Below, in pieces: positions 1 to 64,000 of a stretch of 64,000 nt of DNA; position 1 is the stretch's first letter; each line of letters starts with the position of its first letter. A program made the translations under genes and the position numbers. The notes under the pieces are model-generated. The model was given only the letters and a program-made list of their open reading frames with translations, was not told the DNA's origin and made no database searches. This DNA comes from a virus. Where the stretch lies: the IMG/VR virus record IMGVR_UViG_3300035670_000087, one strand, 5' to 3'.

Positions 1-480
1 TAGTGGTGATCCTGTTAAAGTTCCATAAGTGTCAAAAGGGTATGTATTGTATATTTTATAATAGGCATATGTTGATAGTCCTCCAATAATCTCAGCAGAG
101 GGGCATACAACTGTTATAATGACTATATCCCCTGCATTCCCAGTTACAGATATTCTGTTATATGATCTTCTATCATCTGAAAAAGCTGACAACGCATCCC
201 CAAAACTAGTTCCGGAACAAGTTCCATTTTGGGTATGATTATAGCTAAGAAACTCAGACATAGCATGTTGAGCATTTCTATCAGGCTTTGACGTAGAGTT
301 TTGATTTATACCTGCATATCCATATAGTAATTCAAATTTACTATCAAAATTTCCTCTAGACAATCTAGAGAGGCTATAGTTTGTAGCTTTCCCTGACTGC
401 GTAGTTTCATAAGATATTTGAGTATTAGCAGAAAAAAAGCTAGAACTTATTGATATTTGTCCGCTACTAGGTAATGCCAT
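1..480 (-). CDS. Partial (runs off left edge) tail-fibre-associated protein, not in the supplied ORF track
   Basis: Manual translation from ATG at 480 is open to position 1: MALPSSGQISISSSFFSANT...QHAMSEFLSYNH...; the MALPSSG / MSEF-x-xY pattern is typical of small proteins downstream of phage fibre genes. Confidence 0.65.
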   Translation of the reverse strand, partial: MALPSSGQISISSSFFSANTQISYETTQSGKATNYSLSRLSRGNFDSKFELLYGYAGINQNSTSKPDRNAQHAMSEFLSYNHTQNGTCSGTSFGDALSAFSDDRRSYNRISVTGNAGDIVIITVVCPSAEIIGGLSTYAYYKIYNTYPFDTYGTLTGSPL

Positions 481-489
481 CTTATATGA

Positions 490-834
490 TTATAACCAAG
501 GAGATGGTTGTATTAATACAGTTGGATGTATTTTAGATTCTATTCTATTTTCTAAAGATTGTTGTATAGAATTAACTTCATCTATTCCCATAGCATTCTC
601 TACCCATGAATATACAATTTCTCTTGTTAATTCATTAAAAGGTATAAAGGTTGATCCGCTTTCATAAGTAACGTAAGTAACTCCAGTTTCAAAATCAGAG
701 TAGTAGTCATTAGTTTCTAGAGATCCTGTTGATGCATAACATTGCCAATGTACTTTAAAAACTACATCAACTTGTCCTTCAACAGTTGGATAAGATTCTA
801 AAGGATTAAATTGCCATTCGTAAGTGTAAGACAT
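490..834 (-). CDS. Small tail-fibre-associated hypothetical protein
   Basis: 114 aa, tightly packed after the S74 fibre; YEWQFNPLE...DVVFKVHW pattern recalls fibre-assembly-type proteins. Confidence 0.6.
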   Translation of the reverse strand: MSYTYEWQFNPLESYPTVEGQVDVVFKVHWQCYASTGSLETNDYYSDFETGVTYVTYESGSTFIPFNELTREIVYSWVENAMGIDEVNSIQQSLENRIESKIHPTVLIQPSPWL

Positions 835-835
835 T

Positions 836-1645
836 TTATTTATTTTTTATAAGTTCATGTAATTCTTTTATAGCTTCTATCAAAACAGGTACTAACCTTT
901 CATATTTTACAGTTAAGTAATCTTCTCCAGATTTAGAAGATCCATCATGGTCCATATCAAAAGGAGCTTTTTCTACTGCTTCCGGAAACACTTTCTGTAT
1001 TTCTTGAGCTAATACTCCTATTTTTTGTCTTGGATCTTCGGTAGCCCTTAGCTGCAAAGCTAACTCATTTGGTTTATAATAATACCCTCCTATCTTATTT
1101 ATTTTTTCTAATGCAGATTCTATAGGTATTATGTCTTTTTTTAATCTTTGATCAGAATAGTAAGCTATTACGTCACCTCCAAAATATCCTGTACCTAATC
1201 CTTGTATGTTTCCAGTAGCATAAATAGCCCCTACTATATGTGCTGAGTACTGGGGGTTATTTGTCTGAACCCCTAACCTATAGCCTACAAATACGGATCC
1301 TGAGGCTTCTAGTCCTCCTCTTATATAAGCGCCGCTAGATGTTATATTTACAGTAGATCCTAAAGCAGAATATGCTCCTAAATTTACTGTATAATCAGCA
1401 AATGCCTCCATTACGGGTACGCCTGCTATAGTATTTACAGAAAATATAGAATCAGATAAATCATCAGATACTTCAAATAATCTTCCATTATTACCCTCTA
1501 TAGAAAACAGTTCCGTTCTTCCTAAAGAACCGGATCCATATAGGAGTAAGGACCCTGAAGGGGCTTGGGTTAAGGATGAACTAAAGTTTAAAGAACTTGT
1601 AAATCCTATAACACTTGCTGCTGGTATTATTCTTATATCTGCCAT
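836..1645 (-). CDS. Short tail fibre/spike with C-terminal intramolecular chaperone (peptidase S74)
   Basis: SDQRLKKDIIPIESALEKI...GVLAQEIQKVFPEAV...YLTVKYERLVPVLIEAIKEL is the S74 autocleaving chaperone signature. Confidence 0.9.
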   Translation of the reverse strand: MADIRIIPAASVIGFTSSLNFSSSLTQAPSGSLLLYGSGSLGRTELFSIEGNNGRLFEVSDDLSDSIFSVNTIAGVPVMEAFADYTVNLGAYSALGSTVNITSSGAYIRGGLEASGSVFVGYRLGVQTNNPQYSAHIVGAIYATGNIQGLGTGYFGGDVIAYYSDQRLKKDIIPIESALEKINKIGGYYYKPNELALQLRATEDPRQKIGVLAQEIQKVFPEAVEKAPFDMDHDGSSKSGEDYLTVKYERLVPVLIEAIKELHELIKNK

Positions 1646-1648
1646 TTA

Positions 1649-1987
1649 TTATAATAGTGGTATTGGAGAAGCCCACTCTTCTGTTTGTAAGAGTTCTAAG
1701 ATATCTTTGTACTTATACTCCGGGTATTCTGGAGAATATATATCTGGTCTGCCATATATTCCAGCTTCTATAATATAGCTTCCTGTTTCTTTAGTTTCTG
1801 CATTAATAAATTGTTCTGTATAACTTGCTGTAACTTCTACTATATCATATTTTATAAAAGTTTTAGTTTTATCTATATTAAATCTTAAAGAATCCTGTGA
1901 TTTTTCTATCGTTTGAGAAAAATTTATAGACCCTGTAATACTTGTGGGAATTACTATCCATCTCCTATTTTCTAATAAATTCTCCAT
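1649..1987 (-). CDS. Hypothetical protein of the fibre module
   Basis: 112 aa ORF in operon packing, TATTTATA motif 5 nt upstream of ATG. Confidence 0.7.
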   Translation of the reverse strand: MENLLENRRWIVIPTSITGSINFSQTIEKSQDSLRFNIDKTKTFIKYDIVEVTASYTEQFINAETKETGSYIIEAGIYGRPDIYSPEYPEYKYKDILELLQTEEWASPIPLL

Positions 1988-1992
1988 TTATA

Positions 1993-2000
1993 TATAAATA
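1993..2000 (-). promoter_or_regulatory. TATTTATA putative late-promoter motif
   Basis: 5 nt upstream of ATG 1987. Confidence 0.6.
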
Positions 2001-3215
2001 TTAAGCTAAATTAAATCGTCTTTTATAGTTTGCATAGTTGTCTAGTATTTCAATATTAGATAGGTTTCTGTTGTATATTTTAGCCACGGCTACATATCCA
2101 CTAAATGGGTACCAATTAGTAGTCTGACCATCTCCTATATTAATACTGTTGCCTAAATTAGTTGGAGATCCTGAAAAAGTGTTAGACCCTCTAGATACCC
2201 CATTTATATAAATGGTGTTGGTAGTATTTACACCATCATAATATCTAGTACATACTACATGATTCCACACATTTAGAGATATAGTACCAGCTGATGTTGT
2301 TACTGTTCTTTGTACAGATGCTATATAATCAGAAAATATAATGCTATTTCCTTGATATACTCCCATATATGGTAAGAAACTTCCCATAAACATATTAAAA
2401 GTGTTTACACTTCCTAAGCATTTTATAACTACTTCAAATGTTGCATTTGCTCCTGGATACGTTATATCTGTTGTTATATTATCATCAGTTCCATCAAAAA
2501 GTAAAGATCCGCTAGCATCAAAAGATACTGAGGTTAAATCTATACCTATATTTTTAGATAGGTTATATAAAGATTGAGTTGAAGACCTAGTTGCTGCTAC
2601 TGGTAAAAACTGTCTAGGTCTCAGTACTTGAGATCCTTGACTTATCATAACTCCTGCTAATTGGACTTTGTTATAGGTGGCATACTCATAATGAAATAAA
2701 TAAGGCCTTATATAAGTAGCACTAGCATTAGTTGTAAAAGTTCCCCACGCATGTTTCCAACCTCCTCCTAAATCTTCTTGTCTGGTTGAGTCTAGCAATC
2801 CAAACTCCGATATAAGTCCTGAGGCTCCATATTGGTATTGGTACATATAGTTAGGACTTGAATATCCTGTTTCTGTTCTATATATTATCTGATACACGTA
2901 CTCCGTACTAGCATTTACAGAAATCTGATTAAAATAGAATAGATTTGGACAACACTGGCCGGATCCTCCAACATAATCGTTATATATATTACAATATGTT
3001 ACATTTCTAACTCCTCCCAATCCTTGTATATATACATCTTCTGTGCCGTAGTTAGTTTTGAAATAGAGGGTATCATTTGTACCTTGAAGATTGGTAATCA
3101 AGGGTACTAAATTAGTAGTAGGCTTACCTTTAAAACAATTATAAGGGTCTCCGGTATCATATGAAAATATCATACCATTAGTCACATTTTTAGAAAATCC
3201 TTGATTAGCTGCCAT
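2001..3215 (-). CDS. LamG/concanavalin-A-like lectin-domain virion protein with a central CBM-like domain
   Basis: FDGTDD, WNHVVCT, IYINGV, FSGYVAVAKIYNRNLSNIEILDNY are LamG-like beta-sandwich motifs. Confidence 0.85.
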   Translation of the reverse strand: MAANQGFSKNVTNGMIFSYDTGDPYNCFKGKPTTNLVPLITNLQGTNDTLYFKTNYGTEDVYIQGLGGVRNVTYCNIYNDYVGGSGQCCPNLFYFNQISVNASTEYVYQIIYRTETGYSSPNYMYQYQYGASGLISEFGLLDSTRQEDLGGGWKHAWGTFTTNASATYIRPYLFHYEYATYNKVQLAGVMISQGSQVLRPRQFLPVAATRSSTQSLYNLSKNIGIDLTSVSFDASGSLLFDGTDDNITTDITYPGANATFEVVIKCLGSVNTFNMFMGSFLPYMGVYQGNSIIFSDYIASVQRTVTTSAGTISLNVWNHVVCTRYYDGVNTTNTIYINGVSRGSNTFSGSPTNLGNSINIGDGQTTNWYPFSGYVAVAKIYNRNLSNIEILDNYANYKRRFNLA

Positions 3216-3216
3216 A

Positions 3217-5376
3217 TTATACTATACAAGTTCCGTTATTCGTTATTATTACATTAGAAATAGGCTGCACAGATTGTGCGCATACAAATTCTGTAGACAG
3301 TCCATTTACTGTTATTGAAGTAGAGGCTCCTGAACAATCCACATATGACACTACTCTAGGAGATCCTGCTGAATTATACAATTCATAAGAATCACACGGC
3401 ACAGGTGTTGATGTAGGAGCTTGGGTAGATGTAGGAGTTGGGGTAGGTGTAAATGTTGGTGGTAAAGGAGTTGGGGTTGAGGTAGGAATAGGAGTTGGGG
3501 TAGGTGTAAATGTTGGTGGTAAAGGAGTTGGGGTTGAGGTAGGAATAGGAGTTGGGGTTGAAGTGGCTGGTAATGGTGTAGGTGTGGATGTTGGAATAGG
3601 AGTTGGAGTAGCTGTAGCTGGTAAAGGAGTTGGAGTAGCTGTAGCTGGTAAAGGAGTTGGGGTTGAAGTAGGGACAGGAGTTGGGGTTGCTGTAGCTGGT
3701 AATGGTGTTGGAGTTGAAGTAGGAATAGGTGTTGGGGTTGGTGTAGCTGGTAAAGGAGTTGGGGTTGCTGTAGGTGTAGATGTTGGGGTAGGAGTAGGAG
3801 TAGATGTTGGAGTAGGAGTAGATGTTGGGGTAGGAGTAGATGTTGGAACAGGAGTTGGAGTAGGTAAGTACACAAATCTAGTTCTATAAGATTCGTAGTT
3901 GCTTTTTATTTCTGCTCCTGACAATACTCTATTATATACTCTGGCAATAGATATGTAGCAAGGAGTGTTATAACCTCCTCCGTGATAAGCTCCTAAATAA
4001 AATTTACCAGTTCCGGTAGTAGTTGTGTTTAAAGCTCCGGCAGATCCTATATAATTACCATCTATGTATAAAAAAGCTCCTACAGAGCTATTATTAACTA
4101 CCACTATGTGGTGATACTTTCCGTCTGGATGATAAGAATTAGAAAATGGGTTAGCTGTTCCATTTCCTATATTCCAATATATAGCATTAGAGTAGAAATA
4201 TAGATTAGGTCCGGAAGCATAATTATCCCCATTAACGGAAATAGGTATGACGTTATTATAGCTAGATGCTTGTATCATCATTTCCCAAGTACTATCTTTT
4301 CCTAATATTATATCTGCATTTAAATAATCGTCTGTACCATCAAAATAGAAATTACTACTAGCATCATAAGATAAGTTTCCTATGTTTATACTATTTTTTT
4401 TAGTGCTAATATCTAACAATCCTTGTGTAGATGATCTAGTAGATAGCGTAAATGCAGTAGCATGTCCTTTATTTATTTCTACTTGTAAATCAGATATATC
4501 AAGATCGTAAGGAACTAAAGCCCCTTGTGGAAACCAGTATTGATAAAAACTATATGTAGCAGATGCAATCCATGTATATGTAAATTTTTGCCAAACCCCC
4601 ATAAATCCTAAAATAGTAGACACACTAGGGGCAGAAGCGCCTCCAAAATAAGTTGCCCATACCACACTTTTTCCTTCTGCACTTTTAGTAACAGGTTTTA
4701 TCCAAAAAGACACAGTAACAATATTCCCTATAGTAACTGGGGTATAGACATTATAAGCCATGCCGTCCGCTACATTGTCCCCTCTGTACACATGTAATCT
4801 TATGCATGTTGTATTCTTAACATACCCCGGAGAGACTACTTCTTTTATTAAGCCTGAATTTGGTAAATGTGGATACCCCCACCACATGGTAGGGAAATCA
4901 ACAGAATTTATAGATATTTTAATATCCTTTGCATATGCATCGTGTACTTTGTAAAATCCTGTGTCTGGATTTACAAATCCTTGAGATCCATCTTGAGATG
5001 AATTATACTCATGTAAACTGAATTGAGTATCAGATATTTTTTTTACCACATAATTAACCCCTGCTGTTACTCCGCCTCCTGTTGTTTGTGGTGTAACAAC
5101 ATCAAAACTTCTTAAAGGATGTGCCGCAGTTAAAGTCACTATATTGCTAGTAACATCACTAATAGTCCCTATACTAAAATAACTACCGTTGTTATATTGA
5201 TTTACATTGTAAGTCCCCCATAAATTTCCAAAAGTAAACCTACCATTAAGTTCTGGGTTTGGTAATATATTAGTTGTAGGTTCTCCTACATAAGAATTTA
5301 TCTTATCTCCCGTATCATATGCAAGAGCTACGGAAGAAGTATCAAAAACTATTCTAGGTCCTGTTGTTGTAGGCAT
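3217..5376 (-). CDS. LamG-domain virion protein with C-terminal Pro/Thr mucin-like linker and small Cys domain
   Basis: FDGTDDY...YHHIVVV...LYIDG...[17 protein letters not shown], then about 145 aa of PT/PTST/ATAT repeats and a Cys-containing tail (CDSYEL...DCSG...VCAQ...GTCIV). Confidence 0.85.
3434..3547. repeat. Perfect 57-bp tandem duplication inside the Pro/Thr linker
   Basis: ggagttggggtaggtgtaaatgttggtggtaaaggagttggggttgaggtaggaata at 3434-3490 and 3491-3547. Confidence 0.9.
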
Positions 5377-5378
5377 GA

Positions 5379-6050
5379 TTATAATAAAAATCTACGTCTT
5401 ATTGCATTAAAATTTTGTAATACTTGTCCTTTACTTAAGGCTATATCATATGCTACTACGCAAGCCATATCCCCTTCCCAATACCCTGCGTAGCCATTTC
5501 CTATTGTTATGCTAGTAGTTGTATACGGAAGGGCTCCATATGGGTTTGTCATAGTAGCAGTCTGTACTCCATTTTTATACCAAACAACAGTGTTTATATC
5601 TCTTGTTGCGCACATAACATTCCAAACTCCTGTAGAAGTTGTTCCACTATTTAGAGCTGTGTAAGGAGTACTATTTCCTCCATTATCTCCATAAAAATAG
5701 TTTATATTAACTCCTTGTTCATGAGTCCATGTTCCATACCCTCCATATGCTTGGTTCCAAGGGTTTTTTCTTCCAGAAGTGTAAGTATGTCTCATAACTA
5801 TCATAACAGTCTGTCCTTCTGAAAAATTTAAACTTCCACTATTGCTAGTTATTGTTCCATAATTACTGGTTCCATTAAAAGTAAAATAATTACCTGAATG
5901 CCCAGGTGCGTTTGGTAGAGAACAGTGATTACCAAATCCACTAATATCATACCAAACACTTCCTGATCCAGAATAGGATCTCTTATCCGCTGCATCTAAA
6001 ATAAGAGATATTCCTTCGAGAACTATTCTAGGTCCGTAATTTTGTGCCAT
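5379..6050 (-). CDS. Single-domain LamG/concanavalin-A-like protein
   Basis: [54 protein letters not shown]. Confidence 0.85.
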
Positions 6051-6052
6051 AA

Positions 6053-9000
6053 CTAATATTCTGTTATCAATTTGTCAACATCTTTACGTTCAGCAAATAT
6101 AGTATAATAACAATCTATATAATCTTCCGACCCTACTATTACTTTTTCATAATCACTAGATTTTACATATAAATTTTGATGCTTTCCTATAGGAGTTAAA
6201 TTTACTGTTATAGTATTTTCATCTACAAGATTAACCCAATGATCAGGTAATATTATAGTATTGTCTCCTTTTAGTCTTCCTCTTACATACACAGAGTGTT
6301 CTGGTCCTTCTAATACACCGTACTGCAATTTCATGCCAGGTTTAGTCGGATGGTCTATCACAAACGATTTTATCGTTGCTGTTAAGACCCCTGTAATATC
6401 TACAGTACCTACATTTATTGACATTACTTGTGTAACAGAGGTAGGGGATGAAGTAGTGGTTCCTGCTCCTATAGATAATCCTCCAATATTTCCACCATTG
6501 AACTGGATATACCCCATCCAGGTAGAATCTACTTTTTGTTGAATTCTATGTCCTGATGTGTACCAATCAGAGCCGTTTCCTATTCTAATGTTTGTTATCT
6601 CTAAATTATCAACATTAGTAGTAGTGGTAGTAAAGTTTTGAAGTAACACTCTATCTCCTGAGGTGCTTCCTAAAGATCCTCCCGATATTGTTAATTTAGA
6701 AGCAGGAGATGTAGTACCTACTCCCAACAAACCAGCACTGGATACGTATACAGTACCAGAAGCTCCATTTGCAGAGTTTATATACAAAGGTCTTGCAGTA
6801 TAAGCTCCTATATAAAAAGTACTATCTGTTTCTAATACTAAGTCTCCAGTACCATATAAGCTACCATTTCCAGTTGTTCTGGTTATGTTTAATATGGTAC
6901 CATCAAAAGTTAGATTACTTTCCGCAACTGCTGCATTTGTAGTTCCATCTGAAGTTAGTACTCTATTGTCTGCTGGATTAGATACAGTATTGAACCCTGT
7001 TCCGCTAGTACCAGATGTTCCACTCTCTCCCATTGGACCAAATCCAACATTAGTAAATGCTAAATTCGTATTATATATTGATGAATCAAGGTGTAAAGGA
7101 GAGCCAATAGATCTAGCTACAGTTCTAAGTAAAGTCCCATCTAAATAATACCTAACATTGTACCCATCATAAGTAACATATGCTACAGAATCTACTGTAT
7201 ACGATCCAAAAGAACCTATTGATCCTCCACTCTCATAAATTGAAACAGTTGCGTTATTAAAATAAAAAGCATAATCAATTGATATATAAGAAGCATTTGT
7301 TGTTGGATCTGAGTTTAATCCAATCATCGCATACCCGGTAGTTGACGATATTTTTGATGTTACAAATACACCTCTTACATAGCCTTGTTGAGAATAAACT
7401 TGTGAATCCCATGCATTATTTGTTCCACCAGTTTTTGTAAATACATCAGGACTAGGTCCTTGTGTTACATTTGTCATTACTGGTGTCCAGGTTAAAGATC
7501 CGTTTTGTCCACTAGATCCTGAAGAACCGGATGATCCTGTACTACCAGATGTACCCGATGTTCCTGTTGAACCAGATGAACCAGATGAACCAGATGAACC
7601 GCTAGAACCGCTAGTTCCTGTGGAACCAGAAGAACCAGAAGAACCTCTTGATCCAGAAGATCCGCTAGAACCAGTAGATCCACTTGAACCACTAGTTCCT
7701 GTGGAACCAGAAGAACCAGAAGAACCTCTTGATCCAGAAGATCCACTTGAACCACTAGTTCCTGTGGAACCAGAAGAACCTCTAGAACCAGAAGATCCGG
7801 AAGTACCGCTACTTCCACTAGTACCTGTTGAGCCGCTAGAACCACTAGTTCCTGTGCTACCAGATGATCCGCTTGTTCCTGTAGAACCAGAGCTACCTGA
7901 TGTACCGGTAGAGCCAGAAGAACCGCTAGATCCTCTTGTTCCTGAAGATCCAGAACTGCCAGAAGTTCCGGTAGACCCACTAGACCCGGAAGTACCTGTT
8001 GACCCTGATGATCCTGAAGTGCCAGTTGAACCACTAGAACCAGAAGTACCTGTTGAGCCGCTAGATCCTGATGTTCCTGTAGAACCACTAGTTCCTGTAG
8101 ATCCGGATGTGCCAGTAGAGCCAGAAGATCCGCTTGAACCAGTAGATCCACTTGAACCACTCGTTCCTGTAGATCCAGATGAGCCACTAGATCCTGATGT
8201 TCCGGTTGATCCTGATGTTCCTGTGGAACCGCTGCTACCAGAGCTACCAGTTGATCCAGAGGATCCTGATGTTCCAGATGAACCTGATGTACCTGATGAT
8301 CCAGCTGTGCCGTCAGCTCCACTAGTTCTATAATAAAATTGGCCTGTTGTAGGATCTACTACTACAAATCTAGTTAATCCTGCATTTAGTGCAAGATCTT
8401 TTATTGCTACAGACCCCGATATTTTAACACTTCCTGTAAATTCTTGACTATCTGTTAAAGAATCTCCAAATATGTTACTACCGCTGCTGTATATTACTGA
8501 AGATGTAACATATTGTACTACTAAAGTATTTGCGAATATACTGCCTGGTGTTACTATATTACCACTAACGTTTAATGTGCCTGTTACATTAAAACTGTTG
8601 TTTGCATATATTAAATTTATAGAAGCTGTAGCAGCATTTACAGTATTATCTGCAAGAATTACTCTGCCTATACCAGGATTATGTATTGTATTAAATCCTG
8701 TTCCGCTACTTCCAGAAGAACCGCTAGTTCCTGATGTACCACTAGACCCACTAGAACCAGTAGAACCAGATGAACCAGAAGTACCAGTTGATCCTGAAGA
8801 TCCAGAAGTACCTGTAGAACCAGATGAACCAGAAGTACCAGTTGATCCTGAAGAACCTGAAGTGCCACTAGTACCGGAAGAGCCTCTAGTACCTGATGTA
8901 CCGCTAGACCCACTAGAACCTGAGGTTCCAGAAGATCCTCCAGTTCCTGCAGTTCCAGAAGATCCTGAAGTTCCTGTAGATCCAGAACTGCCAGAAGTTC

Positions 9001-12000
9001 CAGTTGAGCCAGAGGAACCGCTTGATCCGCTAGAACCTGATGTTCCACTAGTTCCCGTAGAACCTGATGTTCCAGTAGATCCTGAACTGCCAGAAGACCC
9101 GCTAGTTCCTGCGCTACCTGATGTTCCTGTTGAGCCACTTGTACCTGTACTACCAGAGGTTCCTGTGGAACCACTACTACCAGATGAACCACTAGAGCCG
9201 CTACTTCCTGATGTTCCTGTGGAACCACTACTACCAGAAGATCCTCTTGTTCCTGAAGAACCTGAGCTACCAGAGGTTCCTGTTGAACCAGACGATCCTG
9301 AAGTCCCTGTAGATCCAGAACTACCTGATGTTCCTGAAGAACCTGAGCTACCAGAGGTTCCTGTTGAACCACTACTACCAGATGAGCCACTAGAGCCGCT
9401 ACTTCCTGATGTTCCTGTACTACCAGAGGTGCCTGTGCTACCGCTACTACCGGAGGAGCCAGTTGAACCACTAGTTCCTGATGTTCCTGTAGAACCACTA
9501 CTACCTGATGTTCCTGAAGAACCTGAGCTACCAGAGGTTCCTGTGGAACCACTAGTTCCTGATGTTCCTGTGGAACCACTACTACCAGAAGATCCTCTTG
9601 TTCCTGAAGAACCTGAGCTACCGCTTGTTCCAGAACTACCCGATGTTCCTGTGCTACCAGAGGTTCCTGTTGAACCACTAGTTCCTGTGCTACCAGATGA
9701 TCCACTAGAGCCGCTTGTCCCTGAACTTCCCGATGACCCAGAAGTACCTGTAGAACCGCTACTTCCACTAGTTCCAGTAGATCCAGAAGAACCTGAAGAA
9801 CCTGAAGAACCTGAAGAACCTGAAGAACCTGAAGAACCTGAAGAACCTGAAGAACCTGAAGAACCTGATGTTCCACTTGACCCTGATGTTCCTGTTGATC
9901 CAGAACTTCCAGATGTTCCATCTGCTCCACTAGTCCTATAAAAAACATTTCCATCCTGGTCTACTACTAAAAATAAATTAGCACTAGAGCTTATTGGAAT
10001 ATTTCTTAAACTTAAAGAACCAGTTATTTTTACACTTCCTGTAAATAAATGATTGTCGGTAACACTATCTCCAAATATATTACTACCGCTACTGTAAATT
10101 ACAGAGGATGTTATATATTGTACTACTAAAGTATTAGCAAAAATATTACCTGGGGTTGAAATGTTCCCACTAACATTAAGAGCCCCTGTAACATTGAAAC
10201 TGTTGTTAGTATATAGTAAATTTATAGACGCAGTTGCTGCGTTTGTAGTTCCATCTGATAAAATAACTCTACCTTGTGCTGGGCTGTTTATTGTATTAAA
10301 TCCTGTACCAGAACTTCCTGAGGAGCCACTTGTGCCAGTAGACCCGCCAGTACCTGAAGAACCTGATGAGCCAGATGTACCTGAGCTCCCTGAAGTGCCT
10401 GTACTGCCGCTGCTACCAGAACTTCCTCTAGATCCAGAAGACCCACTTGAGCCGCTTGATCCTGTTGATCCAGAACTTCCAGATGTTCCAGTAGATCCTG
10501 ATGAACCAGAGGTTCCTGTACTACCAGAAGAACCACTTGTACCTGATGAACCAGAGGTTCCAGATGATCCAGTTGATCCACTACTACCTGATGAACCAGA
10601 TGTACCTGAGCTTCCTCTAGTACCAGAAGAGCCAGAGGAACCGCTAGAGCCAGAAGATCCCCCTGTGCCACTTGTTCCACTACTTCCAGAGGACCCAGAA
10701 GTACCCGTTGAACCTGAAGAACCAGAACTACCGCTAGATCCTGCTGTGCCAGATATACCAGATGAACCAGAGGTTCCTGTAGAACCAGATGTGCCAGAAG
10801 ATCCTGCTGTGCCACTTGTGCCAGAAGAACCGGAAGTTCCTGAAGTACCAGATGAACCACTTGTACCTGTACTACCAGATGAACCAGATGTTCCTGTAGA
10901 TCCTGAAGTTCCACTACTTCCACTAGTACCAGTCGATCCTGAAGTACCTGAGGTACCAGAAGAGCCTGTAGAACCTGAGGAGCCACTTGACCCTGTTGAT
11001 CCGCTTGTACCTGATGTACCGCTAGTACCAGTTGAACCGGAAGATCCAGAGGATCCTGTAGTTCCAGAAGTTCCCGATGTGCCGGAAGTACCACTACTTC
11101 CTCTAGTTCCTGAAGTTCCTGATGACCCAGAGCTGCCAGAAGTACCTGTAGATCCGGAAGAACCAGATGTACCTGTACTACCGCTTGATCCGCTTGTTCC
11201 TGAACTACCGTTTTGTCCTGAAGTTCCTGATGACCCACTAGAACCAGAAGTACCAGATGATCCGGAACTACCGTCTCCCCCACTAGCACCTGCCAAATTT
11301 ATACTCCAAGAAGAATAAGTTCCGCTACCTACTGTTGTACTAGGTGTAATAAATGTCAACAATCCTGTTATAGGATCATAAGATGATACTTGAGCTTCTT
11401 GATAATTATTTAAATCATAAGCTATTACTACAGTTTGTGTAATAGAATAAGCTAAGCCTGTTCCAACATAAAGGCTTCCACTGTTTCCTAAAGTAAATGA
11501 TCCAGTAGAAGATGTTAGATATCTATCTCCAGATAAACCTGCAGTACCTGAAGATCCAGAAGAGCCTGATGTTCCGGTTGATCCGCTAGAGCCGGATGAA
11601 CCTGAAGAGCCTGATGTTCCGGTACTACCGCTAGTACCAGTGGACCCTGATGATCCAGATGTGCCTGTAGATCCGCTACTGCCAGAAGAGCCTGATGTAC
11701 CAGATGACCCACTAGAACCAGAAGTACCAGTTGATCCTGATGTACCTGTTGTTCCTGAGCTGCCACCAGTACCCGAAGTACCTGTACTACCAGAAGATCC
11801 TGAACTTCCAGAAGAGCCAGATGAACCTGCTGTACCAGATGTTCCAGAACTTCCTCTAGATCCAGAAGATCCACTAGAACCTGAGGTACCTGTTGAACCG
11901 CTTGAACCACTAGTCCCACTAGAACCTGACGATCCCGTAGTTCCAGAAGTACCGGAAGATCCAGAAGTACCTGTAGTTCCTGACGATCCAGTAGACCCTG

Positions 12001-13717
12001 ATGACCCGCTAGACCCAGACGTACCTGCTGTACCTGTTGATCCACTACTTCCTGCTGAACCTGAAGAGCCTGATGTTCCTGTTGTTCCTGACGATCCAGT
12101 AGATCCTGAACTTCCTGATGTACCTGTAGACCCCGAACTTCCTGTTGATCCGCTACTTCCACTAGTACCAGACGTGCCTGATGTGCCAGTAGATCCTGAA
12201 GATCCTGATGTGCCACTTGAACCAGATGTTCCTGATGTGCCTGTAGAACCGCTAGATCCTGTAGATCCAGAAGATCCTGTTGAACCAGATGTACCGGATG
12301 ATCCTGAGGTACCAGTTGATCCTGAAGAACCAGAGGTACCAGTAGAGCCTGATGAGCCTGTAGATCCACTACTTCCACTAGAACCAGAAGAGCCTGATGT
12401 TCCGGTTGATCCGCTTGTACCTGATGTACCGCCAGTACCAGATGTACCTGTGGATCCACTAGACCCTGAATTTCCACTAGAACCGGATGTGCCTGAGGAG
12501 CCAGAACTACCTGAAGTACCTGATGAGCCGGATGTACCAGAAGATCCGGATGTGCCTGAACTGCCGGAAGACCCGGAAGTACCGCTTGTACCTGTAGAAC
12601 CTGAACTGCCAGAAGTTCCTGATGAGCCTGTAGAACCTGAGCTACCGCTAGATCCTGAAGTTCCAGTAGAACCGCTTGATCCAGAGCTTCCAGACGTGCC
12701 AGTAGATCCGCTAGATCCGGTGGTGCCTGATAAGCCTGAGGAACCGCTAGAGCCAGAACTTCCGGAGGTGCCGCTAGAACCTGAGGTACCTGAAGTACCA
12801 CTAGAGCCGTCAGCTCCACTAGTTCTATAATAAAATTGTCCAGTTACAGGGTCTACTACTACAAAAGTTGTTGAACCAGAATTTAAAGATAAATCTTTTA
12901 CGCTTAAAGACCCTGTTATAAGTACACTTCCAGTAAATTGATGTGTATCAGTTAAACTATCCCCAAATATATTACTACCGCTGCTGTATACTACTGAAGA
13001 TGTTACATACTCTACTACTAAAGTAGTTGCATATATGTTTCCTGGGGTTACTATATCTCCGCTAACATTTAAAGATCCAGTAACAGTTAAAGTATTATTG
13101 TTATATACTAAATTAGCAGAAGCTGTTGCTGCGTTTACAGAACCATCGGATAAAATTATTCTTCCTGGTCCGGGATCATGTATAGTATCAAATCCTGTTC
13201 CAGAAGAACCAGCTGTACCACTTGTACCTGTTGTTCCAGATGTGCCTGAAGTACCGCTTGTACCTGTTGTTCCAGATGTGCCTGAAGTACCGCTTGTACC
13301 TGTTGTTCCAGAAGAACCAGCTGTACCGCTTGTACCTGTTGTTCCACTTGTTCCACTAGACCCGTTAGTGCCAGAAGATCCTACGCCTCCAGATAAAGTA
13401 TATTGAAACTGCCCAGATACAGGATCTACTACTACAAAATAAGATGCACTAGAAGTTACCAGTAAGTGTTTATTATATATGGACCCAGAAATGTCTAAGG
13501 ACCCAGTAAAAGTTTGAATACCTATAAAAATATTGGATCCAGTAGTTGCTAATGATGCAGATTTTGAAGAAAATATAGGGTCGTTTTCTGGAAAAGAACC
13601 TGAGAAAGAACCTGTAAAAGAGCCTGAGAAAGATCCCGCAGTTACGGTATTCGATACTGTTAGATTTTTAAAATTTGCATCAGAACCATCTCTGGCTATC
13701 TGGATCCATGTTGCCAT
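6053..13717 (-). CDS. Giant (2554 aa) tail fibre-like protein: about 1500 aa of Gly-X-Y (X,Y mostly Ser/Thr) repeats interrupted by globular domains
   Basis: Near-strict Gly every third residue in five blocks; three copies of a ~125-aa domain; C-terminal IKSFVIDHP...LQYGVLEGPEHSVYVRG motif recalled from fibre C-termini. Confidence 0.85.
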   Translation of the reverse strand: MATWIQIARDGSDANFKNLTVSNTVTAGSFSGSFTGSFSGSFPENDPIFSSKSASLATTGSNIFIGIQTFTGSLDISGSIYNKHLLVTSSASYFVVVDPVSGQFQYTLSGGVGSSGTNGSSGTSGTTGTSGTAGSSGTTGTSGTSGTSGTTGTSGTSGTSGTTGTSGTAGSSGTGFDTIHDPGPGRIILSDGSVNAATASANLVYNNNTLTVTGSLNVSGDIVTPGNIYATTLVVEYVTSSVVYSSGSNIFGDSLTDTHQFTGSVLITGSLSVKDLSLNSGSTTFVVVDPVTGQFYYRTSGADGSSGTSGTSGSSGTSGSSGSSGSSGLSGTTGSSGSTGTSGSSGSSGSTGTSGSSGSSGSTGSSGTSGSSGSTGTSGTSGSSGSSGTSGSSGTSGSSGTSGSSGSSGTSGSSGNSGSSGSTGTSGTGGTSGTSGSTGTSGSSGSSGSSGSTGSSGSTGTSGSSGSTGTSGSSGTSGSTGSSGSTGSSGSTGTSGTSGSSGTSGSSGSTGTSGTSGTSGSSGSTGSSGSTGTSGSSGSTGSSGTTGTSGSSGSAGSSGSTGTAGTSGSSGSSGSTGSSGTTGTSGSSGTSGTTGSSGSSGTSGSSGSTGTSGSSGSSGSRGSSGTSGTAGSSGSSGSSGSSGSTGTSGTGGSSGTTGTSGSTGTSGSSGSSGTSGSSGSSGSTGTSGSSGSTGTSGSTGTSGSSGSSGSSGSTGTSGSSGSSGTAGLSGDRYLTSSTGSFTLGNSGSLYVGTGLAYSITQTVVIAYDLNNYQEAQVSSYDPITGLLTFITPSTTVGSGTYSSWSINLAGASGGDGSSGSSGTSGSSGSSGTSGQNGSSGTSGSSGSTGTSGSSGSTGTSGSSGSSGTSGTRGSSGTSGTSGTSGTTGSSGSSGSTGTSGTSGTSGSTGSSGSSGSTGSSGTSGTSGSTGTSGSSGTSGSTGTSGSSGSTGTSGSSGTSGTSGSSGTSGTAGSSGTSGSTGTSGSSGISGTAGSSGSSGSSGSTGTSGSSGSSGTSGTGGSSGSSGSSGSSGTRGSSGTSGSSGSSGSTGSSGTSGSSGTSGSSGSTGTSGSSGSTGTSGSSGSTGSSGSSGSSGSRGSSGSSGSTGTSGSSGTSGSSGSSGTGGSTGTSGSSGSSGTGFNTINSPAQGRVILSDGTTNAATASINLLYTNNSFNVTGALNVSGNISTPGNIFANTLVVQYITSSVIYSSGSNIFGDSVTDNHLFTGSVKITGSLSLRNIPISSSANLFLVVDQDGNVFYRTSGADGTSGSSGSTGTSGSSGTSGSSGSSGSSGSSGSSGSSGSSGSSGSSGSTGTSGSSGSTGTSGSSGSSGTSGSSGSSGSTGTSGSTGTSGSTGTSGSSGTSGSSGSSGTRGSSGSSGSTGTSGTSGSTGTSGSSGSSGTSGSSGSTGTSGTSGSTGSSGSSGSTGTSGSTGTSGSSGSSGSSGSSGSTGTSGSSGSSGTSGSSGSTGTSGSSGSTGTSGSSGSSGTRGSSGSSGSTGTSGSSGSSGSSGSSGSTGTSGSTGTSGSTGTSGSAGTSGSSGSSGSTGTSGSTGTSGTSGSSGSSGSSGSTGTSGSSGSTGTSGSSGTAGTGGSSGTSGSSGSSGTSGTRGSSGTSGTSGSSGSTGTSGSSGSTGTSGSSGSTGTSGSSGSTGSSGSSGTSGTSGSSGSSGTGFNTIHNPGIGRVILADNTVNAATASINLIYANNSFNVTGTLNVSGNIVTPGSIFANTLVVQYVTSSVIYSSGSNIFGDSLTDSQEFTGSVKISGSVAIKDLALNAGLTRFVVVDPTTGQFYYRTSGADGTAGSSGTSGSSGTSGSSGSTGSSGSSGSTGTSGSTGTSGSSGSSGSTGTSGSSGSTGSSGSSGSTGTSGSTGTSGSTGTSGSSGSTGTSGSSGSTGTSGSSGSTGTSGSSGSTGTSGSSGSSGTRGSSGSSGSTGTSGSSGSTGTSGSSGSTGTSGSSGSTGTSGSSGTSGSSGSRGSSGSTGTSGSSGSSGSRGSSGSSGSTGTSGSSGSTGSSGSSGSRGSSGSSGSTGTSGSSGSSGSSGSSGSTGTSGTSGSTGSSGSSGSSGQNGSLTWTPVMTNVTQGPSPDVFTKTGGTNNAWDSQVYSQQGYVRGVFVTSKISSTTGYAMIGLNSDPTTNASYISIDYAFYFNNATVSIYESGGSIGSFGSYTVDSVAYVTYDGYNVRYYLDGTLLRTVARSIGSPLHLDSSIYNTNLAFTNVGFGPMGESGTSGTSGTGFNTVSNPADNRVLTSDGTTNAAVAESNLTFDGTILNITRTTGNGSLYGTGDLVLETDSTFYIGAYTARPLYINSANGASGTVYVSSAGLLGVGTTSPASKLTISGGSLGSTSGDRVLLQNFTTTTTNVDNLEITNIRIGNGSDWYTSGHRIQQKVDSTWMGYIQFNGGNIGGLSIGAGTTTSSPTSVTQVMSINVGTVDITGVLTATIKSFVIDHPTKPGMKLQYGVLEGPEHSVYVRGRLKGDNTIILPDHWVNLVDENTITVNLTPIGKHQNLYVKSSDYEKVIVGSEDYIDCYYTIFAERKDVDKLITEY
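9786..9866. repeat. Perfect 9-bp microsatellite (gaagaacct)x9 encoding (GSS)n
   Basis: Counted directly: nine identical units from 9786 to 9866. Confidence 0.95.
13215..13345. repeat. 36-bp near-perfect tandem repeats (about 3.6 units) in the first Gly-X-Y block
   Basis: Units begin gtacc(a/g)cttgtacctgttgttccaga at 13215, 13251, 13287 and 13323. Confidence 0.85.
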
Positions 13718-13752
13718 TTACGCTTTTGATTTTAGTGTGGACTCTCTTTAAA

Positions 13753-13760
13753 TATAAATA
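13753..13760 (-). promoter_or_regulatory. TATTTATA putative late-promoter motif
   Basis: Intergenic, upstream of the giant fibre gene. Confidence 0.6.
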
Positions 13761-13769
13761 TCAAAAAGC

Positions 13770-14021
13770 TTAAAAAGACTCATCTCCAAGATCTATTACT
13801 GCATTGCTTCCTGTATCTGCAAATGTTCCTAGTCCTTGTATAAATAAAGACCCGCTATAACTATCTATAGAGTGTACTATTTCTTGTGAGCCACTTACAA
13901 CTAATGCTGGTATAGAAGAGGTTTGAACAAAAACACCTTGACCAATAACTGTCAATGACCCTGTTAACACAAAGTCTCCTGATAATTCTTTACTTATTTG
14001 TTTAGCTCTTATTAATGCCAT
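13770..14021 (-). CDS. Small hypothetical virion protein (start revised to MALIRAK)
   Basis: ATG at 14021 directly follows the gp15-like stop; TGS-rich composition like the fibre N-terminus. Confidence 0.65.
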   Translation of the reverse strand: MALIRAKQISKELSGDFVLTGSLTVIGQGVFVQTSSIPALVVSGSQEIVHSIDSYSGSLFIQGLGTFADTGSNAVIDLGDESF

Positions 14022-14022
14022 T

Positions 14023-15282
14023 TTATTCAAATTTTCCTACAGATATAATATCATCTTGACTATCAAAAGAATACCCTAAAGTACCTTCATTTATTGTCAA
14101 CACTGTATTTACACCTGATTCAACAAAAGACGTTATATGTGTTGCATCAACATACACTCCATTTACAAAAAATTTAAAATCACTAACAGAAGTTGCAGGC
14201 AATCCTGATCCTGCTGGGGGCTCTTTGAACGATGTGTTCAAAAAAGTAGCCGTATTACTTGTTGTAGAAGCTGCGTCAGCCTTTTTAGTTTCTGATGTGT
14301 TTAAATACAATATAACATCAGTGTTAGTGTTAGTCGTTGTGTTTGTTATATTTGTCACATTCACTCCTTCTGGTATATATGATGTCAATGCTTGTTTAGG
14401 CTTAACTGGGGCTCTAAATGCTACTTGTTCTACGTCTTGGCTAGATGCTTCCATTGTGAAGAATACTTGCGCTTTAGACCTGTATTTAAGTGCATTTGCA
14501 GCCAAATGTTTACCTATATTACTAGGAGTTAAGTACCCATTCATTGATAAAGTAAATGTACTTAGAAACCTTCTATCGGTCCCCTCATTAATTTCATTAG
14601 TAATAGGAAAATTATCTATCCTAGCTTTAAATAAAAACTTTCCAGGTTCTCCCCAATAAGAGTCTGCTCTAAAACTTATATCCTCAATAATTTTATTTAT
14701 ATCTTCATAAAAAGAAGTATAGGCTGTACACGTATAAGTAAGGGTGTAATAGTCTGGTACAACTACATTATAGAATTCTTTAACCGGAACCCTGTTAGTT
14801 AGAACAGCAAAATTATCATACTGATTTTTAGTAGTGTATCTCTTTTCATAAGTTTGAAAAATATTTACAGTATTGCCGTCTAACTTGTGACTGATGGATC
14901 TGTTTCTTTCCAGGTTGTCCCTTCTTATGGTTATTATAGGTAGCATTATTCTACCGTCCTTATCTCTGTAGATACCGTCTTTTTGTGCTGTTTTCCATCT
15001 TTCGGCATCTGCAAATATTACAGGAATATTTTGCTTTGTACCCTCATTTATAACATAAGGCATTATAACCTCTTGAAAATAATACATTATCGCACTATCT
15101 ATATCTTCTAACCCTACTGATATGTCTTTGAGGTCTTCTCCTCTCATTGACACATCTTCCCCTCTCTTATACTCATGTATAGGAGGTTTTTGTACGTTAC
15201 TATAGTTAGGCTCTATTTTATCATTTAAAATTTCTGCCTCTGTTTTAGGTCTATTTTTTAGAACTCTTTTTTGTAAAGGCAT
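14023..15282 (-). CDS. T4 gp15-like tail terminator/sheath stabiliser with C-terminal extension
   Basis: IPVIFADAERW, RIMLPIITIRR, VPDYYTLTY, INKIIE pattern; position after gp13/gp14-like genes. Confidence 0.65.
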   Translation of the reverse strand: MPLQKRVLKNRPKTEAEILNDKIEPNYSNVQKPPIHEYKRGEDVSMRGEDLKDISVGLEDIDSAIMYYFQEVIMPYVINEGTKQNIPVIFADAERWKTAQKDGIYRDKDGRIMLPIITIRRDNLERNRSISHKLDGNTVNIFQTYEKRYTTKNQYDNFAVLTNRVPVKEFYNVVVPDYYTLTYTCTAYTSFYEDINKIIEDISFRADSYWGEPGKFLFKARIDNFPITNEINEGTDRRFLSTFTLSMNGYLTPSNIGKHLAANALKYRSKAQVFFTMEASSQDVEQVAFRAPVKPKQALTSYIPEGVNVTNITNTTTNTNTDVILYLNTSETKKADAASTTSNTATFLNTSFKEPPAGSGLPATSVSDFKFFVNGVYVDATHITSFVESGVNTVLTINEGTLGYSFDSQDDIISVGKFE

Positions 15283-15283
15283 A

Positions 15284-15772
15284 CTATGTAGATTTTATAA
15301 TATTTAACTTGTTTACACCAGTAAGATGGGCTTTACACACTATAGACCAAGACTCACCGTAATTCTGCAAGTCCTCTTCAAGAGAATACTCAGGATTTTT
15401 ACCCATATAAAACTGATTTTCTACTACTACACCTACTTCATAGTAAGATTCTTTTAAGTATATAATATCTCCAGACTCCATTACTAAGTTAATGTCTATA
15501 AGATCATCTCTTAAAAATCTAAACTCTGCTGTTTGTGATACAGACTTACCGTAAGACTGATCGTCTGATGTTTGATCATCTATCATGTATAAACACGCTA
15601 TTAAAATAGGCTGTTCATACATTTTATTTTTAGATTCTCCATAAATATTATACCTAGTTTCTGAAAGAGATAGTTTATAATATAGTACCTCCTCAGCGAC
15701 TATCCTATTTACGACTTGTCTACTATGGTGTCTAAAAAATGATCTCGCTCTAGGTCCTCCGTAAAGTGCCAT
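15284..15772 (-). CDS. T4 gp14-like neck/head-closure protein
   Basis: EEVLYYKL, NIYGES, GDIIY..ESYYEV; synteny between gp13- and gp15-like genes. Confidence 0.65.
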   Translation of the reverse strand: MALYGGPRARSFFRHHSRQVVNRIVAEEVLYYKLSLSETRYNIYGESKNKMYEQPILIACLYMIDDQTSDDQSYGKSVSQTAEFRFLRDDLIDINLVMESGDIIYLKESYYEVGVVVENQFYMGKNPEYSLEEDLQNYGESWSIVCKAHLTGVNKLNIIKST

Positions 15773-16173
15773 TAATCAGTTTTTATTAGTGTATCTAATT
15801 TGGGAGTAGCAGCAACTATACCAGGAATATTATTTAATCCTTTTTCTTTATCTGATCTAACCATAGCATGTTTTATAAAATTCAAATGGGTTTTTGGATC
15901 TTTATTAGTTATGAATTTTACTTCTACAGTGCTATATTCGTAGTCTTTTAATGTTCTATTTATTTTATCAAGCCTTTCATCGCCTCTCAGGTCTACAATA
16001 GTTACCGTAGGTATGCCCCTAACTCTTTCAACTGCCTGTACTCTATTTATTTTTCTTTTAAACTTTACAAGAAACACACAAGAATAGCTATGAAAGGTTT
16101 TTTTTATAGATTGTTTTCTTCTAAACCTATAATCATTATCTTTTTCTAATAATATGTCTAATAATTTAGTCAT
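15772..16173 (-). CDS. Hypothetical protein
   Basis: 133 aa, stop/start overlaps with both neighbours; N-terminus MTKLLDILLE. Confidence 0.7.
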   Translation of the reverse strand: MTKLLDILLEKDNDYRFRRKQSIKKTFHSYSCVFLVKFKRKINRVQAVERVRGIPTVTIVDLRGDERLDKINRTLKDYEYSTVEVKFITNKDPKTHLNFIKHAMVRSDKEKGLNNIPGIVAATPKLDTLIKTD

Positions 16174-17339
16174 TAAGCTATAATAATTGGCATTGGAAAA
16201 TTAACAAAAGTCTCTCTCATCATCGAAGCCTCTTGAGATTTCTTTTCTAACTGCTTTTGACGAGACGTATCATCTAAAGTTGCTCTTAATTGTTCAACTA
16301 AAGCAGTCTTTTCTGCATTTGCTTGATCAATTAATGTCTGTCCGTTAACTGTAACCTCCGCTCCTGGTACAGGTATCTGACTATATACACCCCTAATATT
16401 ACCTAATGTCTCTTTTGTGACAGCTAAAGCGTAATCAAATATCCATTTTTTAAATATATCATTTATTTGATTGTAATTAATGTTATTATAAGGAACATTG
16501 CTTACATTAGTTATCAATCCATTAGAAGGGTTTCTATATAAAGCACTTCTTTCTGATTTTTTAATATAAGTAAAGAACATTTTTCTATTAAAAGTAGGTA
16601 TTGGAAAAATCCTAAGCTTATTATTTATAAGTTCAAACCCGTACCCTGACTTTCTTATTTGATCATTAAACTCAATTGCTTGTATTTTTAATACATCAAA
16701 ATAAACTGGCATCAACATAAAGTTAATTCCAGGAGAAAATTGACCAAATCCAAAAGTTTCCATCAAAGATTGAAGACCAGTACCCGTTCCGGCATACGGA
16801 TCAAAATACCTTACAATCGCTGGGGATGCCTCATAAAATATTCTTTTTATTTCTATACTATCTCCGGGAGTTAAAGAGGCTGATGCGCTAGCCCATGCAG
16901 CTAAATCATAATGTTGTTGTCCTGCTATTAAGTCTATAGACCCAGAATAGTAGTTTATATTACCTCCGCTACCTACTTCACTTCCATAATCAGCAGCTAT
17001 TCTAAACATATTCTCAAAATTCGGTTGAATTAGAGTTGTGTTTAGTGAACTTCCAGTTGTATTTCCTTCTAAAGAAAGATAGTTTTCTCTTATTTTATAC
17101 TCATATAACTCTTTGCCATACACAGCTACTGCATCTTCTAAAGAAGCGTAGAAATTTATGTCTTGCAATTCAATTTCCATGATTGGATAACCAAGTCTCC
17201 TAGCAGCAAACTTGACAAATTTTTGACCATCAGTCTGAAATTCAGAGTCTGTATCAAAAAATCCAAATGGAGTATTTCCCGAAACAGGAAGTAACGGGAC
17301 ACTCGCATCATAATATTGTATTTCTACTTGGCCAGCCAT
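16173..17339 (-). CDS. T4 gp13-like neck protein (head-tail adaptor)
   Basis: ARRLGYPIMEIEL, WIFDYALAVTKETLGNIRG.YS.IPVPG..VTVNGQTL resembles the gp13 family. Confidence 0.75.
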   Translation of the reverse strand: MAGQVEIQYYDASVPLLPVSGNTPFGFFDTDSEFQTDGQKFVKFAARRLGYPIMEIELQDINFYASLEDAVAVYGKELYEYKIRENYLSLEGNTTGSSLNTTLIQPNFENMFRIAADYGSEVGSGGNINYYSGSIDLIAGQQHYDLAAWASASASLTPGDSIEIKRIFYEASPAIVRYFDPYAGTGTGLQSLMETFGFGQFSPGINFMLMPVYFDVLKIQAIEFNDQIRKSGYGFELINNKLRIFPIPTFNRKMFFTYIKKSERSALYRNPSNGLITNVSNVPYNNINYNQINDIFKKWIFDYALAVTKETLGNIRGVYSQIPVPGAEVTVNGQTLIDQANAEKTALVEQLRATLDDTSRQKQLEKKSQEASMMRETFVNFPMPIIIA

Positions 17340-17349
17340 TATAATTCTT

Positions 17350-17363
17350 TATAAATATAAATA
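17350..17363 (-). promoter_or_regulatory. Two overlapping TATTTATA motifs
   Basis: 17350-57 and 17356-63, upstream of the gp13-like gene. Confidence 0.6.
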
Positions 17364-17366
17364 TTA

Positions 17367-18056
17367 CTAACTCCTATATTGTTCAAATATAGCAAGCATA
17401 GGATCCACTATTGGATGTCTATGGTTTGTTTGTAGAGTTATTATGGTAAATCCTGGAATATCTTTCATATGTTTACATACAAAATCAAATCCGGAATCTT
17501 TTTTATTTCTTAAATCGATTTGTGCAGAGTCACCGCATATGATTATCTTAGATCCCATACATAATCTACCCATAATTAATTCTAATTGGTTCTCAGAACA
17601 GTTTTGTGCTTCATCAATTATAACTACACAATTAGTAAAGTTGAATCCTCTTAAAAAACCTACTGGGATTATCTCTATGAGTCCTTCTGTTACTATTTTT
17701 TCTATCTTTTCTTTACCGCAAAGCCTGAACATGTTATCATACACAGGTGCGGTAAATGGCGCCATCTTTTCTTCTTTGGTACCCGGTAAAAATCCTATTT
17801 GTTCTCCTGCTGTAATAGCTGGTCTTGCTATTATTATCTTCTCTACTTCCTTTTTAAACATCATATCTAGTGCTACTTGAGCTGCTAGTAATGATTTACC
17901 ACTACCTGCTTTGCCTCTTATTACCGATATGTCGCTGTTTATTATTTTATCTTTTGCATTTTTCTGTTCATCGTTTAATGATACATTAAATTTTATTGGA
18001 TTTTTAGGAACTTTCTTTGACTTAAACACTGAATCGGTGTGGTGATTTGATGACAT
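17367..18056 (-). CDS. phoH: PhoH-like ATPase (start revised to ATG at 18056)
   Basis: GKAGSGKS Walker A, IIIARP, GFLPG, GFLRGFNF, IIDEAQN, GDSAQID, HRHPIV. Confidence 0.95.
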   Translation of the reverse strand: MSSNHHTDSVFKSKKVPKNPIKFNVSLNDEQKNAKDKIINSDISVIRGKAGSGKSLLAAQVALDMMFKKEVEKIIIARPAITAGEQIGFLPGTKEEKMAPFTAPVYDNMFRLCGKEKIEKIVTEGLIEIIPVGFLRGFNFTNCVVIIDEAQNCSENQLELIMGRLCMGSKIIICGDSAQIDLRNKKDSGFDFVCKHMKDIPGFTIITLQTNHRHPIVDPMLAIFEQYRS

Positions 18057-18067
18057 AAACAATTTTA

Positions 18068-18075
18068 TATAAATA
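18068..18075 (-). promoter_or_regulatory. TATTTATA putative late-promoter motif
   Basis: Between the capsid terminator and phoH. Confidence 0.6.
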
Positions 18076-18084
18076 TTTTAAAAT

Positions 18085-18118
18085 AAATAAAAAAGCCGGA
18101 AATAATATTCCGGCCTTT
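18085..18118 (-). terminator. Rho-independent terminator after the major capsid gene
   Basis: Minus strand GCCGGAA-tattat-TTCCGGC followed by TTTTTTATTTATTT. Confidence 0.9.
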
Positions 18119-18138
18119 CTATATTTTATCTTCTCAGA

Positions 18139-19779
18139 TTAGTAACCATTGTCAAGATCTGCTACTTCAACTTTACCGAAGAACTCGGAACGCAACATTT
18201 TCTTAGCGTACCTGGTCATCAGACCTTTTCTTGGAGTGAAAGTCTCAGGATCATACAACAGTGGAGTCATAATCAATGGGATATAAGGAGCAAACACAGC
18301 ACCTGTTTCAAGGAACTGGCTACCTTTATAAGCCAAGAGAATAGTGTTTTCGTTCATGTATGGATTAACATACACTTTGTAACGGCTATTCAGTTGTCCA
18401 GCTTTGTGTGAACCCATTGCAAATTCTTCTTTGCTACCATCGGTATCAGCGGCATAGCCAGGGATAGATTCGATGATTGTTGCGATAGAAGGACCGCACA
18501 TGAGAACGTTAGCTTGACCACGCAAAGTCTTCTGGTGAATCTTACGAGCTACGCTCTGGATCTTAGTACCAAGAGTGGCGAACCACTGACCTTGAGTGTT
18601 GTAATAACCACCAGCACCAGCAGCAGACTGTGACCAAGTACCAGCTACCCTGTTGTAGAAGGTGTTGGCAGAAGCAGACCAGTAATCTGTAGTGTTAGCG
18701 TTTTGGATCAACATGTCGATGATTTCGAGGTCGATCTCAAGAGAGATATATTCTGACAGAGTAGAAGTCAATTCAGCTTCAGCGTCAAGAGACTGGTAAG
18801 CATTCAGGTCTTGGCTGAATTCTGGAGTCCACTTAGCTTTAAGTTTCCTTGTTTTAGCAACTACGGCCTCAGAACGAAGTTCAACGTTAATCTCAGGGAT
18901 AGCGTTAGAACCAGTTAAAGGAGATGATGCTGCATCTTCGAAGTCACCACGGCTGTTGTCAGCAGGTTGCTTCTGATAGAATACTACGCCAGAACCAGAA
19001 CCCAAGTTCAATTGACCAGCAGAGCCAGATACAATGAAAGAAAGGGTGTCGTTAGAAGCGTAAGAAGTAAATTCAGCAAACAAGTTGCTTTCGTTTACAC
19101 CACTACCAGTTACGATGAAACCACGAACAGCGTTGATGTCGAGGTTAGTCAAAGAACCGCTAGCAGAAGTTACAGACAACTTACGAAGTCTACCAGCAGC
19201 AGCAGAAGCGCTATAGATAGAGTTAAAGTTAACATCAGCAGCAGAAGCTGTAGTGATGGTGTAGTTTACAGAAGCAGAGTAGTTGTTGATTGAGTAACCA
19301 AAACGACCAGCACCGTAAAGACCACCAGCAGGGTTAACATCTTTTACGTTAGTTGTACCGTACATGCTGTCACCAGATGTGAAACGGTTTGTCAGAGGAG
19401 TACCAGGACGGTTGTTACCATACTTGAATTCCAAGAAGAACACAAGACCAGCAGGCAATGTCATTGGCTGCACGCTAACGAACTCTTTAGAAGAGATTTC
19501 AGCGAAGATCTTACGAACCAAAGGAAGAGCTACACCAGCCCATTGCTCACCAGCACCTACGGTAAATGTACCACCGGTACCAGTTTGAGATTGTTCTACG
19601 AGAAGCTGCTTAGCTTGGTTTTCGAGGATGATAGACATCCTTTCTTTACCGTAGGCTTGGTTCTTAAGGTCATTACCCTCAAGAAGACCCGTAGCTTCCC
19701 ACTTCTTCACCAACCTTGTAGCTTCGTTCATTTGCGAAGCGTACGGATTGGAGCTTTCGAGGAGAGATTGTACGTTCAT
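18139..19779 (-). CDS. gp23: Major capsid protein, T4 gp23-like (HK97 fold)
   Basis: VSVQPMTLPAGLVFFL, AKTRKLKAKWTPEFSQDL, EAELTSTLSEYISLEIDLEII, YAPYIPL-like FAPYIPL, TPRKGLMTRYA. Confidence 0.97.
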   Translation of the reverse strand: MNVQSLLESSNPYASQMNEATRLVKKWEATGLLEGNDLKNQAYGKERMSIILENQAKQLLVEQSQTGTGGTFTVGAGEQWAGVALPLVRKIFAEISSKEFVSVQPMTLPAGLVFFLEFKYGNNRPGTPLTNRFTSGDSMYGTTNVKDVNPAGGLYGAGRFGYSINNYSASVNYTITTASAADVNFNSIYSASAAAGRLRKLSVTSASGSLTNLDINAVRGFIVTGSGVNESNLFAEFTSYASNDTLSFIVSGSAGQLNLGSGSGVVFYQKQPADNSRGDFEDAASSPLTGSNAIPEINVELRSEAVVAKTRKLKAKWTPEFSQDLNAYQSLDAEAELTSTLSEYISLEIDLEIIDMLIQNANTTDYWSASANTFYNRVAGTWSQSAAGAGGYYNTQGQWFATLGTKIQSVARKIHQKTLRGQANVLMCGPSIATIIESIPGYAADTDGSKEEFAMGSHKAGQLNSRYKVYVNPYMNENTILLAYKGSQFLETGAVFAPYIPLIMTPLLYDPETFTPRKGLMTRYAKKMLRSEFFGKVEVADLDNGY

Positions 19780-19804
19780 TTTACTTTGTTTTTATTTTTT
19801 TATT

Positions 19805-20896
19805 TTATTTTATAATACCAGCGAGCTTCTGCCACCTAGATACTTGCGCATCTGCATTAGTAATCACGCCTTCATTTATAACACGCTTAGTTGAGGTACC
19901 AGCTGCCTTAGAAGCAAACCCAATAGACTCTTTCAGACTTCCTTTAGTATTGTCGTTCTTAACGCTAAATGCTTGATCCAGAGATTCGTGTACAATTTTT
20001 GCTTCCCTAGTTGTTCCAGCTTTGTCAAAAGCGCTAATAACTTTTAATTTTTGTTGTTCAGAAAGATTATACTTACGTAAAATCTTATTCAGATAAAGAA
20101 GTTTAGCATTAATCAAGTTAGTTTCATTAACTTTTTGAGCTAATACAGCAGCTTGACGCTTGATTTCTTGAAGTTCTTGAGCTTCAGGTTTTTCCTTCAT
20201 CTTTTTTTCTTTATGAAGTTTAGCCTTTTTCTTTTCCTGAATTTTTTCAAGAAGACTCATCATCTCCTCTTCTAAAATAGCTACTTCGTCTTTATCAGAT
20301 TTTTCATCATCTGGATCTTCGTCATCGCCTTCTTTAATTTCATCATCTTCATCTCCCATTTCAGCAAGAAGTTTAGCTATGTCGATTTCTTCGTCTACAT
20401 TTTTATCACCATCTTCATCGTCATTAGCTTCGTTCACATCATCTTCTTCAGGCTTTTCTTTAGGTTCTTCTTTATGCTCTTCGTCATCTTCGTCTTCGTC
20501 TTCGTCTTCGCCTTCCATTACATCACCTTCACCTTTTTCACCTTTTTCAAGTTCAGCTATGATTTCATCAAGATCGAAAGCTTCATCAGCACCTTCATCT
20601 CCTTCTGAATAGGCTTCTTCTTCAGATTCCATATCTTTTTCGGCTTCTTCCATACCATAGCCTTCGTAATCACCTTCTTCATGCTTTTTTTCATCCATCT
20701 TCTCTTTATCATCGTACCCTTCTTCGTAGTCTTCTTCAAGTTCTGCATCATCAGCTTCTTCTGATAAACGAGCGGCAAGCATTGCCTTAACTTTAGAATC
20801 AAAAGCTTCGTTTAAACTAGCTTTTGCGTTTTCAATAGCCATTTTTTTGATAGCATCCGCTTCTGCGATTGCTTCTTTGAGCAAATTTGTGTTCAT
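19805..20896 (-). CDS. Prohead core scaffolding protein, gp22-like
   Basis: Acidic, low-complexity coiled-coil protein between protease and MCP; C-terminal RWQKLAGI. Confidence 0.8.
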   Translation of the reverse strand: MNTNLLKEAIAEADAIKKMAIENAKASLNEAFDSKVKAMLAARLSEEADDAELEEDYEEGYDDKEKMDEKKHEEGDYEGYGMEEAEKDMESEEEAYSEGDEGADEAFDLDEIIAELEKGEKGEGDVMEGEDEDEDEDDEEHKEEPKEKPEEDDVNEANDDEDGDKNVDEEIDIAKLLAEMGDEDDEIKEGDDEDPDDEKSDKDEVAILEEEMMSLLEKIQEKKKAKLHKEKKMKEKPEAQELQEIKRQAAVLAQKVNETNLINAKLLYLNKILRKYNLSEQQKLKVISAFDKAGTTREAKIVHESLDQAFSVKNDNTKGSLKESIGFASKAAGTSTKRVINEGVITNADAQVSRWQKLAGIIK

Positions 20897-21000
20897 TTTT
20901 CCTTAAATTTTTTTTTGGATTTACGCCTATTAAAGAGGTGTAATAGATTTCTTTTTATTCAACTCTTTATAAGAAAAAGAGTATTAGGCGAATATGTCGA
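20897..21000 (-). promoter_or_regulatory. Putative structured 5' leader of the scaffold-capsid transcript
   Basis: Inverted repeats cgccta(20924-29)/taggcg(20985-90), ctatta(20927-32)/taatag(20941-46), actcttt(20962-68)/aaagagt(20976-82). Confidence 0.45.
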
Positions 21001-21053
21001 TAATAAATATATAAAAAAAGTAAAAAACTATATTTTATATAAAATTTTTACTT

Positions 21054-21662
21054 TTAGCAATGACAAACTCCTGTATTATTACAGATAAGATCTTTTATAA
21101 TAGTATCTATACTTTGAAAAGATTGGCCTATTTCGTACCCTTCTTTTAAACTTAAATTAGCTCCTTGAGTTGACTCAAAAGATACTAAATCGAATGTCAA
21201 TAACTTAAAATCATCGTTTACAGTTACAATACCATCATGTCCTTCCTGAACACTCCCCATACCTCTAGAGCTGATTCCTACTGGTATTCCTCTGCGAAGA
21301 AGCCCTGCAGCAATTCTTCCTGCTGGAAACTCATCCCCATCTAATATTTCTATATCTCCCATTACATCATCTCCTTTCCAGTAAATGTTTACTATGTTAT
21401 GGGACACATTTTTAAGATTAACCACGTTAGAATCGCTATGATCCAACTCTCCTAAAGCACGGTTTTGCTTTACCATGGTATTGTTATACTCTTCTATTTC
21501 TTTACGCAGTACTCCTTCCGGATAAACCCTACCATTCCTATTTTTAGCATTAGCCCTTTGTATGACTACGTTCTTAATAATCATTCTCTCACCAGGCTTG
21601 TAAGCCTCCGTAAGCTTTATAGGGTTTACATCTAACTTGTAATATTCTGTAAGTACTTGCAT
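21054..21662 (-). CDS. gp21: Prohead core protease, T4 gp21-like
   Basis: NRNGRVYP, RALGELDH, VSHNI, GISSRGMGS, TFDLV. Confidence 0.95.
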   Translation of the reverse strand: MQVLTEYYKLDVNPIKLTEAYKPGERMIIKNVVIQRANAKNRNGRVYPEGVLRKEIEEYNNTMVKQNRALGELDHSDSNVVNLKNVSHNIVNIYWKGDDVMGDIEILDGDEFPAGRIAAGLLRRGIPVGISSRGMGSVQEGHDGIVTVNDDFKLLTFDLVSFESTQGANLSLKEGYEIGQSFQSIDTIIKDLICNNTGVCHC

Positions 21663-21673
21663 GTTATATATAA

Positions 21674-24649
21674 TTATCTATATTTGTTCATTTGTCTATC
21701 GGATATTACCTGTAGTGCTTGTAGTATTTTACTTTTAGGGTCTATATCTTTTCTAGTTCCTTTTTCTGAGGCTTTTTGTATAAACTTTACTATTGTTTTT
21801 TCTACGTGACCTAAATTAGGATTTTTTTGTATTCCTTTAGATAATGTTCTATCTCTCATGTAATCACTAGCTAACTCTTCAGCATTTTTAAGCTGCTGGT
21901 CCATTGGTACATTGTCATTAAACATAGAGTCTATTTCTTGTTCTGTGGCTTCAGCTACTCTACCGCCTCTCATAGTCAATGTATTTGGCTCAAAAGGACG
22001 TGCCATTTGAGATCCTAATGGACTATCAGCCATATCATTTAAGTCGTCAGGACGAGCTATTTCGTAGCCTTTAGGGGCGTAAGAATTAAATATAGAAACT
22101 CCTTCGTCTCCTAACTCATGAACAAGTTTATTTACAATAGAGTGTTTTTCTGTTCCATTAGATCTTACATAAGGATCTTCACTTTCTTGAAATCCCCACT
22201 CATATTTTTTCATGTATTCCTCAAGACGCTTTTTTTTTACTTCAGGACCTTGTACTCCCATGTATTGAGATAATTCAGCTTCTTGAAGAGCTCTTTGAAT
22301 GCGTTTACGAATGTATGATTCTAATTTAGATTCTGTTTTTGATGGTTCTTTTGAAGGAGAAAATACCTTTTTCAATACTGAACTAAGATTTTGTGGAATA
22401 AAACTAACAACACTAAAAGTATTTTTATCTTGAGGATTTTTATAATATTTACCTGTATCTTTATTACTAAATATTACTTGTGAATTATCATCCATAGTAA
22501 TAACTAACCCATCTTTTTTATTAAAAGTAGCACTTTTTGCATTCCCACTTACGTCCCCTTCAACATCAGGATCCTTAGGATTTTTGGGGTCTATTGGATC
22601 TTTAGGATTTGATTTTATATTAAAAGATATTTGATTAGATACGATTTTGCTTTTTTCTTTATCTGTAAACTCTTCGTATATGTCTCCTGTATATTTTGAT
22701 ACTGCTGTTTTTGGAACAGCTTTATAGTAAGAGACATTCTCCTTACTATTAAGATTAGCAGCTGCTAATTTAGCATCTCCCCAATTATCAAATCCTCTCG
22801 GTACATACTTTTTATTTTGAGTATCTACAACATAATAAGAACTTTTAAGTTGATTAGGAGTAGCATTTACCTTAGTAACGCCTCTGTTGTCAGGAGCTTT
22901 ATAAAATCCAGCAGGTTGTCCTGCTATACTAGTCCTAAAATTTTTATCTTTTTCTTTTGAAGCAGTATTTGTATTTACAGATTTTCCTGTGGAGTCTCTT
23001 TTCCCTTTTAACATTAGATTTCTATCAGGAACAATACCCCCAAGAGGTCTTAAAACAGTTATCTTACCTGATACGGTTTCTCTTTCATACGTTGTTGACC
23101 CTTTTTTTACAGGAACTTCAACCACTTTTTGAAAATCGTACTCTTTTTTAAATTCTATAGAGTTTTTCTTTATTAGTGCTTTTATAGCCTTTCCTTTCAT
23201 TTTAGCTTCTTGTGTCTTTTCATACCCAGGTTTTACGCTATCACTAGAATATTTTATAATCACATTAAAAAGCATATCATCAGGAAGATCTCCTTCCATT
23301 TCTAATAATGAGTTTTCTTGTTTATTATTTTCCATTTTCTGTTTTTTTTGGTATTCGTAAGCTCTGCTAAGCATGCTGTATAGTTCGGTATCGTCTTGGC
23401 CTGCTAATGCAGCAATTCTATTCCTTATCATTTCATTAACTATGTAATCTGTTACTTCAACTTTTTTACTAGTTTTATAAATATTATTTAATAGTTTTCC
23501 TATATACTCAAGAACCTTTCCTCTTTGATACTCTCTTTCTTCTCTGCTATTTTTTCTATCTTCAAATTCAGAAAAAGCTTTTATCATATTATTCAAAAGA
23601 TAGATATTGTTATTATCAAGCATAAACTCTTGTCCTTTAGACTTAGCATCATCTTTATTTACTTTTCCATTTGTAGAGGATTTAGACTTATCTATTTTTT
23701 GTTTTTTAGGCTCAGATTTTGGTTCTGGGCTTATGTCAGACGAGGGTTTAGTTTTTGTATCTGTACTTGTATTTGTATACTCCGATACTAACATGTTGTA
23801 CAATGTCATTTTATCTGAAAACCTTTCTTTCAAAGTTGACCATACTTTTGCAATAACTGTATCGTTTTTTTCATCTTTTAGGCTATCAGTATACCTTTTA
23901 ATAAACCTCACTAAAAGACTCTTATACTCTTCTACCGCATCTGCTTTTTGTCCAGGCTTCTTATACTGATCGTATAGGCTCTCTATTTTATCTAAAGTGC
24001 TGCTATTATTGATTAAAAAATTCTTTGTTTCCTGCTCTATGTCACTTTTAGGTTTTTGTAGCGATTGCTTTTTAAACTTTTTTGACTTTTCTAAATTTTC
24101 TACATAATCTATATAATCTTTTATAGACGTACTTCTGACGCCTATTCCTTTTTCATATATATCTTTTAGGGGTACAAGTTCTAGTTTGTATTCATCAGGA
24201 AGTTCTCTGTTATATTGATCTACTTCTTTTTTTGATAGATATATAAATTGTTTGCTCTCGTACTTTTTTGGAGGATTATAATCATCTTCAGAATCTTTTT
24301 TACTTTTATCCCCCTTAGTATACTGCTTAACTGCTGTATAATATACATCTTTAAAATGTTCCTCTTCTTTACTTGGTACTACGGCAGCTACTATTTTATA
24401 ACTTCTTTTTAAACTGTCATACTCAGCTTTACTAATTTTTCTGTATATTTCTCTGTACACTCTTTTTTGCCCGTCAACAATATTTTTAAATGGGATCATA
24501 TGAACACTACCCTCTTCAAAAGAAGATTTAGTGCTCGGATAAGTATCTCTGGTTCTTTGTGGGTCATTAGAGGCTGCTGCTAATCTTAAAGATCGTAGAC
24601 TGTCCGAATCTTCGTTTAGAATGTTATATATTATGCTTTCAAAATCCAT
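21674..24649 (-). CDS. Large Lys-rich hypothetical protein, candidate internal head protein
   Basis: 991 aa upstream of gp21; several L/I/V-x-E sites; no recognisable catalytic motif. Confidence 0.6.
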   Translation of the reverse strand: MDFESIIYNILNEDSDSLRSLRLAAASNDPQRTRDTYPSTKSSFEEGSVHMIPFKNIVDGQKRVYREIYRKISKAEYDSLKRSYKIVAAVVPSKEEEHFKDVYYTAVKQYTKGDKSKKDSEDDYNPPKKYESKQFIYLSKKEVDQYNRELPDEYKLELVPLKDIYEKGIGVRSTSIKDYIDYVENLEKSKKFKKQSLQKPKSDIEQETKNFLINNSSTLDKIESLYDQYKKPGQKADAVEEYKSLLVRFIKRYTDSLKDEKNDTVIAKVWSTLKERFSDKMTLYNMLVSEYTNTSTDTKTKPSSDISPEPKSEPKKQKIDKSKSSTNGKVNKDDAKSKGQEFMLDNNNIYLLNNMIKAFSEFEDRKNSREEREYQRGKVLEYIGKLLNNIYKTSKKVEVTDYIVNEMIRNRIAALAGQDDTELYSMLSRAYEYQKKQKMENNKQENSLLEMEGDLPDDMLFNVIIKYSSDSVKPGYEKTQEAKMKGKAIKALIKKNSIEFKKEYDFQKVVEVPVKKGSTTYERETVSGKITVLRPLGGIVPDRNLMLKGKRDSTGKSVNTNTASKEKDKNFRTSIAGQPAGFYKAPDNRGVTKVNATPNQLKSSYYVVDTQNKKYVPRGFDNWGDAKLAAANLNSKENVSYYKAVPKTAVSKYTGDIYEEFTDKEKSKIVSNQISFNIKSNPKDPIDPKNPKDPDVEGDVSGNAKSATFNKKDGLVITMDDNSQVIFSNKDTGKYYKNPQDKNTFSVVSFIPQNLSSVLKKVFSPSKEPSKTESKLESYIRKRIQRALQEAELSQYMGVQGPEVKKKRLEEYMKKYEWGFQESEDPYVRSNGTEKHSIVNKLVHELGDEGVSIFNSYAPKGYEIARPDDLNDMADSPLGSQMARPFEPNTLTMRGGRVAEATEQEIDSMFNDNVPMDQQLKNAEELASDYMRDRTLSKGIQKNPNLGHVEKTIVKFIQKASEKGTRKDIDPKSKILQALQVISDRQMNKYR

Positions 24650-24651
24650 TG

Positions 24652-25206
24652 TTAAGACTTCTTTGGAGTTTTCTTTTTTGGTGCATTTTTCATTTGATTT
24701 TCCTTGTCTTTGAAGTTATTCTTTTTAACTTCAGTAGGAAGATCAGCACGCCCTTTTTTCTTCTTTGCCTTAAACTCAATCATATCCAAACGTGTATAAT
24801 AATTTGGATCCTCTGCTAAATGATCTAGAGCTATTTCCTTAGCTTTATCTATATCATCAGTATGCTCAAGCTCATGTTTCCAACCTTTAGTAAACTCATA
24901 ATAGTTAACTTGATCAGGAGTAAGTTTATCACCTTTTCCACCTTTAAGCTTTTGTTTTTTACCTTCAGTAAGAGACTCTTGCAATGCTTTAAAAGCGCTA
25001 AAAAAGTTATACCCTTGCTTTATTTCTGATTTTGGTTGTGCTTCCCATACGTGTCCTTTTCCTTTTAATTTAGACACAGTGTCATCGTATGACATAGTAT
25101 TAGTAATAGACTCCTGATATAGGGGGTTTCTCCTTATGTGCCATAAGAATTCAGATTTAGACATTTCTTCTTTTAGCACTTTTTGATATAATTGCTGTGT
25201 TGTCAT
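24652..25206 (-). CDS. Hypothetical head-region protein with a DUF5661-like motif
   Basis: GWKHELEHTDDIDKAKEIALDHLAEDPNYYTRL; family name from recollection. Confidence 0.6.
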   Translation of the reverse strand: MTTQQLYQKVLKEEMSKSEFLWHIRRNPLYQESITNTMSYDDTVSKLKGKGHVWEAQPKSEIKQGYNFFSAFKALQESLTEGKKQKLKGGKGDKLTPDQVNYYEFTKGWKHELEHTDDIDKAKEIALDHLAEDPNYYTRLDMIEFKAKKKKGRADLPTEVKKNNFKDKENQMKNAPKKKTPKKS

Positions 25207-25464
25207 TTATAGTTCTTTTTTAAAAAGTCTTTTATATTCTGTGGCTAAATCTATTGATTCTGCCCATTTTCCTATTTTTTTAGTAACTAGTATTCCTTTT
25301 TTTCTTTTTGCTTTTGTCCCTCCAGCTCCACCAAATGAATGTTTGGTAGCCACTCCTTCTCCATCACCAGGGGTAACGTGCCCTTGATCTGCTGCAGGAG
25401 CTCCTCCTCCAGTTGTAGACATTTCGTCTACTTTATCTTTTAATATTTTCGAGTTCTTTTTCAA
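25207..25464 (-). CDS. Small Gly-rich/basic hypothetical head-region protein
   Basis: 85 aa, VDE|MSTTGG; overlaps the upstream gene by 32 nt. Confidence 0.55.
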   Translation of the reverse strand: MKKNSKILKDKVDEMSTTGGGAPAADQGHVTPGDGEGVATKHSFGGAGGTKAKRKKGILVTKKIGKWAESIDLATEYKRLFKKEL

Positions 25465-26281
25465 GTTGATAAAAATATAGTAAATTTTCTAACTCTAAAT
25501 CTGATACCTGTCTTCCGGCTGGTATAGGTTTTATTATATTTACAACCTCTTCTAACTTAACTTTTCTAACTGTATCTTCTATATTTTTTGTTAATTTAGT
25601 TAATTTAGTTTTTATTCTGTCGTACTCCTCATTTACATACTCTTTAAAAGATTCAGGAGTGGATATGTCAGTTATATACCTTTTTAAAAGATTTTTTTGG
25701 CTCTCATTGAGATTTGAATACTTCTCATTGAATTTCTGAATTACAAGTTTATATACAAGAGCTTTGGTGCCCTTATCATAAGAAGCAAACTCTGTTAACA
25801 ATGGATCAATCTCTTTATTTTTTGACCCATTACAAATGTCTTCCATTATAGAAAACTTGTACTTTATTTCAGATTCTGGGTCTACTTTATCGCTTTGTTG
25901 TATCTCAAAAAGCATGTAAACAGATGCTATGCTTTTGTAGTTATCTACCTTAGTTTTAAAAAAATCATCAAGGTTGTAATGCTCTTTAATTTGGGATATT
26001 AAATCGTATTTTTGTTTACTTAAAGTTTTTTTATTTATCTTTTTATGTGCCTGTAAAGCGGTGTCTATTACAACGTTTGCTTTAGATTCAGAAAGATTTT
26101 TACTAGTTAAAAGTGCTTTGTAAATACGATATTCTTTGGCAATAAGAGTATTGTTGAAATTCTTTTTAAGAATATCTACAGCTCTAGACTCTTTATTATT
26201 TAAAGTATCCGTAGTTATTTGTCTGACTAGCAGTTCAAATAAGAGTCCCGTGTTTCGAAGTTTATTATGCTTAAGCTTCAT
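25433..26281 (-). CDS. Conserved hypothetical protein following portal (possible prohead core component)
   Basis: MKLKHNKLRNTGLLFELLVRQIT N-terminus; helical; TATTTATA upstream. Confidence 0.65.
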   Translation of the reverse strand: MKLKHNKLRNTGLLFELLVRQITTDTLNNKESRAVDILKKNFNNTLIAKEYRIYKALLTSKNLSESKANVVIDTALQAHKKINKKTLSKQKYDLISQIKEHYNLDDFFKTKVDNYKSIASVYMLFEIQQSDKVDPESEIKYKFSIMEDICNGSKNKEIDPLLTEFASYDKGTKALVYKLVIQKFNEKYSNLNESQKNLLKRYITDISTPESFKEYVNEEYDRIKTKLTKLTKNIEDTVRKVKLEEVVNIIKPIPAGRQVSDLELENLLYFYQLEKELENIKR

Positions 26282-26296
26282 TTTATGTTGATCTTC

Positions 26297-26304
26297 TATA
26301 AATA
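26297..26304 (-). promoter_or_regulatory. TATTTATA putative late-promoter motif
   Basis: Intergenic after portal. Confidence 0.6.
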
Positions 26305-26307
26305 TTA

Positions 26308-28164
26308 CTAAATATCTTCATTAAGTATGTTACTCTCATTTAAAAGGTCAGATTCTTCATTTTTTTGTTCAAAAAGAACTATTTTCTTTGTTCTTTTAGA
26401 TTCTAGACCTTTTAAAGAAGTTTCTAGTTGGAAGGCACCTATTTTATCTTTTCTAGTCTTATCAAACGGAGTTTCTGGTTTCATATCTTTGGACCCTAGA
26501 GGATCTCTTCCAAAAGCAGATTTATCCGTTTTAAAAATAGAAGACTTTTCTTTTGGTCTTCCTACTGGATTTTTTTCCATCTCATCATACCCATTAGGAA
26601 CATCTGGTCTACCTTCTTTCTCATCTGTTTTAGAGTAGACTGATGCAAGATCATGAGGGGTCCCATAAGACTCGCCAGAGATGGCTGGGTCGTTTCCTTC
26701 GTTTTCAATTTGATTATACCTGTACACCCTTTTAACATCTTCAACAATAAGATCTCTCTCTTGATTAAGTTGATCCTCTGACATCTGGAATATCTTATCC
26801 CCTATCCAATCACTAGAAAATATTTTCTTATCCATGATATCCCCAGCAAGAGCTACTTTCTCTTTCAACAAAGCAATCTTCTCTTGTTCATAAATTATAG
26901 ACGGATTGTTTAACTCTAAGGTAAAGTTCAACAAATCTGCATCTTCAAATCCTTGAACATATAAATGAATAATAGCTATCTTTTCAAGCTCACTTATTAT
27001 AATTCTTTGAAGTCTTTCTACAGTCCTACTAAACCTAACGTCTAATGCACTTATGGTGGATTTACCATTAAGTTCATCAGAGTAGTTCAAAAATGATTTA
27101 GGTACTTTTAACGATCCTAACATTAAATCTCTTAAAAATTCAACGTCTTCTATACCAGCATACTCAAGACCTTTAGTTGTATCTATTTTTGTAGTATTAT
27201 CTCCAGGTCTAACAGGAATATAAAAGTCCTCAAGCATGTTCTGTACATTGAACTTAAGGTTATAATCTCCTGTTTGTTGGTCCACAAATGGAGTTTTTTT
27301 CATTCCGTTTATAGTGTTCTGCACAAACGCATTTACTTCGTTTGGAGGGATATTTCCTACATTAATGTAAAATACACGCTTCTCAGGAGCTCTCATAATT
27401 CTGTGCAATAACATTGCGTCCATCATAAGAGTGTACTGCTTAAAATATTTTCTAGCAGGCTCTATATAAGATCTACCAAATGGAAGATAGTTAGTATCTG
27501 TAAGAAGTCTAAAATGAGCTATTTCAAAATTCTCAAAAGCTTCTTTACTTTTAGTAGCAGTTGTACCTCCAGCTACTGCCACTGGATCATATATAAACTT
27601 AATGTAGGATGGATTATTAGGATCTTGACCTTCCTCTCTGATCATATCATAAACAGATAGAGGCCTTACACTATATACTCCGTATTTTTCAGCTATATCT
27701 AATTTTAAAAAGAAGTCTCCATATTTACACATGGATCTAATCCACATCGGTAGATTAAATTCTACATTTAATACTTGATAAAATAAATTATAAAGTATTT
27801 TTTGAATGTTTTCATTACTACTTCTAATCTTTAAAACCTCATTACTTTCCCCTTTTAGTGTTGCTTCTTCACAAAGAATGTCTAAAACAGAGGATATTAT
27901 ACCATCTGTGTCCATTGCTTCGTAATCAGCATACAACTGAAGCCTAAGAGTTTGATAGTTTAGGGTTGGATTAAATTGCATCCTTTGCCCAGCTTTATGC
28001 AAGCGAGTAAATCTATCTACTAAACTATTAGTTTGTAACTGGCCAAAAGACTGTATTCTCTCTACATCTGCCACCTTAAGCTGCTTACCTCCAACATTAC
28101 GTATTACTACGTCTGTTGAAAATAATCGTTTAAGACGGGGAAAAAGTGACTTATCTACTGGCAT
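26308..28164 (-). CDS. gp20: Portal vertex protein, T4 gp20-like
   Basis: GDFFLKLDI, RIMRAPEKRVFYINVGN, MLEDFYIPVR, LKVPKSFL, ISALDVRF. Confidence 0.95.
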   Translation of the reverse strand: MPVDKSLFPRLKRLFSTDVVIRNVGGKQLKVADVERIQSFGQLQTNSLVDRFTRLHKAGQRMQFNPTLNYQTLRLQLYADYEAMDTDGIISSVLDILCEEATLKGESNEVLKIRSSNENIQKILYNLFYQVLNVEFNLPMWIRSMCKYGDFFLKLDIAEKYGVYSVRPLSVYDMIREEGQDPNNPSYIKFIYDPVAVAGGTTATKSKEAFENFEIAHFRLLTDTNYLPFGRSYIEPARKYFKQYTLMMDAMLLHRIMRAPEKRVFYINVGNIPPNEVNAFVQNTINGMKKTPFVDQQTGDYNLKFNVQNMLEDFYIPVRPGDNTTKIDTTKGLEYAGIEDVEFLRDLMLGSLKVPKSFLNYSDELNGKSTISALDVRFSRTVERLQRIIISELEKIAIIHLYVQGFEDADLLNFTLELNNPSIIYEQEKIALLKEKVALAGDIMDKKIFSSDWIGDKIFQMSEDQLNQERDLIVEDVKRVYRYNQIENEGNDPAISGESYGTPHDLASVYSKTDEKEGRPDVPNGYDEMEKNPVGRPKEKSSIFKTDKSAFGRDPLGSKDMKPETPFDKTRKDKIGAFQLETSLKGLESKRTKKIVLFEQKNEESDLLNESNILNEDI

Positions 28165-28191
28165 TTATGTTTTGTTTACTGTTTTAATATA

Positions 28192-28199
28192 TATAAATA
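28192..28199 (-). promoter_or_regulatory. TATTTATA putative late-promoter motif
   Basis: Intergenic upstream of portal. Confidence 0.6.
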
Positions 28200-28206
28200 T
28201 CTACTT

Positions 28207-29793
28207 TTACTCTAATAACCAAGTTATGTTTTCTTGTTGTCCATTGACATTCATTTGGTAGGGATTTTGAAATTGATTTGGATTATGTCCAGTAGTTGTT
28301 GTTGTATTATACCCGCTTCCCCTAGATATGTTATTTATCAAGGCCCTTTGTAAATCAATCCCTCTAGCCCTATATTCTACAGCACTGTCTCTTAGGTACA
28401 GTCCTATAGCATATGCCATAACACAATCATCATGGTACCCAGTTTGAGCTATAGGCTTACCATTTTTCCATACAAAAGTAGACATTTCAGAAGATAATCT
28501 CCTAGAATTCAAAGATATACTGTGATCTCTTACATATTGTTTAAAGGCTAGTAATACTTCCGGTCTTGTTTTTGTAGATGTTGTAAACCCTGGTGTCATT
28601 TTACTAGTATCATAATCATATATTTGAGTCAGATACTGAGATACATTTGTTGTGTCTCCTTTAGGAGAGTAGTATATGTTACTGTAATTGAGTTCTAAAA
28701 CATCGGATATGGTTGCATGCCCCAGTCCAGTATTTTCTACAACAAGCAAAGCAGAATTATACTCTGTAGCTATTGAAACAGCAAACTTAGATAGCGATTT
28801 GGTATCCATATCACCTTTGTACTCGGCTACTTGAGACCCAGTAAAAACGTCCATTACTTGAATTACTGAAGAGTCTGACCCATCTCCCTTAGCAGTGTCT
28901 ATTATTACTATATAAGATCTCTCTGGTACGGGATATTCCCAAATCCAATAGTCTTTTTTGGGGCCTCTCATTTCTATTGGATCTTTTACTCTTTCTGTAT
29001 AGTATTCTAAATCTTCAGCTTCAAAGTAAGTGTCTCCAGATGAATTAAAATTACAATCACACTCTTGTGCAGCCAATCTTTTTCCAAGTTCTTTGTCCTG
29101 ATCTTCTCTCCATTTTTGGTTTCTTAGGGGGTGCACACTCCAAGGAAGTCTTACAGGAATAAAATTATTTTCTTCTGATTCAGCTCCTACCCATTGTTGG
29201 TGGAACCATTGACCTATTCCATTTGGAGTAGAAAGTACTATAGCTCTACCACCTGTGGCAAGTGTTTGTTGTGCTGATCCCCATAAATCCTCCGCATTTT
29301 CTATAAACGCAGCCTCATCTAATATAAGAACATTAGCAGTATAGCCCCTAGCACTCTCAGAAGCTCCTGAAGCAGCCTTTATCTTAGAACCATTCTCTAG
29401 TATTAAACTTAATTTATTGTCTTCTAATGCGGCTATTTTAAGCCAACTAGGTAACTGGGAATACGCAAATCTAACTTTATCTACTATATTCCTAGCTTTT
29501 TCTTGAGTAGGAGCCAGTGCTAGTATAGATTGGTCTTTTTTAAACAGCATTAACCATAAAGCATAAGCAGCTGTTAAAGTAGTTATACCTAGCTGCCTAG
29601 ACTTTAAAATAAGAGTCCTATCATGTTTGTTTAAAAGATATAAAAGCTTCTCTTGAAACAGATAAGGGGTGAATAACATTCTCCCCTCTGAAGTCTGTAT
29701 AAAAACAAACTTTTTTAAAAAGTATATAGGATCTCCGGCACACTTGAGATATTCCTCACGAATAATCTCTTTTATTGATTTCTCATTCGACAT
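28207..29793 (-). CDS. gp17: Terminase large subunit, T4 gp17-like
   Basis: KSRQLGITT Walker A, LILDEAAF Walker B, STPNG coupling motif, IDTAKG and DDCVMA nuclease aspartates. Confidence 0.97.
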   Translation of the reverse strand: MSNEKSIKEIIREEYLKCAGDPIYFLKKFVFIQTSEGRMLFTPYLFQEKLLYLLNKHDRTLILKSRQLGITTLTAAYALWLMLFKKDQSILALAPTQEKARNIVDKVRFAYSQLPSWLKIAALEDNKLSLILENGSKIKAASGASESARGYTANVLILDEAAFIENAEDLWGSAQQTLATGGRAIVLSTPNGIGQWFHQQWVGAESEENNFIPVRLPWSVHPLRNQKWREDQDKELGKRLAAQECDCNFNSSGDTYFEAEDLEYYTERVKDPIEMRGPKKDYWIWEYPVPERSYIVIIDTAKGDGSDSSVIQVMDVFTGSQVAEYKGDMDTKSLSKFAVSIATEYNSALLVVENTGLGHATISDVLELNYSNIYYSPKGDTTNVSQYLTQIYDYDTSKMTPGFTTSTKTRPEVLLAFKQYVRDHSISLNSRRLSSEMSTFVWKNGKPIAQTGYHDDCVMAYAIGLYLRDSAVEYRARGIDLQRALINNISRGSGYNTTTTTGHNPNQFQNPYQMNVNGQQENITWLLE

Positions 29794-29794
29794 G

Positions 29795-30214
29795 TTACTT
29801 TATAATCAAAAACCCAATTGATATTACTAAAAGTCCAATAGCGGATTTTTTTATAAGTTTTTGTTTTTTAACTTCCTTTTCTAAACCTTTAATGGTTCCT
29901 GTGTATACTACTTCTTTTTCTTGATTGATATTTATAATATCTTTATAAGAAAATATTTCTTTGTCTTTATGTGCTATTATAGAATCTTTATAAGACTTTT
30001 GATTCTCAAGCGTATCTATACTTTCTAATAAAAGATTTCGCTCTTGTTTAAGAACATCTGAATGTACTAAATCTTTTATAACTCTTTTGGCTACATTTTT
30101 GTGTAACCTTAAAGTATCAGTATTCGGTACTTGTTGAATCTTTATAACGGTTTGAGAAGAAGCGCTCAAGCTCATCAATATCATAGCTATCAACAGACAA
30201 TAAATGTATTTCAT
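29795..30214 (-). CDS. Secreted/membrane coiled-coil protein, spanin-like candidate (start revised)
   Basis: MKYIYCLLIAMILMSLSASSQ signal peptide, coiled coil, C-terminal hydrophobic SAIGLLVISIGFLII. Confidence 0.5.
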   Translation of the reverse strand: MKYIYCLLIAMILMSLSASSQTVIKIQQVPNTDTLRLHKNVAKRVIKDLVHSDVLKQERNLLLESIDTLENQKSYKDSIIAHKDKEIFSYKDIININQEKEVVYTGTIKGLEKEVKKQKLIKKSAIGLLVISIGFLIIK

Positions 30215-30461
30215 ATTCCTTGTATATTTTTTTAATCTTAAGTTTATTTTCCTGCAATTGTAATTCGGCTCTATGAACTTTGTCAACAAATATCTCTACT
30301 TTCTCTCTATAAGCAATTATAGAATCCTCTCTTAGATGTATCTGATAATTTAAACTGTCAATGGCTTTTTTATACTCTATTTCTTTTTTTACATTAGATC
30401 TGTAAAATATTATAGCAGCTCCTATAAAAACAAAAACGGTTATTATTATAAATTTTTTCAT
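30117..30461 (-). CDS. Membrane-anchored coiled-coil protein, i-spanin-like candidate (start revised)
   Basis: MKKFIIITVFVFIGAAIIFY N-terminal TM then coiled coil; 3' end overlaps the next gene by 98 nt. Confidence 0.5.
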   Translation of the reverse strand: MKKFIIITVFVFIGAAIIFYRSNVKKEIEYKKAIDSLNYQIHLREDSIIAYREKVEIFVDKVHRAELQLQENKLKIKKIYKEYEIHLLSVDSYDIDELERFFSNRYKDSTSTEY

Positions 30462-30462
30462 A

Positions 30463-30897
30463 CTATTTAATTGAATCTTCCCAAAATCTAAACAATATAT
30501 TGCCTCTAAGATACGCATCTTTTTCCATTTCTAACAAATATTTGTCATTTTGTGCGTATTTAGGATCAGATAAAGCTTGCATATTTAATGAATCAAACTT
30601 TCCAGAAAGGTTTTGATTATGATGTATTAATTCGTGAGCATAGCTTCTCAAAACATCTTTTATGTGCCTTCCTGCCACAAATAAAGTTATTGACTTTCCC
30701 TGTGGGTCATAATATGCAGTTTTACCAAAAGGATCCGTAGCATACTCTTGACTGCTTGATATTATTACAGACGGGTATGGCATTATTTTAACTCCTGAAT
30801 TTTGGATCCACTCTGCCAAATTAAGTAGGTACGGAACTACGTTATGTCCCGAAACTGGTACCTGTTGATTTATATTTTGATATTTAGTAAGATCCAT
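30463..30897 (-). CDS. Putative zincin-type metallopeptidase
   Basis: RSYAHELIHHNQ (HExxH) plus downstream EKDAY. Confidence 0.7.
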   Translation of the reverse strand: MDLTKYQNINQQVPVSGHNVVPYLLNLAEWIQNSGVKIMPYPSVIISSSQEYATDPFGKTAYYDPQGKSITLFVAGRHIKDVLRSYAHELIHHNQNLSGKFDSLNMQALSDPKYAQNDKYLLEMEKDAYLRGNILFRFWEDSIK

Positions 30898-31451
30898 TAT
30901 GCTTCTGGTTCTGGGGTTTCTTCTTCTCCTTCCGGTGGAGGTTCGTTCCCTCCAGGTGCCTCTCCTTCTCCTCCTTCAGCTTCTGGAGATGCTGGCTCTT
31001 CCCCTGGCTCCGGTTCATTAATTACAGATTTTGTTTTTAATAATATATTTATCTGATCCAAAGCTTGTTCGAACTCAGATCTGTTAACAATATCGTATTT
31101 TTTCCCGTTTGCAATAACTTGAAAAAAATCAAAGTCTTTATAATCTTCAGGATAATTTAACTCAAGAGGACTTGGATTATACTTTAAATCAAAAAAATTA
31201 CCGTTAGGTATAACTACTCTAAAAGTAGTAGGTTTATATGCAATGCATCTAATATCAGAAACTACTTCTCTAAGTTGATTTATAGACTTTTCATTCTTTT
31301 TTTCCTGAGTGGTTAAAAGTTTTATGAGGGTATTTGTAACTTTTGGAGATTTTCTAATAATTTTTTCTAAGTTAGATTCATTTTCTACTTTAGTTATTTC
31401 TACCTCCCAAAGGACTTTGTTTCTAAATATTTCGTAAAATCTTGGCTTCAT
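30897..31451 (-). CDS. Hypothetical protein with acidic Pro/Glu tail (start revised from 31625 to 31451)
   Basis: ATG at 31451 lies 4 nt after a TATTTATA motif and removes a 161-nt overlap with the upstream gene. Confidence 0.7.
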   Translation of the reverse strand: MKPRFYEIFRNKVLWEVEITKVENESNLEKIIRKSPKVTNTLIKLLTTQEKKNEKSINQLREVVSDIRCIAYKPTTFRVVIPNGNFFDLKYNPSPLELNYPEDYKDFDFFQVIANGKKYDIVNRSEFEQALDQINILLKTKSVINEPEPGEEPASPEAEGGEGEAPGGNEPPPEGEEETPEPEA

Positions 31452-31455
31452 TATA

Positions 31456-31463
31456 TATAAATA
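31456..31463 (-). promoter_or_regulatory. TATTTATA putative late-promoter motif
   Basis: Between TAG at 31465 and ATG at 31451. Confidence 0.6.
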
Positions 31464-31464
31464 T

Positions 31465-31785
31465 CTAATCTTCCTTAGATTTAGATTTTTTAAGTTCTCT
31501 GCCTTTTTCAGGTTCGCTAGTTTTTTTAGGTATTCCGCCTTTTCTAGGTTCCCACCAATCAGTACAATACTCTTTTGGATCGTATGGAATTGAGTCAGTA
31601 CCTGCCCATTTTTGATAATACTCATTTATACAATGGTACTGCTCAGATTTATCTTTAGGCACCCACCATTTACAATTTGCACAACATGAGCCCCCATATG
31701 GAACTTTCATACCTGCTTTGTGGTTATTAGGAAGCTCGTAAGGACCGCCTCCGTACTCTTCTAATAATTTTAAAAATTTTATCAT
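31465..31785 (-). CDS. Small Cys-rich protein (possible Fe-S or Zn binding)
   Basis: CCANCKWW...HC...YCTDWW. Confidence 0.55.
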   Translation of the reverse strand: MIKFLKLLEEYGGGPYELPNNHKAGMKVPYGGSCCANCKWWVPKDKSEQYHCINEYYQKWAGTDSIPYDPKEYCTDWWEPRKGGIPKKTSEPEKGRELKKSKSKED

Positions 31786-32300
31786 TGTTTATCTTTTTCT
31801 CTAGATTTAAAGGACACTTTAGCTTTATTTGTATTTGACACAAACTGTTTTCCTTTTTTAGAAGCAGCTACTTTCTTTTTTGATGTAGCAGCTCTTTCTT
31901 CTTTTGATAGGCTTTTTGCTTTAGCTAATGGTAAACATCTTGTAGTAGGTTTTCCTTTTTTCATAGTCCCACAAGGGCCTGCTATATTGCCTTCAGTGTC
32001 TATTCTAACCCACTTCTCTCTTTTAAACCAACTATGTAAACTTTCTTCTATATCCTCTAATCCTTCTTTTTTTACTTTCCTCTTTTTTCCTATACCTCCT
32101 TTACACACTTGAACAGCCCTTCCCATTAAATACGCAGAGTGTTTTTCTCCAGCAGCTTTTCTACGTTCTGCATAAGCTTTTCCTTTTGGACAAAGCTTTT
32201 CATACAACATCTCCATATTGGCATCTTGCCCACAACTTTCACAATTCATGGCTTCTAGCTCTTCTAAAATCATTTTTTTTAGTATGTCTAAAAGTTTCAT
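31782..32300 (-). CDS. Basic hypothetical protein, CxxC plus DUF5872-like C-terminus
   Basis: CESCG; WFKREKWVRI...GPCG...RCLPLAKA; family name from recollection. Confidence 0.55.
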   Translation of the reverse strand: MKLLDILKKMILEELEAMNCESCGQDANMEMLYEKLCPKGKAYAERRKAAGEKHSAYLMGRAVQVCKGGIGKKRKVKKEGLEDIEESLHSWFKREKWVRIDTEGNIAGPCGTMKKGKPTTRCLPLAKAKSLSKEERAATSKKKVAASKKGKQFVSNTNKAKVSFKSREKDKQ

Positions 32301-33415
32301 TACTCAGCAGATTTAATTGCTTGTGCAGTTGCTATTGCATATTGTTTAGGACCCATCTTTTTTTTGCCTCCACCTTCTTTCTCCATTCCTTTTATTATCT
32401 CATCTTTCTTTTCTTTTTCAGCTTTAGTCAGTTTTTTTTCGTTTATGCTCTCTAGATCCTTTATATCTACTATAGTTTTTCCTATAGATGCTAAATACTT
32501 GTCTAGAGGTAAATCATCGCTTTTTATTGGAGTGTATTTTTTAGAAAGTTCTAAAGCCATTTTTTGGCCTGTATTGTCTTTCTGTGTAGGGAGCTTAGCA
32601 TTAATTTTCCTATAAGGATCGTTATAATATATACTATTACGATCTTTATTCTCATCTACTGGCTGTATCATTTGTGACTTTTCTTCATCATCATCTTCTT
32701 CTTCCTCATCGTGTCCACCTAATTCGTGGAATCCTTGAGCTGCTTGATCTATAAAGTTTTCTGCATTAGTTATATGATCTTGTATCCAGCCTGGAATGTC
32801 TCTTTCTTCGTCTCCTAGTTTTTGCATTAAATCCATTACCGATTTAGCTATAGATTTTAAACTATTTTTGGCCATAGATACTTCATGGTCCTCGCCTTCT
32901 TCTAAGCTTTTTGAGTATTTAGCAGTGTCTTTAATGTATTGTTTATCCTTTAAATCTAGATTTTTAATTTTATTAATATGAGGGAGTAGAGACTTTACAG
33001 CACTGTCAACATCTGGTTTTCCCGCATTTAGGAGTTCATTTTTAAATTTTTCAAATGTCGAATTACCCTTAATAGATAACTCCATATTTAATAACTCTCT
33101 TACTTTATCGTCACCATTTTGAAAAGCTTTTACAAGTACTAACCCTCCTAAATCTCCGGATCCAACTTCATCAACAGTACCTTCTTTAACTCTCTTAATA
33201 TTCTTCCACATTGCTGCGGCAGCTATCTTTTTACCTTTCTCTCCCCCACCAGCTTTTTTGGCTAATTTCTCAAAGCCTTTACCTTTTTTTCCTATGTCTT
33301 CACCTGCTTTTGCCTTCTTGGCAACATCAGATTTTTGCTTTTTTGTAAGTCCAGCAGATGGTTTTTTCTTCTTAGCCTCAAGCAACGCTTCTTTAAAAAT
33401 ATCAGAGAGGTTCAT
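32300..33415 (-). CDS. Hypothetical multi-segment protein, candidate internal head protein
   Basis: MNLSDIFKEALLE start; alternating basic and acidic segments separated by x-x-E sites. Confidence 0.6.
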   Translation of the reverse strand: MNLSDIFKEALLEAKKKKPSAGLTKKQKSDVAKKAKAGEDIGKKGKGFEKLAKKAGGGEKGKKIAAAAMWKNIKRVKEGTVDEVGSGDLGGLVLVKAFQNGDDKVRELLNMELSIKGNSTFEKFKNELLNAGKPDVDSAVKSLLPHINKIKNLDLKDKQYIKDTAKYSKSLEEGEDHEVSMAKNSLKSIAKSVMDLMQKLGDEERDIPGWIQDHITNAENFIDQAAQGFHELGGHDEEEEDDDEEKSQMIQPVDENKDRNSIYYNDPYRKINAKLPTQKDNTGQKMALELSKKYTPIKSDDLPLDKYLASIGKTIVDIKDLESINEKKLTKAEKEKKDEIIKGMEKEGGGKKKMGPKQYAIATAQAIKSAE

Positions 33416-33433
33416 TTTTATATAATTTATAGA

Positions 33434-33441
33434 TATAAATA
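33434..33441 (-). promoter_or_regulatory. TATTTATA putative late-promoter motif
   Basis: Intergenic upstream of ATG 33415. Confidence 0.6.
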
Positions 33442-33442
33442 T

Positions 33443-34021
33443 TTAATTTTCTAGTCTTTCTTTCATTTCCTTAAGACCTTCTTTTAATTTATCAACTAAT
33501 TTGTTCTTATCTAATCCTCCTTCCCACTCTTCTACATCTCCTTGTTCCGTAACATAAGTCTCTTTTATGTTAGATTTAGCAAACTCCTCTATAAACTGTT
33601 CAGCCTCTTCTATATGAGTTATTATGTTTTTAGTAACCATGTTTCTAGAATATTCTTCGTACTTTCCCTCCATTTTTAACTGTGTTTCCATGCTAATTAC
33701 GCAGTTAAAACACATACCATGTAAAGGATACATTTTCTTATCTAGAGGGTTTTTAGTAGGCTGAGAACACTTTGGACATAATAAAGGTATTCTAGTTAGT
33801 TTTTTTATCCTATCTAGCTTTGTTACTGTTTGTTTTATACCATCTTTTATAGTCCAAGTCTTATCCCCTTCTTCCCAAACATCCCCTTCTAAATGATCTT
33901 CCGTTTGTTTTTCGTAACCTACTTGTACTCCGGTGGCATCTCCATATTTTTTGGTAATGATGTTTCTCAGCCTTTGTACATCTCTCTCTCTAAACTCTTT
34001 TTTTAACTTTGTGTCTGACAT
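33443..34021 (-). CDS. Zn-finger hypothetical protein
   Basis: CPKC...HGMCFNC. Confidence 0.65.
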   Translation of the reverse strand: MSDTKLKKEFRERDVQRLRNIITKKYGDATGVQVGYEKQTEDHLEGDVWEEGDKTWTIKDGIKQTVTKLDRIKKLTRIPLLCPKCSQPTKNPLDKKMYPLHGMCFNCVISMETQLKMEGKYEEYSRNMVTKNIITHIEEAEQFIEEFAKSNIKETYVTEQGDVEEWEGGLDKNKLVDKLKEGLKEMKERLEN

Positions 34022-34023
34022 AA

Positions 34024-34284
34024 CTATAGTTTTTTTATTCTTATTTTTAAATCACCTGTACCTTTTATTGTTCTGTGCCACTGTCCCATAGGTATATTAA
34101 TCTGCGCCTCTATTTTTATAGGAAGCTCATTTTCCCTTTGAAACATCCAATCAGTAGGTTCTATAGGTTCTACTATCCTATCTTCACGATCTCTGTGCCA
34201 TACTAGCTCTCCTGATTCTATATCACTTTTAAAAACCCTTTCGTACCAGCCTTCATTATAATTTTCTGTGTATGGTTTATTCAT
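34024..34284 (-). CDS. Small cupin-like protein
   Basis: LVWHRDRE...IPMGQWHRTIKG matches the two His-containing cupin motifs. Confidence 0.6.
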   Translation of the reverse strand: MNKPYTENYNEGWYERVFKSDIESGELVWHRDREDRIVEPIEPTDWMFQRENELPIKIEAQINIPMGQWHRTIKGTGDLKIRIKKL

Positions 34285-34287
34285 ATT

Positions 34288-34884
34288 CTACCAGTATCCT
34301 GTAAAACTCGATTTTAATCCAAGCATAGATGCATATCTAGGAAGCCTGCAAGCCCAATATCCTGCACTTGTCCTGTCTTTATTCTGTGCACACTTATGTC
34401 TGGCTGCAAATGATTTACGTGCCTTAGGATCGTTTATTTTAGCTTTTAAACCACTGGTATCACCAAACGAAACTTTCTTGATACCTCCGCCTGGTTTACG
34501 CACATAAACGTAGAACTTCTTTGATCCTCCACGCTTAGGTTTATTTAATGGAGGTTGCTTCTTCTTAGCTGCTTTTGCTTCCATTAATTGCTCTTCGCTC
34601 ATAGGAAAATCAAGAGGCACTTTAATACCGTTGTAGTATCCGAATTCCCCAAGATCGGTATTTTTTATAAGCTTCTCTTCTTCTTCTGTAAGAATCAACT
34701 CTCCACTTCGGTATAATTCTCTAGCTTCTTTGAATAGTTCAAAATACTTTTTGGAGAATGGACGGTATACGTTTTCTGTAAGTAGTTTTTGATTGTCTAT
34801 GTGATATTGTAAACCCTCTGATATGGGTTTTTTATTGCAGTTGCAATCTTCTGCTACCTCTCTTAAATAATCGGTGAACTTCAT
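34288..34884 (-). CDS. Hypothetical protein with basic C-terminal DUF6321-like domain
   Basis: KKVSFGD...ARKSFAARHKC...SAGYWAC; family name from recollection. Confidence 0.55.
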   Translation of the reverse strand: MKFTDYLREVAEDCNCNKKPISEGLQYHIDNQKLLTENVYRPFSKKYFELFKEARELYRSGELILTEEEEKLIKNTDLGEFGYYNGIKVPLDFPMSEEQLMEAKAAKKKQPPLNKPKRGGSKKFYVYVRKPGGGIKKVSFGDTSGLKAKINDPKARKSFAARHKCAQNKDRTSAGYWACRLPRYASMLGLKSSFTGYW

Positions 34885-35255
34885 TATTGTAAATTTACAA
34901 GTTTATACTTAGTAGTTTGAATTAAAGTTTCTATCTCATCGTACTGATTCAACAGATAGCTATCTTGCGGAAGGGTGGGTTTTATTGATGTCATAAACAT
35001 GCATAAGCCTTCAAAGTACATAGCATGCGCCCCATCTTCTCTTAAGGTGCCAGCCATTTTATATCCGTATAAGATACCGTATTTTCCTTGATATGATTCT
35101 ACAAGCTCGTCTATTAAAGGTATAATACCTTCATAATACGCTTGTAAAGCTAAATGTGCTTGGCCAGAGCCAAGTCCTTTGGTCTGCCAATGATATATTT
35201 GTGCTTGGTTTCTACTTTGTAGTAATGTTCCTATTAGTAAAGGTAAATTATTCAT
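34884..35255 (-). CDS. Ferritin/Dps-like four-helix protein (DUF5856-like)
   Basis: QIYHWQTKG...HLALQAYYE...LIDELVESYQGKYG resembles the Dps HW-x-G...H...E..D ferroxidase pattern. Confidence 0.7.
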   Translation of the reverse strand: MNNLPLLIGTLLQSRNQAQIYHWQTKGLGSGQAHLALQAYYEGIIPLIDELVESYQGKYGILYGYKMAGTLREDGAHAMYFEGLCMFMTSIKPTLPQDSYLLNQYDEIETLIQTTKYKLVNLQ

Positions 35256-37981
35256 TATTTCTTTTTTGATCTTTTTGCTTTAATTTTATCCCACTCTCTG
35301 GCTAAATAGGCGGGTGCCGCAATATCAACATAATATCCAGTTTTATTATATATTTTTAAGTCATCTGGCAATGACGTAATGTTTGTATCAGTTATATCAA
35401 GGCTTCCTCCTACTTTTAAATTTTTAGGTAGTTCGCTTATTGAGGTGCCGGCAATTTCTAAATTTCCTCCTACTTTGAAGTTATCAGGTAATGAGGTTAT
35501 TAGGCTATCTCTCAAATCTAAATCTCCTCCTACTTTTAAGTCAGCAGGTATTGAGGTTATTTTAGTGTCTCTTAAATATAGATTACCTCTTACTTGTAAA
35601 TTATTAGGAAGTTTTTCTATTTTAGTATCTGAAATAACTAACCTCCCAACTTTTAAGTTATCAGGTAGATACTTTATTTTAGTTCTACTTAAATCTAGCT
35701 CACCTCCTACTTTTAAATTATTAGGAAGTTTTTCTATTTCACTATATGAAAGATCTAAGTAGTCTCGCACTTCTAAGTTATCAGGTAAATACTTTATTTT
35801 AGCGTCTTTTAAATCTAAATACCCTTTTACTTTTAAGTCAGCAGGTATTGAGGTTATTTTAGTCCCTCTCAAATCTAAATCTCCAATTTCTTTTAAGTTA
35901 TCAGGTAGATTCAGTATTTGAGTATCTTTCAAACCTAAAAATCCTTTTATTTTTAAATTAGCAGGTAATAAGGTTACTTGAGTGCCTCTTAAGTCTATTC
36001 CTCCAACTTTTAAATCATCAGGCAAGTCCTTTATTTTAGTATTACCTAATTTTAAAGTTTTTACTACTTCTAAGCCATCGGGCAAGTATAATATTTCTTT
36101 ACAACTTTCTAAATCTAGCCCACCTCCTACTTTTAAATTATTAGGCAGATATTTTATTTTACTGTTATGTAGAACTAAGTCTCCTCCTACTTTTAAATTA
36201 TTAGGTATAGAAGTTATTTTAGTGCTGTTTAAATATAAATCCCCTCCAACTATTAATTTATTAGGTAGGGAAGTTATTTCACTATATGATAAATGTAAAT
36301 CTTTTCCAACTGTTAAATTATTAGGTAAAGAAGTTATTTCACTGCTCTGTAAGTATAAATTTCCAGATATTTTTAAATTATCAGGTATAGACTTTAATCT
36401 CTTGTTTCTTAAATCTAAATGTCCATGTATGTCTAAATCCTCAGGAGTAAGTTCATCCAGATAGTATATAAATTTAGCCTTTTGTCCGTAGCGTTGTATT
36501 CTATTATCTTTTAATTTTTTTCTGTCACTTGTAGGTAATGACTTTTCAATATCTTTAGGAATATTCTCTCCTGTAGTTGTAACTGCATACTTAGATATTA
36601 ATTGTTTAGGAGTGTTTCTTATTTGTTTCTCTGTTAAATCATGGCTAAATCCTATGTACTTTTCCTTATCTGTATAATTTAATTTATCATACTGTTCATC
36701 AGATATTTCATTTTTAAATCTTTCATAATCTTTTCTTTCTTCTGCTGTTAATGGAATGTGTTTAAATAATTTTTGCAGTCCTTTTAATTTAGGTTGTATT
36801 TCTTCTATTTCTGACCAAGACATTTTTTTATCTCCAGGGTTATTTGATGTGGCTACATAGTAGTTCCCTTGAGCATTAATGTATATAACGATTGCATGAT
36901 ATATGTCTTCTTTTGGTTTGTCTTCATCAAAAACAAAATAAAAAACGGGCTCGTTAAGCCTCATACGATAGGAAAAGAACATATTAGAAGAATCTCTTCT
37001 AGATATACACCAACTATATCCTTTGCCGTACCTAACACATTTTTCTTTAAGATCTCCTAATAAAATTAGTAATCCATTTTGATTATAAACTACATCTTCA
37101 GATCCTTTAAAATCTACTTCATCATCATCTGTTTTTTTGGAAACATCTGATGGAAAATTTGCATCTATTAGTTTTTCTAACTCATCAAATTTATATTGAA
37201 ATATGTCTTTTTTTTGAAATACGTTAGATGATTGTTTATCACTAAATTTATCTATATAATACTTTATCTGCTGATCTCCCAGTTCTGGTTTTTCTTTTTT
37301 AAACTTTTCTAATGCTTTTTTCTTGGCGGAATCAGATACAGCTTCTTGCAAGTTTATGGACTCAGCCATAGGCTCAAATACACTTTTCCAAAAACCATCG
37401 TTAAACATTTCTTGGTATTGTTCTGAGTAACTTTTAAGTAAAGGTGACTTATCTATTAAAGGTTCATCATGTACCTTTTCATTCATTATAGACAAATACT
37501 CATTTACTTGATCGTCAGTAAAATCATCTGGTAGTTGTTCTTTGGCTGCCTGTATATCATTATTCTGAGCTGCCTGATGTAATGCAGCGGATGACTTGTA
37601 GAACTGGGAGGGCAGTAGCTGCATCCCATAGTTAGAGAACTTTGCAAATTTAGCCTGTAATTTTTTGTTTCTAGATGACTTTTCATCTAAAGCTATATAA
37701 GCAGGCTTATCGGGTTTAACTTCAAAAAGAGAATAGACCTCAGTTAAAGGCCCATTCTCTTTTGCTTTTATTATTGTTGCTTGAGGTGAAAAATGAGATT
37801 TTAACAACATTTCCCACATTCTTGCTTTTTGATCTTGACTTATAGGTCCATTAGTCTTACCTACTACTACATTAACATGGCTTACTTCAGGTCTGTTTAA
37901 AAGCCAATACAAAGCATTTAAATGCATTTTAGTAGGAGGTGCAAACTCTCCAGGATAATAACAAGGGTGCTGTGCTTCCAT
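35255..37981 (-). CDS. Multidomain protein: degenerate cytidylyltransferase-like N-terminus, central WCIS domain, 18 x 20-aa leucine-rich repeats
   Basis: YPGEFAPPTKMH (HIGH-like), YSWCISR, repeat consensus LP(D/N)NLKVGGDLDLxxTKITS. Confidence 0.7.
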   Translation of the reverse strand: MEAQHPCYYPGEFAPPTKMHLNALYWLLNRPEVSHVNVVVGKTNGPISQDQKARMWEMLLKSHFSPQATIIKAKENGPLTEVYSLFEVKPDKPAYIALDEKSSRNKKLQAKFAKFSNYGMQLLPSQFYKSSAALHQAAQNNDIQAAKEQLPDDFTDDQVNEYLSIMNEKVHDEPLIDKSPLLKSYSEQYQEMFNDGFWKSVFEPMAESINLQEAVSDSAKKKALEKFKKEKPELGDQQIKYYIDKFSDKQSSNVFQKKDIFQYKFDELEKLIDANFPSDVSKKTDDDEVDFKGSEDVVYNQNGLLILLGDLKEKCVRYGKGYSWCISRRDSSNMFFSYRMRLNEPVFYFVFDEDKPKEDIYHAIVIYINAQGNYYVATSNNPGDKKMSWSEIEEIQPKLKGLQKLFKHIPLTAEERKDYERFKNEISDEQYDKLNYTDKEKYIGFSHDLTEKQIRNTPKQLISKYAVTTTGENIPKDIEKSLPTSDRKKLKDNRIQRYGQKAKFIYYLDELTPEDLDIHGHLDLRNKRLKSIPDNLKISGNLYLQSSEITSLPNNLTVGKDLHLSYSEITSLPNKLIVGGDLYLNSTKITSIPNNLKVGGDLVLHNSKIKYLPNNLKVGGGLDLESCKEILYLPDGLEVVKTLKLGNTKIKDLPDDLKVGGIDLRGTQVTLLPANLKIKGFLGLKDTQILNLPDNLKEIGDLDLRGTKITSIPADLKVKGYLDLKDAKIKYLPDNLEVRDYLDLSYSEIEKLPNNLKVGGELDLSRTKIKYLPDNLKVGRLVISDTKIEKLPNNLQVRGNLYLRDTKITSIPADLKVGGDLDLRDSLITSLPDNFKVGGNLEIAGTSISELPKNLKVGGSLDITDTNITSLPDDLKIYNKTGYYVDIAAPAYLAREWDKIKAKRSKKK
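35350..36440 (-). repeat. Degenerate ~60-bp tandem array encoding 18 short LRRs
   Basis: 18 LP/IP-x-x-L/F units counted in the translation. Confidence 0.85.
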
Positions 37982-37997
37982 ATATATTCAATACTCA

Positions 37998-38005
37998 TAT
38001 AAATA
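37998..38005 (-). promoter_or_regulatory. TATTTATA putative late-promoter motif
   Basis: Intergenic upstream of the LRR gene. Confidence 0.6.
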
Positions 38006-38011
38006 TTGAAT

Positions 38012-38563
38012 TTATCCATTAATCATCGTTTGCTTAAATGTTGATGTGGAACTCTTTACAGGAGGGTACAATTCTACATTTTCGTGGAATTCTGAAGTGT
38101 CTGGGTCTACTACATTCATTACTACAGACTCTTTAAGAGTTTTTAAGAAAGACTCTCTTTCTTTCATTTTTACTTTAAGAAGTTCTATTTCTTTACTCAT
38201 CCTATTCCAGATAGGGTCCCCACAAGATTCATAATCAAATTTTGTAGCTGCTTCAAACAATTCAAACTTTACACCGTGCTTAGATACATAAGTTTTACCG
38301 TCATCAGCATTTTTTTCAATCTCATCTCTTACTAGGTCCACAAAAGTATTTTTACCATCATCGTCAGTTAATTCTTTCAATTGTTTACCTGTTTCCTCTA
38401 CAAACTTAAGCATTATAGCAACGTCAGTGGCTGACATATGACCTTCCATTAAAGCCACATAAATACTCATAGCCGCCTTTGCTACGCCTTTTTTAGTTAA
38501 ATCTGGGGTTTGATACTGTGTTTCGTCTAATTTAATTAGAAAGTTTGATGTTGTTTCTGTCAT
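38012..38563 (-). CDS. Conserved hypothetical phage protein
   Basis: GVKFELFEAATKFDYESCGDPIW...KERESFLK; ATGA overlap with primase. Confidence 0.65.
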   Translation of the reverse strand: MTETTSNFLIKLDETQYQTPDLTKKGVAKAAMSIYVALMEGHMSATDVAIMLKFVEETGKQLKELTDDDGKNTFVDLVRDEIEKNADDGKTYVSKHGVKFELFEAATKFDYESCGDPIWNRMSKEIELLKVKMKERESFLKTLKESVVMNVVDPDTSEFHENVELYPPVKSSTSTFKQTMING

Positions 38564-39501
38564 AACGATAGTTTATATTTTAACAATTTATCTGCACTTA
38601 AAGGATCTACTGTTTGAATTAAAGATAGAAATGCTTTAAATCCCATTTCTGACGGGTCTTTGTCATCCATTTCAACTAAAAATACTTTTTTGCCTAGTGA
38701 CATAAGAGTCTCACAATGCTTTAATGCCATCCTAATAGCATCTTTATCTAAAGCTATATACACCTTTTTAATCTTAGCTTCAACAAGCCTTTTCATCAAT
38801 TTAGGAGTTATGGACTTTCCCAAAAGAGGAATAGCATTTCTTTTTATAGATAGCATATCAAATCCACCTTCACATAAGACTATTGGCAAATCCCAATTTA
38901 TATACATCTCAAAAGGTATTATGTCTCTAGAAGCTTGAGGGTATTTATATTTTAACCTTGTTTCCGGATCAAAGGATCTGCCTACAAAAAAGTTTATCTT
39001 ACCGGAAGAATCAAAAGAAGGCATTATTATCCTTTCTGCGTATTTACCATCTTCACAATAACCTATTTGATATTTGATTATATCCTCCTCTGTTACGCCT
39101 CTTTTTTTAAGGTACAACATGGCGTGTTTTGCAAGTATATCATGTGGTTTTGCATCTAGTAGAAACTTATATTCTATAGGCAAAACACCATCAAATTCCT
39201 CTGTATCCTCATCATCCCTATCATTTTTTACAACTATGTACGATAGTTTTTTTAGTATGTCTGAAGTTACTCCTGTCTTTACGAATAGGGATCGTATTGT
39301 TCTACCTTTATTTCCACATACCCAGCAAGCCCATCTATTATTGCCTTCTGAGTCGGTTAATATATCAACTTCTAGCTTTTTTTTGTGTGTCCCATGAGTA
39401 GGACAATCCGGGAAAGGACAGTTGTACTTTCGGTTGGTTTTAGATGCTTTTTCTCCATACCCTAAAACCTGATCTATAAGCCCAGAGAGAATCGTCTCCA
39501 T
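38560..39501 (-). CDS. DNA primase (Zn ribbon plus TOPRIM), gp61/DnaG-like
   Basis: CPFPDC...WACWVC Zn-binding region; LCEGGFD and ALDKDA TOPRIM motifs. Confidence 0.9.
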   Translation of the reverse strand: METILSGLIDQVLGYGEKASKTNRKYNCPFPDCPTHGTHKKKLEVDILTDSEGNNRWACWVCGNKGRTIRSLFVKTGVTSDILKKLSYIVVKNDRDDEDTEEFDGVLPIEYKFLLDAKPHDILAKHAMLYLKKRGVTEEDIIKYQIGYCEDGKYAERIIMPSFDSSGKINFFVGRSFDPETRLKYKYPQASRDIIPFEMYINWDLPIVLCEGGFDMLSIKRNAIPLLGKSITPKLMKRLVEAKIKKVYIALDKDAIRMALKHCETLMSLGKKVFLVEMDDKDPSEMGFKAFLSLIQTVDPLSADKLLKYKLSL

Positions 39502-39505
39502 AGGT

Positions 39506-39537
39506 CAAAGATATAGACTATATATCTTTCTTCCAAA
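39506..39537 (-). promoter_or_regulatory. Bacteroidota housekeeping-sigma promoter upstream of primase
   Basis: Minus strand TTTG (39537-39534), 20-nt spacer, TATCTTTG (39513-39506), ending 4 nt before the ATG. Confidence 0.7.
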
Positions 39538-39952
39538 ACTTACCTAAAATGTTTCCATTAAAACAGTTGTCAGATTCTAAGCATCCTTGTAATATTTGAT
39601 GCCTCAGTTCCTGATATGTCATCTGTTTCTTGTGTGTACAAATATGTAAAACCTCTCTTTTAAAGGCTCCTTTACCTACTTCTTTTACCTCTGCTTTAAG
39701 GGACGCTTCAGATCCGTAATAGTCCTTCCAATCACTTTCAGCAATCACTTTCTTCTTTGTAGGCTTCTTTCCTTTTCCTGTATGTTCAGATAGTTCTTTT
39801 TTAGTTAAGGCTTTTGTCCTTTCTGAGTAAAGGTTTTTTCTACCTATATAGAACTTTCCTCCCTCTATTTTAGTTATTTTATAAATAAAACCGTAAGTAT
39901 TTTCCGGAAATTCGGATATGTCTTTTATAACCTGTCCTTTGTAAAACCACAT
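39518..39952 (-). CDS. GIY-YIG family endonuclease
   Basis: GFIYKIT...KFYIGRK and WKDYYGS. Confidence 0.85.
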   Translation of the reverse strand: MWFYKGQVIKDISEFPENTYGFIYKITKIEGGKFYIGRKNLYSERTKALTKKELSEHTGKGKKPTKKKVIAESDWKDYYGSEASLKAEVKEVGKGAFKREVLHICTHKKQMTYQELRHQILQGCLESDNCFNGNILGKFWKKDI

Positions 39953-39953
39953 A

Positions 39954-40253
39954 TTATATATCCATTCTGATTAAAAAATTGGTATCTGTGTCTGGGGAAA
40001 TTGGTATCGGTTGTGCAAATTTAGCTACCATCAATAAGTCATTAGAATCATTGTAAAATCCTACCATGGTAGCATATGGAGTAAAATCAGACCCGCTGGC
40101 AAACCCAACCATAGTCTCCTTACTACATGCTGTTAATAAAGAAGGATTATAACTATATCCCATTTCGTGATCCTTAATAGTACACTTTATACTCCTCTCT
40201 ATTATTAAGTGGTTATTAGAAAATTGTAGATTAAAGTCCTCGTATCCTGGCAT
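39954..40253 (-). CDS. Stand-alone C-terminal domain of a baseplate/fibre-attachment protein
   Basis: YSYNPS...PYATMVGFYNDSNDLLMVAKFAQPIP matches the C-terminus of the 51777-52847 protein (YTTNPS...FPTTIGLYNDSNELLAVAKLSKPLP). Confidence 0.7.
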   Translation of the reverse strand: MPGYEDFNLQFSNNHLIIERSIKCTIKDHEMGYSYNPSLLTACSKETMVGFASGSDFTPYATMVGFYNDSNDLLMVAKFAQPIPISPDTDTNFLIRMDI

Positions 40254-40263
40254 ATATTATATT

Positions 40264-41022
40264 TTATGGACAAATTCCTGCATCTGAGCATGCATATGTC
40301 GTTTGTATAAAGTCCCCGTTAGTTACTGCAACACTATTTACAGTTTTTATAGTTGCTTTTACACTTCCATTTGAGAATCCAGAAGTTAAGTTAGTCGTCC
40401 TGTAAACCAAAATAATGTCCTGATAACCTTCTGCTGGAATAGTTATGTTAGTACTTGTTGCATCAGTTAATACACTTGGAACATTAGCAGCTAGTACTGT
40501 AGCAGATACCTGTGCTAAGAATGTAGACTCAGGAGGTGTAGTTTGAGGTAATATTGTAGTACTTAATCTACCGCTAATACAAGCAGAAGGTCCGCTTATA
40601 CTTAGCATATAGTGCTGTGCGTACAATTCTACTCCTATTACAGCTCCTACAGGACCTCTTAAACGAGTCCATACTTTACCCCCTTGTCCACATATATTTA
40701 AGTATCCTGTGTAGCTAGAATCAAATAGTACAGGCATTGTAGTTGGTGTTGAAGTTGGAGTAGGTGTGGATGTTACTGCAGGAGTTGGTGTTGGGGTCAA
40801 TGTAGGGTTAACTAGATTATATGAAATACTGTCAGTGCAGACTCCAGTAGATGTTACAGTTATTTGAGTAGAATTGACATCTGTATTTACATTAAACCCT
40901 GCTAATAACTGATCTCTGGTTACTCCTATTGCTATAGTACCTAAAACATTATCTGATATTGTGAAAGGCCCTGCGGAAGTACCTATACTAGAAAGACTTA
41001 CTGTGGCTACTCTTGTTGGCAT
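40264..41022 (-). CDS. Putative virion appendage protein with Pro/Thr linker (paralog C)
   Basis: N-terminal AGPFTI...LLAGF..C domain, PTLTPTPTPAVTSTPTPT linker, beta-rich C-terminus. Confidence 0.65.
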   Translation of the reverse strand: MPTRVATVSLSSIGTSAGPFTISDNVLGTIAIGVTRDQLLAGFNVNTDVNSTQITVTSTGVCTDSISYNLVNPTLTPTPTPAVTSTPTPTSTPTTMPVLFDSSYTGYLNICGQGGKVWTRLRGPVGAVIGVELYAQHYMLSISGPSACISGRLSTTILPQTTPPESTFLAQVSATVLAANVPSVLTDATSTNITIPAEGYQDIILVYRTTNLTSGFSNGSVKATIKTVNSVAVTNGDFIQTTYACSDAGICP

Positions 41023-41023
41023 A

Positions 41024-41773
41024 CTATCCCTCCCATATTTGAATACTTACGAAATCGGTTGATATTATATTAACAGATAGATAAAAATCTATAACATCAT
41101 TCATATTAAAGTTGTAAGATTGGTAAACAGTTCCATTAACTTGTATCATAACGTATCCAGCATCCATTGCTGTATTCGTTGGAGATATTTTCCTAACCCT
41201 ATACACAACTTCGTTTGATACTCCCTCTGTTATATAAGAATCGTTTTTACCATAGGCTGGTATAGTGGAACTTGCCACGTTTATAGTATCTAAGCTAGCT
41301 CCTGCGGTGCTATTGAATATCTCAAACACATTTGAAGGGGATATATCATTCAATACTACCTGGGCTCTATTCCTAACTGTAGCTCCAGTAGGTGTAGGCG
41401 TAGGCGTTGATGTAGCTGTTGGAGTTGCTGTAACAGTTGGAGTAGGTGTAGGAGTGGCATTTTCTGCTACGGTAACAGACATTCCAAACAATGTACAATT
41501 TAATATTGTCGGGAATGGGGTTGGTGTAGGAGTAGATGTAGGCACAGGAGTAGGAGTATACTGTATGACTTGGTAAACTTCAGAATTTCCGCAATACGGA
41601 TCTGAATTTACTACTATAATTGTAGCAGGACTGCCAGCTATGGTTACTGAATACCCTGCTAGTAAAGACGCTCTATCTACGCCACTATCTACCAGTGTTC
41701 CTTCAGAAATACTGTTATAGTAAATGTCAAACGGGCCTGCTGCGTCTCCTGATATAGTAACTATAAAATCCAT
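41024..41773 (-). CDS. Putative virion appendage protein with Pro/Thr linkers (paralog B)
   Basis: N-terminal AGPFDI...LLAGY..C domain and two PT-rich linkers. Confidence 0.65.
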   Translation of the reverse strand: MDFIVTISGDAAGPFDIYYNSISEGTLVDSGVDRASLLAGYSVTIAGSPATIIVVNSDPYCGNSEVYQVIQYTPTPVPTSTPTPTPFPTILNCTLFGMSVTVAENATPTPTPTVTATPTATSTPTPTPTGATVRNRAQVVLNDISPSNVFEIFNSTAGASLDTINVASSTIPAYGKNDSYITEGVSNEVVYRVRKISPTNTAMDAGYVMIQVNGTVYQSYNFNMNDVIDFYLSVNIISTDFVSIQIWEG

Positions 41774-41774
41774 A

Positions 41775-42860
41775 TTATATAAATATAGTTTTGTTTACTT
41801 TTGACAAAGCGGATCCTATTACTTGATGCATATCGTAGTATTTGTAATCAGCAAGTCTACCTCCAAAAATATATTTAGTTTCTATATTCATTAAACTTTT
41901 ATACTTATTATACTTAATATTATTTTCAGTATCATTTATAGGATAATAAGGGTCTCCATTATTTTCAGGAAATTCCATAGATATTACAGTGTTACTTTGT
42001 TTGCCATACTCAAAATGCTTGTGTTCTGTTATCCTAGTAAACGGGACTTCCTCGTCCGTATAATTCATCCCAGCAACTCCTTGATAATCACTCATTTGAA
42101 GATTGTATGTCTCAAATCTCAAACTTCTGTAATCTAGTTTTCCAAACTGATTATTATAAAATTCATCTATAGGTCCTGTATAGATTATTTTTTTAGCTAT
42201 GGATTCAAAATAGTCCCTGTCTTTAAAATAATCATAGTTTAGTCTAACATTTATACCTTTTAACAGTTTTTGGAATATTTGAGTATAACCTCCTATGGGT
42301 ATCCCAGAGTAAGTATCGTCATAGTAATTATCATCGAAAGATAACCTTATTGGAAGCCTTTTTATTATACTAGTAGGTAAGTTTTTTGGATCCTTATTCC
42401 ATTGTTTTTTTGTATATCCTTTTATAAAAATATTATAAATCTCAGGACCTACTTGAGAAATAGCCCAATCTTCTAAATTCTTTGGGTCATTTATATTTAC
42501 TTTAACATCCTCTAGCTTCCTAAAAGCTTCATCCGGAGTCGTCACTCCATAGATTTGATACAACGTCATTAAATTTATAGGAAAAGAATATATACTTCCT
42601 TTATAATTTACTTTCGGCCTATACTTAAAATCATTAAACTCTGCGTACTTTCTTACGTAGTCCCATATATTTTTATCAGAGGTATGAAATATGTGAGGAC
42701 CGTATTTATGTACATTTATACCTTCCGTATTTTCAGTATAACAGTTACCTCCTATATGAGATCTTTTGTCTATTACTAAACACTTAAACCCTCTATCGGT
42801 TAATTCTCTAGCACATACAGCTCCAAATAGACCTGATCCTACAATTAAATAATCAAACAT
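41775..42860 (-). CDS. glf: UDP-galactopyranose mutase
   Basis: IVGSGLFGA FAD motif, HIGGNCY, HKYGPHIFHT, GYTKKQW, TRITEHKHF, PYYP, GGRLADYKYYDMHQVI. Confidence 0.97.
   Translation of the reverse strand: MFDYLIVGSGLFGAVCARELTDRGFKCLVIDKRSHIGGNCYTENTEGINVHKYGPHIFHTSDKNIWDYVRKYAEFNDFKYRPKVNYKGSIYSFPINLMTLYQIYGVTTPDEAFRKLEDVKVNINDPKNLEDWAISQVGPEIYNIFIKGYTKKQWNKDPKNLPTSIIKRLPIRLSFDDNYYDDTYSGIPIGGYTQIFQKLLKGINVRLNYDYFKDRDYFESIAKKIIYTGPIDEFYNNQFGKLDYRSLRFETYNLQMSDYQGVAGMNYTDEEVPFTRITEHKHFEYGKQSNTVISMEFPENNGDPYYPINDTENNIKYNKYKSLMNIETKYIFGGRLADYKYYDMHQVIGSALSKVNKTIFI
41778..41785 (-). promoter_or_regulatory. TATTTATA putative late-promoter motif overlapping the last codons of glf
   Basis: 4 nt upstream of ATG 41773. 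Confidence 0.55.
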
Positions 42861-43469
42861 TTATTTCTTTATATATAGAGCATCTCCCCATTTATGAACT
42901 GTCATAAAAGTTTCAACTCTTGTTAAATTATATTTTGACAAATACTCATCTATTTCACTTACAAGTGCACAATCTTGATACAAATAATCTTCATTTACTT
43001 CGCAATACACGTAGTCAAATTTACTTAAATAATCCTTGAATCCTTTAAAAACCTCTAATTCATATCCTTGTACATCTACATTTAAAAAGTTATACATGTC
43101 GATATTAATATTATTATCTAAAATTATATCTGACATTGTTTTTATTTGTATCTCTACTTCTTTTATAAAATTAACATGTGGATGTTCTTTTTCATGAGTT
43201 CCTAATTTTAAAAAAGAAGAAGATTCTCCATTATTTGCTATTTTAAATGTCTCTATTTTATTCTCGTTACCTACCCCAGATATGATAACAATATCATTAG
43301 GACATCTTGATTTGAGACCCTCCTCATACTCTGGATTGGCCTCCACCCAAACAATAGGATTTATGCTATTACTTTCATACCAACCCTTTTCTTGTCCGTG
43401 GTGGGCTCCTATATGTATAGCTCCTTTTAGTGGGGTTATAAAGTGCTTCTTGAGATCTGTTATTAACAT
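42861..43469 (-). CDS. FkbM family SAM-dependent methyltransferase
   Basis: IHIGAHHGQE, VWVEAN, FLNVDVQGYELEVFKG, WGDALY. Confidence 0.92.
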   Translation of the reverse strand: MLITDLKKHFITPLKGAIHIGAHHGQEKGWYESNSINPIVWVEANPEYEEGLKSRCPNDIVIISGVGNENKIETFKIANNGESSSFLKLGTHEKEHPHVNFIKEVEIQIKTMSDIILDNNINIDMYNFLNVDVQGYELEVFKGFKDYLSKFDYVYCEVNEDYLYQDCALVSEIDEYLSKYNLTRVETFMTVHKWGDALYIKK

Positions 43470-43472
43470 GTA

Positions 43473-44246
43473 TTATATTTTTAAAAAATTAGAACAATAT
43501 AAATCATTCACATTCCAATCGGAATATCTTGATCCAAACCAAGTTATTGGAGCTATTATTTTTTTATTTTCATTGGTGCTTAGCCAAGATCCCCACCAAC
43601 TAAAGGTACTATTTGCTATTATGTGATGGTCGCATTTTGATATTAGACACATGTCATGAGCTAAGTCCTGTTTGTTGTATATTATGTTGGGGATTTTAAA
43701 ATTATCTTTGCACCATACTATGTCATCTGAGGTACACACAAAAACTACATCTTCCCCATCTAACATTTTAATAGCCTTATTATAGTACTCTATAGTACAT
43801 AAAGGATGGGCATCCGGATATAGCAAATAATCTCCTCTCCTCACATGCAAAGACACTTTTACTTTATTTTCATAGGGTTTTAAAAAATTATCTACCTTAT
43901 TAGATATTTCTTTTTTGAAAGTATACTCTTTTTTAACTGCGCTAGGACAATGTTCAAAATACTTCTCAGTCTGGAAATACCCTCTAAAATTAGTACTTGT
44001 ATCTATATTAAAGACTCCTTGATCAAAATGAAAGTGTTTTTCCTGATATAAGTTTAGTGTGTAAGTCTCTTTAATTTCACATTCTTTTATATCAAAAAAA
44101 TCAAATAGATAACTTCTTTTTTTTACTTCTGGGTGTATTACTATATCTGCCTCTATTTTATACTTTACTCCTAATAGTAATGCATATTGGAACATTTGAT
44201 TTCCTAATTGTCCATATTTAGCAAGAAAATCATAAGTAATTACCAT
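43473..44246 (-). CDS. GT11 alpha-1,2-fucosyltransferase-like glycosyltransferase
   Basis: GQLGNQMFQYA, GYFQTEKYF, SLHVRRGDY, SDDIVWCK, IIANSTFSWWG. Confidence 0.93.
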   Translation of the reverse strand: MVITYDFLAKYGQLGNQMFQYALLLGVKYKIEADIVIHPEVKKRSYLFDFFDIKECEIKETYTLNLYQEKHFHFDQGVFNIDTSTNFRGYFQTEKYFEHCPSAVKKEYTFKKEISNKVDNFLKPYENKVKVSLHVRRGDYLLYPDAHPLCTIEYYNKAIKMLDGEDVVFVCTSDDIVWCKDNFKIPNIIYNKQDLAHDMCLISKCDHHIIANSTFSWWGSWLSTNENKKIIAPITWFGSRYSDWNVNDLYCSNFLKI

Positions 44247-44947
44247 TCTGCTGGTTTTTGAACTACATTATATATATACTTATCAGCTATAGATAAGGTA
44301 TAGTCCACTTCTGAAGATTCTATATCAGAATAGTTTTTTCTCTGAGTTACTAAATTTTTAAGAGACATGTATATTTTATTTTCTTTCCTCTGACCTAAAT
44401 TACCATAATACCCATCATTACAAGGATAACTTCTAAAAAAATTTGAATTAGTCAATATTTTGTCATAAAATTTATTATTAATAGCATAAGCGTGATTAGT
44501 TGTTGTTCTTATAACTCTGCCTAAATTATCAGTTTCTTTATAGTATTCTAATGGGTTGCACCCTAAATAAAACATATCCCAATCAATATTAGACAAATCA
44601 TTAACGCAGTTTGCTAAATCTAATACTATATTATCATCAAAAGAAGCATCGTCTTCAAATATCAATACATTTCTATAGTTCATCATTTTACTTCTTAATA
44701 AAACTGTAAGATGAGACATAGTACATGACTTTATTCTTGGGGCATACTCTGGTCTTGGGGTATCATAAAAATCACAACCTCTTTTTACTAAATCATCATT
44801 TTGCTCTTTAGTAAGACTTATTGCAGAAAACCTTTCTGCTTCTATATCATATCTTTTAAATTGATCTTCCATGTACTCTTTTCTATCTACACGGTGATCT
44901 AAATTTATATAATATATTTTGTCAAAAAAATGAAATGGATTTTTCAT
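44240..44947 (-). CDS. GT25 family glycosyltransferase (beta-galactosyl/glucosyltransferase-like)
   Basis: YYINLDHRVDR, ERFSAI, SCTMSH, LIFEDDA, WDMFYLG, HAYAIN. Confidence 0.88.
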   Translation of the reverse strand: MKNPFHFFDKIYYINLDHRVDRKEYMEDQFKRYDIEAERFSAISLTKEQNDDLVKRGCDFYDTPRPEYAPRIKSCTMSHLTVLLRSKMMNYRNVLIFEDDASFDDNIVLDLANCVNDLSNIDWDMFYLGCNPLEYYKETDNLGRVIRTTTNHAYAINNKFYDKILTNSNFFRSYPCNDGYYGNLGQRKENKIYMSLKNLVTQRKNYSDIESSEVDYTLSIADKYIYNVVQKPAEW

Positions 44948-46035
44948 ATAAATTCATTTAGTAAATTAATCCATAAGTTTCCAACTACTTCTATATTAAA
45001 ATTGTTTTTTATAAGATCTTTAGATCTATTTCTTATATCATTTTTTACTTCAGGATTGTTTTCTAAGTAGATTAACTTTTTGACATACTCACTATGATCA
45101 TTCATGTATTGTGCGTCACAAGTCACTTTCTCATTTAACATTTTTTCCATATCTGTTTCAACAGGAAAATCTACATATACACATCCTGGGCTAAAATACT
45201 CAGGTATGGCTCCTAAAGGATAAGTCAGTACTATAACTCCAGCAGCTATTGCTTCAGCTACTGAACAAGAAAATGTATCCTTGTAAACACAACCATTTGG
45301 ATGGTATAAAGGAAATATAAAATAATCAGTCTCTAATAATTTATAAAATAACTCTTTTTTATCTGTGCCGTTTTGAGGGTTTACATAATCAAATGTATAC
45401 ATTTTTTCCCATCCAAGTTCTAATACTGTTCTATTTGCTACATCCCCTCCTCTTCCATATTGAGCATGGAATATAGAACTTTTTTCTTTTCTAACTATTT
45501 TTTCTTCTTTCTCAATCTTTTCTATTAACTCGGTCATTATTGGATTCGGAATAATTACGTCTACAGTATTTTCTATTTTCTGTTTACCTAATTCTACATT
45601 CCAATCATTTTGGCTTCTAGACCATTTTGATATATTAACAAACCCCATTTTTAATTTATGAGTATTGCAAAAATCGATCATCTCGTTTATACAATAAACC
45701 CATGCCATGTGGTACCAGTATAATAGCCCTTTGGTTACTTTAAAAGGTATTTTATCATACTTATCAAACCAAAGAGCCGTTATTAAAATATCAACATCCC
45801 CTTGCCCTATAAAACTTTTATAATCAAAATCATCGTAACTAACCCCCCTGCATTTTTGTCTGTCAGTTTTATCTAAAACTATAGTTACGTCATGACCTTT
45901 TGTAGCAAGATACTCTGCTATCATAATAACAGACTGATCTGTTCCGGAAGCAGGCGCTTTACCTTCTCTAATAGTATCTCCATTTAATATTTTAGGCCTA
46001 CCTTCAGTACCTACTAATATAAAAACAATTTTCAT
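44944..46035 (-). CDS. GT-B fold glycosyltransferase, GT4-like
   Basis: DYFIFP...DTFSCSVAEAIAAGVIVLTYPLGAIPE (E-x7-E type motif with D variant). Confidence 0.85.
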   Translation of the reverse strand: MKIVFILVGTEGRPKILNGDTIREGKAPASGTDQSVIMIAEYLATKGHDVTIVLDKTDRQKCRGVSYDDFDYKSFIGQGDVDILITALWFDKYDKIPFKVTKGLLYWYHMAWVYCINEMIDFCNTHKLKMGFVNISKWSRSQNDWNVELGKQKIENTVDVIIPNPIMTELIEKIEKEEKIVRKEKSSIFHAQYGRGGDVANRTVLELGWEKMYTFDYVNPQNGTDKKELFYKLLETDYFIFPLYHPNGCVYKDTFSCSVAEAIAAGVIVLTYPLGAIPEYFSPGCVYVDFPVETDMEKMLNEKVTCDAQYMNDHSEYVKKLIYLENNPEVKNDIRNRSKDLIKNNFNIEVVGNLWINLLNEFI

Positions 46036-47285
46036 TATAATACTTTTTCGTATCTATCGCTCCATTGTTTTTCCTCATCAAATAAATACATTACTATTTT
46101 TTGAGGTTTATCAGAAGTTTGAATATTGACTGTAGTCTTGTTTTTTTCCAATTTTACATATTCAGGACTTTCCTCAATTGTAAAATCTTTTCTATACAAT
46201 TCAACTCCACTTCTAGTATGTACAGCAAAAGTTAAAAATTTAGGATTTTGAAAGTCATACTGTTTAAAAAATTCAACATCCCATTCGCAATCAAAAGTAT
46301 ACTTAGTTAATACAAACTGATCTTCCCAAGGTTCTGGATTTGGTGGTTCTTTTACTTTTAGGGTGTACTCTTGTATTCTACAATTCTTAAAATCAAATCC
46401 TCCATAAACTTCGTAATCATGTAAAGATCTTACGTCTCCTAGTCCATACATTCCCATATCTATACCATGATCCTCCTGTCCAAAAAGTTGCCTTGTTTTG
46501 TTCCTAGCAAAAATATCTCTTTCCCCAGAAGTTTTTTTAGTTTGACTTTCTAATCCATGATCGTCCCAATGCTTTACACGATAGTTTCTCGTGTACTCGT
46601 GCCACATTACCATTCGATATGGGCTGAAAAAATCATATCCTTTTGTGAAAGCTCTGACGCTTAGTGTAGTTTCTTCTGTGTACCCTCCAAAATATATGTC
46701 TGGGTCATATGGTACCTCCTCTATGAACTTTCCTGATGTAAAATAGAAATGGCCGCTTATAGTTCGGGCTCTTATAACTTTATCCCTCTCTTTATAATCT
46801 TGTATGTACCATGGCATACTCATTAAGAGTTTATCAGCAGAAAATTCATACTGAGACATTAAACATGGTGTTTTATCGTATTTACACGAACAATCTTTAG
46901 GATTAAACGGAGTGCAATAAGTAGTTATAATTGGTTTTTCGGATACTTGAAGAGCTTGATTATAGTCCTCCAGTACGATCTCATCCCAATCCTGAACAAA
47001 TCTATGGTGGCTATCTATTTGTAAAGTGTATTTTTCACCATCATATAATTTGTTTGTTATGTTTCTTGCCCAACCTAAACCTTGACTTTCAGAATAATGA
47101 TGTTTACTTATTCTGACATTTTCCATGTGATCTAATACACTAATATCTTCTGTTTCGTCATATTGCCAACAAATGCCAAAAGTTAAATTATTAGCATTTT
47201 TTGCCTTGGTTATCATATCATCAATAGTAGGAATAAGTTCAGGATCTCTATAACTAGCTATTTGCACAAATATCTTATTATTCAT
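46035..47285 (-). CDS. GT60-like (Skp1/mucin-type) peptide N-acetylglucosaminyltransferase
   Basis: IFVQIASYRD, QGLGWAR, LQIDSHHRFVQDWD, ISGHFYF, VPYDP..YF.GYTEE..LSVRAFTKGYD, WHEY. Confidence 0.85.
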   Translation of the reverse strand: MNNKIFVQIASYRDPELIPTIDDMITKAKNANNLTFGICWQYDETEDISVLDHMENVRISKHHYSESQGLGWARNITNKLYDGEKYTLQIDSHHRFVQDWDEIVLEDYNQALQVSEKPIITTYCTPFNPKDCSCKYDKTPCLMSQYEFSADKLLMSMPWYIQDYKERDKVIRARTISGHFYFTSGKFIEEVPYDPDIYFGGYTEETTLSVRAFTKGYDFFSPYRMVMWHEYTRNYRVKHWDDHGLESQTKKTSGERDIFARNKTRQLFGQEDHGIDMGMYGLGDVRSLHDYEVYGGFDFKNCRIQEYTLKVKEPPNPEPWEDQFVLTKYTFDCEWDVEFFKQYDFQNPKFLTFAVHTRSGVELYRKDFTIEESPEYVKLEKNKTTVNIQTSDKPQKIVMYLFDEEKQWSDRYEKVL

Positions 47286-47302
47286 AAACTAAATTTACAC
47301 AA

Positions 47303-47310
47303 CAAATATA
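47303..47310 (-). promoter_or_regulatory. Bacteroidota -7 promoter element in front of the glycosylation operon
   Basis: TATATTTG (TAnnTTTG) in the 35-nt gap, 17 nt upstream of the ATG; -33 TTTG not well matched. Confidence 0.55.
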
Positions 47311-47320
47311 GTAAAATTAT

Positions 47321-48880
47321 CTATAAAGGAACGCAAGATCCGCCAGAACATACTAAAATATCTAAAACTTGTCCACTACTATCTACTTCCATAATTCTGA
47401 AAGGACCCGTATTAGTATCTGTGCTAGTACTTGAGTATGCATAAAATCCTGAAGATGCTATGTCAACAAAGTCTCCTATAGATAATGAGTTGTAATCGTT
47501 ATCTGATCCTATTTGGGTATTTATCAGATAATTAGTGGCTCCGCAGAAAGTACTACAAACTCCCTGTGCTCCGGATATATAAATTGTTTGAGGGAACGCT
47601 GGGGTCGGCGTAGGAGTTGCTGTAGCAGTAGGGGTTGGGGTTGCTGTAGTACAAGAGGAGATCTGCGTTATTTCTCCAAATCCATCTATTTCTTGGTATC
47701 TATAGCAAGTTGTTCCATCACTATAATAGAAGTTGTAGAATACCTCATTTGTAAGAGAACTATCAAAGAATAATCTTGATCCTATAACCAATGGACTGTC
47801 TGCGCTATATATAGAAACAGGCTCCATGTATTCGCAAGCTACTGCACAAGTAGAAGCATAATCAAAGCTATAGGAAAAAGAGTTTACGGTAGGTGTAGGT
47901 GTTGGAGTTGCTGTTGCTGGTATAGGAGTTGGGCTAGGGGTAGCTGTAGCTGGTATAGGAGTTGGTGTAGGAGTTGCTGTTGCTGGTATAGGAGTTGGTG
48001 TAGGAGTTGGTGTAGGTGTTGATGTAGGTACAGGTGTAGCTGTAGCAGGTACAGGTGTGGCTGTAGGTGTTGATGTAGGTACAGGTGTAGCTGTAGCAGG
48101 TACAGGTGTTGGAGTTGCTGTTGCTGGTAACGGTGTTTCGGTAGGTGTTGATGTAGGTATCGGTGTTGCTGTAGCAGGTACAGGTGTTGGGCTAGGAGTA
48201 GCCGTAGGTACAGGTGTAGCTGTAGCTGGTATCGGGGTTGGAGTAGGGGTTGCTGTAGGTGCTTCAGTAGGTACTGGTGTAGCTGTAGCTGGCACAGGGG
48301 TTGGAGTTGGTGTAGCTGTAGGTACTGGTGTAGCTGTAGCAGGTTCAGGAGTTGGTGTAGGAGTTTCAGTAGGTGTAGGTGTTGCTGTAGCAGGTATAGG
48401 AGTTTCAGTAGGTGTAGGTGTAGGTGTAAATGTTGGGGCTCCTATAGGGGTAGCTGTAGGAGTAGCCGTTGCAGGTACAGGTTCTGTAGGAGTTGGGCTA
48501 GGGTCAGGAGTTGGTGTAGCAGGTTCAGGAGTTGGTGTAGGAGTTTCAGTAGGTGTAGCTGTTGGAGTAGCTGTAGCAGGTATAGGAGTTTCAGTAGGTG
48601 TTGGTGTAGAAGTAGGAGTAGAAGTAGGAGTAGCAGTAGGAGTAGGGGTAGCAGTAGGACAGTTTATTGGTATATCAACAAAACTTCCTGTACATAATCC
48701 TAAAGGTCTGACTTCTATACTAGTAGCAAAATCATCTATAGTAACGGTAACTCCTGCTAATAGCTCAATTCCTGTTGCTGTACTAGGAACTGCACTTCCT
48801 ATATTTGGAGACATAGTAAAAGTAGGTCCTGATGAGGAGCTTCCAGTTGAAGTCAATACTACTATTACTTGTTTCGCCAT
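47321..48880 (-). CDS. Mucin-like virion appendage protein, about 255-aa Pro/Thr/Ala tract (paralog A)
   Basis: N-terminal SGPTF...LLAGV..C domain, long [10 protein letters not shown] repeats, two small Cys-containing C-terminal domains. Confidence 0.7.
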
Positions 48881-48891
48881 TTTCTATTTTA

Positions 48892-48899
48892 TATAAATA
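48892..48899 (-). promoter_or_regulatory. TATTTATA putative late-promoter motif
   Basis: Intergenic upstream of the mucin-like gene. Confidence 0.6.
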
Positions 48900-48912
48900 C
48901 TACACAACTTTA

Positions 48913-51759
48913 TTATACCAATCCTATACTTCTTACATTGTAGTAACTATCGGCAACGGTTCTTACGTCATCGGCTGGATAATAGCTAGCTCCTCCATTA
49001 TAGGTCTGGAGTTCCCAATAAGCTTCCCACCCTTCAGTTACACCAGGTTCTACACCAGTAGAAGTTGCTATAGCTCTGTATATTCTAGATTTATGAGTTA
49101 CATACCAAGTATTGTCATAAGGAGCCAATATATCCCAGTACATAAACCTATGATGATCGAAGCCAGGGCCTATATAATAGTTCTCAAACTGTACATCTAT
49201 AACTGATGTTTGTACGTTGTTATAGTTAATTGTCCAGTCAGTTCCTCCTACAAATGTAGTTACATCTCCAGTGTTGTCAAAAATATTGTTTCTAAACAAT
49301 AATGGAGATGTTGGACTATTCTCCATTCCATTTTCTACAACATTTGTATTTGAATTTGGACTTAAGAAGAATCCAAATACGTTATTATTAATGTCTGTAG
49401 TAACAGGTGGATATGGTACATTGTAGCTTGGTCCTCTTAAGAATAAGCCCCTAGCCCCAGAGAACTGGTCTGTTCCTCTATTAGCAGGATCGTACATTCC
49501 TATGTATAATACAGCATTATTCTCACAAAGAGTTGTTCCTCCAGTAGGAGGATAATCAATAACATCCTCAAAGAAGTACTGTATGCCTGCGTACCCCATT
49601 GTTCCTACAAGCAGATTATTTCTGAAAGAAGTCCCTCCATCAGTTATTGCTAAGTTAACTCCTAGATCTTGACCTTCTTCATTATCTAAGCCTACACTTA
49701 CAATAGCATTATTATATATGTCAGATCCGGAAACCATTCTTTTAACCTGTACTCCATCATACCCACATCTAATAAATCTGTTATTATATATTTCTATGCC
49801 TTTATAAACTTCAAAAGTATCTACACCAGTAAAGTATCCCCAATAAAGACCTTCTCCGGATATATCATGGAAATAACAATCGTGTATTCTTATGTTTTCT
49901 ACAACTGCGTACCTGTTATCTATGCTTTGGTTGGTGTACCCACCGTTTCCGGATTCTATGTACTCTACTTCGTAATTTGTTGCATGGTATACAGTTGTTC
50001 CAATAGTAGCAGCGTCTATTTGAAGCAAGTTTCCTGTAGAATTTTGCCACCTATTGTTAATAAAGATACCATATTTACCTTGGCTCCATGCGTAACCAGT
50101 GTCATGTCCTTGGTAGCTTATGTCTCCTGTCTTATTAGCTGCATCGTACTTACCTGTTAACTTAAAGTAAGACATGCCCTCTATATGCAAAGTTCTTGTT
50201 TCTACTTGGCCGCAGAAGTTTGTTATTACAATAGGATCTTCTGCTGTACCAGCTGATGAGTTGGTTATTCTTATAAAATCATACCTAATTCCACCTCTAA
50301 TCAATATCTTATTCCCAGGACCTAAAGTAAAGCTAGTATCAGTTAAATTAATTGCAGGAAGTCCTGCACTAGTTTGAGTTCCTCCTAATACTATAAGATC
50401 TCCTACCGTTACATTAGGTATAGTGGCCGCATCTTCAGAAGTTGCGTATCTAAAGTTAGCACTGCTAGGAGAAGGTATAGAAGGACATCCTGCGCTAAGT
50501 GTCGGTGTAGGAGTAGGAGTTCCAGTTACAGTAGGAGTAGCTGATATTGTTGGAGTTGGTGTTGGTGTAGGGGTGGCTGTTGTTAAGCCTACGCAATAAG
50601 CTATACCAGTCAATGTACCACAGAAAAGAGTTGGTGTTGGTGTAGGGGTCGTTGTGGCTGTAGGTGTAGGTGTTGATGTAGGTGTTGCTGTAGGCAAAGG
50701 AGTTGCAGTTGCCGGAGGCATTACAAATGTAGGAGTTGCTGTAGGAGTAGAAGTAGGTGCTGCGGTAGGAGTGGCTGTGAAAGTAGGCGCAGGTGTTATA
50801 CTTGGTCCAGGTGTGGAAGTTGGTACAGGTGTTGGAGTAGGTGCCGGTGTTGTTACATCTTGTACAATTAGAACAAAACCACAAAGAGGCCTTTGTACAT
50901 TTACTGTTATTTTAGCAAAATTTGAAGGAAATGTACAAGAACTTGTTGTAGTTGTAGCTAAGAATTGATAAGAAGTTTCGTATGTTCCAGGGGTTGCTTG
51001 GGTAAATGATAAAGTACCGTTACCAACATTAGTAAAAAATGAAGAATCTCCCCCCGAAAGGACCAGAGATTCTGTAGCCAGTGTTAACCCTCTTAAATCA
51101 TCATTAGCTGTTGGATTTATGCTATACGGAACATCAGCTGGGCTTATAGTAAAAGTATCGTCTTTTGCATAAGGAGCTAAAATAAATATAGTTTGGTAGT
51201 CTTCATGAGATATAACTGCTACACCTTGTCCATAAAAAATATTACCAACAAGAGTATATGGATCTGTAGCTAGATCAAATATATTACCTTTTCCGTCATC
51301 TTGTAGATTATAAAGAGAAGTAGATATGTTAAAAGACAACTCTTTAATAGATTGTCCGTACACTTCTTTGGACACAGATAATACTTTTATTTCAGCTCCA
51401 GAAGCTGTTGGTAAAGTTTTAATCATGTAGCCTACAGGAATGTAGTCAAAATAAGATCCAGATGCTCTATAAATAGAAGCATCTTCGTAGTAATTTGATT
51501 CTAAATTAGATGTATTATCTAATAAAGACCCTGAAAAGTATTGATAATATAGATGGTTTATGGAATCGTATACAAACCTGTCGTATTCATTGTAAGTCTT
51601 TTCATCGTTACTATAGTCAAAAGTAGTATCGGTTTTTACTCCATTTAAAACTCTTATCCCATAAGAACTTAGATCACAAGAACTAATCGTCCACTCCTTA
51701 TTTGCAATATAAGGAATACTTACTACATCTGACTTATATAGACGTTTGTATGATGACAT
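48913..51759 (-). CDS. Baseplate-anchored spike: baseplate-type N-terminus, Ig-like domain, PT linker, parallel beta-helix, C-terminal CBM5/12-like module
   Basis: VGNIFYGQG; APYAKDD; RIHDCYFHDISGEGLY, IYNNRFIRCGYDGVQ, IYNNAI beta-helix rungs; WYVTHKSRIYRA...EPG...W..YW. Confidence 0.7.
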   Translation of the reverse strand: MSSYKRLYKSDVVSIPYIANKEWTISSCDLSSYGIRVLNGVKTDTTFDYSNDEKTYNEYDRFVYDSINHLYYQYFSGSLLDNTSNLESNYYEDASIYRASGSYFDYIPVGYMIKTLPTASGAEIKVLSVSKEVYGQSIKELSFNISTSLYNLQDDGKGNIFDLATDPYTLVGNIFYGQGVAVISHEDYQTIFILAPYAKDDTFTISPADVPYSINPTANDDLRGLTLATESLVLSGGDSSFFTNVGNGTLSFTQATPGTYETSYQFLATTTTSSCTFPSNFAKITVNVQRPLCGFVLIVQDVTTPAPTPTPVPTSTPGPSITPAPTFTATPTAAPTSTPTATPTFVMPPATATPLPTATPTSTPTPTATTTPTPTPTLFCGTLTGIAYCVGLTTATPTPTPTPTISATPTVTGTPTPTPTLSAGCPSIPSPSSANFRYATSEDAATIPNVTVGDLIVLGGTQTSAGLPAINLTDTSFTLGPGNKILIRGGIRYDFIRITNSSAGTAEDPIVITNFCGQVETRTLHIEGMSYFKLTGKYDAANKTGDISYQGHDTGYAWSQGKYGIFINNRWQNSTGNLLQIDAATIGTTVYHATNYEVEYIESGNGGYTNQSIDNRYAVVENIRIHDCYFHDISGEGLYWGYFTGVDTFEVYKGIEIYNNRFIRCGYDGVQVKRMVSGSDIYNNAIVSVGLDNEEGQDLGVNLAITDGGTSFRNNLLVGTMGYAGIQYFFEDVIDYPPTGGTTLCENNAVLYIGMYDPANRGTDQFSGARGLFLRGPSYNVPYPPVTTDINNNVFGFFLSPNSNTNVVENGMENSPTSPLLFRNNIFDNTGDVTTFVGGTDWTINYNNVQTSVIDVQFENYYIGPGFDHHRFMYWDILAPYDNTWYVTHKSRIYRAIATSTGVEPGVTEGWEAYWELQTYNGGASYYPADDVRTVADSYYNVRSIGLV

Positions 51760-51776
51760 ATTGAGTCATAGCAAAT

Positions 51777-52847
51777 TTAGAATTCTAATTTAACTCTACA
51801 AGTAATTTGCTTGGTAAAATCTTTTGGTAATGGTTTACTAAGCTTAGCGACCGCTAAAAGTTCATTAGAATCATTATATAATCCTATAGTAGTTGGAAAT
51901 ACCTGAGGATTATCTATTAGGGTTGCGTATAGTACATTGCCATTGTTATCTATTACAGATGGATTTGTAGTATAATTTAATTGAGAGCTTTTAGCATTTA
52001 CGAAAAAATATCTTGCTGATATTGTTTCTTGGCTATTTGCCTTAAAAGAAAGGCCTGCGCTTATTAATTTATACAACCTATCGTTGTTTATATTGTAAGC
52101 AGCTGAGTAGCTAGTTGCTGCCGTTTCGTCTACTGTCATTCCCACACCAAAATCTCCTGATGATAATGCTAGGGCTCTTGGATTCAATATGAAAACTCCC
52201 ATATCTGGAAAAAATAATCCGTAACTTCCGCTAGCTGTTTGTACTGCCGTAGCGTTGTAACTATTTCCATCAGATCCACTAACTATATAGTAAAATCTAT
52301 TTCCGTTTATAAAGTTAGTAGTAGAGGAGTCTTTACTATTATCTGTTAACTGGATTGTTGTTCCTCCGTTATTTAATATTAAATTCCAAGTACCGGTACT
52401 TATTTTTTCTTTATATCTAGACCTATTGACACTTATGGCAAATATGTCTCTAGAGTTACCTGCTGTAGTTACTGATATTGGGGCACAAGAAGACCCAACG
52501 TTAGCGCTACTCCCAAAATTAAACACAGCTGACTCATCTCCATACACTAAATTTCTATACTGTCCGTATATATCTCTAGTAGGAGATTTCTCATTAACTA
52601 AAGAATTAAACAAAGCGGATCCGCTTCCAGATACATGTCCATAGGCTACTGCATATTGAACCTCTGATCCGCTAGATCCTACAGCTAAGTTATATACATT
52701 CAAATAGTATTTACCGCTTGTCCCTGTTTGTTGAACGCTAGAAGTAAAAGCAGTTGTTAAATTGTATACATTATTAGTCCATAACCCAGCTGTTATGCTG
52801 TCTGAACTTACTACGCTATCATCTTCTTGAAATACTATATAAGACAT
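51777..52847 (-). CDS. Baseplate/tail-fibre attachment protein
   Basis: C-terminal TTIGLYNDSNELLAVAKLSKP resembles the EVGLY..G.L.AVA segment of P2 gpH-type N-domains. Confidence 0.65.
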   Translation of the reverse strand: MSYIVFQEDDSVVSSDSITAGLWTNNVYNLTTAFTSSVQQTGTSGKYYLNVYNLAVGSSGSEVQYAVAYGHVSGSGSALFNSLVNEKSPTRDIYGQYRNLVYGDESAVFNFGSSANVGSSCAPISVTTAGNSRDIFAISVNRSRYKEKISTGTWNLILNNGGTTIQLTDNSKDSSTTNFINGNRFYYIVSGSDGNSYNATAVQTASGSYGLFFPDMGVFILNPRALALSSGDFGVGMTVDETAATSYSAAYNINNDRLYKLISAGLSFKANSQETISARYFFVNAKSSQLNYTTNPSVIDNNGNVLYATLIDNPQVFPTTIGLYNDSNELLAVAKLSKPLPKDFTKQITCRVKLEF

Positions 52848-52849
52848 TT

Positions 52850-53509
52850 TTATTTGTTTTTAGTGACAGTTAAAGGGATTGATATTCTAGCTCCGGAGTC
52901 TCTACCAGTAACTGTTATAGTAGTGCTTAAACTAGTTGTAGAAGTTCCAAACAATGTGTCTATAGTTGTTCCAACTAAAGTAAAAGATGTTCCTATTGCT
53001 GTCTTGCTTATCTGTGTACCAGTGCTGCTATTTACATCAGACACCCCTAAATTTGAAGTATCTATTCCTATGCCTGTAAATGTTGATAGTAACCTAGCAT
53101 CTCCTACTGTCATTACGTATCCACTAGGCTCAAAAGTAGATGTGGCGCCAAGATAGTTTAAAGTCTGTGGAGTTATTACTATCGAAGCCGCTTGTTTTAA
53201 AGTTATAGAACTATTTCCTGTGCTTATTACTGGAAGCTTACTAGTGCCTCTAGGTAGCGTAACTAGTTTATACTTCATTATTTGTGTTTCATCAGGGAAA
53301 GCTTCTAATAGAGGCATATTTTCAATTGCTTCTCCGTAAAATGCAGATCCTGATGGGTGGTTTGGGTTGTACAAGGTATAATCTACCTCATCATCGGCCA
53401 AAGCAAATTGAGTTATTCTAAACGATCCATCATTTCTTGCTAGTAATTCCCTACCTTTTTTGGTAAGTATCGCATCTACAGTAACTACTATGTTATTTAA
53501 ATATCCCAT
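52850..53509 (-). CDS. Baseplate/tail-fibre attachment protein
   Basis: AILTKKGRELLA...ITQFALAD resembles the first strands of P2 gpH-type N-domains. Confidence 0.65.
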   Translation of the reverse strand: MGYLNNIVVTVDAILTKKGRELLARNDGSFRITQFALADDEVDYTLYNPNHPSGSAFYGEAIENMPLLEAFPDETQIMKYKLVTLPRGTSKLPVISTGNSSITLKQAASIVITPQTLNYLGATSTFEPSGYVMTVGDARLLSTFTGIGIDTSNLGVSDVNSSTGTQISKTAIGTSFTLVGTTIDTLFGTSTTSLSTTITVTGRDSGARISIPLTVTKNK

Positions 53510-53525
53510 TTTTTCTATTTGTATA

Positions 53526-53533
53526 TATAAATA
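53526..53533 (-). promoter_or_regulatory. TATTTATA putative late-promoter motif
   Basis: Intergenic upstream of ATG 53509. Confidence 0.6.
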
Positions 53534-53553
53534 TTATCTTTTGGTTTTTTAAA

Positions 53554-55707
53554 TTACCCTACTAAAAGAACTTTAGCAAGTATTGTGTCTTTAAGAGGAC
53601 CAGTTATGTTTCCAATATCTTTTCTCATACTGTCTTTTAGATTAAAAGGCAATAAATACGCATTCGATGTTTGTCCATCTTTTTTCCTAAAATTTATAAT
53701 GACACTTGTTTCATCTGGCGATTTTCTAAAAAAAGCAAAATATGATGTTGATATAGTTCCAGGTAGAAACTCTTTATTAAAAGTTATTTTTAAGGGGCTA
53801 ACAACAGACTCAACACCATTTATCAATACTATATCTGGTTCCATTACATCTATGATGTAAAAATATTCAGGATCTATTGAATAAAATGGAGTAAATCTAA
53901 CTACATCATATTCCTCAAATTTAAATATATTTTCTACAAAAGTGTATAAATTTCCAACAGACTGTGGGTTATCTAGGTTTTGAGGTTCAAATATAGATTT
54001 ATTGTATAGTAAAGAAGCTTCGGAGCTAAAAACTAAAGTCCTATTATCGGAGTCAAGAGTAAATAAAGGAATATCTGAAGTTAAAGTTTCGGTTTCCTGC
54101 AAAGTTATCTGTGAATTCACAGCATCATATACTTCAAAATATGTTTGAGAATTATCTCCTATTGGTATTTCAAAATATATATTTTCTGATCTTCTAAAGA
54201 AGGTAGTTACTTCTGCAAAGTAAAATTTAACTCTTATCTTGTCTCCTTGTTTTAAGGATACTTTATGATTCAAAAGTTGACATCTTATTTCAAAATAAGG
54301 GCTAACATATCTTGTTCCTACTGTTCCTCCTACTGTATCTTCTGGAAAATACAAAAAACTATTTGCTTCATCTACTAGCGCTCTTGTAGTTCCTGTAGCT
54401 TGTCTACCCCCTGTGGCTATTGGTATATTTGTTGCTTTTATTTTTGTATACCCAAAAGGTCTAATATTAGAAACGTCTGTGGTATCTAGATAGTCCCATG
54501 TAGATGTTCCAAATCTCTGCACTTCTAATACTCCTATAACTTTTACTATTGACGGACCTTTTTCTTGACCTCTCTCTCCTCCGGTCTCTCTATTAGTAGC
54601 TTTTATTTTAAATGGAACATCTATGTTTATAGCATAGGTAGATGATACAGGAGCTTCTACATATGTATACTGATTTGGAGGGCTAGTAACAGTATTTACT
54701 TTTCCTGTCATATTATTACTTAAATAACCTCCTTGAGCTGTATCTGTACCATTAGGAATAAACCAGTCTATTGTATAAAAAGAAGGATCATCATCGTCTG
54801 TGTCATGGGGTCCTATATTTCTATATTGATTTAAATAATCTTTGTACCTACCTACTTGATATGCAGATAAAGGCATTCTACCATATGGCCATGCAGTACT
54901 TAATGTTTTTGTAAAAGAAAATTGGTTTGTTGTAGGAGTTCCATCTACAGTTGATATTATGTTAATATTATTAGGAGGGCTCGTAAACTCTTGGTTTGAA
55001 TCTCCAACAGTTCTCCATAAATACCCACTTGTATTTACAATTCTAGTTCCTAATTTACTCTCTACACTTTCTTTTGGTTCTAAGTAAGTAAATACTAAAT
55101 TTTCGCTAGATTCTCGATATATTATGGGATTGTATGAAAACCCTCCTTCAAAAATTACTTTATCTCCATCTAAAGTATTTTGATTACTTGGATTATATTT
55201 ATCCATTAAGGAAACTGTAACAATATCTCCTTTTTTAAACATATTTTGAACTTCAAAAAGGTTTCTGTTAGAGTTATTCAACTCTACTAAAGATCCTGTT
55301 TCGTCTATTAAAAATCGAATGTTTATTATAGTCTTGTCATAAAAATTTAAACTAGTCTTTACTACGTTATTTGAGAATGCGAATTTTTCAACATTGTAAT
55401 CAACAGCAGCTGTTTTACCAAAAGAGGTATCTCCTGTCCAATTTATAACATCTATTCCATTTTTAAAAAGAACAGATTCTGATGTATATACATTATATTT
55501 TAAACTAGTTGTTTTAGATCCATTGTATCTAGGTCTGATATAAGATTGCTTATCATAGTTAGAATCTTGTAGTTCAACTAATTCTAAAATAGAACTATCA
55601 TATGGATTTATTTTTCTGTATATATTTGAATATATGCTTGATGATACATTGTTTAACAAAGTATTAAAATCACTATGCTCAAATATATTCAAATTTATAT
55701 CACTCAT
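53554..55707 (-). CDS. Large baseplate-region structural protein
   Basis: 717 aa, beta-rich, ATGA-coupled to the upstream wedge-like gene. Confidence 0.6.
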   Translation of the reverse strand: MSDINLNIFEHSDFNTLLNNVSSSIYSNIYRKINPYDSSILELVELQDSNYDKQSYIRPRYNGSKTTSLKYNVYTSESVLFKNGIDVINWTGDTSFGKTAAVDYNVEKFAFSNNVVKTSLNFYDKTIINIRFLIDETGSLVELNNSNRNLFEVQNMFKKGDIVTVSLMDKYNPSNQNTLDGDKVIFEGGFSYNPIIYRESSENLVFTYLEPKESVESKLGTRIVNTSGYLWRTVGDSNQEFTSPPNNINIISTVDGTPTTNQFSFTKTLSTAWPYGRMPLSAYQVGRYKDYLNQYRNIGPHDTDDDDPSFYTIDWFIPNGTDTAQGGYLSNNMTGKVNTVTSPPNQYTYVEAPVSSTYAINIDVPFKIKATNRETGGERGQEKGPSIVKVIGVLEVQRFGTSTWDYLDTTDVSNIRPFGYTKIKATNIPIATGGRQATGTTRALVDEANSFLYFPEDTVGGTVGTRYVSPYFEIRCQLLNHKVSLKQGDKIRVKFYFAEVTTFFRRSENIYFEIPIGDNSQTYFEVYDAVNSQITLQETETLTSDIPLFTLDSDNRTLVFSSEASLLYNKSIFEPQNLDNPQSVGNLYTFVENIFKFEEYDVVRFTPFYSIDPEYFYIIDVMEPDIVLINGVESVVSPLKITFNKEFLPGTISTSYFAFFRKSPDETSVIINFRKKDGQTSNAYLLPFNLKDSMRKDIGNITGPLKDTILAKVLLVG

Positions 55708-58091
55708 AAATAAGGATTCTTATTTCTTGTTTCAAATTGATAATAAACATTTATAACCGATCCTGAAAGTTGTCCTTGATAGAAATCACTTCCGTCTCCA
55801 TGTCCACTTTTATAAATACTATCGGCTTCTATTTTACCTGCCTGTATTTCTCCTTCTACGCTTAGATAATTTTCATCAACTCCAGTTTTTACCGTTTTTG
55901 CTTTAGGTCTTTCAATTATAGGAGATTTTATAATTAAACCTGTTTGCAGATTAGATCTTGCAGGTACAAAATCTCTAATCATTTTAAATAAAGAGTTATC
56001 GAAAAACTGTATTAGTCTTACGAAATCCTTTATGTTGTATTGCTTGAAGTACCCTTCAGATTGATAATAGTTATTATTAAATGCAACTAGGCTTGGATAC
56101 TCTGTTCTTTGACTTTCTCTAGGATCGCCTATATAAGTGTCGATATTAAAAGAGCTTCCGTATAAAGATATTATTTGATCATTTATTTCATTTTGTGGAG
56201 AAAATCCTACTTCTGTAAAATGGGTATCTCTTATAAACTCTTGCGACAGGTTTTCTTCTAATCTCAAAAAAGGAGACAATACGCTTCCCGTTATTGTGTT
56301 ATTTACTATCCTTACTTTATTATCTACAGGAGCAGAATACACAGCATTTAATTCCGTAAGCTTATCAGATCCCCCAAATTCATTAATATTTAATATAGAT
56401 CCTGTTATTCCAAAAGTAGTTATTAATGCCCTTATTCCCCTATTAGTACCTTTTGATTTTAAAAGATATGGTATATTATGATAAATTCTTTTTAAGATCT
56501 CTTTTTGAATATCCTGACCAGCTACTGTATACTCTGATGCGCTTACTAATGTATTCAAACTAGATCCGGTAGGCAAAAAACTTCCAGATACAGAACTTCC
56601 TATTAAGTATTTGAATATATCTTCATTACTCTTTGAATTATATAATTTTATACCTAGTGATCTTAGGGCATGATATACTAAGTCTTTTGAAATACCTTCA
56701 TACAAATTATTATATGATTTCCACTGATCGGTTATAGCTTTTTCAAATACCCATATATTATCAAAATGCTGTCCGATCATATTAAGAAATAGACTATATC
56801 CATCATTAACAGGATCTATTGTTATATACTCTGGTACAGTGTATACTAGATTGTTTTGATTTTCTAAATCATACGCTGACGAAGTGTATAACTGTCCTCC
56901 GTATACATTAGAAGATGGATCATCACTACCCAACCAATTAACCACTTGTGTAGAAGTTGATGAATATAAGGGGTATGGTTTTACAGCTCCAGACTTAGGC
57001 CAAGAATTTGATTCAGATGCATAATACAAATAAGATTCATACCCGTCAAAATTAGATATTAAATTATCAATCTTCGATTGTAGATTATATATACTGGCGC
57101 TTGAATTGTAAGAAGACTCATAAGAATTAGTACTTTCTATAGATGATATGTCTGTCTGATAAGCTTCTATTAATTTTACTTTGTATCTAAAATTTAACAG
57201 TCTTTCTTTTGCTGATGAAAAATGAATGAAATTATTATAATCACTATAATCTATGTTTATATATATACCTTTTTTATTCAGAGAGTTTAACAACTCTCTG
57301 TAGGCGGTTATAGATTTATTAGAAAGTAATTCATTTATGTTTATATAATCTGACGGCTTTATAGATTTATCATCTACTTCTATATCAAAATTGGCTGATT
57401 TTAAAAAAGGTACAACTTCTGGGGTAACATCTGGAAATACCTCTACTTCGTATGATATAGCCTCGGAAAGTTCTTCTACTATCCAGAAAGATGACTTTAA
57501 AGTAAACTCGTCAGGAAGCGGTTGATATAGCTTTATTAAAATACTATAAGGGTCAGTATTCTTATCTAGTGCTATATTAACACCGTTTATAAATTTATTA
57601 TCTCCAAAATCAAGTAAAAAGTCCTTAAAGTAACTTGAGTTTTGTATTTCATACAAAAAATTTAAAACTCCTTCTTCAATAGATAAATTGGATATATCAT
57701 TAGTAGATACTCTTATTTCCGTCCTATCATTAGATATTTCTTTTATAAAAAATATCTTTTGATTTATATCTACTATTTTTTTTCTTAGTATATTAAATTG
57801 TACTATAAAAGTGCCGTAGGTAAATCCTAACTGTTCTACAATAAGCTCTGGGAATAATTGTATCTCTTCGGTATAAGTCTCTGTAGACCCTTGTAAATTT
57901 CCGGGTACTTTATAATCTGAATAATTGTAGTTTGAATATAGTAGAGTACTAGCTTTTGTGTAAACATGGTATTCTATATAATCTTCTTTTAGTCCAAATT
58001 GTCTTATGTAATCTCTAGATGAGACCAAAGAAGTATCAATAGTATCATATTGAGTAAGGGTCGTATTTATTTTTTTTACTGTTATACCCAT
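55704..58091 (-). CDS. Baseplate wedge-like protein (gp7/P2 gpI-type segment)
   Basis: MIGQHFDNIW, YLLKSKGTNRGIRALITTFG (KGT..G motif). Confidence 0.65.
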   Translation of the reverse strand: MGITVKKINTTLTQYDTIDTSLVSSRDYIRQFGLKEDYIEYHVYTKASTLLYSNYNYSDYKVPGNLQGSTETYTEEIQLFPELIVEQLGFTYGTFIVQFNILRKKIVDINQKIFFIKEISNDRTEIRVSTNDISNLSIEEGVLNFLYEIQNSSYFKDFLLDFGDNKFINGVNIALDKNTDPYSILIKLYQPLPDEFTLKSSFWIVEELSEAISYEVEVFPDVTPEVVPFLKSANFDIEVDDKSIKPSDYININELLSNKSITAYRELLNSLNKKGIYINIDYSDYNNFIHFSSAKERLLNFRYKVKLIEAYQTDISSIESTNSYESSYNSSASIYNLQSKIDNLISNFDGYESYLYYASESNSWPKSGAVKPYPLYSSTSTQVVNWLGSDDPSSNVYGGQLYTSSAYDLENQNNLVYTVPEYITIDPVNDGYSLFLNMIGQHFDNIWVFEKAITDQWKSYNNLYEGISKDLVYHALRSLGIKLYNSKSNEDIFKYLIGSSVSGSFLPTGSSLNTLVSASEYTVAGQDIQKEILKRIYHNIPYLLKSKGTNRGIRALITTFGITGSILNINEFGGSDKLTELNAVYSAPVDNKVRIVNNTITGSVLSPFLRLEENLSQEFIRDTHFTEVGFSPQNEINDQIISLYGSSFNIDTYIGDPRESQRTEYPSLVAFNNNYYQSEGYFKQYNIKDFVRLIQFFDNSLFKMIRDFVPARSNLQTGLIIKSPIIERPKAKTVKTGVDENYLSVEGEIQAGKIEADSIYKSGHGDGSDFYQGQLSGSVINVYYQFETRNKNPYL

Positions 58092-58094
58092 TAT

Positions 58095-58427
58095 CTATTT
58101 TGTTATTGTCACTATCTGATTTTTCAATGAAACATTTTCCTCTCTCAAAACTCTTATTTCTTCTTGCAAATCTTCTATGCTAATTCCTATATACTCCCCA
58201 CTTCTTTTTACTATCTCTAAATGAGACATATCAGATCCGCTAGGAGGTATATCATAAAAAATAGTATCATAATCATTAAAAAAAGATACTACAGATACAA
58301 CAGTATTACTATCTCCTTCTTGTGGATTTCCGTCTTGAGGAACAAACTGTTTAAAAGAAACATCTACAACATTAGCAAATGTATTTCTTCCATATATTTT
58401 TCTTTTTATTTCTACTGCATCTGCCAT
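58095..58427 (-). CDS. Small baseplate-region protein with C-terminal coiled coil
   Basis: 110 aa; IEDLQEEIRVLREENVSLK. Confidence 0.6.
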   Translation of the reverse strand: MADAVEIKRKIYGRNTFANVVDVSFKQFVPQDGNPQEGDSNTVVSVVSFFNDYDTIFYDIPPSGSDMSHLEIVKRSGEYIGISIEDLQEEIRVLREENVSLKNQIVTITK

Positions 58428-59527
58428 TACTCTGTTACTTTAAAGAAGTATTGATCATCAAAAATTAAAGTAGATCCGCTTATTATTGTCTTTATAAGAA
58501 TCTTATAGTATCTCTCTGGTTCTAACCCATACATGTACATATCAAAATAATTACCTTCTAGGTCGGCACTTATTTTAGTAAAGTTATTATCAAAATCGAT
58601 AACTGTAACATCCCCTTTTACGTCTTTTACTGAATAGTAAGAACTTGATGGTAAGTATTTTTGAGTAGTATACAAAGAGGAAGTTGCGTAAGTTCTTACT
58701 GGAAACTGGTCTCTTACATTAAGTCTGAATCTATGTATCTCATATTGATTAAATTCTCCTTTATTATTAGCCAGAGATACTCTAATGTCTTGAGACCCTA
58801 CACCTGTTACGTTTGATCCAGATGTATTATAGGTTGAATCATCCCATTTAAACTCTAATACTGGTGCGTATATAGTATTAGTATCTCTTCCAAAATAACA
58901 TAATTTAAAAGTAGAACTTTCTGCAAACTCTAGAGATCCTGACAGCTTTATTATAAATCCTTGATTACTTATAGAAGATGATAACATTGCTGTTACTGCG
59001 GAAGTAACATCTATATTAATGTCTTTATTAACATAAACCCCAAAAGGTTGTATAAATTCATACCCAGTATACCAAGTGCCTCCTCCTTTATTTACATCAG
59101 TAAAAGAAGCTGTTACTCCTGTGGTATAGCTTCCTGTTGACCATGGATAAGTCCCATTAGAACTCATATATTTCCAAGAGACTCCATCAGTAGGAATAGG
59201 TATATCCCCGAACTTACCAGTACCCATATCCCAGGCTCCAGAGACTGCAAAAACTTGTATGCTATAATCACTAGGGAGTCCTGTTGCATCTGCTAAATAT
59301 ATTTTCAAACTACTACTAAAAGAGGAAGTTCCTATGTAGTTTGATACTACCTCGGACATATCTCCGTCTGCAAATTTTATAAGAGATCTAGCAGCTGTTG
59401 ATTGGCTTGCATATAGTAGACTTGTACTCTTAGTAAGTTCTAATATAGGATCTAATCCAGAATTTAGAGTCTGATAATCAGAATATAGAGTTGAATCTTT
59501 CTCAGCAAATATTTTATATACAGCCAT
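58427..59527 (-). CDS. Baseplate-region protein with DNRLRE-like domain
   Basis: KDSTLYSD...NSGLDPILE...RSLIKF...LKIYLA...GFIIK...PVLEFKWDD. Confidence 0.6.
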   Translation of the reverse strand: MAVYKIFAEKDSTLYSDYQTLNSGLDPILELTKSTSLLYASQSTAARSLIKFADGDMSEVVSNYIGTSSFSSSLKIYLADATGLPSDYSIQVFAVSGAWDMGTGKFGDIPIPTDGVSWKYMSSNGTYPWSTGSYTTGVTASFTDVNKGGGTWYTGYEFIQPFGVYVNKDINIDVTSAVTAMLSSSISNQGFIIKLSGSLEFAESSTFKLCYFGRDTNTIYAPVLEFKWDDSTYNTSGSNVTGVGSQDIRVSLANNKGEFNQYEIHRFRLNVRDQFPVRTYATSSLYTTQKYLPSSSYYSVKDVKGDVTVIDFDNNFTKISADLEGNYFDMYMYGLEPERYYKILIKTIISGSTLIFDDQYFFKVTE

Positions 59528-59537
59528 TTTGTTTTTC

Positions 59538-61433
59538 TTAATAAGTTAAAACTCTTCCATATATGTCTGAGTTAGGAAATCTAACTTCGAATATAGAAGG
59601 ATCTAAACTTGGGTATATGATTCCATTTTTAGTAGCGCCTTGTATATCATAACCGTATTGTGAATATCCGCTAGATATTCCATACTTATTTACTATGTCT
59701 ACTTTTACAACACTTTGAACACCTTTTACATTTCCACAACTAATAACGTTATACAATTCTGATAATATTATTGGTTGATTTATTTGCCACTTATCTATAT
59801 CAAAATAAGACCTTATCGCATTTAAACAATCGTTCAAAACCTCTCTACTATTGTACGCAGGTAAAACTATTATGTCAAAATTAATTCCTATGTTTATGTA
59901 ATAAGCATCTTTAATGCTTATAGAATCTGATATTATTTTATATTGGGATATATAAGTTTTTAAATTTTCTTTTACCGCAGGTGATGCTTGAGTTAATTTC
60001 TTTGTAGAATCATAAGACAATATATATAGACTTAAAGCTAATGGATTATCTTCCACAAAATCATATGTATCATCAACTTCTTTTAGTGATAGTTCTTGTG
60101 TAACATATGCTTTAGACACACTTCCAAATTTAGGAGGAAGGCTTAGAGCTCTGATAATATGATCTTCCTTTGTAACATTTCTTAACTGTGCCGGAAAAGA
60201 AGCCATAGTCTTTTGCCTTATATCTTCTACCGTATCTCCAGAACCTCCACCAGACGATGGTAAGTCATTTGTAAAAGAAATAGATCTCTGTATATAAGAT
60301 AGTAACCCCTGATTTAAAGAGTTGGGAGTTAGTGATACAGGGTTTATTGTAATCTCATTTATTTGAGATATATCTCCAGCAGGAACATTTGTTTGTGCTC
60401 CACCTCCTACAAGATACCTAACTGTAAGAGTAGTGTTATTAGGAGCCAAACCATATTCTTTTGTATATATAAAATTTGATGGATCGTATGCTGTAAACAT
60501 TCTATCTACAGAACTTCCGTTACCTATTCCTACATTATCTGGGTTAGGTATTATAACATTATCGTTGTCGCTTACTATTCCGGAGCCAAACTGTAAAGAT
60601 AGTTGGTTATTTTCATCATATCTAGAAACAAATCTTCTGTTAACAGTTCTTAATTTTAATATGTAAGGAGCTGTATTATTATACTGAGCTAACGTTGCAT
60701 CGTTTGAAGCATTATTCAAAACTTCTTCAAATACAGTATTTTGAGCTAAATAAGGAACTTCATACCACTTATTTCCATCGCTATCTACTACATCTAATAT
60801 TTGAATTACATCGGTATCAGGAATAGTTATACTATCAAACTTAACTGCTTGTCCAAATGTAAAATCTTGAGATTTCACTGTACCTGCTACAGCCCTTACT
60901 TTCTTTTTTAGTAAATAATATTCAGGTTGATTTGTTGTCCCATTTATCTGATAAACGCTTATTTCTGTAGGACTAGCAGATGAGGAGAAGCTAAAGTCAA
61001 CAAGATCTTCTGTAACAAATACAATATCTGAATTAGTTCCTGATTTTACTTTTGCCTCTTTTTCTATTATCAAGGAATATGAGTAGTCCGGATTAGCAAT
61101 ACCTCCATTTATAGATGCTGGTAGCTGTTGATATACGGACAATTCCGCTATGGCAGTGCTAACTACTTTAGGCCTATATCCCAAAGTGTATGCCATAGAT
61201 ATTAAATTTTGCTTATCCTGTGCGTATAGTAAAAAGTTTTCTTGAGTTTGTTTATCTACATAAAAAGAAAGAACATCTCCTACATAAGACGCCATTTCAA
61301 TAAACATATTTCCTGGGGTTGCCTCTGTAAAATCATTATATACCTCAGGAAAATAGTTCTTAGCGTACTCTATCAAGGCTTGTTTAAAGCTTGAAAAGTC
61401 CTTGTTTATATATTTAATGTCTTTAGTTGCCAT
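59538..61433 (-). CDS. gp6: Baseplate wedge subunit, T4 gp6 / baseplate-J-like
   Basis: KDFSSFKQALIEY, YNDFTE..PGNMFIEMASYVGDVLSFY, VRYLVGGG, RNVTKEDH. Confidence 0.9.
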   Translation of the reverse strand: MATKDIKYINKDFSSFKQALIEYAKNYFPEVYNDFTEATPGNMFIEMASYVGDVLSFYVDKQTQENFLLYAQDKQNLISMAYTLGYRPKVVSTAIAELSVYQQLPASINGGIANPDYSYSLIIEKEAKVKSGTNSDIVFVTEDLVDFSFSSSASPTEISVYQINGTTNQPEYYLLKKKVRAVAGTVKSQDFTFGQAVKFDSITIPDTDVIQILDVVDSDGNKWYEVPYLAQNTVFEEVLNNASNDATLAQYNNTAPYILKLRTVNRRFVSRYDENNQLSLQFGSGIVSDNDNVIIPNPDNVGIGNGSSVDRMFTAYDPSNFIYTKEYGLAPNNTTLTVRYLVGGGAQTNVPAGDISQINEITINPVSLTPNSLNQGLLSYIQRSISFTNDLPSSGGGSGDTVEDIRQKTMASFPAQLRNVTKEDHIIRALSLPPKFGSVSKAYVTQELSLKEVDDTYDFVEDNPLALSLYILSYDSTKKLTQASPAVKENLKTYISQYKIISDSISIKDAYYINIGINFDIIVLPAYNSREVLNDCLNAIRSYFDIDKWQINQPIILSELYNVISCGNVKGVQSVVKVDIVNKYGISSGYSQYGYDIQGATKNGIIYPSLDPSIFEVRFPNSDIYGRVLTY

Positions 61434-61831
61434 TAGGTTATTTGTATTAAAATTGAATCGGCATCATTGTTTATTGAATAAACTAATTTTATATTTAAAA
61501 TGCTTCTGTTTATGTCAGAGGTAAATTCAAGAGACTCTACTGTTATCATTGGAAAATATATAGACAAATCCTCTAATAAAATATCCCTAGCATTAGTATA
61601 ATCAGAGTTTTGATCAAATAAAATCCTTCTGAGGTTTGCTCCGAATTCGGGATTAAAGACCCTTTCTCCCTTATTAGTTAGCATGTAATTAGTTAAATTA
61701 CTCTTTATTTGGTTCTTTGTAGTGTAATTTATTGTAAATACATTGTAAGTATTAAAAGGAAGTTTTATTCCTATCCCTCTATTTGGGTTTCTTTGACTTG
61801 AATCAATCCTATATTCTTTTCTTGGAGGCAT
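61433..61831 (-). CDS. gp25: Baseplate wedge subunit, T4 gp25-like (sheath initiator)
   Basis: QIKSNLTNYMLTNKGERVFNPEFGANL. Confidence 0.92.
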   Translation of the reverse strand: MPPRKEYRIDSSQRNPNRGIGIKLPFNTYNVFTINYTTKNQIKSNLTNYMLTNKGERVFNPEFGANLRRILFDQNSDYTNARDILLEDLSIYFPMITVESLEFTSDINRSILNIKLVYSINNDADSILIQIT

Positions 61832-61832
61832 A

Positions 61833-62219
61833 TTATCCTACTCTGTTTTTAAGCTCTTTCCAAGCTATTGAATCTTTTTTTATAAATGGAATAGGTGCGT
61901 CTATATCCGGCAAAGTCCCATTTGTGGATATCTGCATAGCTGCTTCTTCAGATATTTTAGGTATTGGAGAAGCAGTTCTAGGACTATAATCAGATCCTAT
62001 AGCTTCTCTAAGCCTAGTCCTAAATTCTTCTGGGTTTTGGGAAGTTTGTTGAGATTGTACTAATCTTCCCTCTTTTATTGACTTGGCTACCAATAGTTTA
62101 ACTTCTTTAAGTTCTTTTCTAATACCATTATCAACTTCCTCCTTAACCGCCTCTCTTACAGCTGATTTTACGGCTTCTTTTATAAGTTCTTTAAAAAGTA
62201 TTAATTCATCTCTTGTCAT
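61833..62219 (-). CDS. Hypothetical protein
   Basis: 128 aa; FKELIKEAVKSAVREAVKEE helical repeat. Confidence 0.65.
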   Translation of the reverse strand: MTRDELILFKELIKEAVKSAVREAVKEEVDNGIRKELKEVKLLVAKSIKEGRLVQSQQTSQNPEEFRTRLREAIGSDYSPRTASPIPKISEEAAMQISTNGTLPDIDAPIPFIKKDSIAWKELKNRVG

Positions 62220-62244
62220 ATTAATAAATATTTAGTTAAAAATT

Positions 62245-63213
62245 TTATATGTCATTTAAGATAGCTTTAATTTCTTCCAAGAGTTCTTCTGGTGTTGAAA
62301 AATAACTAGGGGCGGTCTGTGCCATTATCATCCCTGATGATTTATCATAAGCCCTAGCTATGAGCCTTTTTGGGTCATACTTTTCAACTTTTAATGTGTA
62401 TGTATCTAAATTCTGGTCCGTAAAGTCCTCTGTTTCCTGAGTTATGCCCTCGCCTAAAAGATCGTCAGCTAAGAGTTCCTCCGCTATATTAGAATCTATA
62501 TAACTACCTTTATTAGCCTCATCTTGTATTTTTACAGACACTTGTAAAGATCTAAACCTATCAATTAATCTAGTCAAAACTTGCTTATTTTGTGCAAGTT
62601 CATTTCCAAGAACTTTTAGATACTCCCCTAATATTTCTTTTAGAAATATTAATTTGATTCCTTTTTTAACAACTAAAAATATAGGACCACTAATGGGATT
62701 TGCAGATAAAAGAATCTCCTGTACATCCAATGCGGTCTTGTAAGCTGTTATAGCTTGCTGCACAGTTGTTAACGTACTTATTGTAGTTCTTAGTCCATTT
62801 AAAGTATTTTGTATAGATTTTATTTTACTATCTACACTTCTCTTTATTTCCTCAGCTTTAACCAAATCCCCCCTAGTTATAGTTATTACTAAAGTATTAC
62901 CTTCCAAAGATACTCTTCCTTTGCTATCAGTTTTTTTTACAACATCTTTTAATAGTTGATCTATTTTATTTTCTACGTTTACTATTAAAGAATTTATTTT
63001 GTTTAAAGTCTTTTTTATAACAAAACCAAAAGGATCTTTAACAGCACCTGTTACATCGTTTATAGCACTTGATACTTTTTCTTGAGCATCGTTTATTTTC
63101 TGCTGAGCAGAATCTATTTTTTCTTTAGCAGTGTTAATAGTATTATTTGCTTTTTGTGTTGCAGATTGTACAACAGAATCTACTTTGTTAGTATCTGATG
63201 TGCTTAGAGCCAT
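62245..63213 (-). CDS. Coiled-coil hypothetical protein of the baseplate cluster
   Basis: 322 aa with long heptad-like helices. Confidence 0.6.
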   Translation of the reverse strand: MALSTSDTNKVDSVVQSATQKANNTINTAKEKIDSAQQKINDAQEKVSSAINDVTGAVKDPFGFVIKKTLNKINSLIVNVENKIDQLLKDVVKKTDSKGRVSLEGNTLVITITRGDLVKAEEIKRSVDSKIKSIQNTLNGLRTTISTLTTVQQAITAYKTALDVQEILLSANPISGPIFLVVKKGIKLIFLKEILGEYLKVLGNELAQNKQVLTRLIDRFRSLQVSVKIQDEANKGSYIDSNIAEELLADDLLGEGITQETEDFTDQNLDTYTLKVEKYDPKRLIARAYDKSSGMIMAQTAPSYFSTPEELLEEIKAILNDI

Positions 63214-63680
63214 TATATTGTTTTAGATATTTTTGATTTTATAGGAGAGTCTATTTGGGTGTACTTGGTTTTATAAAAATTTAATTTCCCTTTCAAAGCA
63301 GAAGCAGCTACATTTATTTGAGGTAACCCAGACACTCCTACACCTAATGCTGTAGCGCTTGCTAAGCTAGTAGAAAAAGCGTCTAATGCTGATATTAAGT
63401 CGCTTATAAAGTTGATTACAGAGTCCGCTTTTGCAACTGGTTCATTTATACCATTTTCTGGTAATCCTAGCTGTACATTTGGAGAATTGATAACAAATAC
63501 ATTATTATCATCTTTAGAACCCCTCAATCCAACATTAAAATGTACAGAGTCTACCGCAGATACCCCCACTGTTTTTTTAGATATCAAAAACACAGAATCG
63601 TTTTTACTGTTAAGTATCACTCTGTCAGAGTTTAGGATTACTGTATCTTTTTCAAAGCTATTAAAATCTACGAATGGCAT
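63213..63680 (-). CDS. gp5/VgrG-type baseplate spike C-terminal-like protein
   Basis: VILNSDRVILNSKNDSVFLISKKTVGVSA beta-solenoid pattern; located just upstream of gp25/gp6. Confidence 0.6.
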   Translation of the reverse strand: MPFVDFNSFEKDTVILNSDRVILNSKNDSVFLISKKTVGVSAVDSVHFNVGLRGSKDDNNVFVINSPNVQLGLPENGINEPVAKADSVINFISDLISALDAFSTSLASATALGVGVSGLPQINVAASALKGKLNFYKTKYTQIDSPIKSKISKTI

Positions 63681-64000
63681 TATCTACGATTTATGAATAA
63701 AGAATCAACAAACAATTTAAATGCCTGAACTGTTATTGGATATCCATCATTTATACTAGGATTCCACTTTCCTACAGAATATGGAAAAGATTTATTTTTA
63801 GAGCTTGATCCTAATACATAAAAAGGATCCTTTTTTATAGTACCATTGGATACTATCTCAGGAAAGAAAACTACTCCATAAGTAGCGTACCTGTCTACTT
63901 TTCCATTAACCGGATTTTTAAGTGCTGATGAATTTGTAGATAGATAAAAATCTAATAAATCGAGTTGATCAAAATTATATTTAGAAGTAGTAGTACTAGT
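63680..64000 (-). CDS. Partial CDS (3' end) entering from the right edge
   Basis: Manual translation open from 64000 to TAA at 63680-63682 (...GYPITVQAFKLFVDSLFINRR*); TAATG overlap with the next gene. Confidence 0.7.
   Translation of the reverse strand, partial: TSTTTSKYNFDQLDLLDFYLSTNSSALKNPVNGKVDRYATYGVVFFPEIVSNGTIKKDPFYVLGSSSKNKSFPYSVGKWNPSINDGYPITVQAFKLFVDSLFINRR

Follow-up and report, generated by a model that had tools for sequence, protein, structure and literature searches.

Profile match, invariant motifs and fold show that the product of the gene at positions 46035-47285 of the window (the whole 64,000-nucleotide stretch of viral DNA analysed here) is a GT-A glycosyltransferase of the PF11397/GT60 family, soluble and cytoplasmic. 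The function we favour, at a probability of roughly 0.55, is polypeptide O-HexNAc transfer in the cytoplasm, by which a galactofuranose (Galf)-containing glycan is begun on threonines of the phage's own tail appendages, which are rich in Pro/Thr (PT) tracts; donor sugar, acceptor residue and glycan are what we infer. The gene and its parts are located as follows.

46035-47285, minus strand: GT60-like (PF11397) glycosyltransferase gene, 416 aa, recognised by profile, motifs and model
47007-47015, minus strand: DxH metal-binding motif D91-S92-H93, invariant in 33 homologues
46338-47285, minus strand: GT-A catalytic domain, aa 1-316, in the AF2 model, aligned to Gnt1 and ppGalNAc-T catalytic domains
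46038-46334, minus strand: extra C-terminal beta-sandwich domain (FN3/Ig-like), aa 318-416, model pLDDT 93.5, outside the Gnt1 alignment

The open reading frame is translated into 416 residues without stops. An earlier note on this DNA had read a GT60-like enzyme from four motifs, IFVQIASYRD (aa 5-14), QIDSHHRF (aa 89-96), ISGHF (aa 175-179) and EE..LSVR (EETTLSVR, aa 204-211); all four are present, and since they all lie within the PF11397 match they are no chance occurrence. Profile searching bears the assignment out: the best profile is PF11397 (CAZy GT60, 'GlcNAc'; 208 bits, E 3.7e-61, cut-off 21) and not GT2, and in the Pfam search it is the sole family reported, with no GT2/GT27 match. 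PF11397 is likewise present in all 120 closest database relatives, and PHROG 24687, categorised as 'moron, auxiliary metabolic gene and host takeover', is matched over the full length (E 4.9e-88). In an alignment of 33 full-length homologues (32-90% identity) residues D14, D91, S92, H93, R95, E205, R211 and H229 are invariant, the DxH metal motif being of the GT27/GT60 type. The protein is soluble, with no membrane segment and a maximum 19-residue hydropathy of 0.35. Full-length bacterial homologues are 33-47% identical to the phage enzyme and thus nearer to it than Dictyostelium Gnt1 (25%), the tree of homologues comprising phage and bacterial rows only. Metagenomic relatives number 5277 matches at E<=1e-5 and 4204 clusters at 50% identity. 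Among phage records tblastn finds GT60 homologues in four jumbo phages only (32-35% identity), and megablast of the gene island against 50,697 phage records gives no match. In XacN1, the only one of these four whose neighbourhood was examined, the homologue adjoins a carbamoyltransferase, a different context that recurs at one related locus (L060), and family members in Acidobacteriaceae adjoin a GT9 heptosyltransferase and an HldE-like gene. Because some members thus stand in LPS-core or carbamoyltransferase contexts, PF11397 membership alone is no proof of a peptide acceptor. The source is an uncultured, large freshwater/subsurface phage.

The AF2 model of the protein (pLDDT 93.7) has Dictyostelium Gnt1 as its top reviewed structural neighbour (Q8T1C6; E 3e-26, TM 0.65, 25% identity, query residues 3-316), which beats rank 2 by 15 orders of magnitude, and all remaining reviewed rows are ppGalNAc-Ts. 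The ppGalNAc-Ts also occupy ranks 1-29 of the PDB fold matches (E about 1e-11 to 1e-9, identity 10-18%), several of these structures having been solved with mucin peptides, and AFDB clusters named GT60/GlcNAc match the model at E 1e-31 to 1e-24. PDB sequence searches with the single protein and with a 33-row profile find no solved relative, and the likeness to GT27, as judged from the model, is one of fold only. The C-terminal domain of 99 residues, common to phage and bacterial full-length homologues, best matches FN3 domains with Z 6.8, a generic fold likeness below kinship level, and a Foldseek search of the PDB with this domain gives no match at E<=1e-3. No lectin identity is assigned to the domain, the sandwich being FN3/Ig-like and not ricin-like. 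When the GT60 protein was modelled together with residues 1-125 of the PT protein of 252 aa listed below, in a run without controls, the complex scored 0.00, a value that speaks neither for nor against binding.

The active site and the fold neighbours also bear on whether the enzymes hypermodify phage DNA, building glycans on hydroxymethyl-pyrimidines against restriction. Large T4-like phages do glycosylate their DNA, and the XacN1 homologue is situated close to replication genes. Di- and trisaccharides on 5hmC are the work of known phage enzymes of the GT-A and GT-B types, the GT-A enzymes among them being base-J glucosyltransferase (JGT)/TarP-like with a DDD-type site (bioRxiv 10.1101/2023.12.21.572611). 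The present enzyme, in contrast, has a DxH motif, Gnt1 and ppGalNAc-Ts as neighbours and structural genes around it, and its operon lies among tail genes with no corresponding methyltransferase/dioxygenase or hydroxymethylase gene adjacent, which makes a role in DNA modification very improbable.

The GT60-like gene leads a row of six sugar-handling genes (GT60-like, GT-B, GT25, GT11, FkbM and UGM), and from 47285 down to 39954 neighbouring genes overlap or are separated by gaps of <=10 nt. The five partner enzymes are the following.

44944-46035, minus strand: GT-B (Glycos_transf_1/GT4-like) glycosyltransferase, constant GT60 partner, its start codon overlapping the GT60 stop
44240-44947, minus strand: GT25-family glycosyltransferase, variable member (PF01755, 58 bits)
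43473-44246, minus strand: GT11-family protein (alpha-1,2-fucosyltransferase family), variable member (PF01531, 97 bits)
42861-43469, minus strand: FkbM-family methyltransferase (PF05050, 61 bits; TIGR01444)
41775-42860, minus strand: UDP-galactopyranose mutase (Glf, UGM), conserved operon end (PF03275, 252 bits; TIGR00031)

For the GT-B gene PF00534 is sub-threshold and the atlas feature score to Glycos_transf_1 clusters is 0.97; none of the GT60, GT-B, GT25 and GT11 proteins is covered by an NCBIfam model. For the UGM, which had been named from sequence before, the TIGR00031 equivalog model gives confirmation (369 bits, cut-off 303.75). GT11 and GT25 are present too, as candidate enzymes of the proposed toolkit analogous to extension with Gal, alpha-1,2-Fuc and Galf. 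The placing of the GT60-like gene as first of the operon holds among the enzyme genes. Upstream of it, at a distance of only 35 nt and in the same orientation, comes the gene of a Thr-Pro protein (47321-48880), and since no terminator-like site separates the two, the transcription unit probably begins further upstream.

This upstream gene is one of four PT-tract genes in the window that flank the operon. Candidate acceptors and the edge of the island are given here.

47321-48880, minus strand: 519-aa protein, candidate acceptor, with a 271-residue Thr/Pro/Ala tract at aa 66-336 (94 Thr, 88 Pro)
48913-51759, minus strand: 948-aa baseplate-attached protein, candidate acceptor, with a 131-residue PT linker at aa 299-429 and a beta-helix-like C-terminal part
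41024-41773, minus strand: 249-aa PT-tract protein, candidate acceptor, directly downstream of UGM
40264-41022, minus strand: 252-aa PT-tract protein, paralogous to the former, candidate acceptor
3217-5376, minus strand: 719-aa protein, distant candidate acceptor, with a 171-residue PT tract at aa 495-665 and a small Cys-containing tip
6053-13717, minus strand: 2554-aa Gly-Ser/Thr triplet-repeat fibre, alternative acceptor (813 Ser, 411 Thr)
39954-40253, minus strand: 99-aa ORF at the far edge of the island, found directly after the short baseplate gene in island-less relatives

The N-terminal part of the 948-aa protein is shared with the short gene of island-less relatives, and the 249-aa and 252-aa paralogues have a common N-terminal domain with invariant G18-P19-F20 and tracts in which the Thr and Pro positions are invariant. 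The window as a whole is a virion structural module with genes for the major head protein, portal, large terminase and baseplate wedge. Because the row of enzymes is wedged between tail proteins with long Thr-Pro tracts, the phage probably sugar-coats its own tail appendages.

Phage glycosyltransferase clusters are usually read in the literature (PMC12801897) as remodelling a host envelope glycan (LPS core, O-antigen, capsule or Bacteroidota-type surface glycan), for instance to block superinfection or to change a receptor, and the PT proteins would then be mere neighbours in a variable region. Such a role would agree with GT25, GT11, GT-B and UGM being classic LPS/O-antigen families, with the PHROG category, with the heptose-gene neighbours of the acidobacterial homologues and with some 20 loci that have no PT neighbour. 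It is at odds, however, with profile searches (Pfam and NCBIfam) that find no polyprenyl-phosphate initiating transferase, flippase, polymerase, ligase or ABC transporter in the operon, with a lead enzyme that has no membrane segment and has polypeptide transferases as fold neighbours, with the position of the island inside late structural genes and with the co-occurrence of PT tracts and GT60 genome-wide and across unrelated PT proteins. Envelope remodelling is thus quite unlikely.

Comparison of related loci provides the evidence for this co-occurrence. GT60 comes first, with a GT-B homologue directly after it, in 53 of 64 related loci, 44 of which also keep UGM (present in 48 of the 64). 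The conserved members GT60 and UGM reach 83-98% identity; the glycosyltransferases in the middle are often only 22-40% identical or absent, GT25 being 22-38% identical or absent in most relatives. The minimal operon, found in a complete 257-kb genome, consists of PT protein, GT60, GT-B, FkbM and UGM (in the minimal operon of L018 the FkbM is divergent), and at one locus (L002) the GT60 gene stands alone without partner enzymes. The gene directly upstream of GT60 is a PT-tract ORF in 20 of 61 loci, and in 8 more the second upstream gene is, as compared with 6.5% of all genes as background rate; since the loci are related, these counts are not independent. The globular parts of the GT60-adjacent PT proteins are unrelated to one another, and the pairs occur in differing contexts, including the baseplate module and a site beside DNA polymerase B. 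A second GT60 clade (35-38% identity) likewise follows PT-rich baseplate proteins (L173, L227), and in Sphingomonas a contractile-injection-system locus contains two tandem PF11397 genes next to a PT-tract protein. Relatives that share the baseplate genes yet lack GT60 are devoid of the island and of PT ORFs (29 of 45 loci). On the scale of contigs, 3-7 PT ORFs are found in five of six GT60-bearing ones as against one of five GT60-free ones (Mann-Whitney p = 0.014, uncorrected for kinship), and the two complete or near-complete GT60-free genomes contain 0. G012 carries a GT60 gene, yet no PT ORF occurs in the 134 kb of it that were read. At some 20 loci of the same GT60 clade the nearest 10 kb are free of PT genes; G002, the only genome fully read among them, encodes PT proteins elsewhere. 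Part of the adjacency could arise because accessory genes collect at a common hot spot close to the tail-fibre genes. Since PT-tract proteins travel with the gene, the view of the earlier note that Thr/Ser is the likelier acceptor gains independent comparative support.

It could be imagined that the operon glycosylates phage proteins at sites other than PT-tract Thr, namely on the Gly-Ser/Thr fibre, on other virion proteins or on hydroxyproline of the PT tracts, which a hydroxylase of the host, or one that escaped recognition, would produce in the manner of the Skp1 pathway. The fibre in the window offers 813 Ser and 411 Thr and similar fibres exist in GT60-bearing G002, but they are absent from GT60-bearing G003 and G009, both of which have PT ORFs. 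Hydroxyproline is the acceptor of Gnt1, the nearest characterised relative; the tracts contain as much Pro as Thr; eukaryotic GT60 domains are found fused to dioxygenase-named proteins (AFDB clusters); and in distant phage homologues (L062-L064) a small neighbour has a weak oxygenase-like match, which is below cut-off, however (18.6 vs 26.2 bits). No prolyl hydroxylase had been seen in the window before, and tblastn of the 64 kb for this enzyme indeed gives no match, PF13640 being absent also from G001 (137 kb, the window's lineage) and from G003 (the complete 257-kb relative); no dedicated prolyl 4-hydroxylase of the Skp1 type was found, a negative that is weak because a single oxygenase family was searched. 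Taken together, acceptors other than PT-tract Thr are unlikely.

If PT-tract threonines of the appendages are the acceptors, as we prefer, the GT60-like enzyme would act late in infection with UDP-HexNAc, most probably UDP-GlcNAc, as donor and with Mn2+ coordinated by D91-x-H93 and H229. Before the appendage proteins of the phage's tail and baseplate are assembled, or while they are, it would attach the first sugar in alpha linkage to hydroxyls of Thr (or Ser) within their long Pro/Thr tracts. The translationally coupled downstream enzymes would then extend the glycan, the constant GT-B first and the lineage-variable GT25 and GT11 afterwards, while FkbM may O-methylate it and UGM would supply UDP-galactofuranose. 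Since the minimal operon contains two transferases and UGM only, one transferase must use UDP-Galf, which implies a core of the Galf-HexNAc-O-Thr type; in the window's phage this core would be elaborated with Gal, Fuc and methyl groups. More speculatively, the FN3-like C-terminal domain, standing in place of the lectin domain of animal GT27 enzymes, may hold acceptor proteins.

Among known systems, the Gnt1 pathway of Dictyostelium employs Gal and alpha-1,2-Fuc family enzymes in its later steps. Gnt1 and the phage enzyme share PF11397, DxH, a soluble cytoplasmic nature and the lack of a lectin domain; unlike Gnt1, the phage enzyme has the extra FN3-like domain and is closer to bacterial homologues, and the phage GT25 and GT11 belong to families other than PgtA. 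Gnt1 modifies one hydroxyproline of one protein after the action of a dedicated prolyl hydroxylase, whereas the likely phage acceptors are hundreds of repeat-tract Thr. In some strains of Trypanosoma cruzi the mucin glycan is extended with Galf, which is paralleled by UGM as a conserved member of the phage operon. The polypeptide alpha-GlcNAc-transferases of T. cruzi and Dictyostelium belong to GT60, the same family (PMC8724618). They start mucin-type O-glycans on Thr-rich mucins, and the phage enzyme probably shares their acceptor type, Thr-rich Pro-containing repeats. These protist enzymes are Golgi type II membrane proteins of the secretory pathway, whereas their phage counterpart lacks a membrane segment and must do its work inside the bacterial cytoplasm. 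Animal and apicomplexan GT27 enzymes have in common with it the GT-A fold, DxH and a motif of the GG-E-x-x-x-S-x-R type. They initiate dense O-glycans on Ser/Thr/Pro-rich tracts, a role similar to that proposed here, but are only 10-18% identical and have a ricin-type lectin domain where the phage enzyme has a small FN3-like sandwich; the phage donor is probably UDP-GlcNAc rather than the UDP-GalNAc of GT27. Chloroviruses and mimiviruses decorate virion proteins or fibres with their own cytoplasmic transferases, methyltransferase and nucleotide-sugar enzyme. These are giant viruses of eukaryotes with other enzyme families and linkages, in contrast to the tailed bacteriophage considered here. 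Mycobacteriophages encode glycosyltransferases that modify their own structural proteins in the host cytoplasm, with glycans at the C-termini of capsid and tail-tube subunits, according to the account of Freeman et al. (2023, Cell Host Microbe) given in PMC12619734. Here, by contrast, a member of a mucin-type family leads the operon, and appendage proteins with PT repeats are the candidates for the acceptor.

A wider reading, tentative and with somewhat less than an even chance of being right, is that tailed phages and bacterial phage-tail-like injection systems share a widespread, undescribed cytoplasmic mucin-type O-glycosylation, with a GT60 initiator carrying an FN3-like domain, a GT-B, UGM and swappable extenders, which would coat Pro/Thr 'stalks' with Galf glycans that differ between lineages; the prokaryotic/phage branch would be ancestral to the eukaryotic mucin initiators. 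In the literature no paper describing a phage mucin-type pathway of this kind was found. Up to now, experiments have shown tailed phages to glycosylate their virions in the case of mycobacteriophages, from which a phage GT60 system would differ in being mucin-like, and its scale would be that of thousands of metagenomic sequences. Should this reading hold, dense O-glycans that vary between lineages would cover the host-recognition appendages of many large aquatic phages, with a bearing on host range, protease protection and adhesion to mucus or particles. The system would also offer a tractable model of mucin-type initiation in the bacterial cytoplasm, a possible tool for producing O-glycosylated PT linkers in E. 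coli, and data bearing on whether, as has long been proposed, the GT60/GT27 enzymes of eukaryotes derive from cytoplasmic transferases of prokaryotes.

As to signals for expression, a scan for sigma-70 promoters and terminators in the window yields counts not above those in shuffles, and the Bacteroidota promoter pattern, taken in full, shows no enrichment and has no copy upstream of the GT60 gene. The element TATTTATA is present in 22 copies as compared with 14.5 expected, a number reached by 3 of 100 shuffles, and one TATTTATA copy lies just before the gene of the 519-aa PT protein.

The stop-free ORF at 46035-47285 on the minus strand encodes a 416-residue protein (the GT60 protein) that matches Pfam PF11397 ('Glycosyltransferase (GlcNAc)', Pfam's counterpart of CAZy GT60) with 208 bits at a cut-off of 21, and PHROG 24687 end-to-end. 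The four motifs that the earlier note had read from this ORF are all present and lie inside both matches:

Residues 5-14: IFVQIASYRD
Residues 89-96: QIDSHHRF, with the DxH at 91-93
Residues 175-179: ISGHF
Residues 204-211: EETTLSVR

The motif observation is real and far beyond chance, and in an alignment of 33 full-length homologues (32-90% identity) D14, D91, S92, H93, R95, W100, D101, E205, R211 and H229 are invariant. An AlphaFold2 model from a 33-row alignment (mean pLDDT 93.7) predicts a GT-A catalytic domain at about residues 1-316 followed by a separate C-terminal beta-sandwich. Its best structural match among reviewed proteins is Gnt1, the Skp1-hydroxyproline GlcNAc-transferase of Dictyostelium (E 3e-26, TM 0.65, 25% identity, query residues 3-316), all remaining rows being polypeptide GalNAc-transferases at E about 1e-11. 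Among solved structures ranks 1-29 are likewise polypeptide GalNAc-transferases, many in complex with mucin peptides; searching solved structures by sequence, single or profile, gave no detectable match. AlphaFold DB clusters labelled 'Glycosyltransferase family 60' or 'GlcNAc' match the model too. The best matches are thus PF11397 and Gnt1 and not a non-peptide GT2-type enzyme, the outcome named beforehand as speaking against the assignment, and by profile, motifs and fold the gene is a PF11397/GT60 member. Two further AlphaFold DB clusters, A0A1E7FG09 and D7FNT7, hold entries named 'procollagen-lysine 5-dioxygenase' (811 and 691 residues) in which the model aligns with a GT60-like domain; these may be dioxygenase/GT60 fusions.

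Modelled separately, the C-terminal 99 residues (pLDDT 93.5) gave generic FN3/Ig-like matches only, with a best Z of 6.8. This FN3-like domain is an addition beyond the Gnt1-aligned region and is also present in full-length phage and bacterial homologues. It is distinct from the ricin-type lectin domain that GT27 enzymes carry. No segment of the GT60 protein is hydrophobic (hydropathy over 19 residues peaks at 0.35), so that the protein should act in the cytoplasm, and as a soluble, by prediction cytoplasmic enzyme it is like Gnt1, whereas the trypanosome enzymes reside in the Golgi. By analogy, it would work most like the protist polypeptide alpha-GlcNAc-transferases acting on Thr-rich mucin repeats, from which it differs in the added FN3-like domain, in being carried by a bacteriophage and in heading a compact operon with a UDP-galactopyranose mutase (UGM). 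The genes 3' of it lie on the same strand and overlap or sit a few bases apart. The surrounding features are:

5' of the 519-residue gene, 32-nt gap: 948-residue baseplate-attached protein with a 131-residue Pro/Thr (PT) linker
Directly 5' of the GT60 gene, 35-nt gap: 519-residue protein with a 271-residue tract (94 Thr, 88 Pro)
46035-47285, minus strand: GT60 gene
3' of GT60, same strand: GT-B transferase (PF00534 sub-threshold; Atlas feature score 0.97 to Glycos_transf_1 clusters)
In the operon, same strand: GT25-family gene
In the operon, same strand: GT11-family gene
In the operon, same strand: FkbM methyltransferase
In the operon, same strand: UGM (TIGR00031 equivalog, 369 bits)
3' of UGM, same strand: two paralogous proteins of 249 and 252 residues with PT tracts

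The mutase proposed in the earlier note is confirmed at equivalog level. The GT60 gene, which had been called the first of the operon, is indeed the first enzyme gene; with the 519- and 948-residue genes so close upstream it probably does not begin the transcript. Taken together, the genes of the window, among them those for major head protein, portal, large terminase and baseplate wedge, form a virion structural module of an uncultured phage known from subsurface, lagoon and freshwater metagenomes. It also encodes, at 6053-13717, a 2554-residue protein of Gly-Ser/Thr triplet blocks split by repeated globular modules (622 Gly, 813 Ser, 411 Thr, only 30 Pro); similar fibres occur several times in the 335-kb GT60-bearing genome G002 and are absent from the GT60-bearing G003 and G009.

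Database searching at E<=1e-5 gives 5277 relatives of the GT60 protein, of which the best 120 are all 73-90% identical and about 417 residues long; clustering at 50% yields 4204 clusters. In a comparison of 62 viral-contig and two assembly loci, a GT-B homologue directly follows GT60 in 53 of 64, and UGM is retained in 44 of those 53. Identity across the window's own subclade is 71-98% for GT60 and UGM; in most relatives the GT25 and GT11 genes show no more than 22-38% identity, or are missing or replaced. Keeping the initiating step and the sugar supply while exchanging the steps between them would be the pattern expected of a diversifying surface glycan. One complete phage genome of 257 kb has the operon, here adjoining DNA polymerase B, cut down to a PT protein, GT60, GT-B, FkbM and UGM. 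With two transferases only and a conserved UGM, one of them, GT60 or GT-B, would have to use UDP-Galf, which speaks for a short glycan with Galf, built on whichever sugar GT60 transfers. Other arrangements were also seen. A 293-kb ENA contig (L002:5133-7045 and 10001-11254) carries a 75% identical GT60 copy alone, without GT-B or UGM, with an IS605 OrfB/TnpB-type gene and a resolvase a few kb off; this lone gene may have moved on its own. In a 40%-identity phage clade (L053:8296-9957; also L054, L057, L058) the gene directly upstream encodes a 553-residue HtrL_YibB-domain (PF09612) protein, with UGM about 4 kb away on the opposite strand and PT-tract genes 6-9 kb downstream. Viral contig L061 (254-3400) encodes a 1048-residue fusion of PF23452 (hydroxyproline O-arabinosyltransferase family), O-FucT PF10250 and PF11397, adjoined by a second PF11397 gene, and several database relatives (P0125-P0127, P0133, P0137 and others; 1088-2461 residues) contain three or four tandem PF11397 domains 34-36% identical to the window's enzyme.

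Which acceptor would such a glycan be built on? Several independent comparative lines point to the PT tracts, and we give the reading that GT60 glycosylates Thr in them a probability of roughly 0.55. 1) Immediately upstream of GT60 stands a PT-tract ORF in 20 of 61 loci, and in 8 more it takes the second upstream position, PT-tract ORFs being 6.5% of all other genes in the compared loci. 2) Across lineages the PT proteins adjoining GT60 have unrelated globular parts and a common plan of N-domain, PT tract and small Cys-containing tip; it is the tract that recurs, and no particular protein family. 3) The pairing recurs in several settings, in the baseplate module and beside DNA polymerase, also in a second GT60 clade that shares just 35-38% identity (L173, L227). 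Sphingomonas chromosomes carry two tandem PF11397 genes beside a 1171-residue PT-tract protein and contractile-injection-system genes, so that a bacterial phage-tail-like particle locus has the same pairing. 4) GT60-free phages sharing the baseplate genes at about 70% identity have, in this order, a baseplate gene, a short gene, directly behind it a 99-residue ORF, and a GIY-YIG gene; the island and PT ORFs are absent from them (29 of 45 loci with enough flank). 5) PT ORFs number 3-7 on five of six contigs with GT60 and occur on one of five without it (Mann-Whitney p = 0.014, at small n and uncorrected for kinship); the two GT60-free genomes that are complete or nearly so (173 and 154 kb) have none. 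An apparent PT locus without GT60 (L188) has a PF11397 gene elsewhere on its contig, and in the 335-kb genome, where the operon and the structural genes lie apart, seven PT ORFs are found at other sites.

The block missing from GT60-free relatives (window 39954-51759 compared with L174-L245) behaves as an inserted island; it takes in the PT linker and beta-helix part of the 948-residue gene, the 519-residue PT gene, the six enzyme genes and the PT pair behind them. In the Sphingomonas sp. MAG contig L160 (2483-13201; also L140, L157) the tandem pair stands directly behind the 1171-residue protein, which has an Rv2525c-like glycoside-hydrolase domain, and is followed by an eCIS core-domain gene and a contractile-injection-system tape-measure gene.

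Judged by its neighbours, the PF11397 family is not uniform in context. In a tree of phage and bacterial sequences the window's gene falls in a phage clade of 46 rows (support 100), the clade itself standing nested among bacterial sequences and those of other phages; in about 20 loci of the window's own clade no PT gene lies within 10 kb of GT60, and a 33-row Acidobacteriaceae clade has PT neighbours in 1 of 33. In the one locus examined of the latter (L102:3231-7269, Tunturiibacter psychrotolerans chromosome) a full-length homologue divergently adjoins a GT9 heptosyltransferase and an HldE-like kinase/adenylyltransferase gene, which suggests an LPS-core role for that branch. Phage XacN1 and L060 have the homologue beside a carbamoyltransferase. 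Could the window's operon, then, modify a host envelope glycan? Its GT25, GT11 and GT-B genes belong to families typical of LPS clusters, and phage glycosyltransferase clusters are usually taken in the literature to modify the host surface or DNA. However, a lipid-linked initiating transferase, a flippase, a polymerase and a transporter are all missing from it, and its lead enzyme is soluble with polypeptide transferases as structural neighbours, so we consider this unlikely. DNA as the substrate is highly improbable, as those phage GT-A enzymes that have been described as modifying DNA resemble JGT and TarP and have a DDD-type site, unlike the GT60 protein. For glycosylation of the PT tracts, phage-encoded virion glycosylation is a known precedent; new here would be a mucin-type initiator in the lead and PT-repeat appendages as its putative target. 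No paper on phage GT60 or PF11397 was found, and a freshwater sponge virome preprint lists GT60 merely among viral CAZymes.

Another protein acceptor, or hydroxyproline, is a minority possibility. PF13640-type 2OG-Fe(II) oxygenases are absent from the 137-kb same-lineage relative and the complete 257-kb genome; the 335-kb genome has three, far from the operon, and tblastn with these found no match in the window, in agreement with the earlier remark that no prolyl hydroxylase is visible there. This weakly favours Thr/Ser over hydroxyproline, weakly because one oxygenase family was covered and a host hydroxylase could act. In distant phage homologues (L062-L064, 30-32% identity) a gene for 161-162 residues just upstream of GT60 (L062:7747-8235, L063:5949-6434, L064:9055-9540) gives a sub-threshold oxygenase-like match (PF09859, 18.6 bits). 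It is preceded 5' by a Thr/Ala-rich protein of 764-884 residues with a weak Hint-domain match, and these loci may represent a hydroxylase-plus-GT60 variant.
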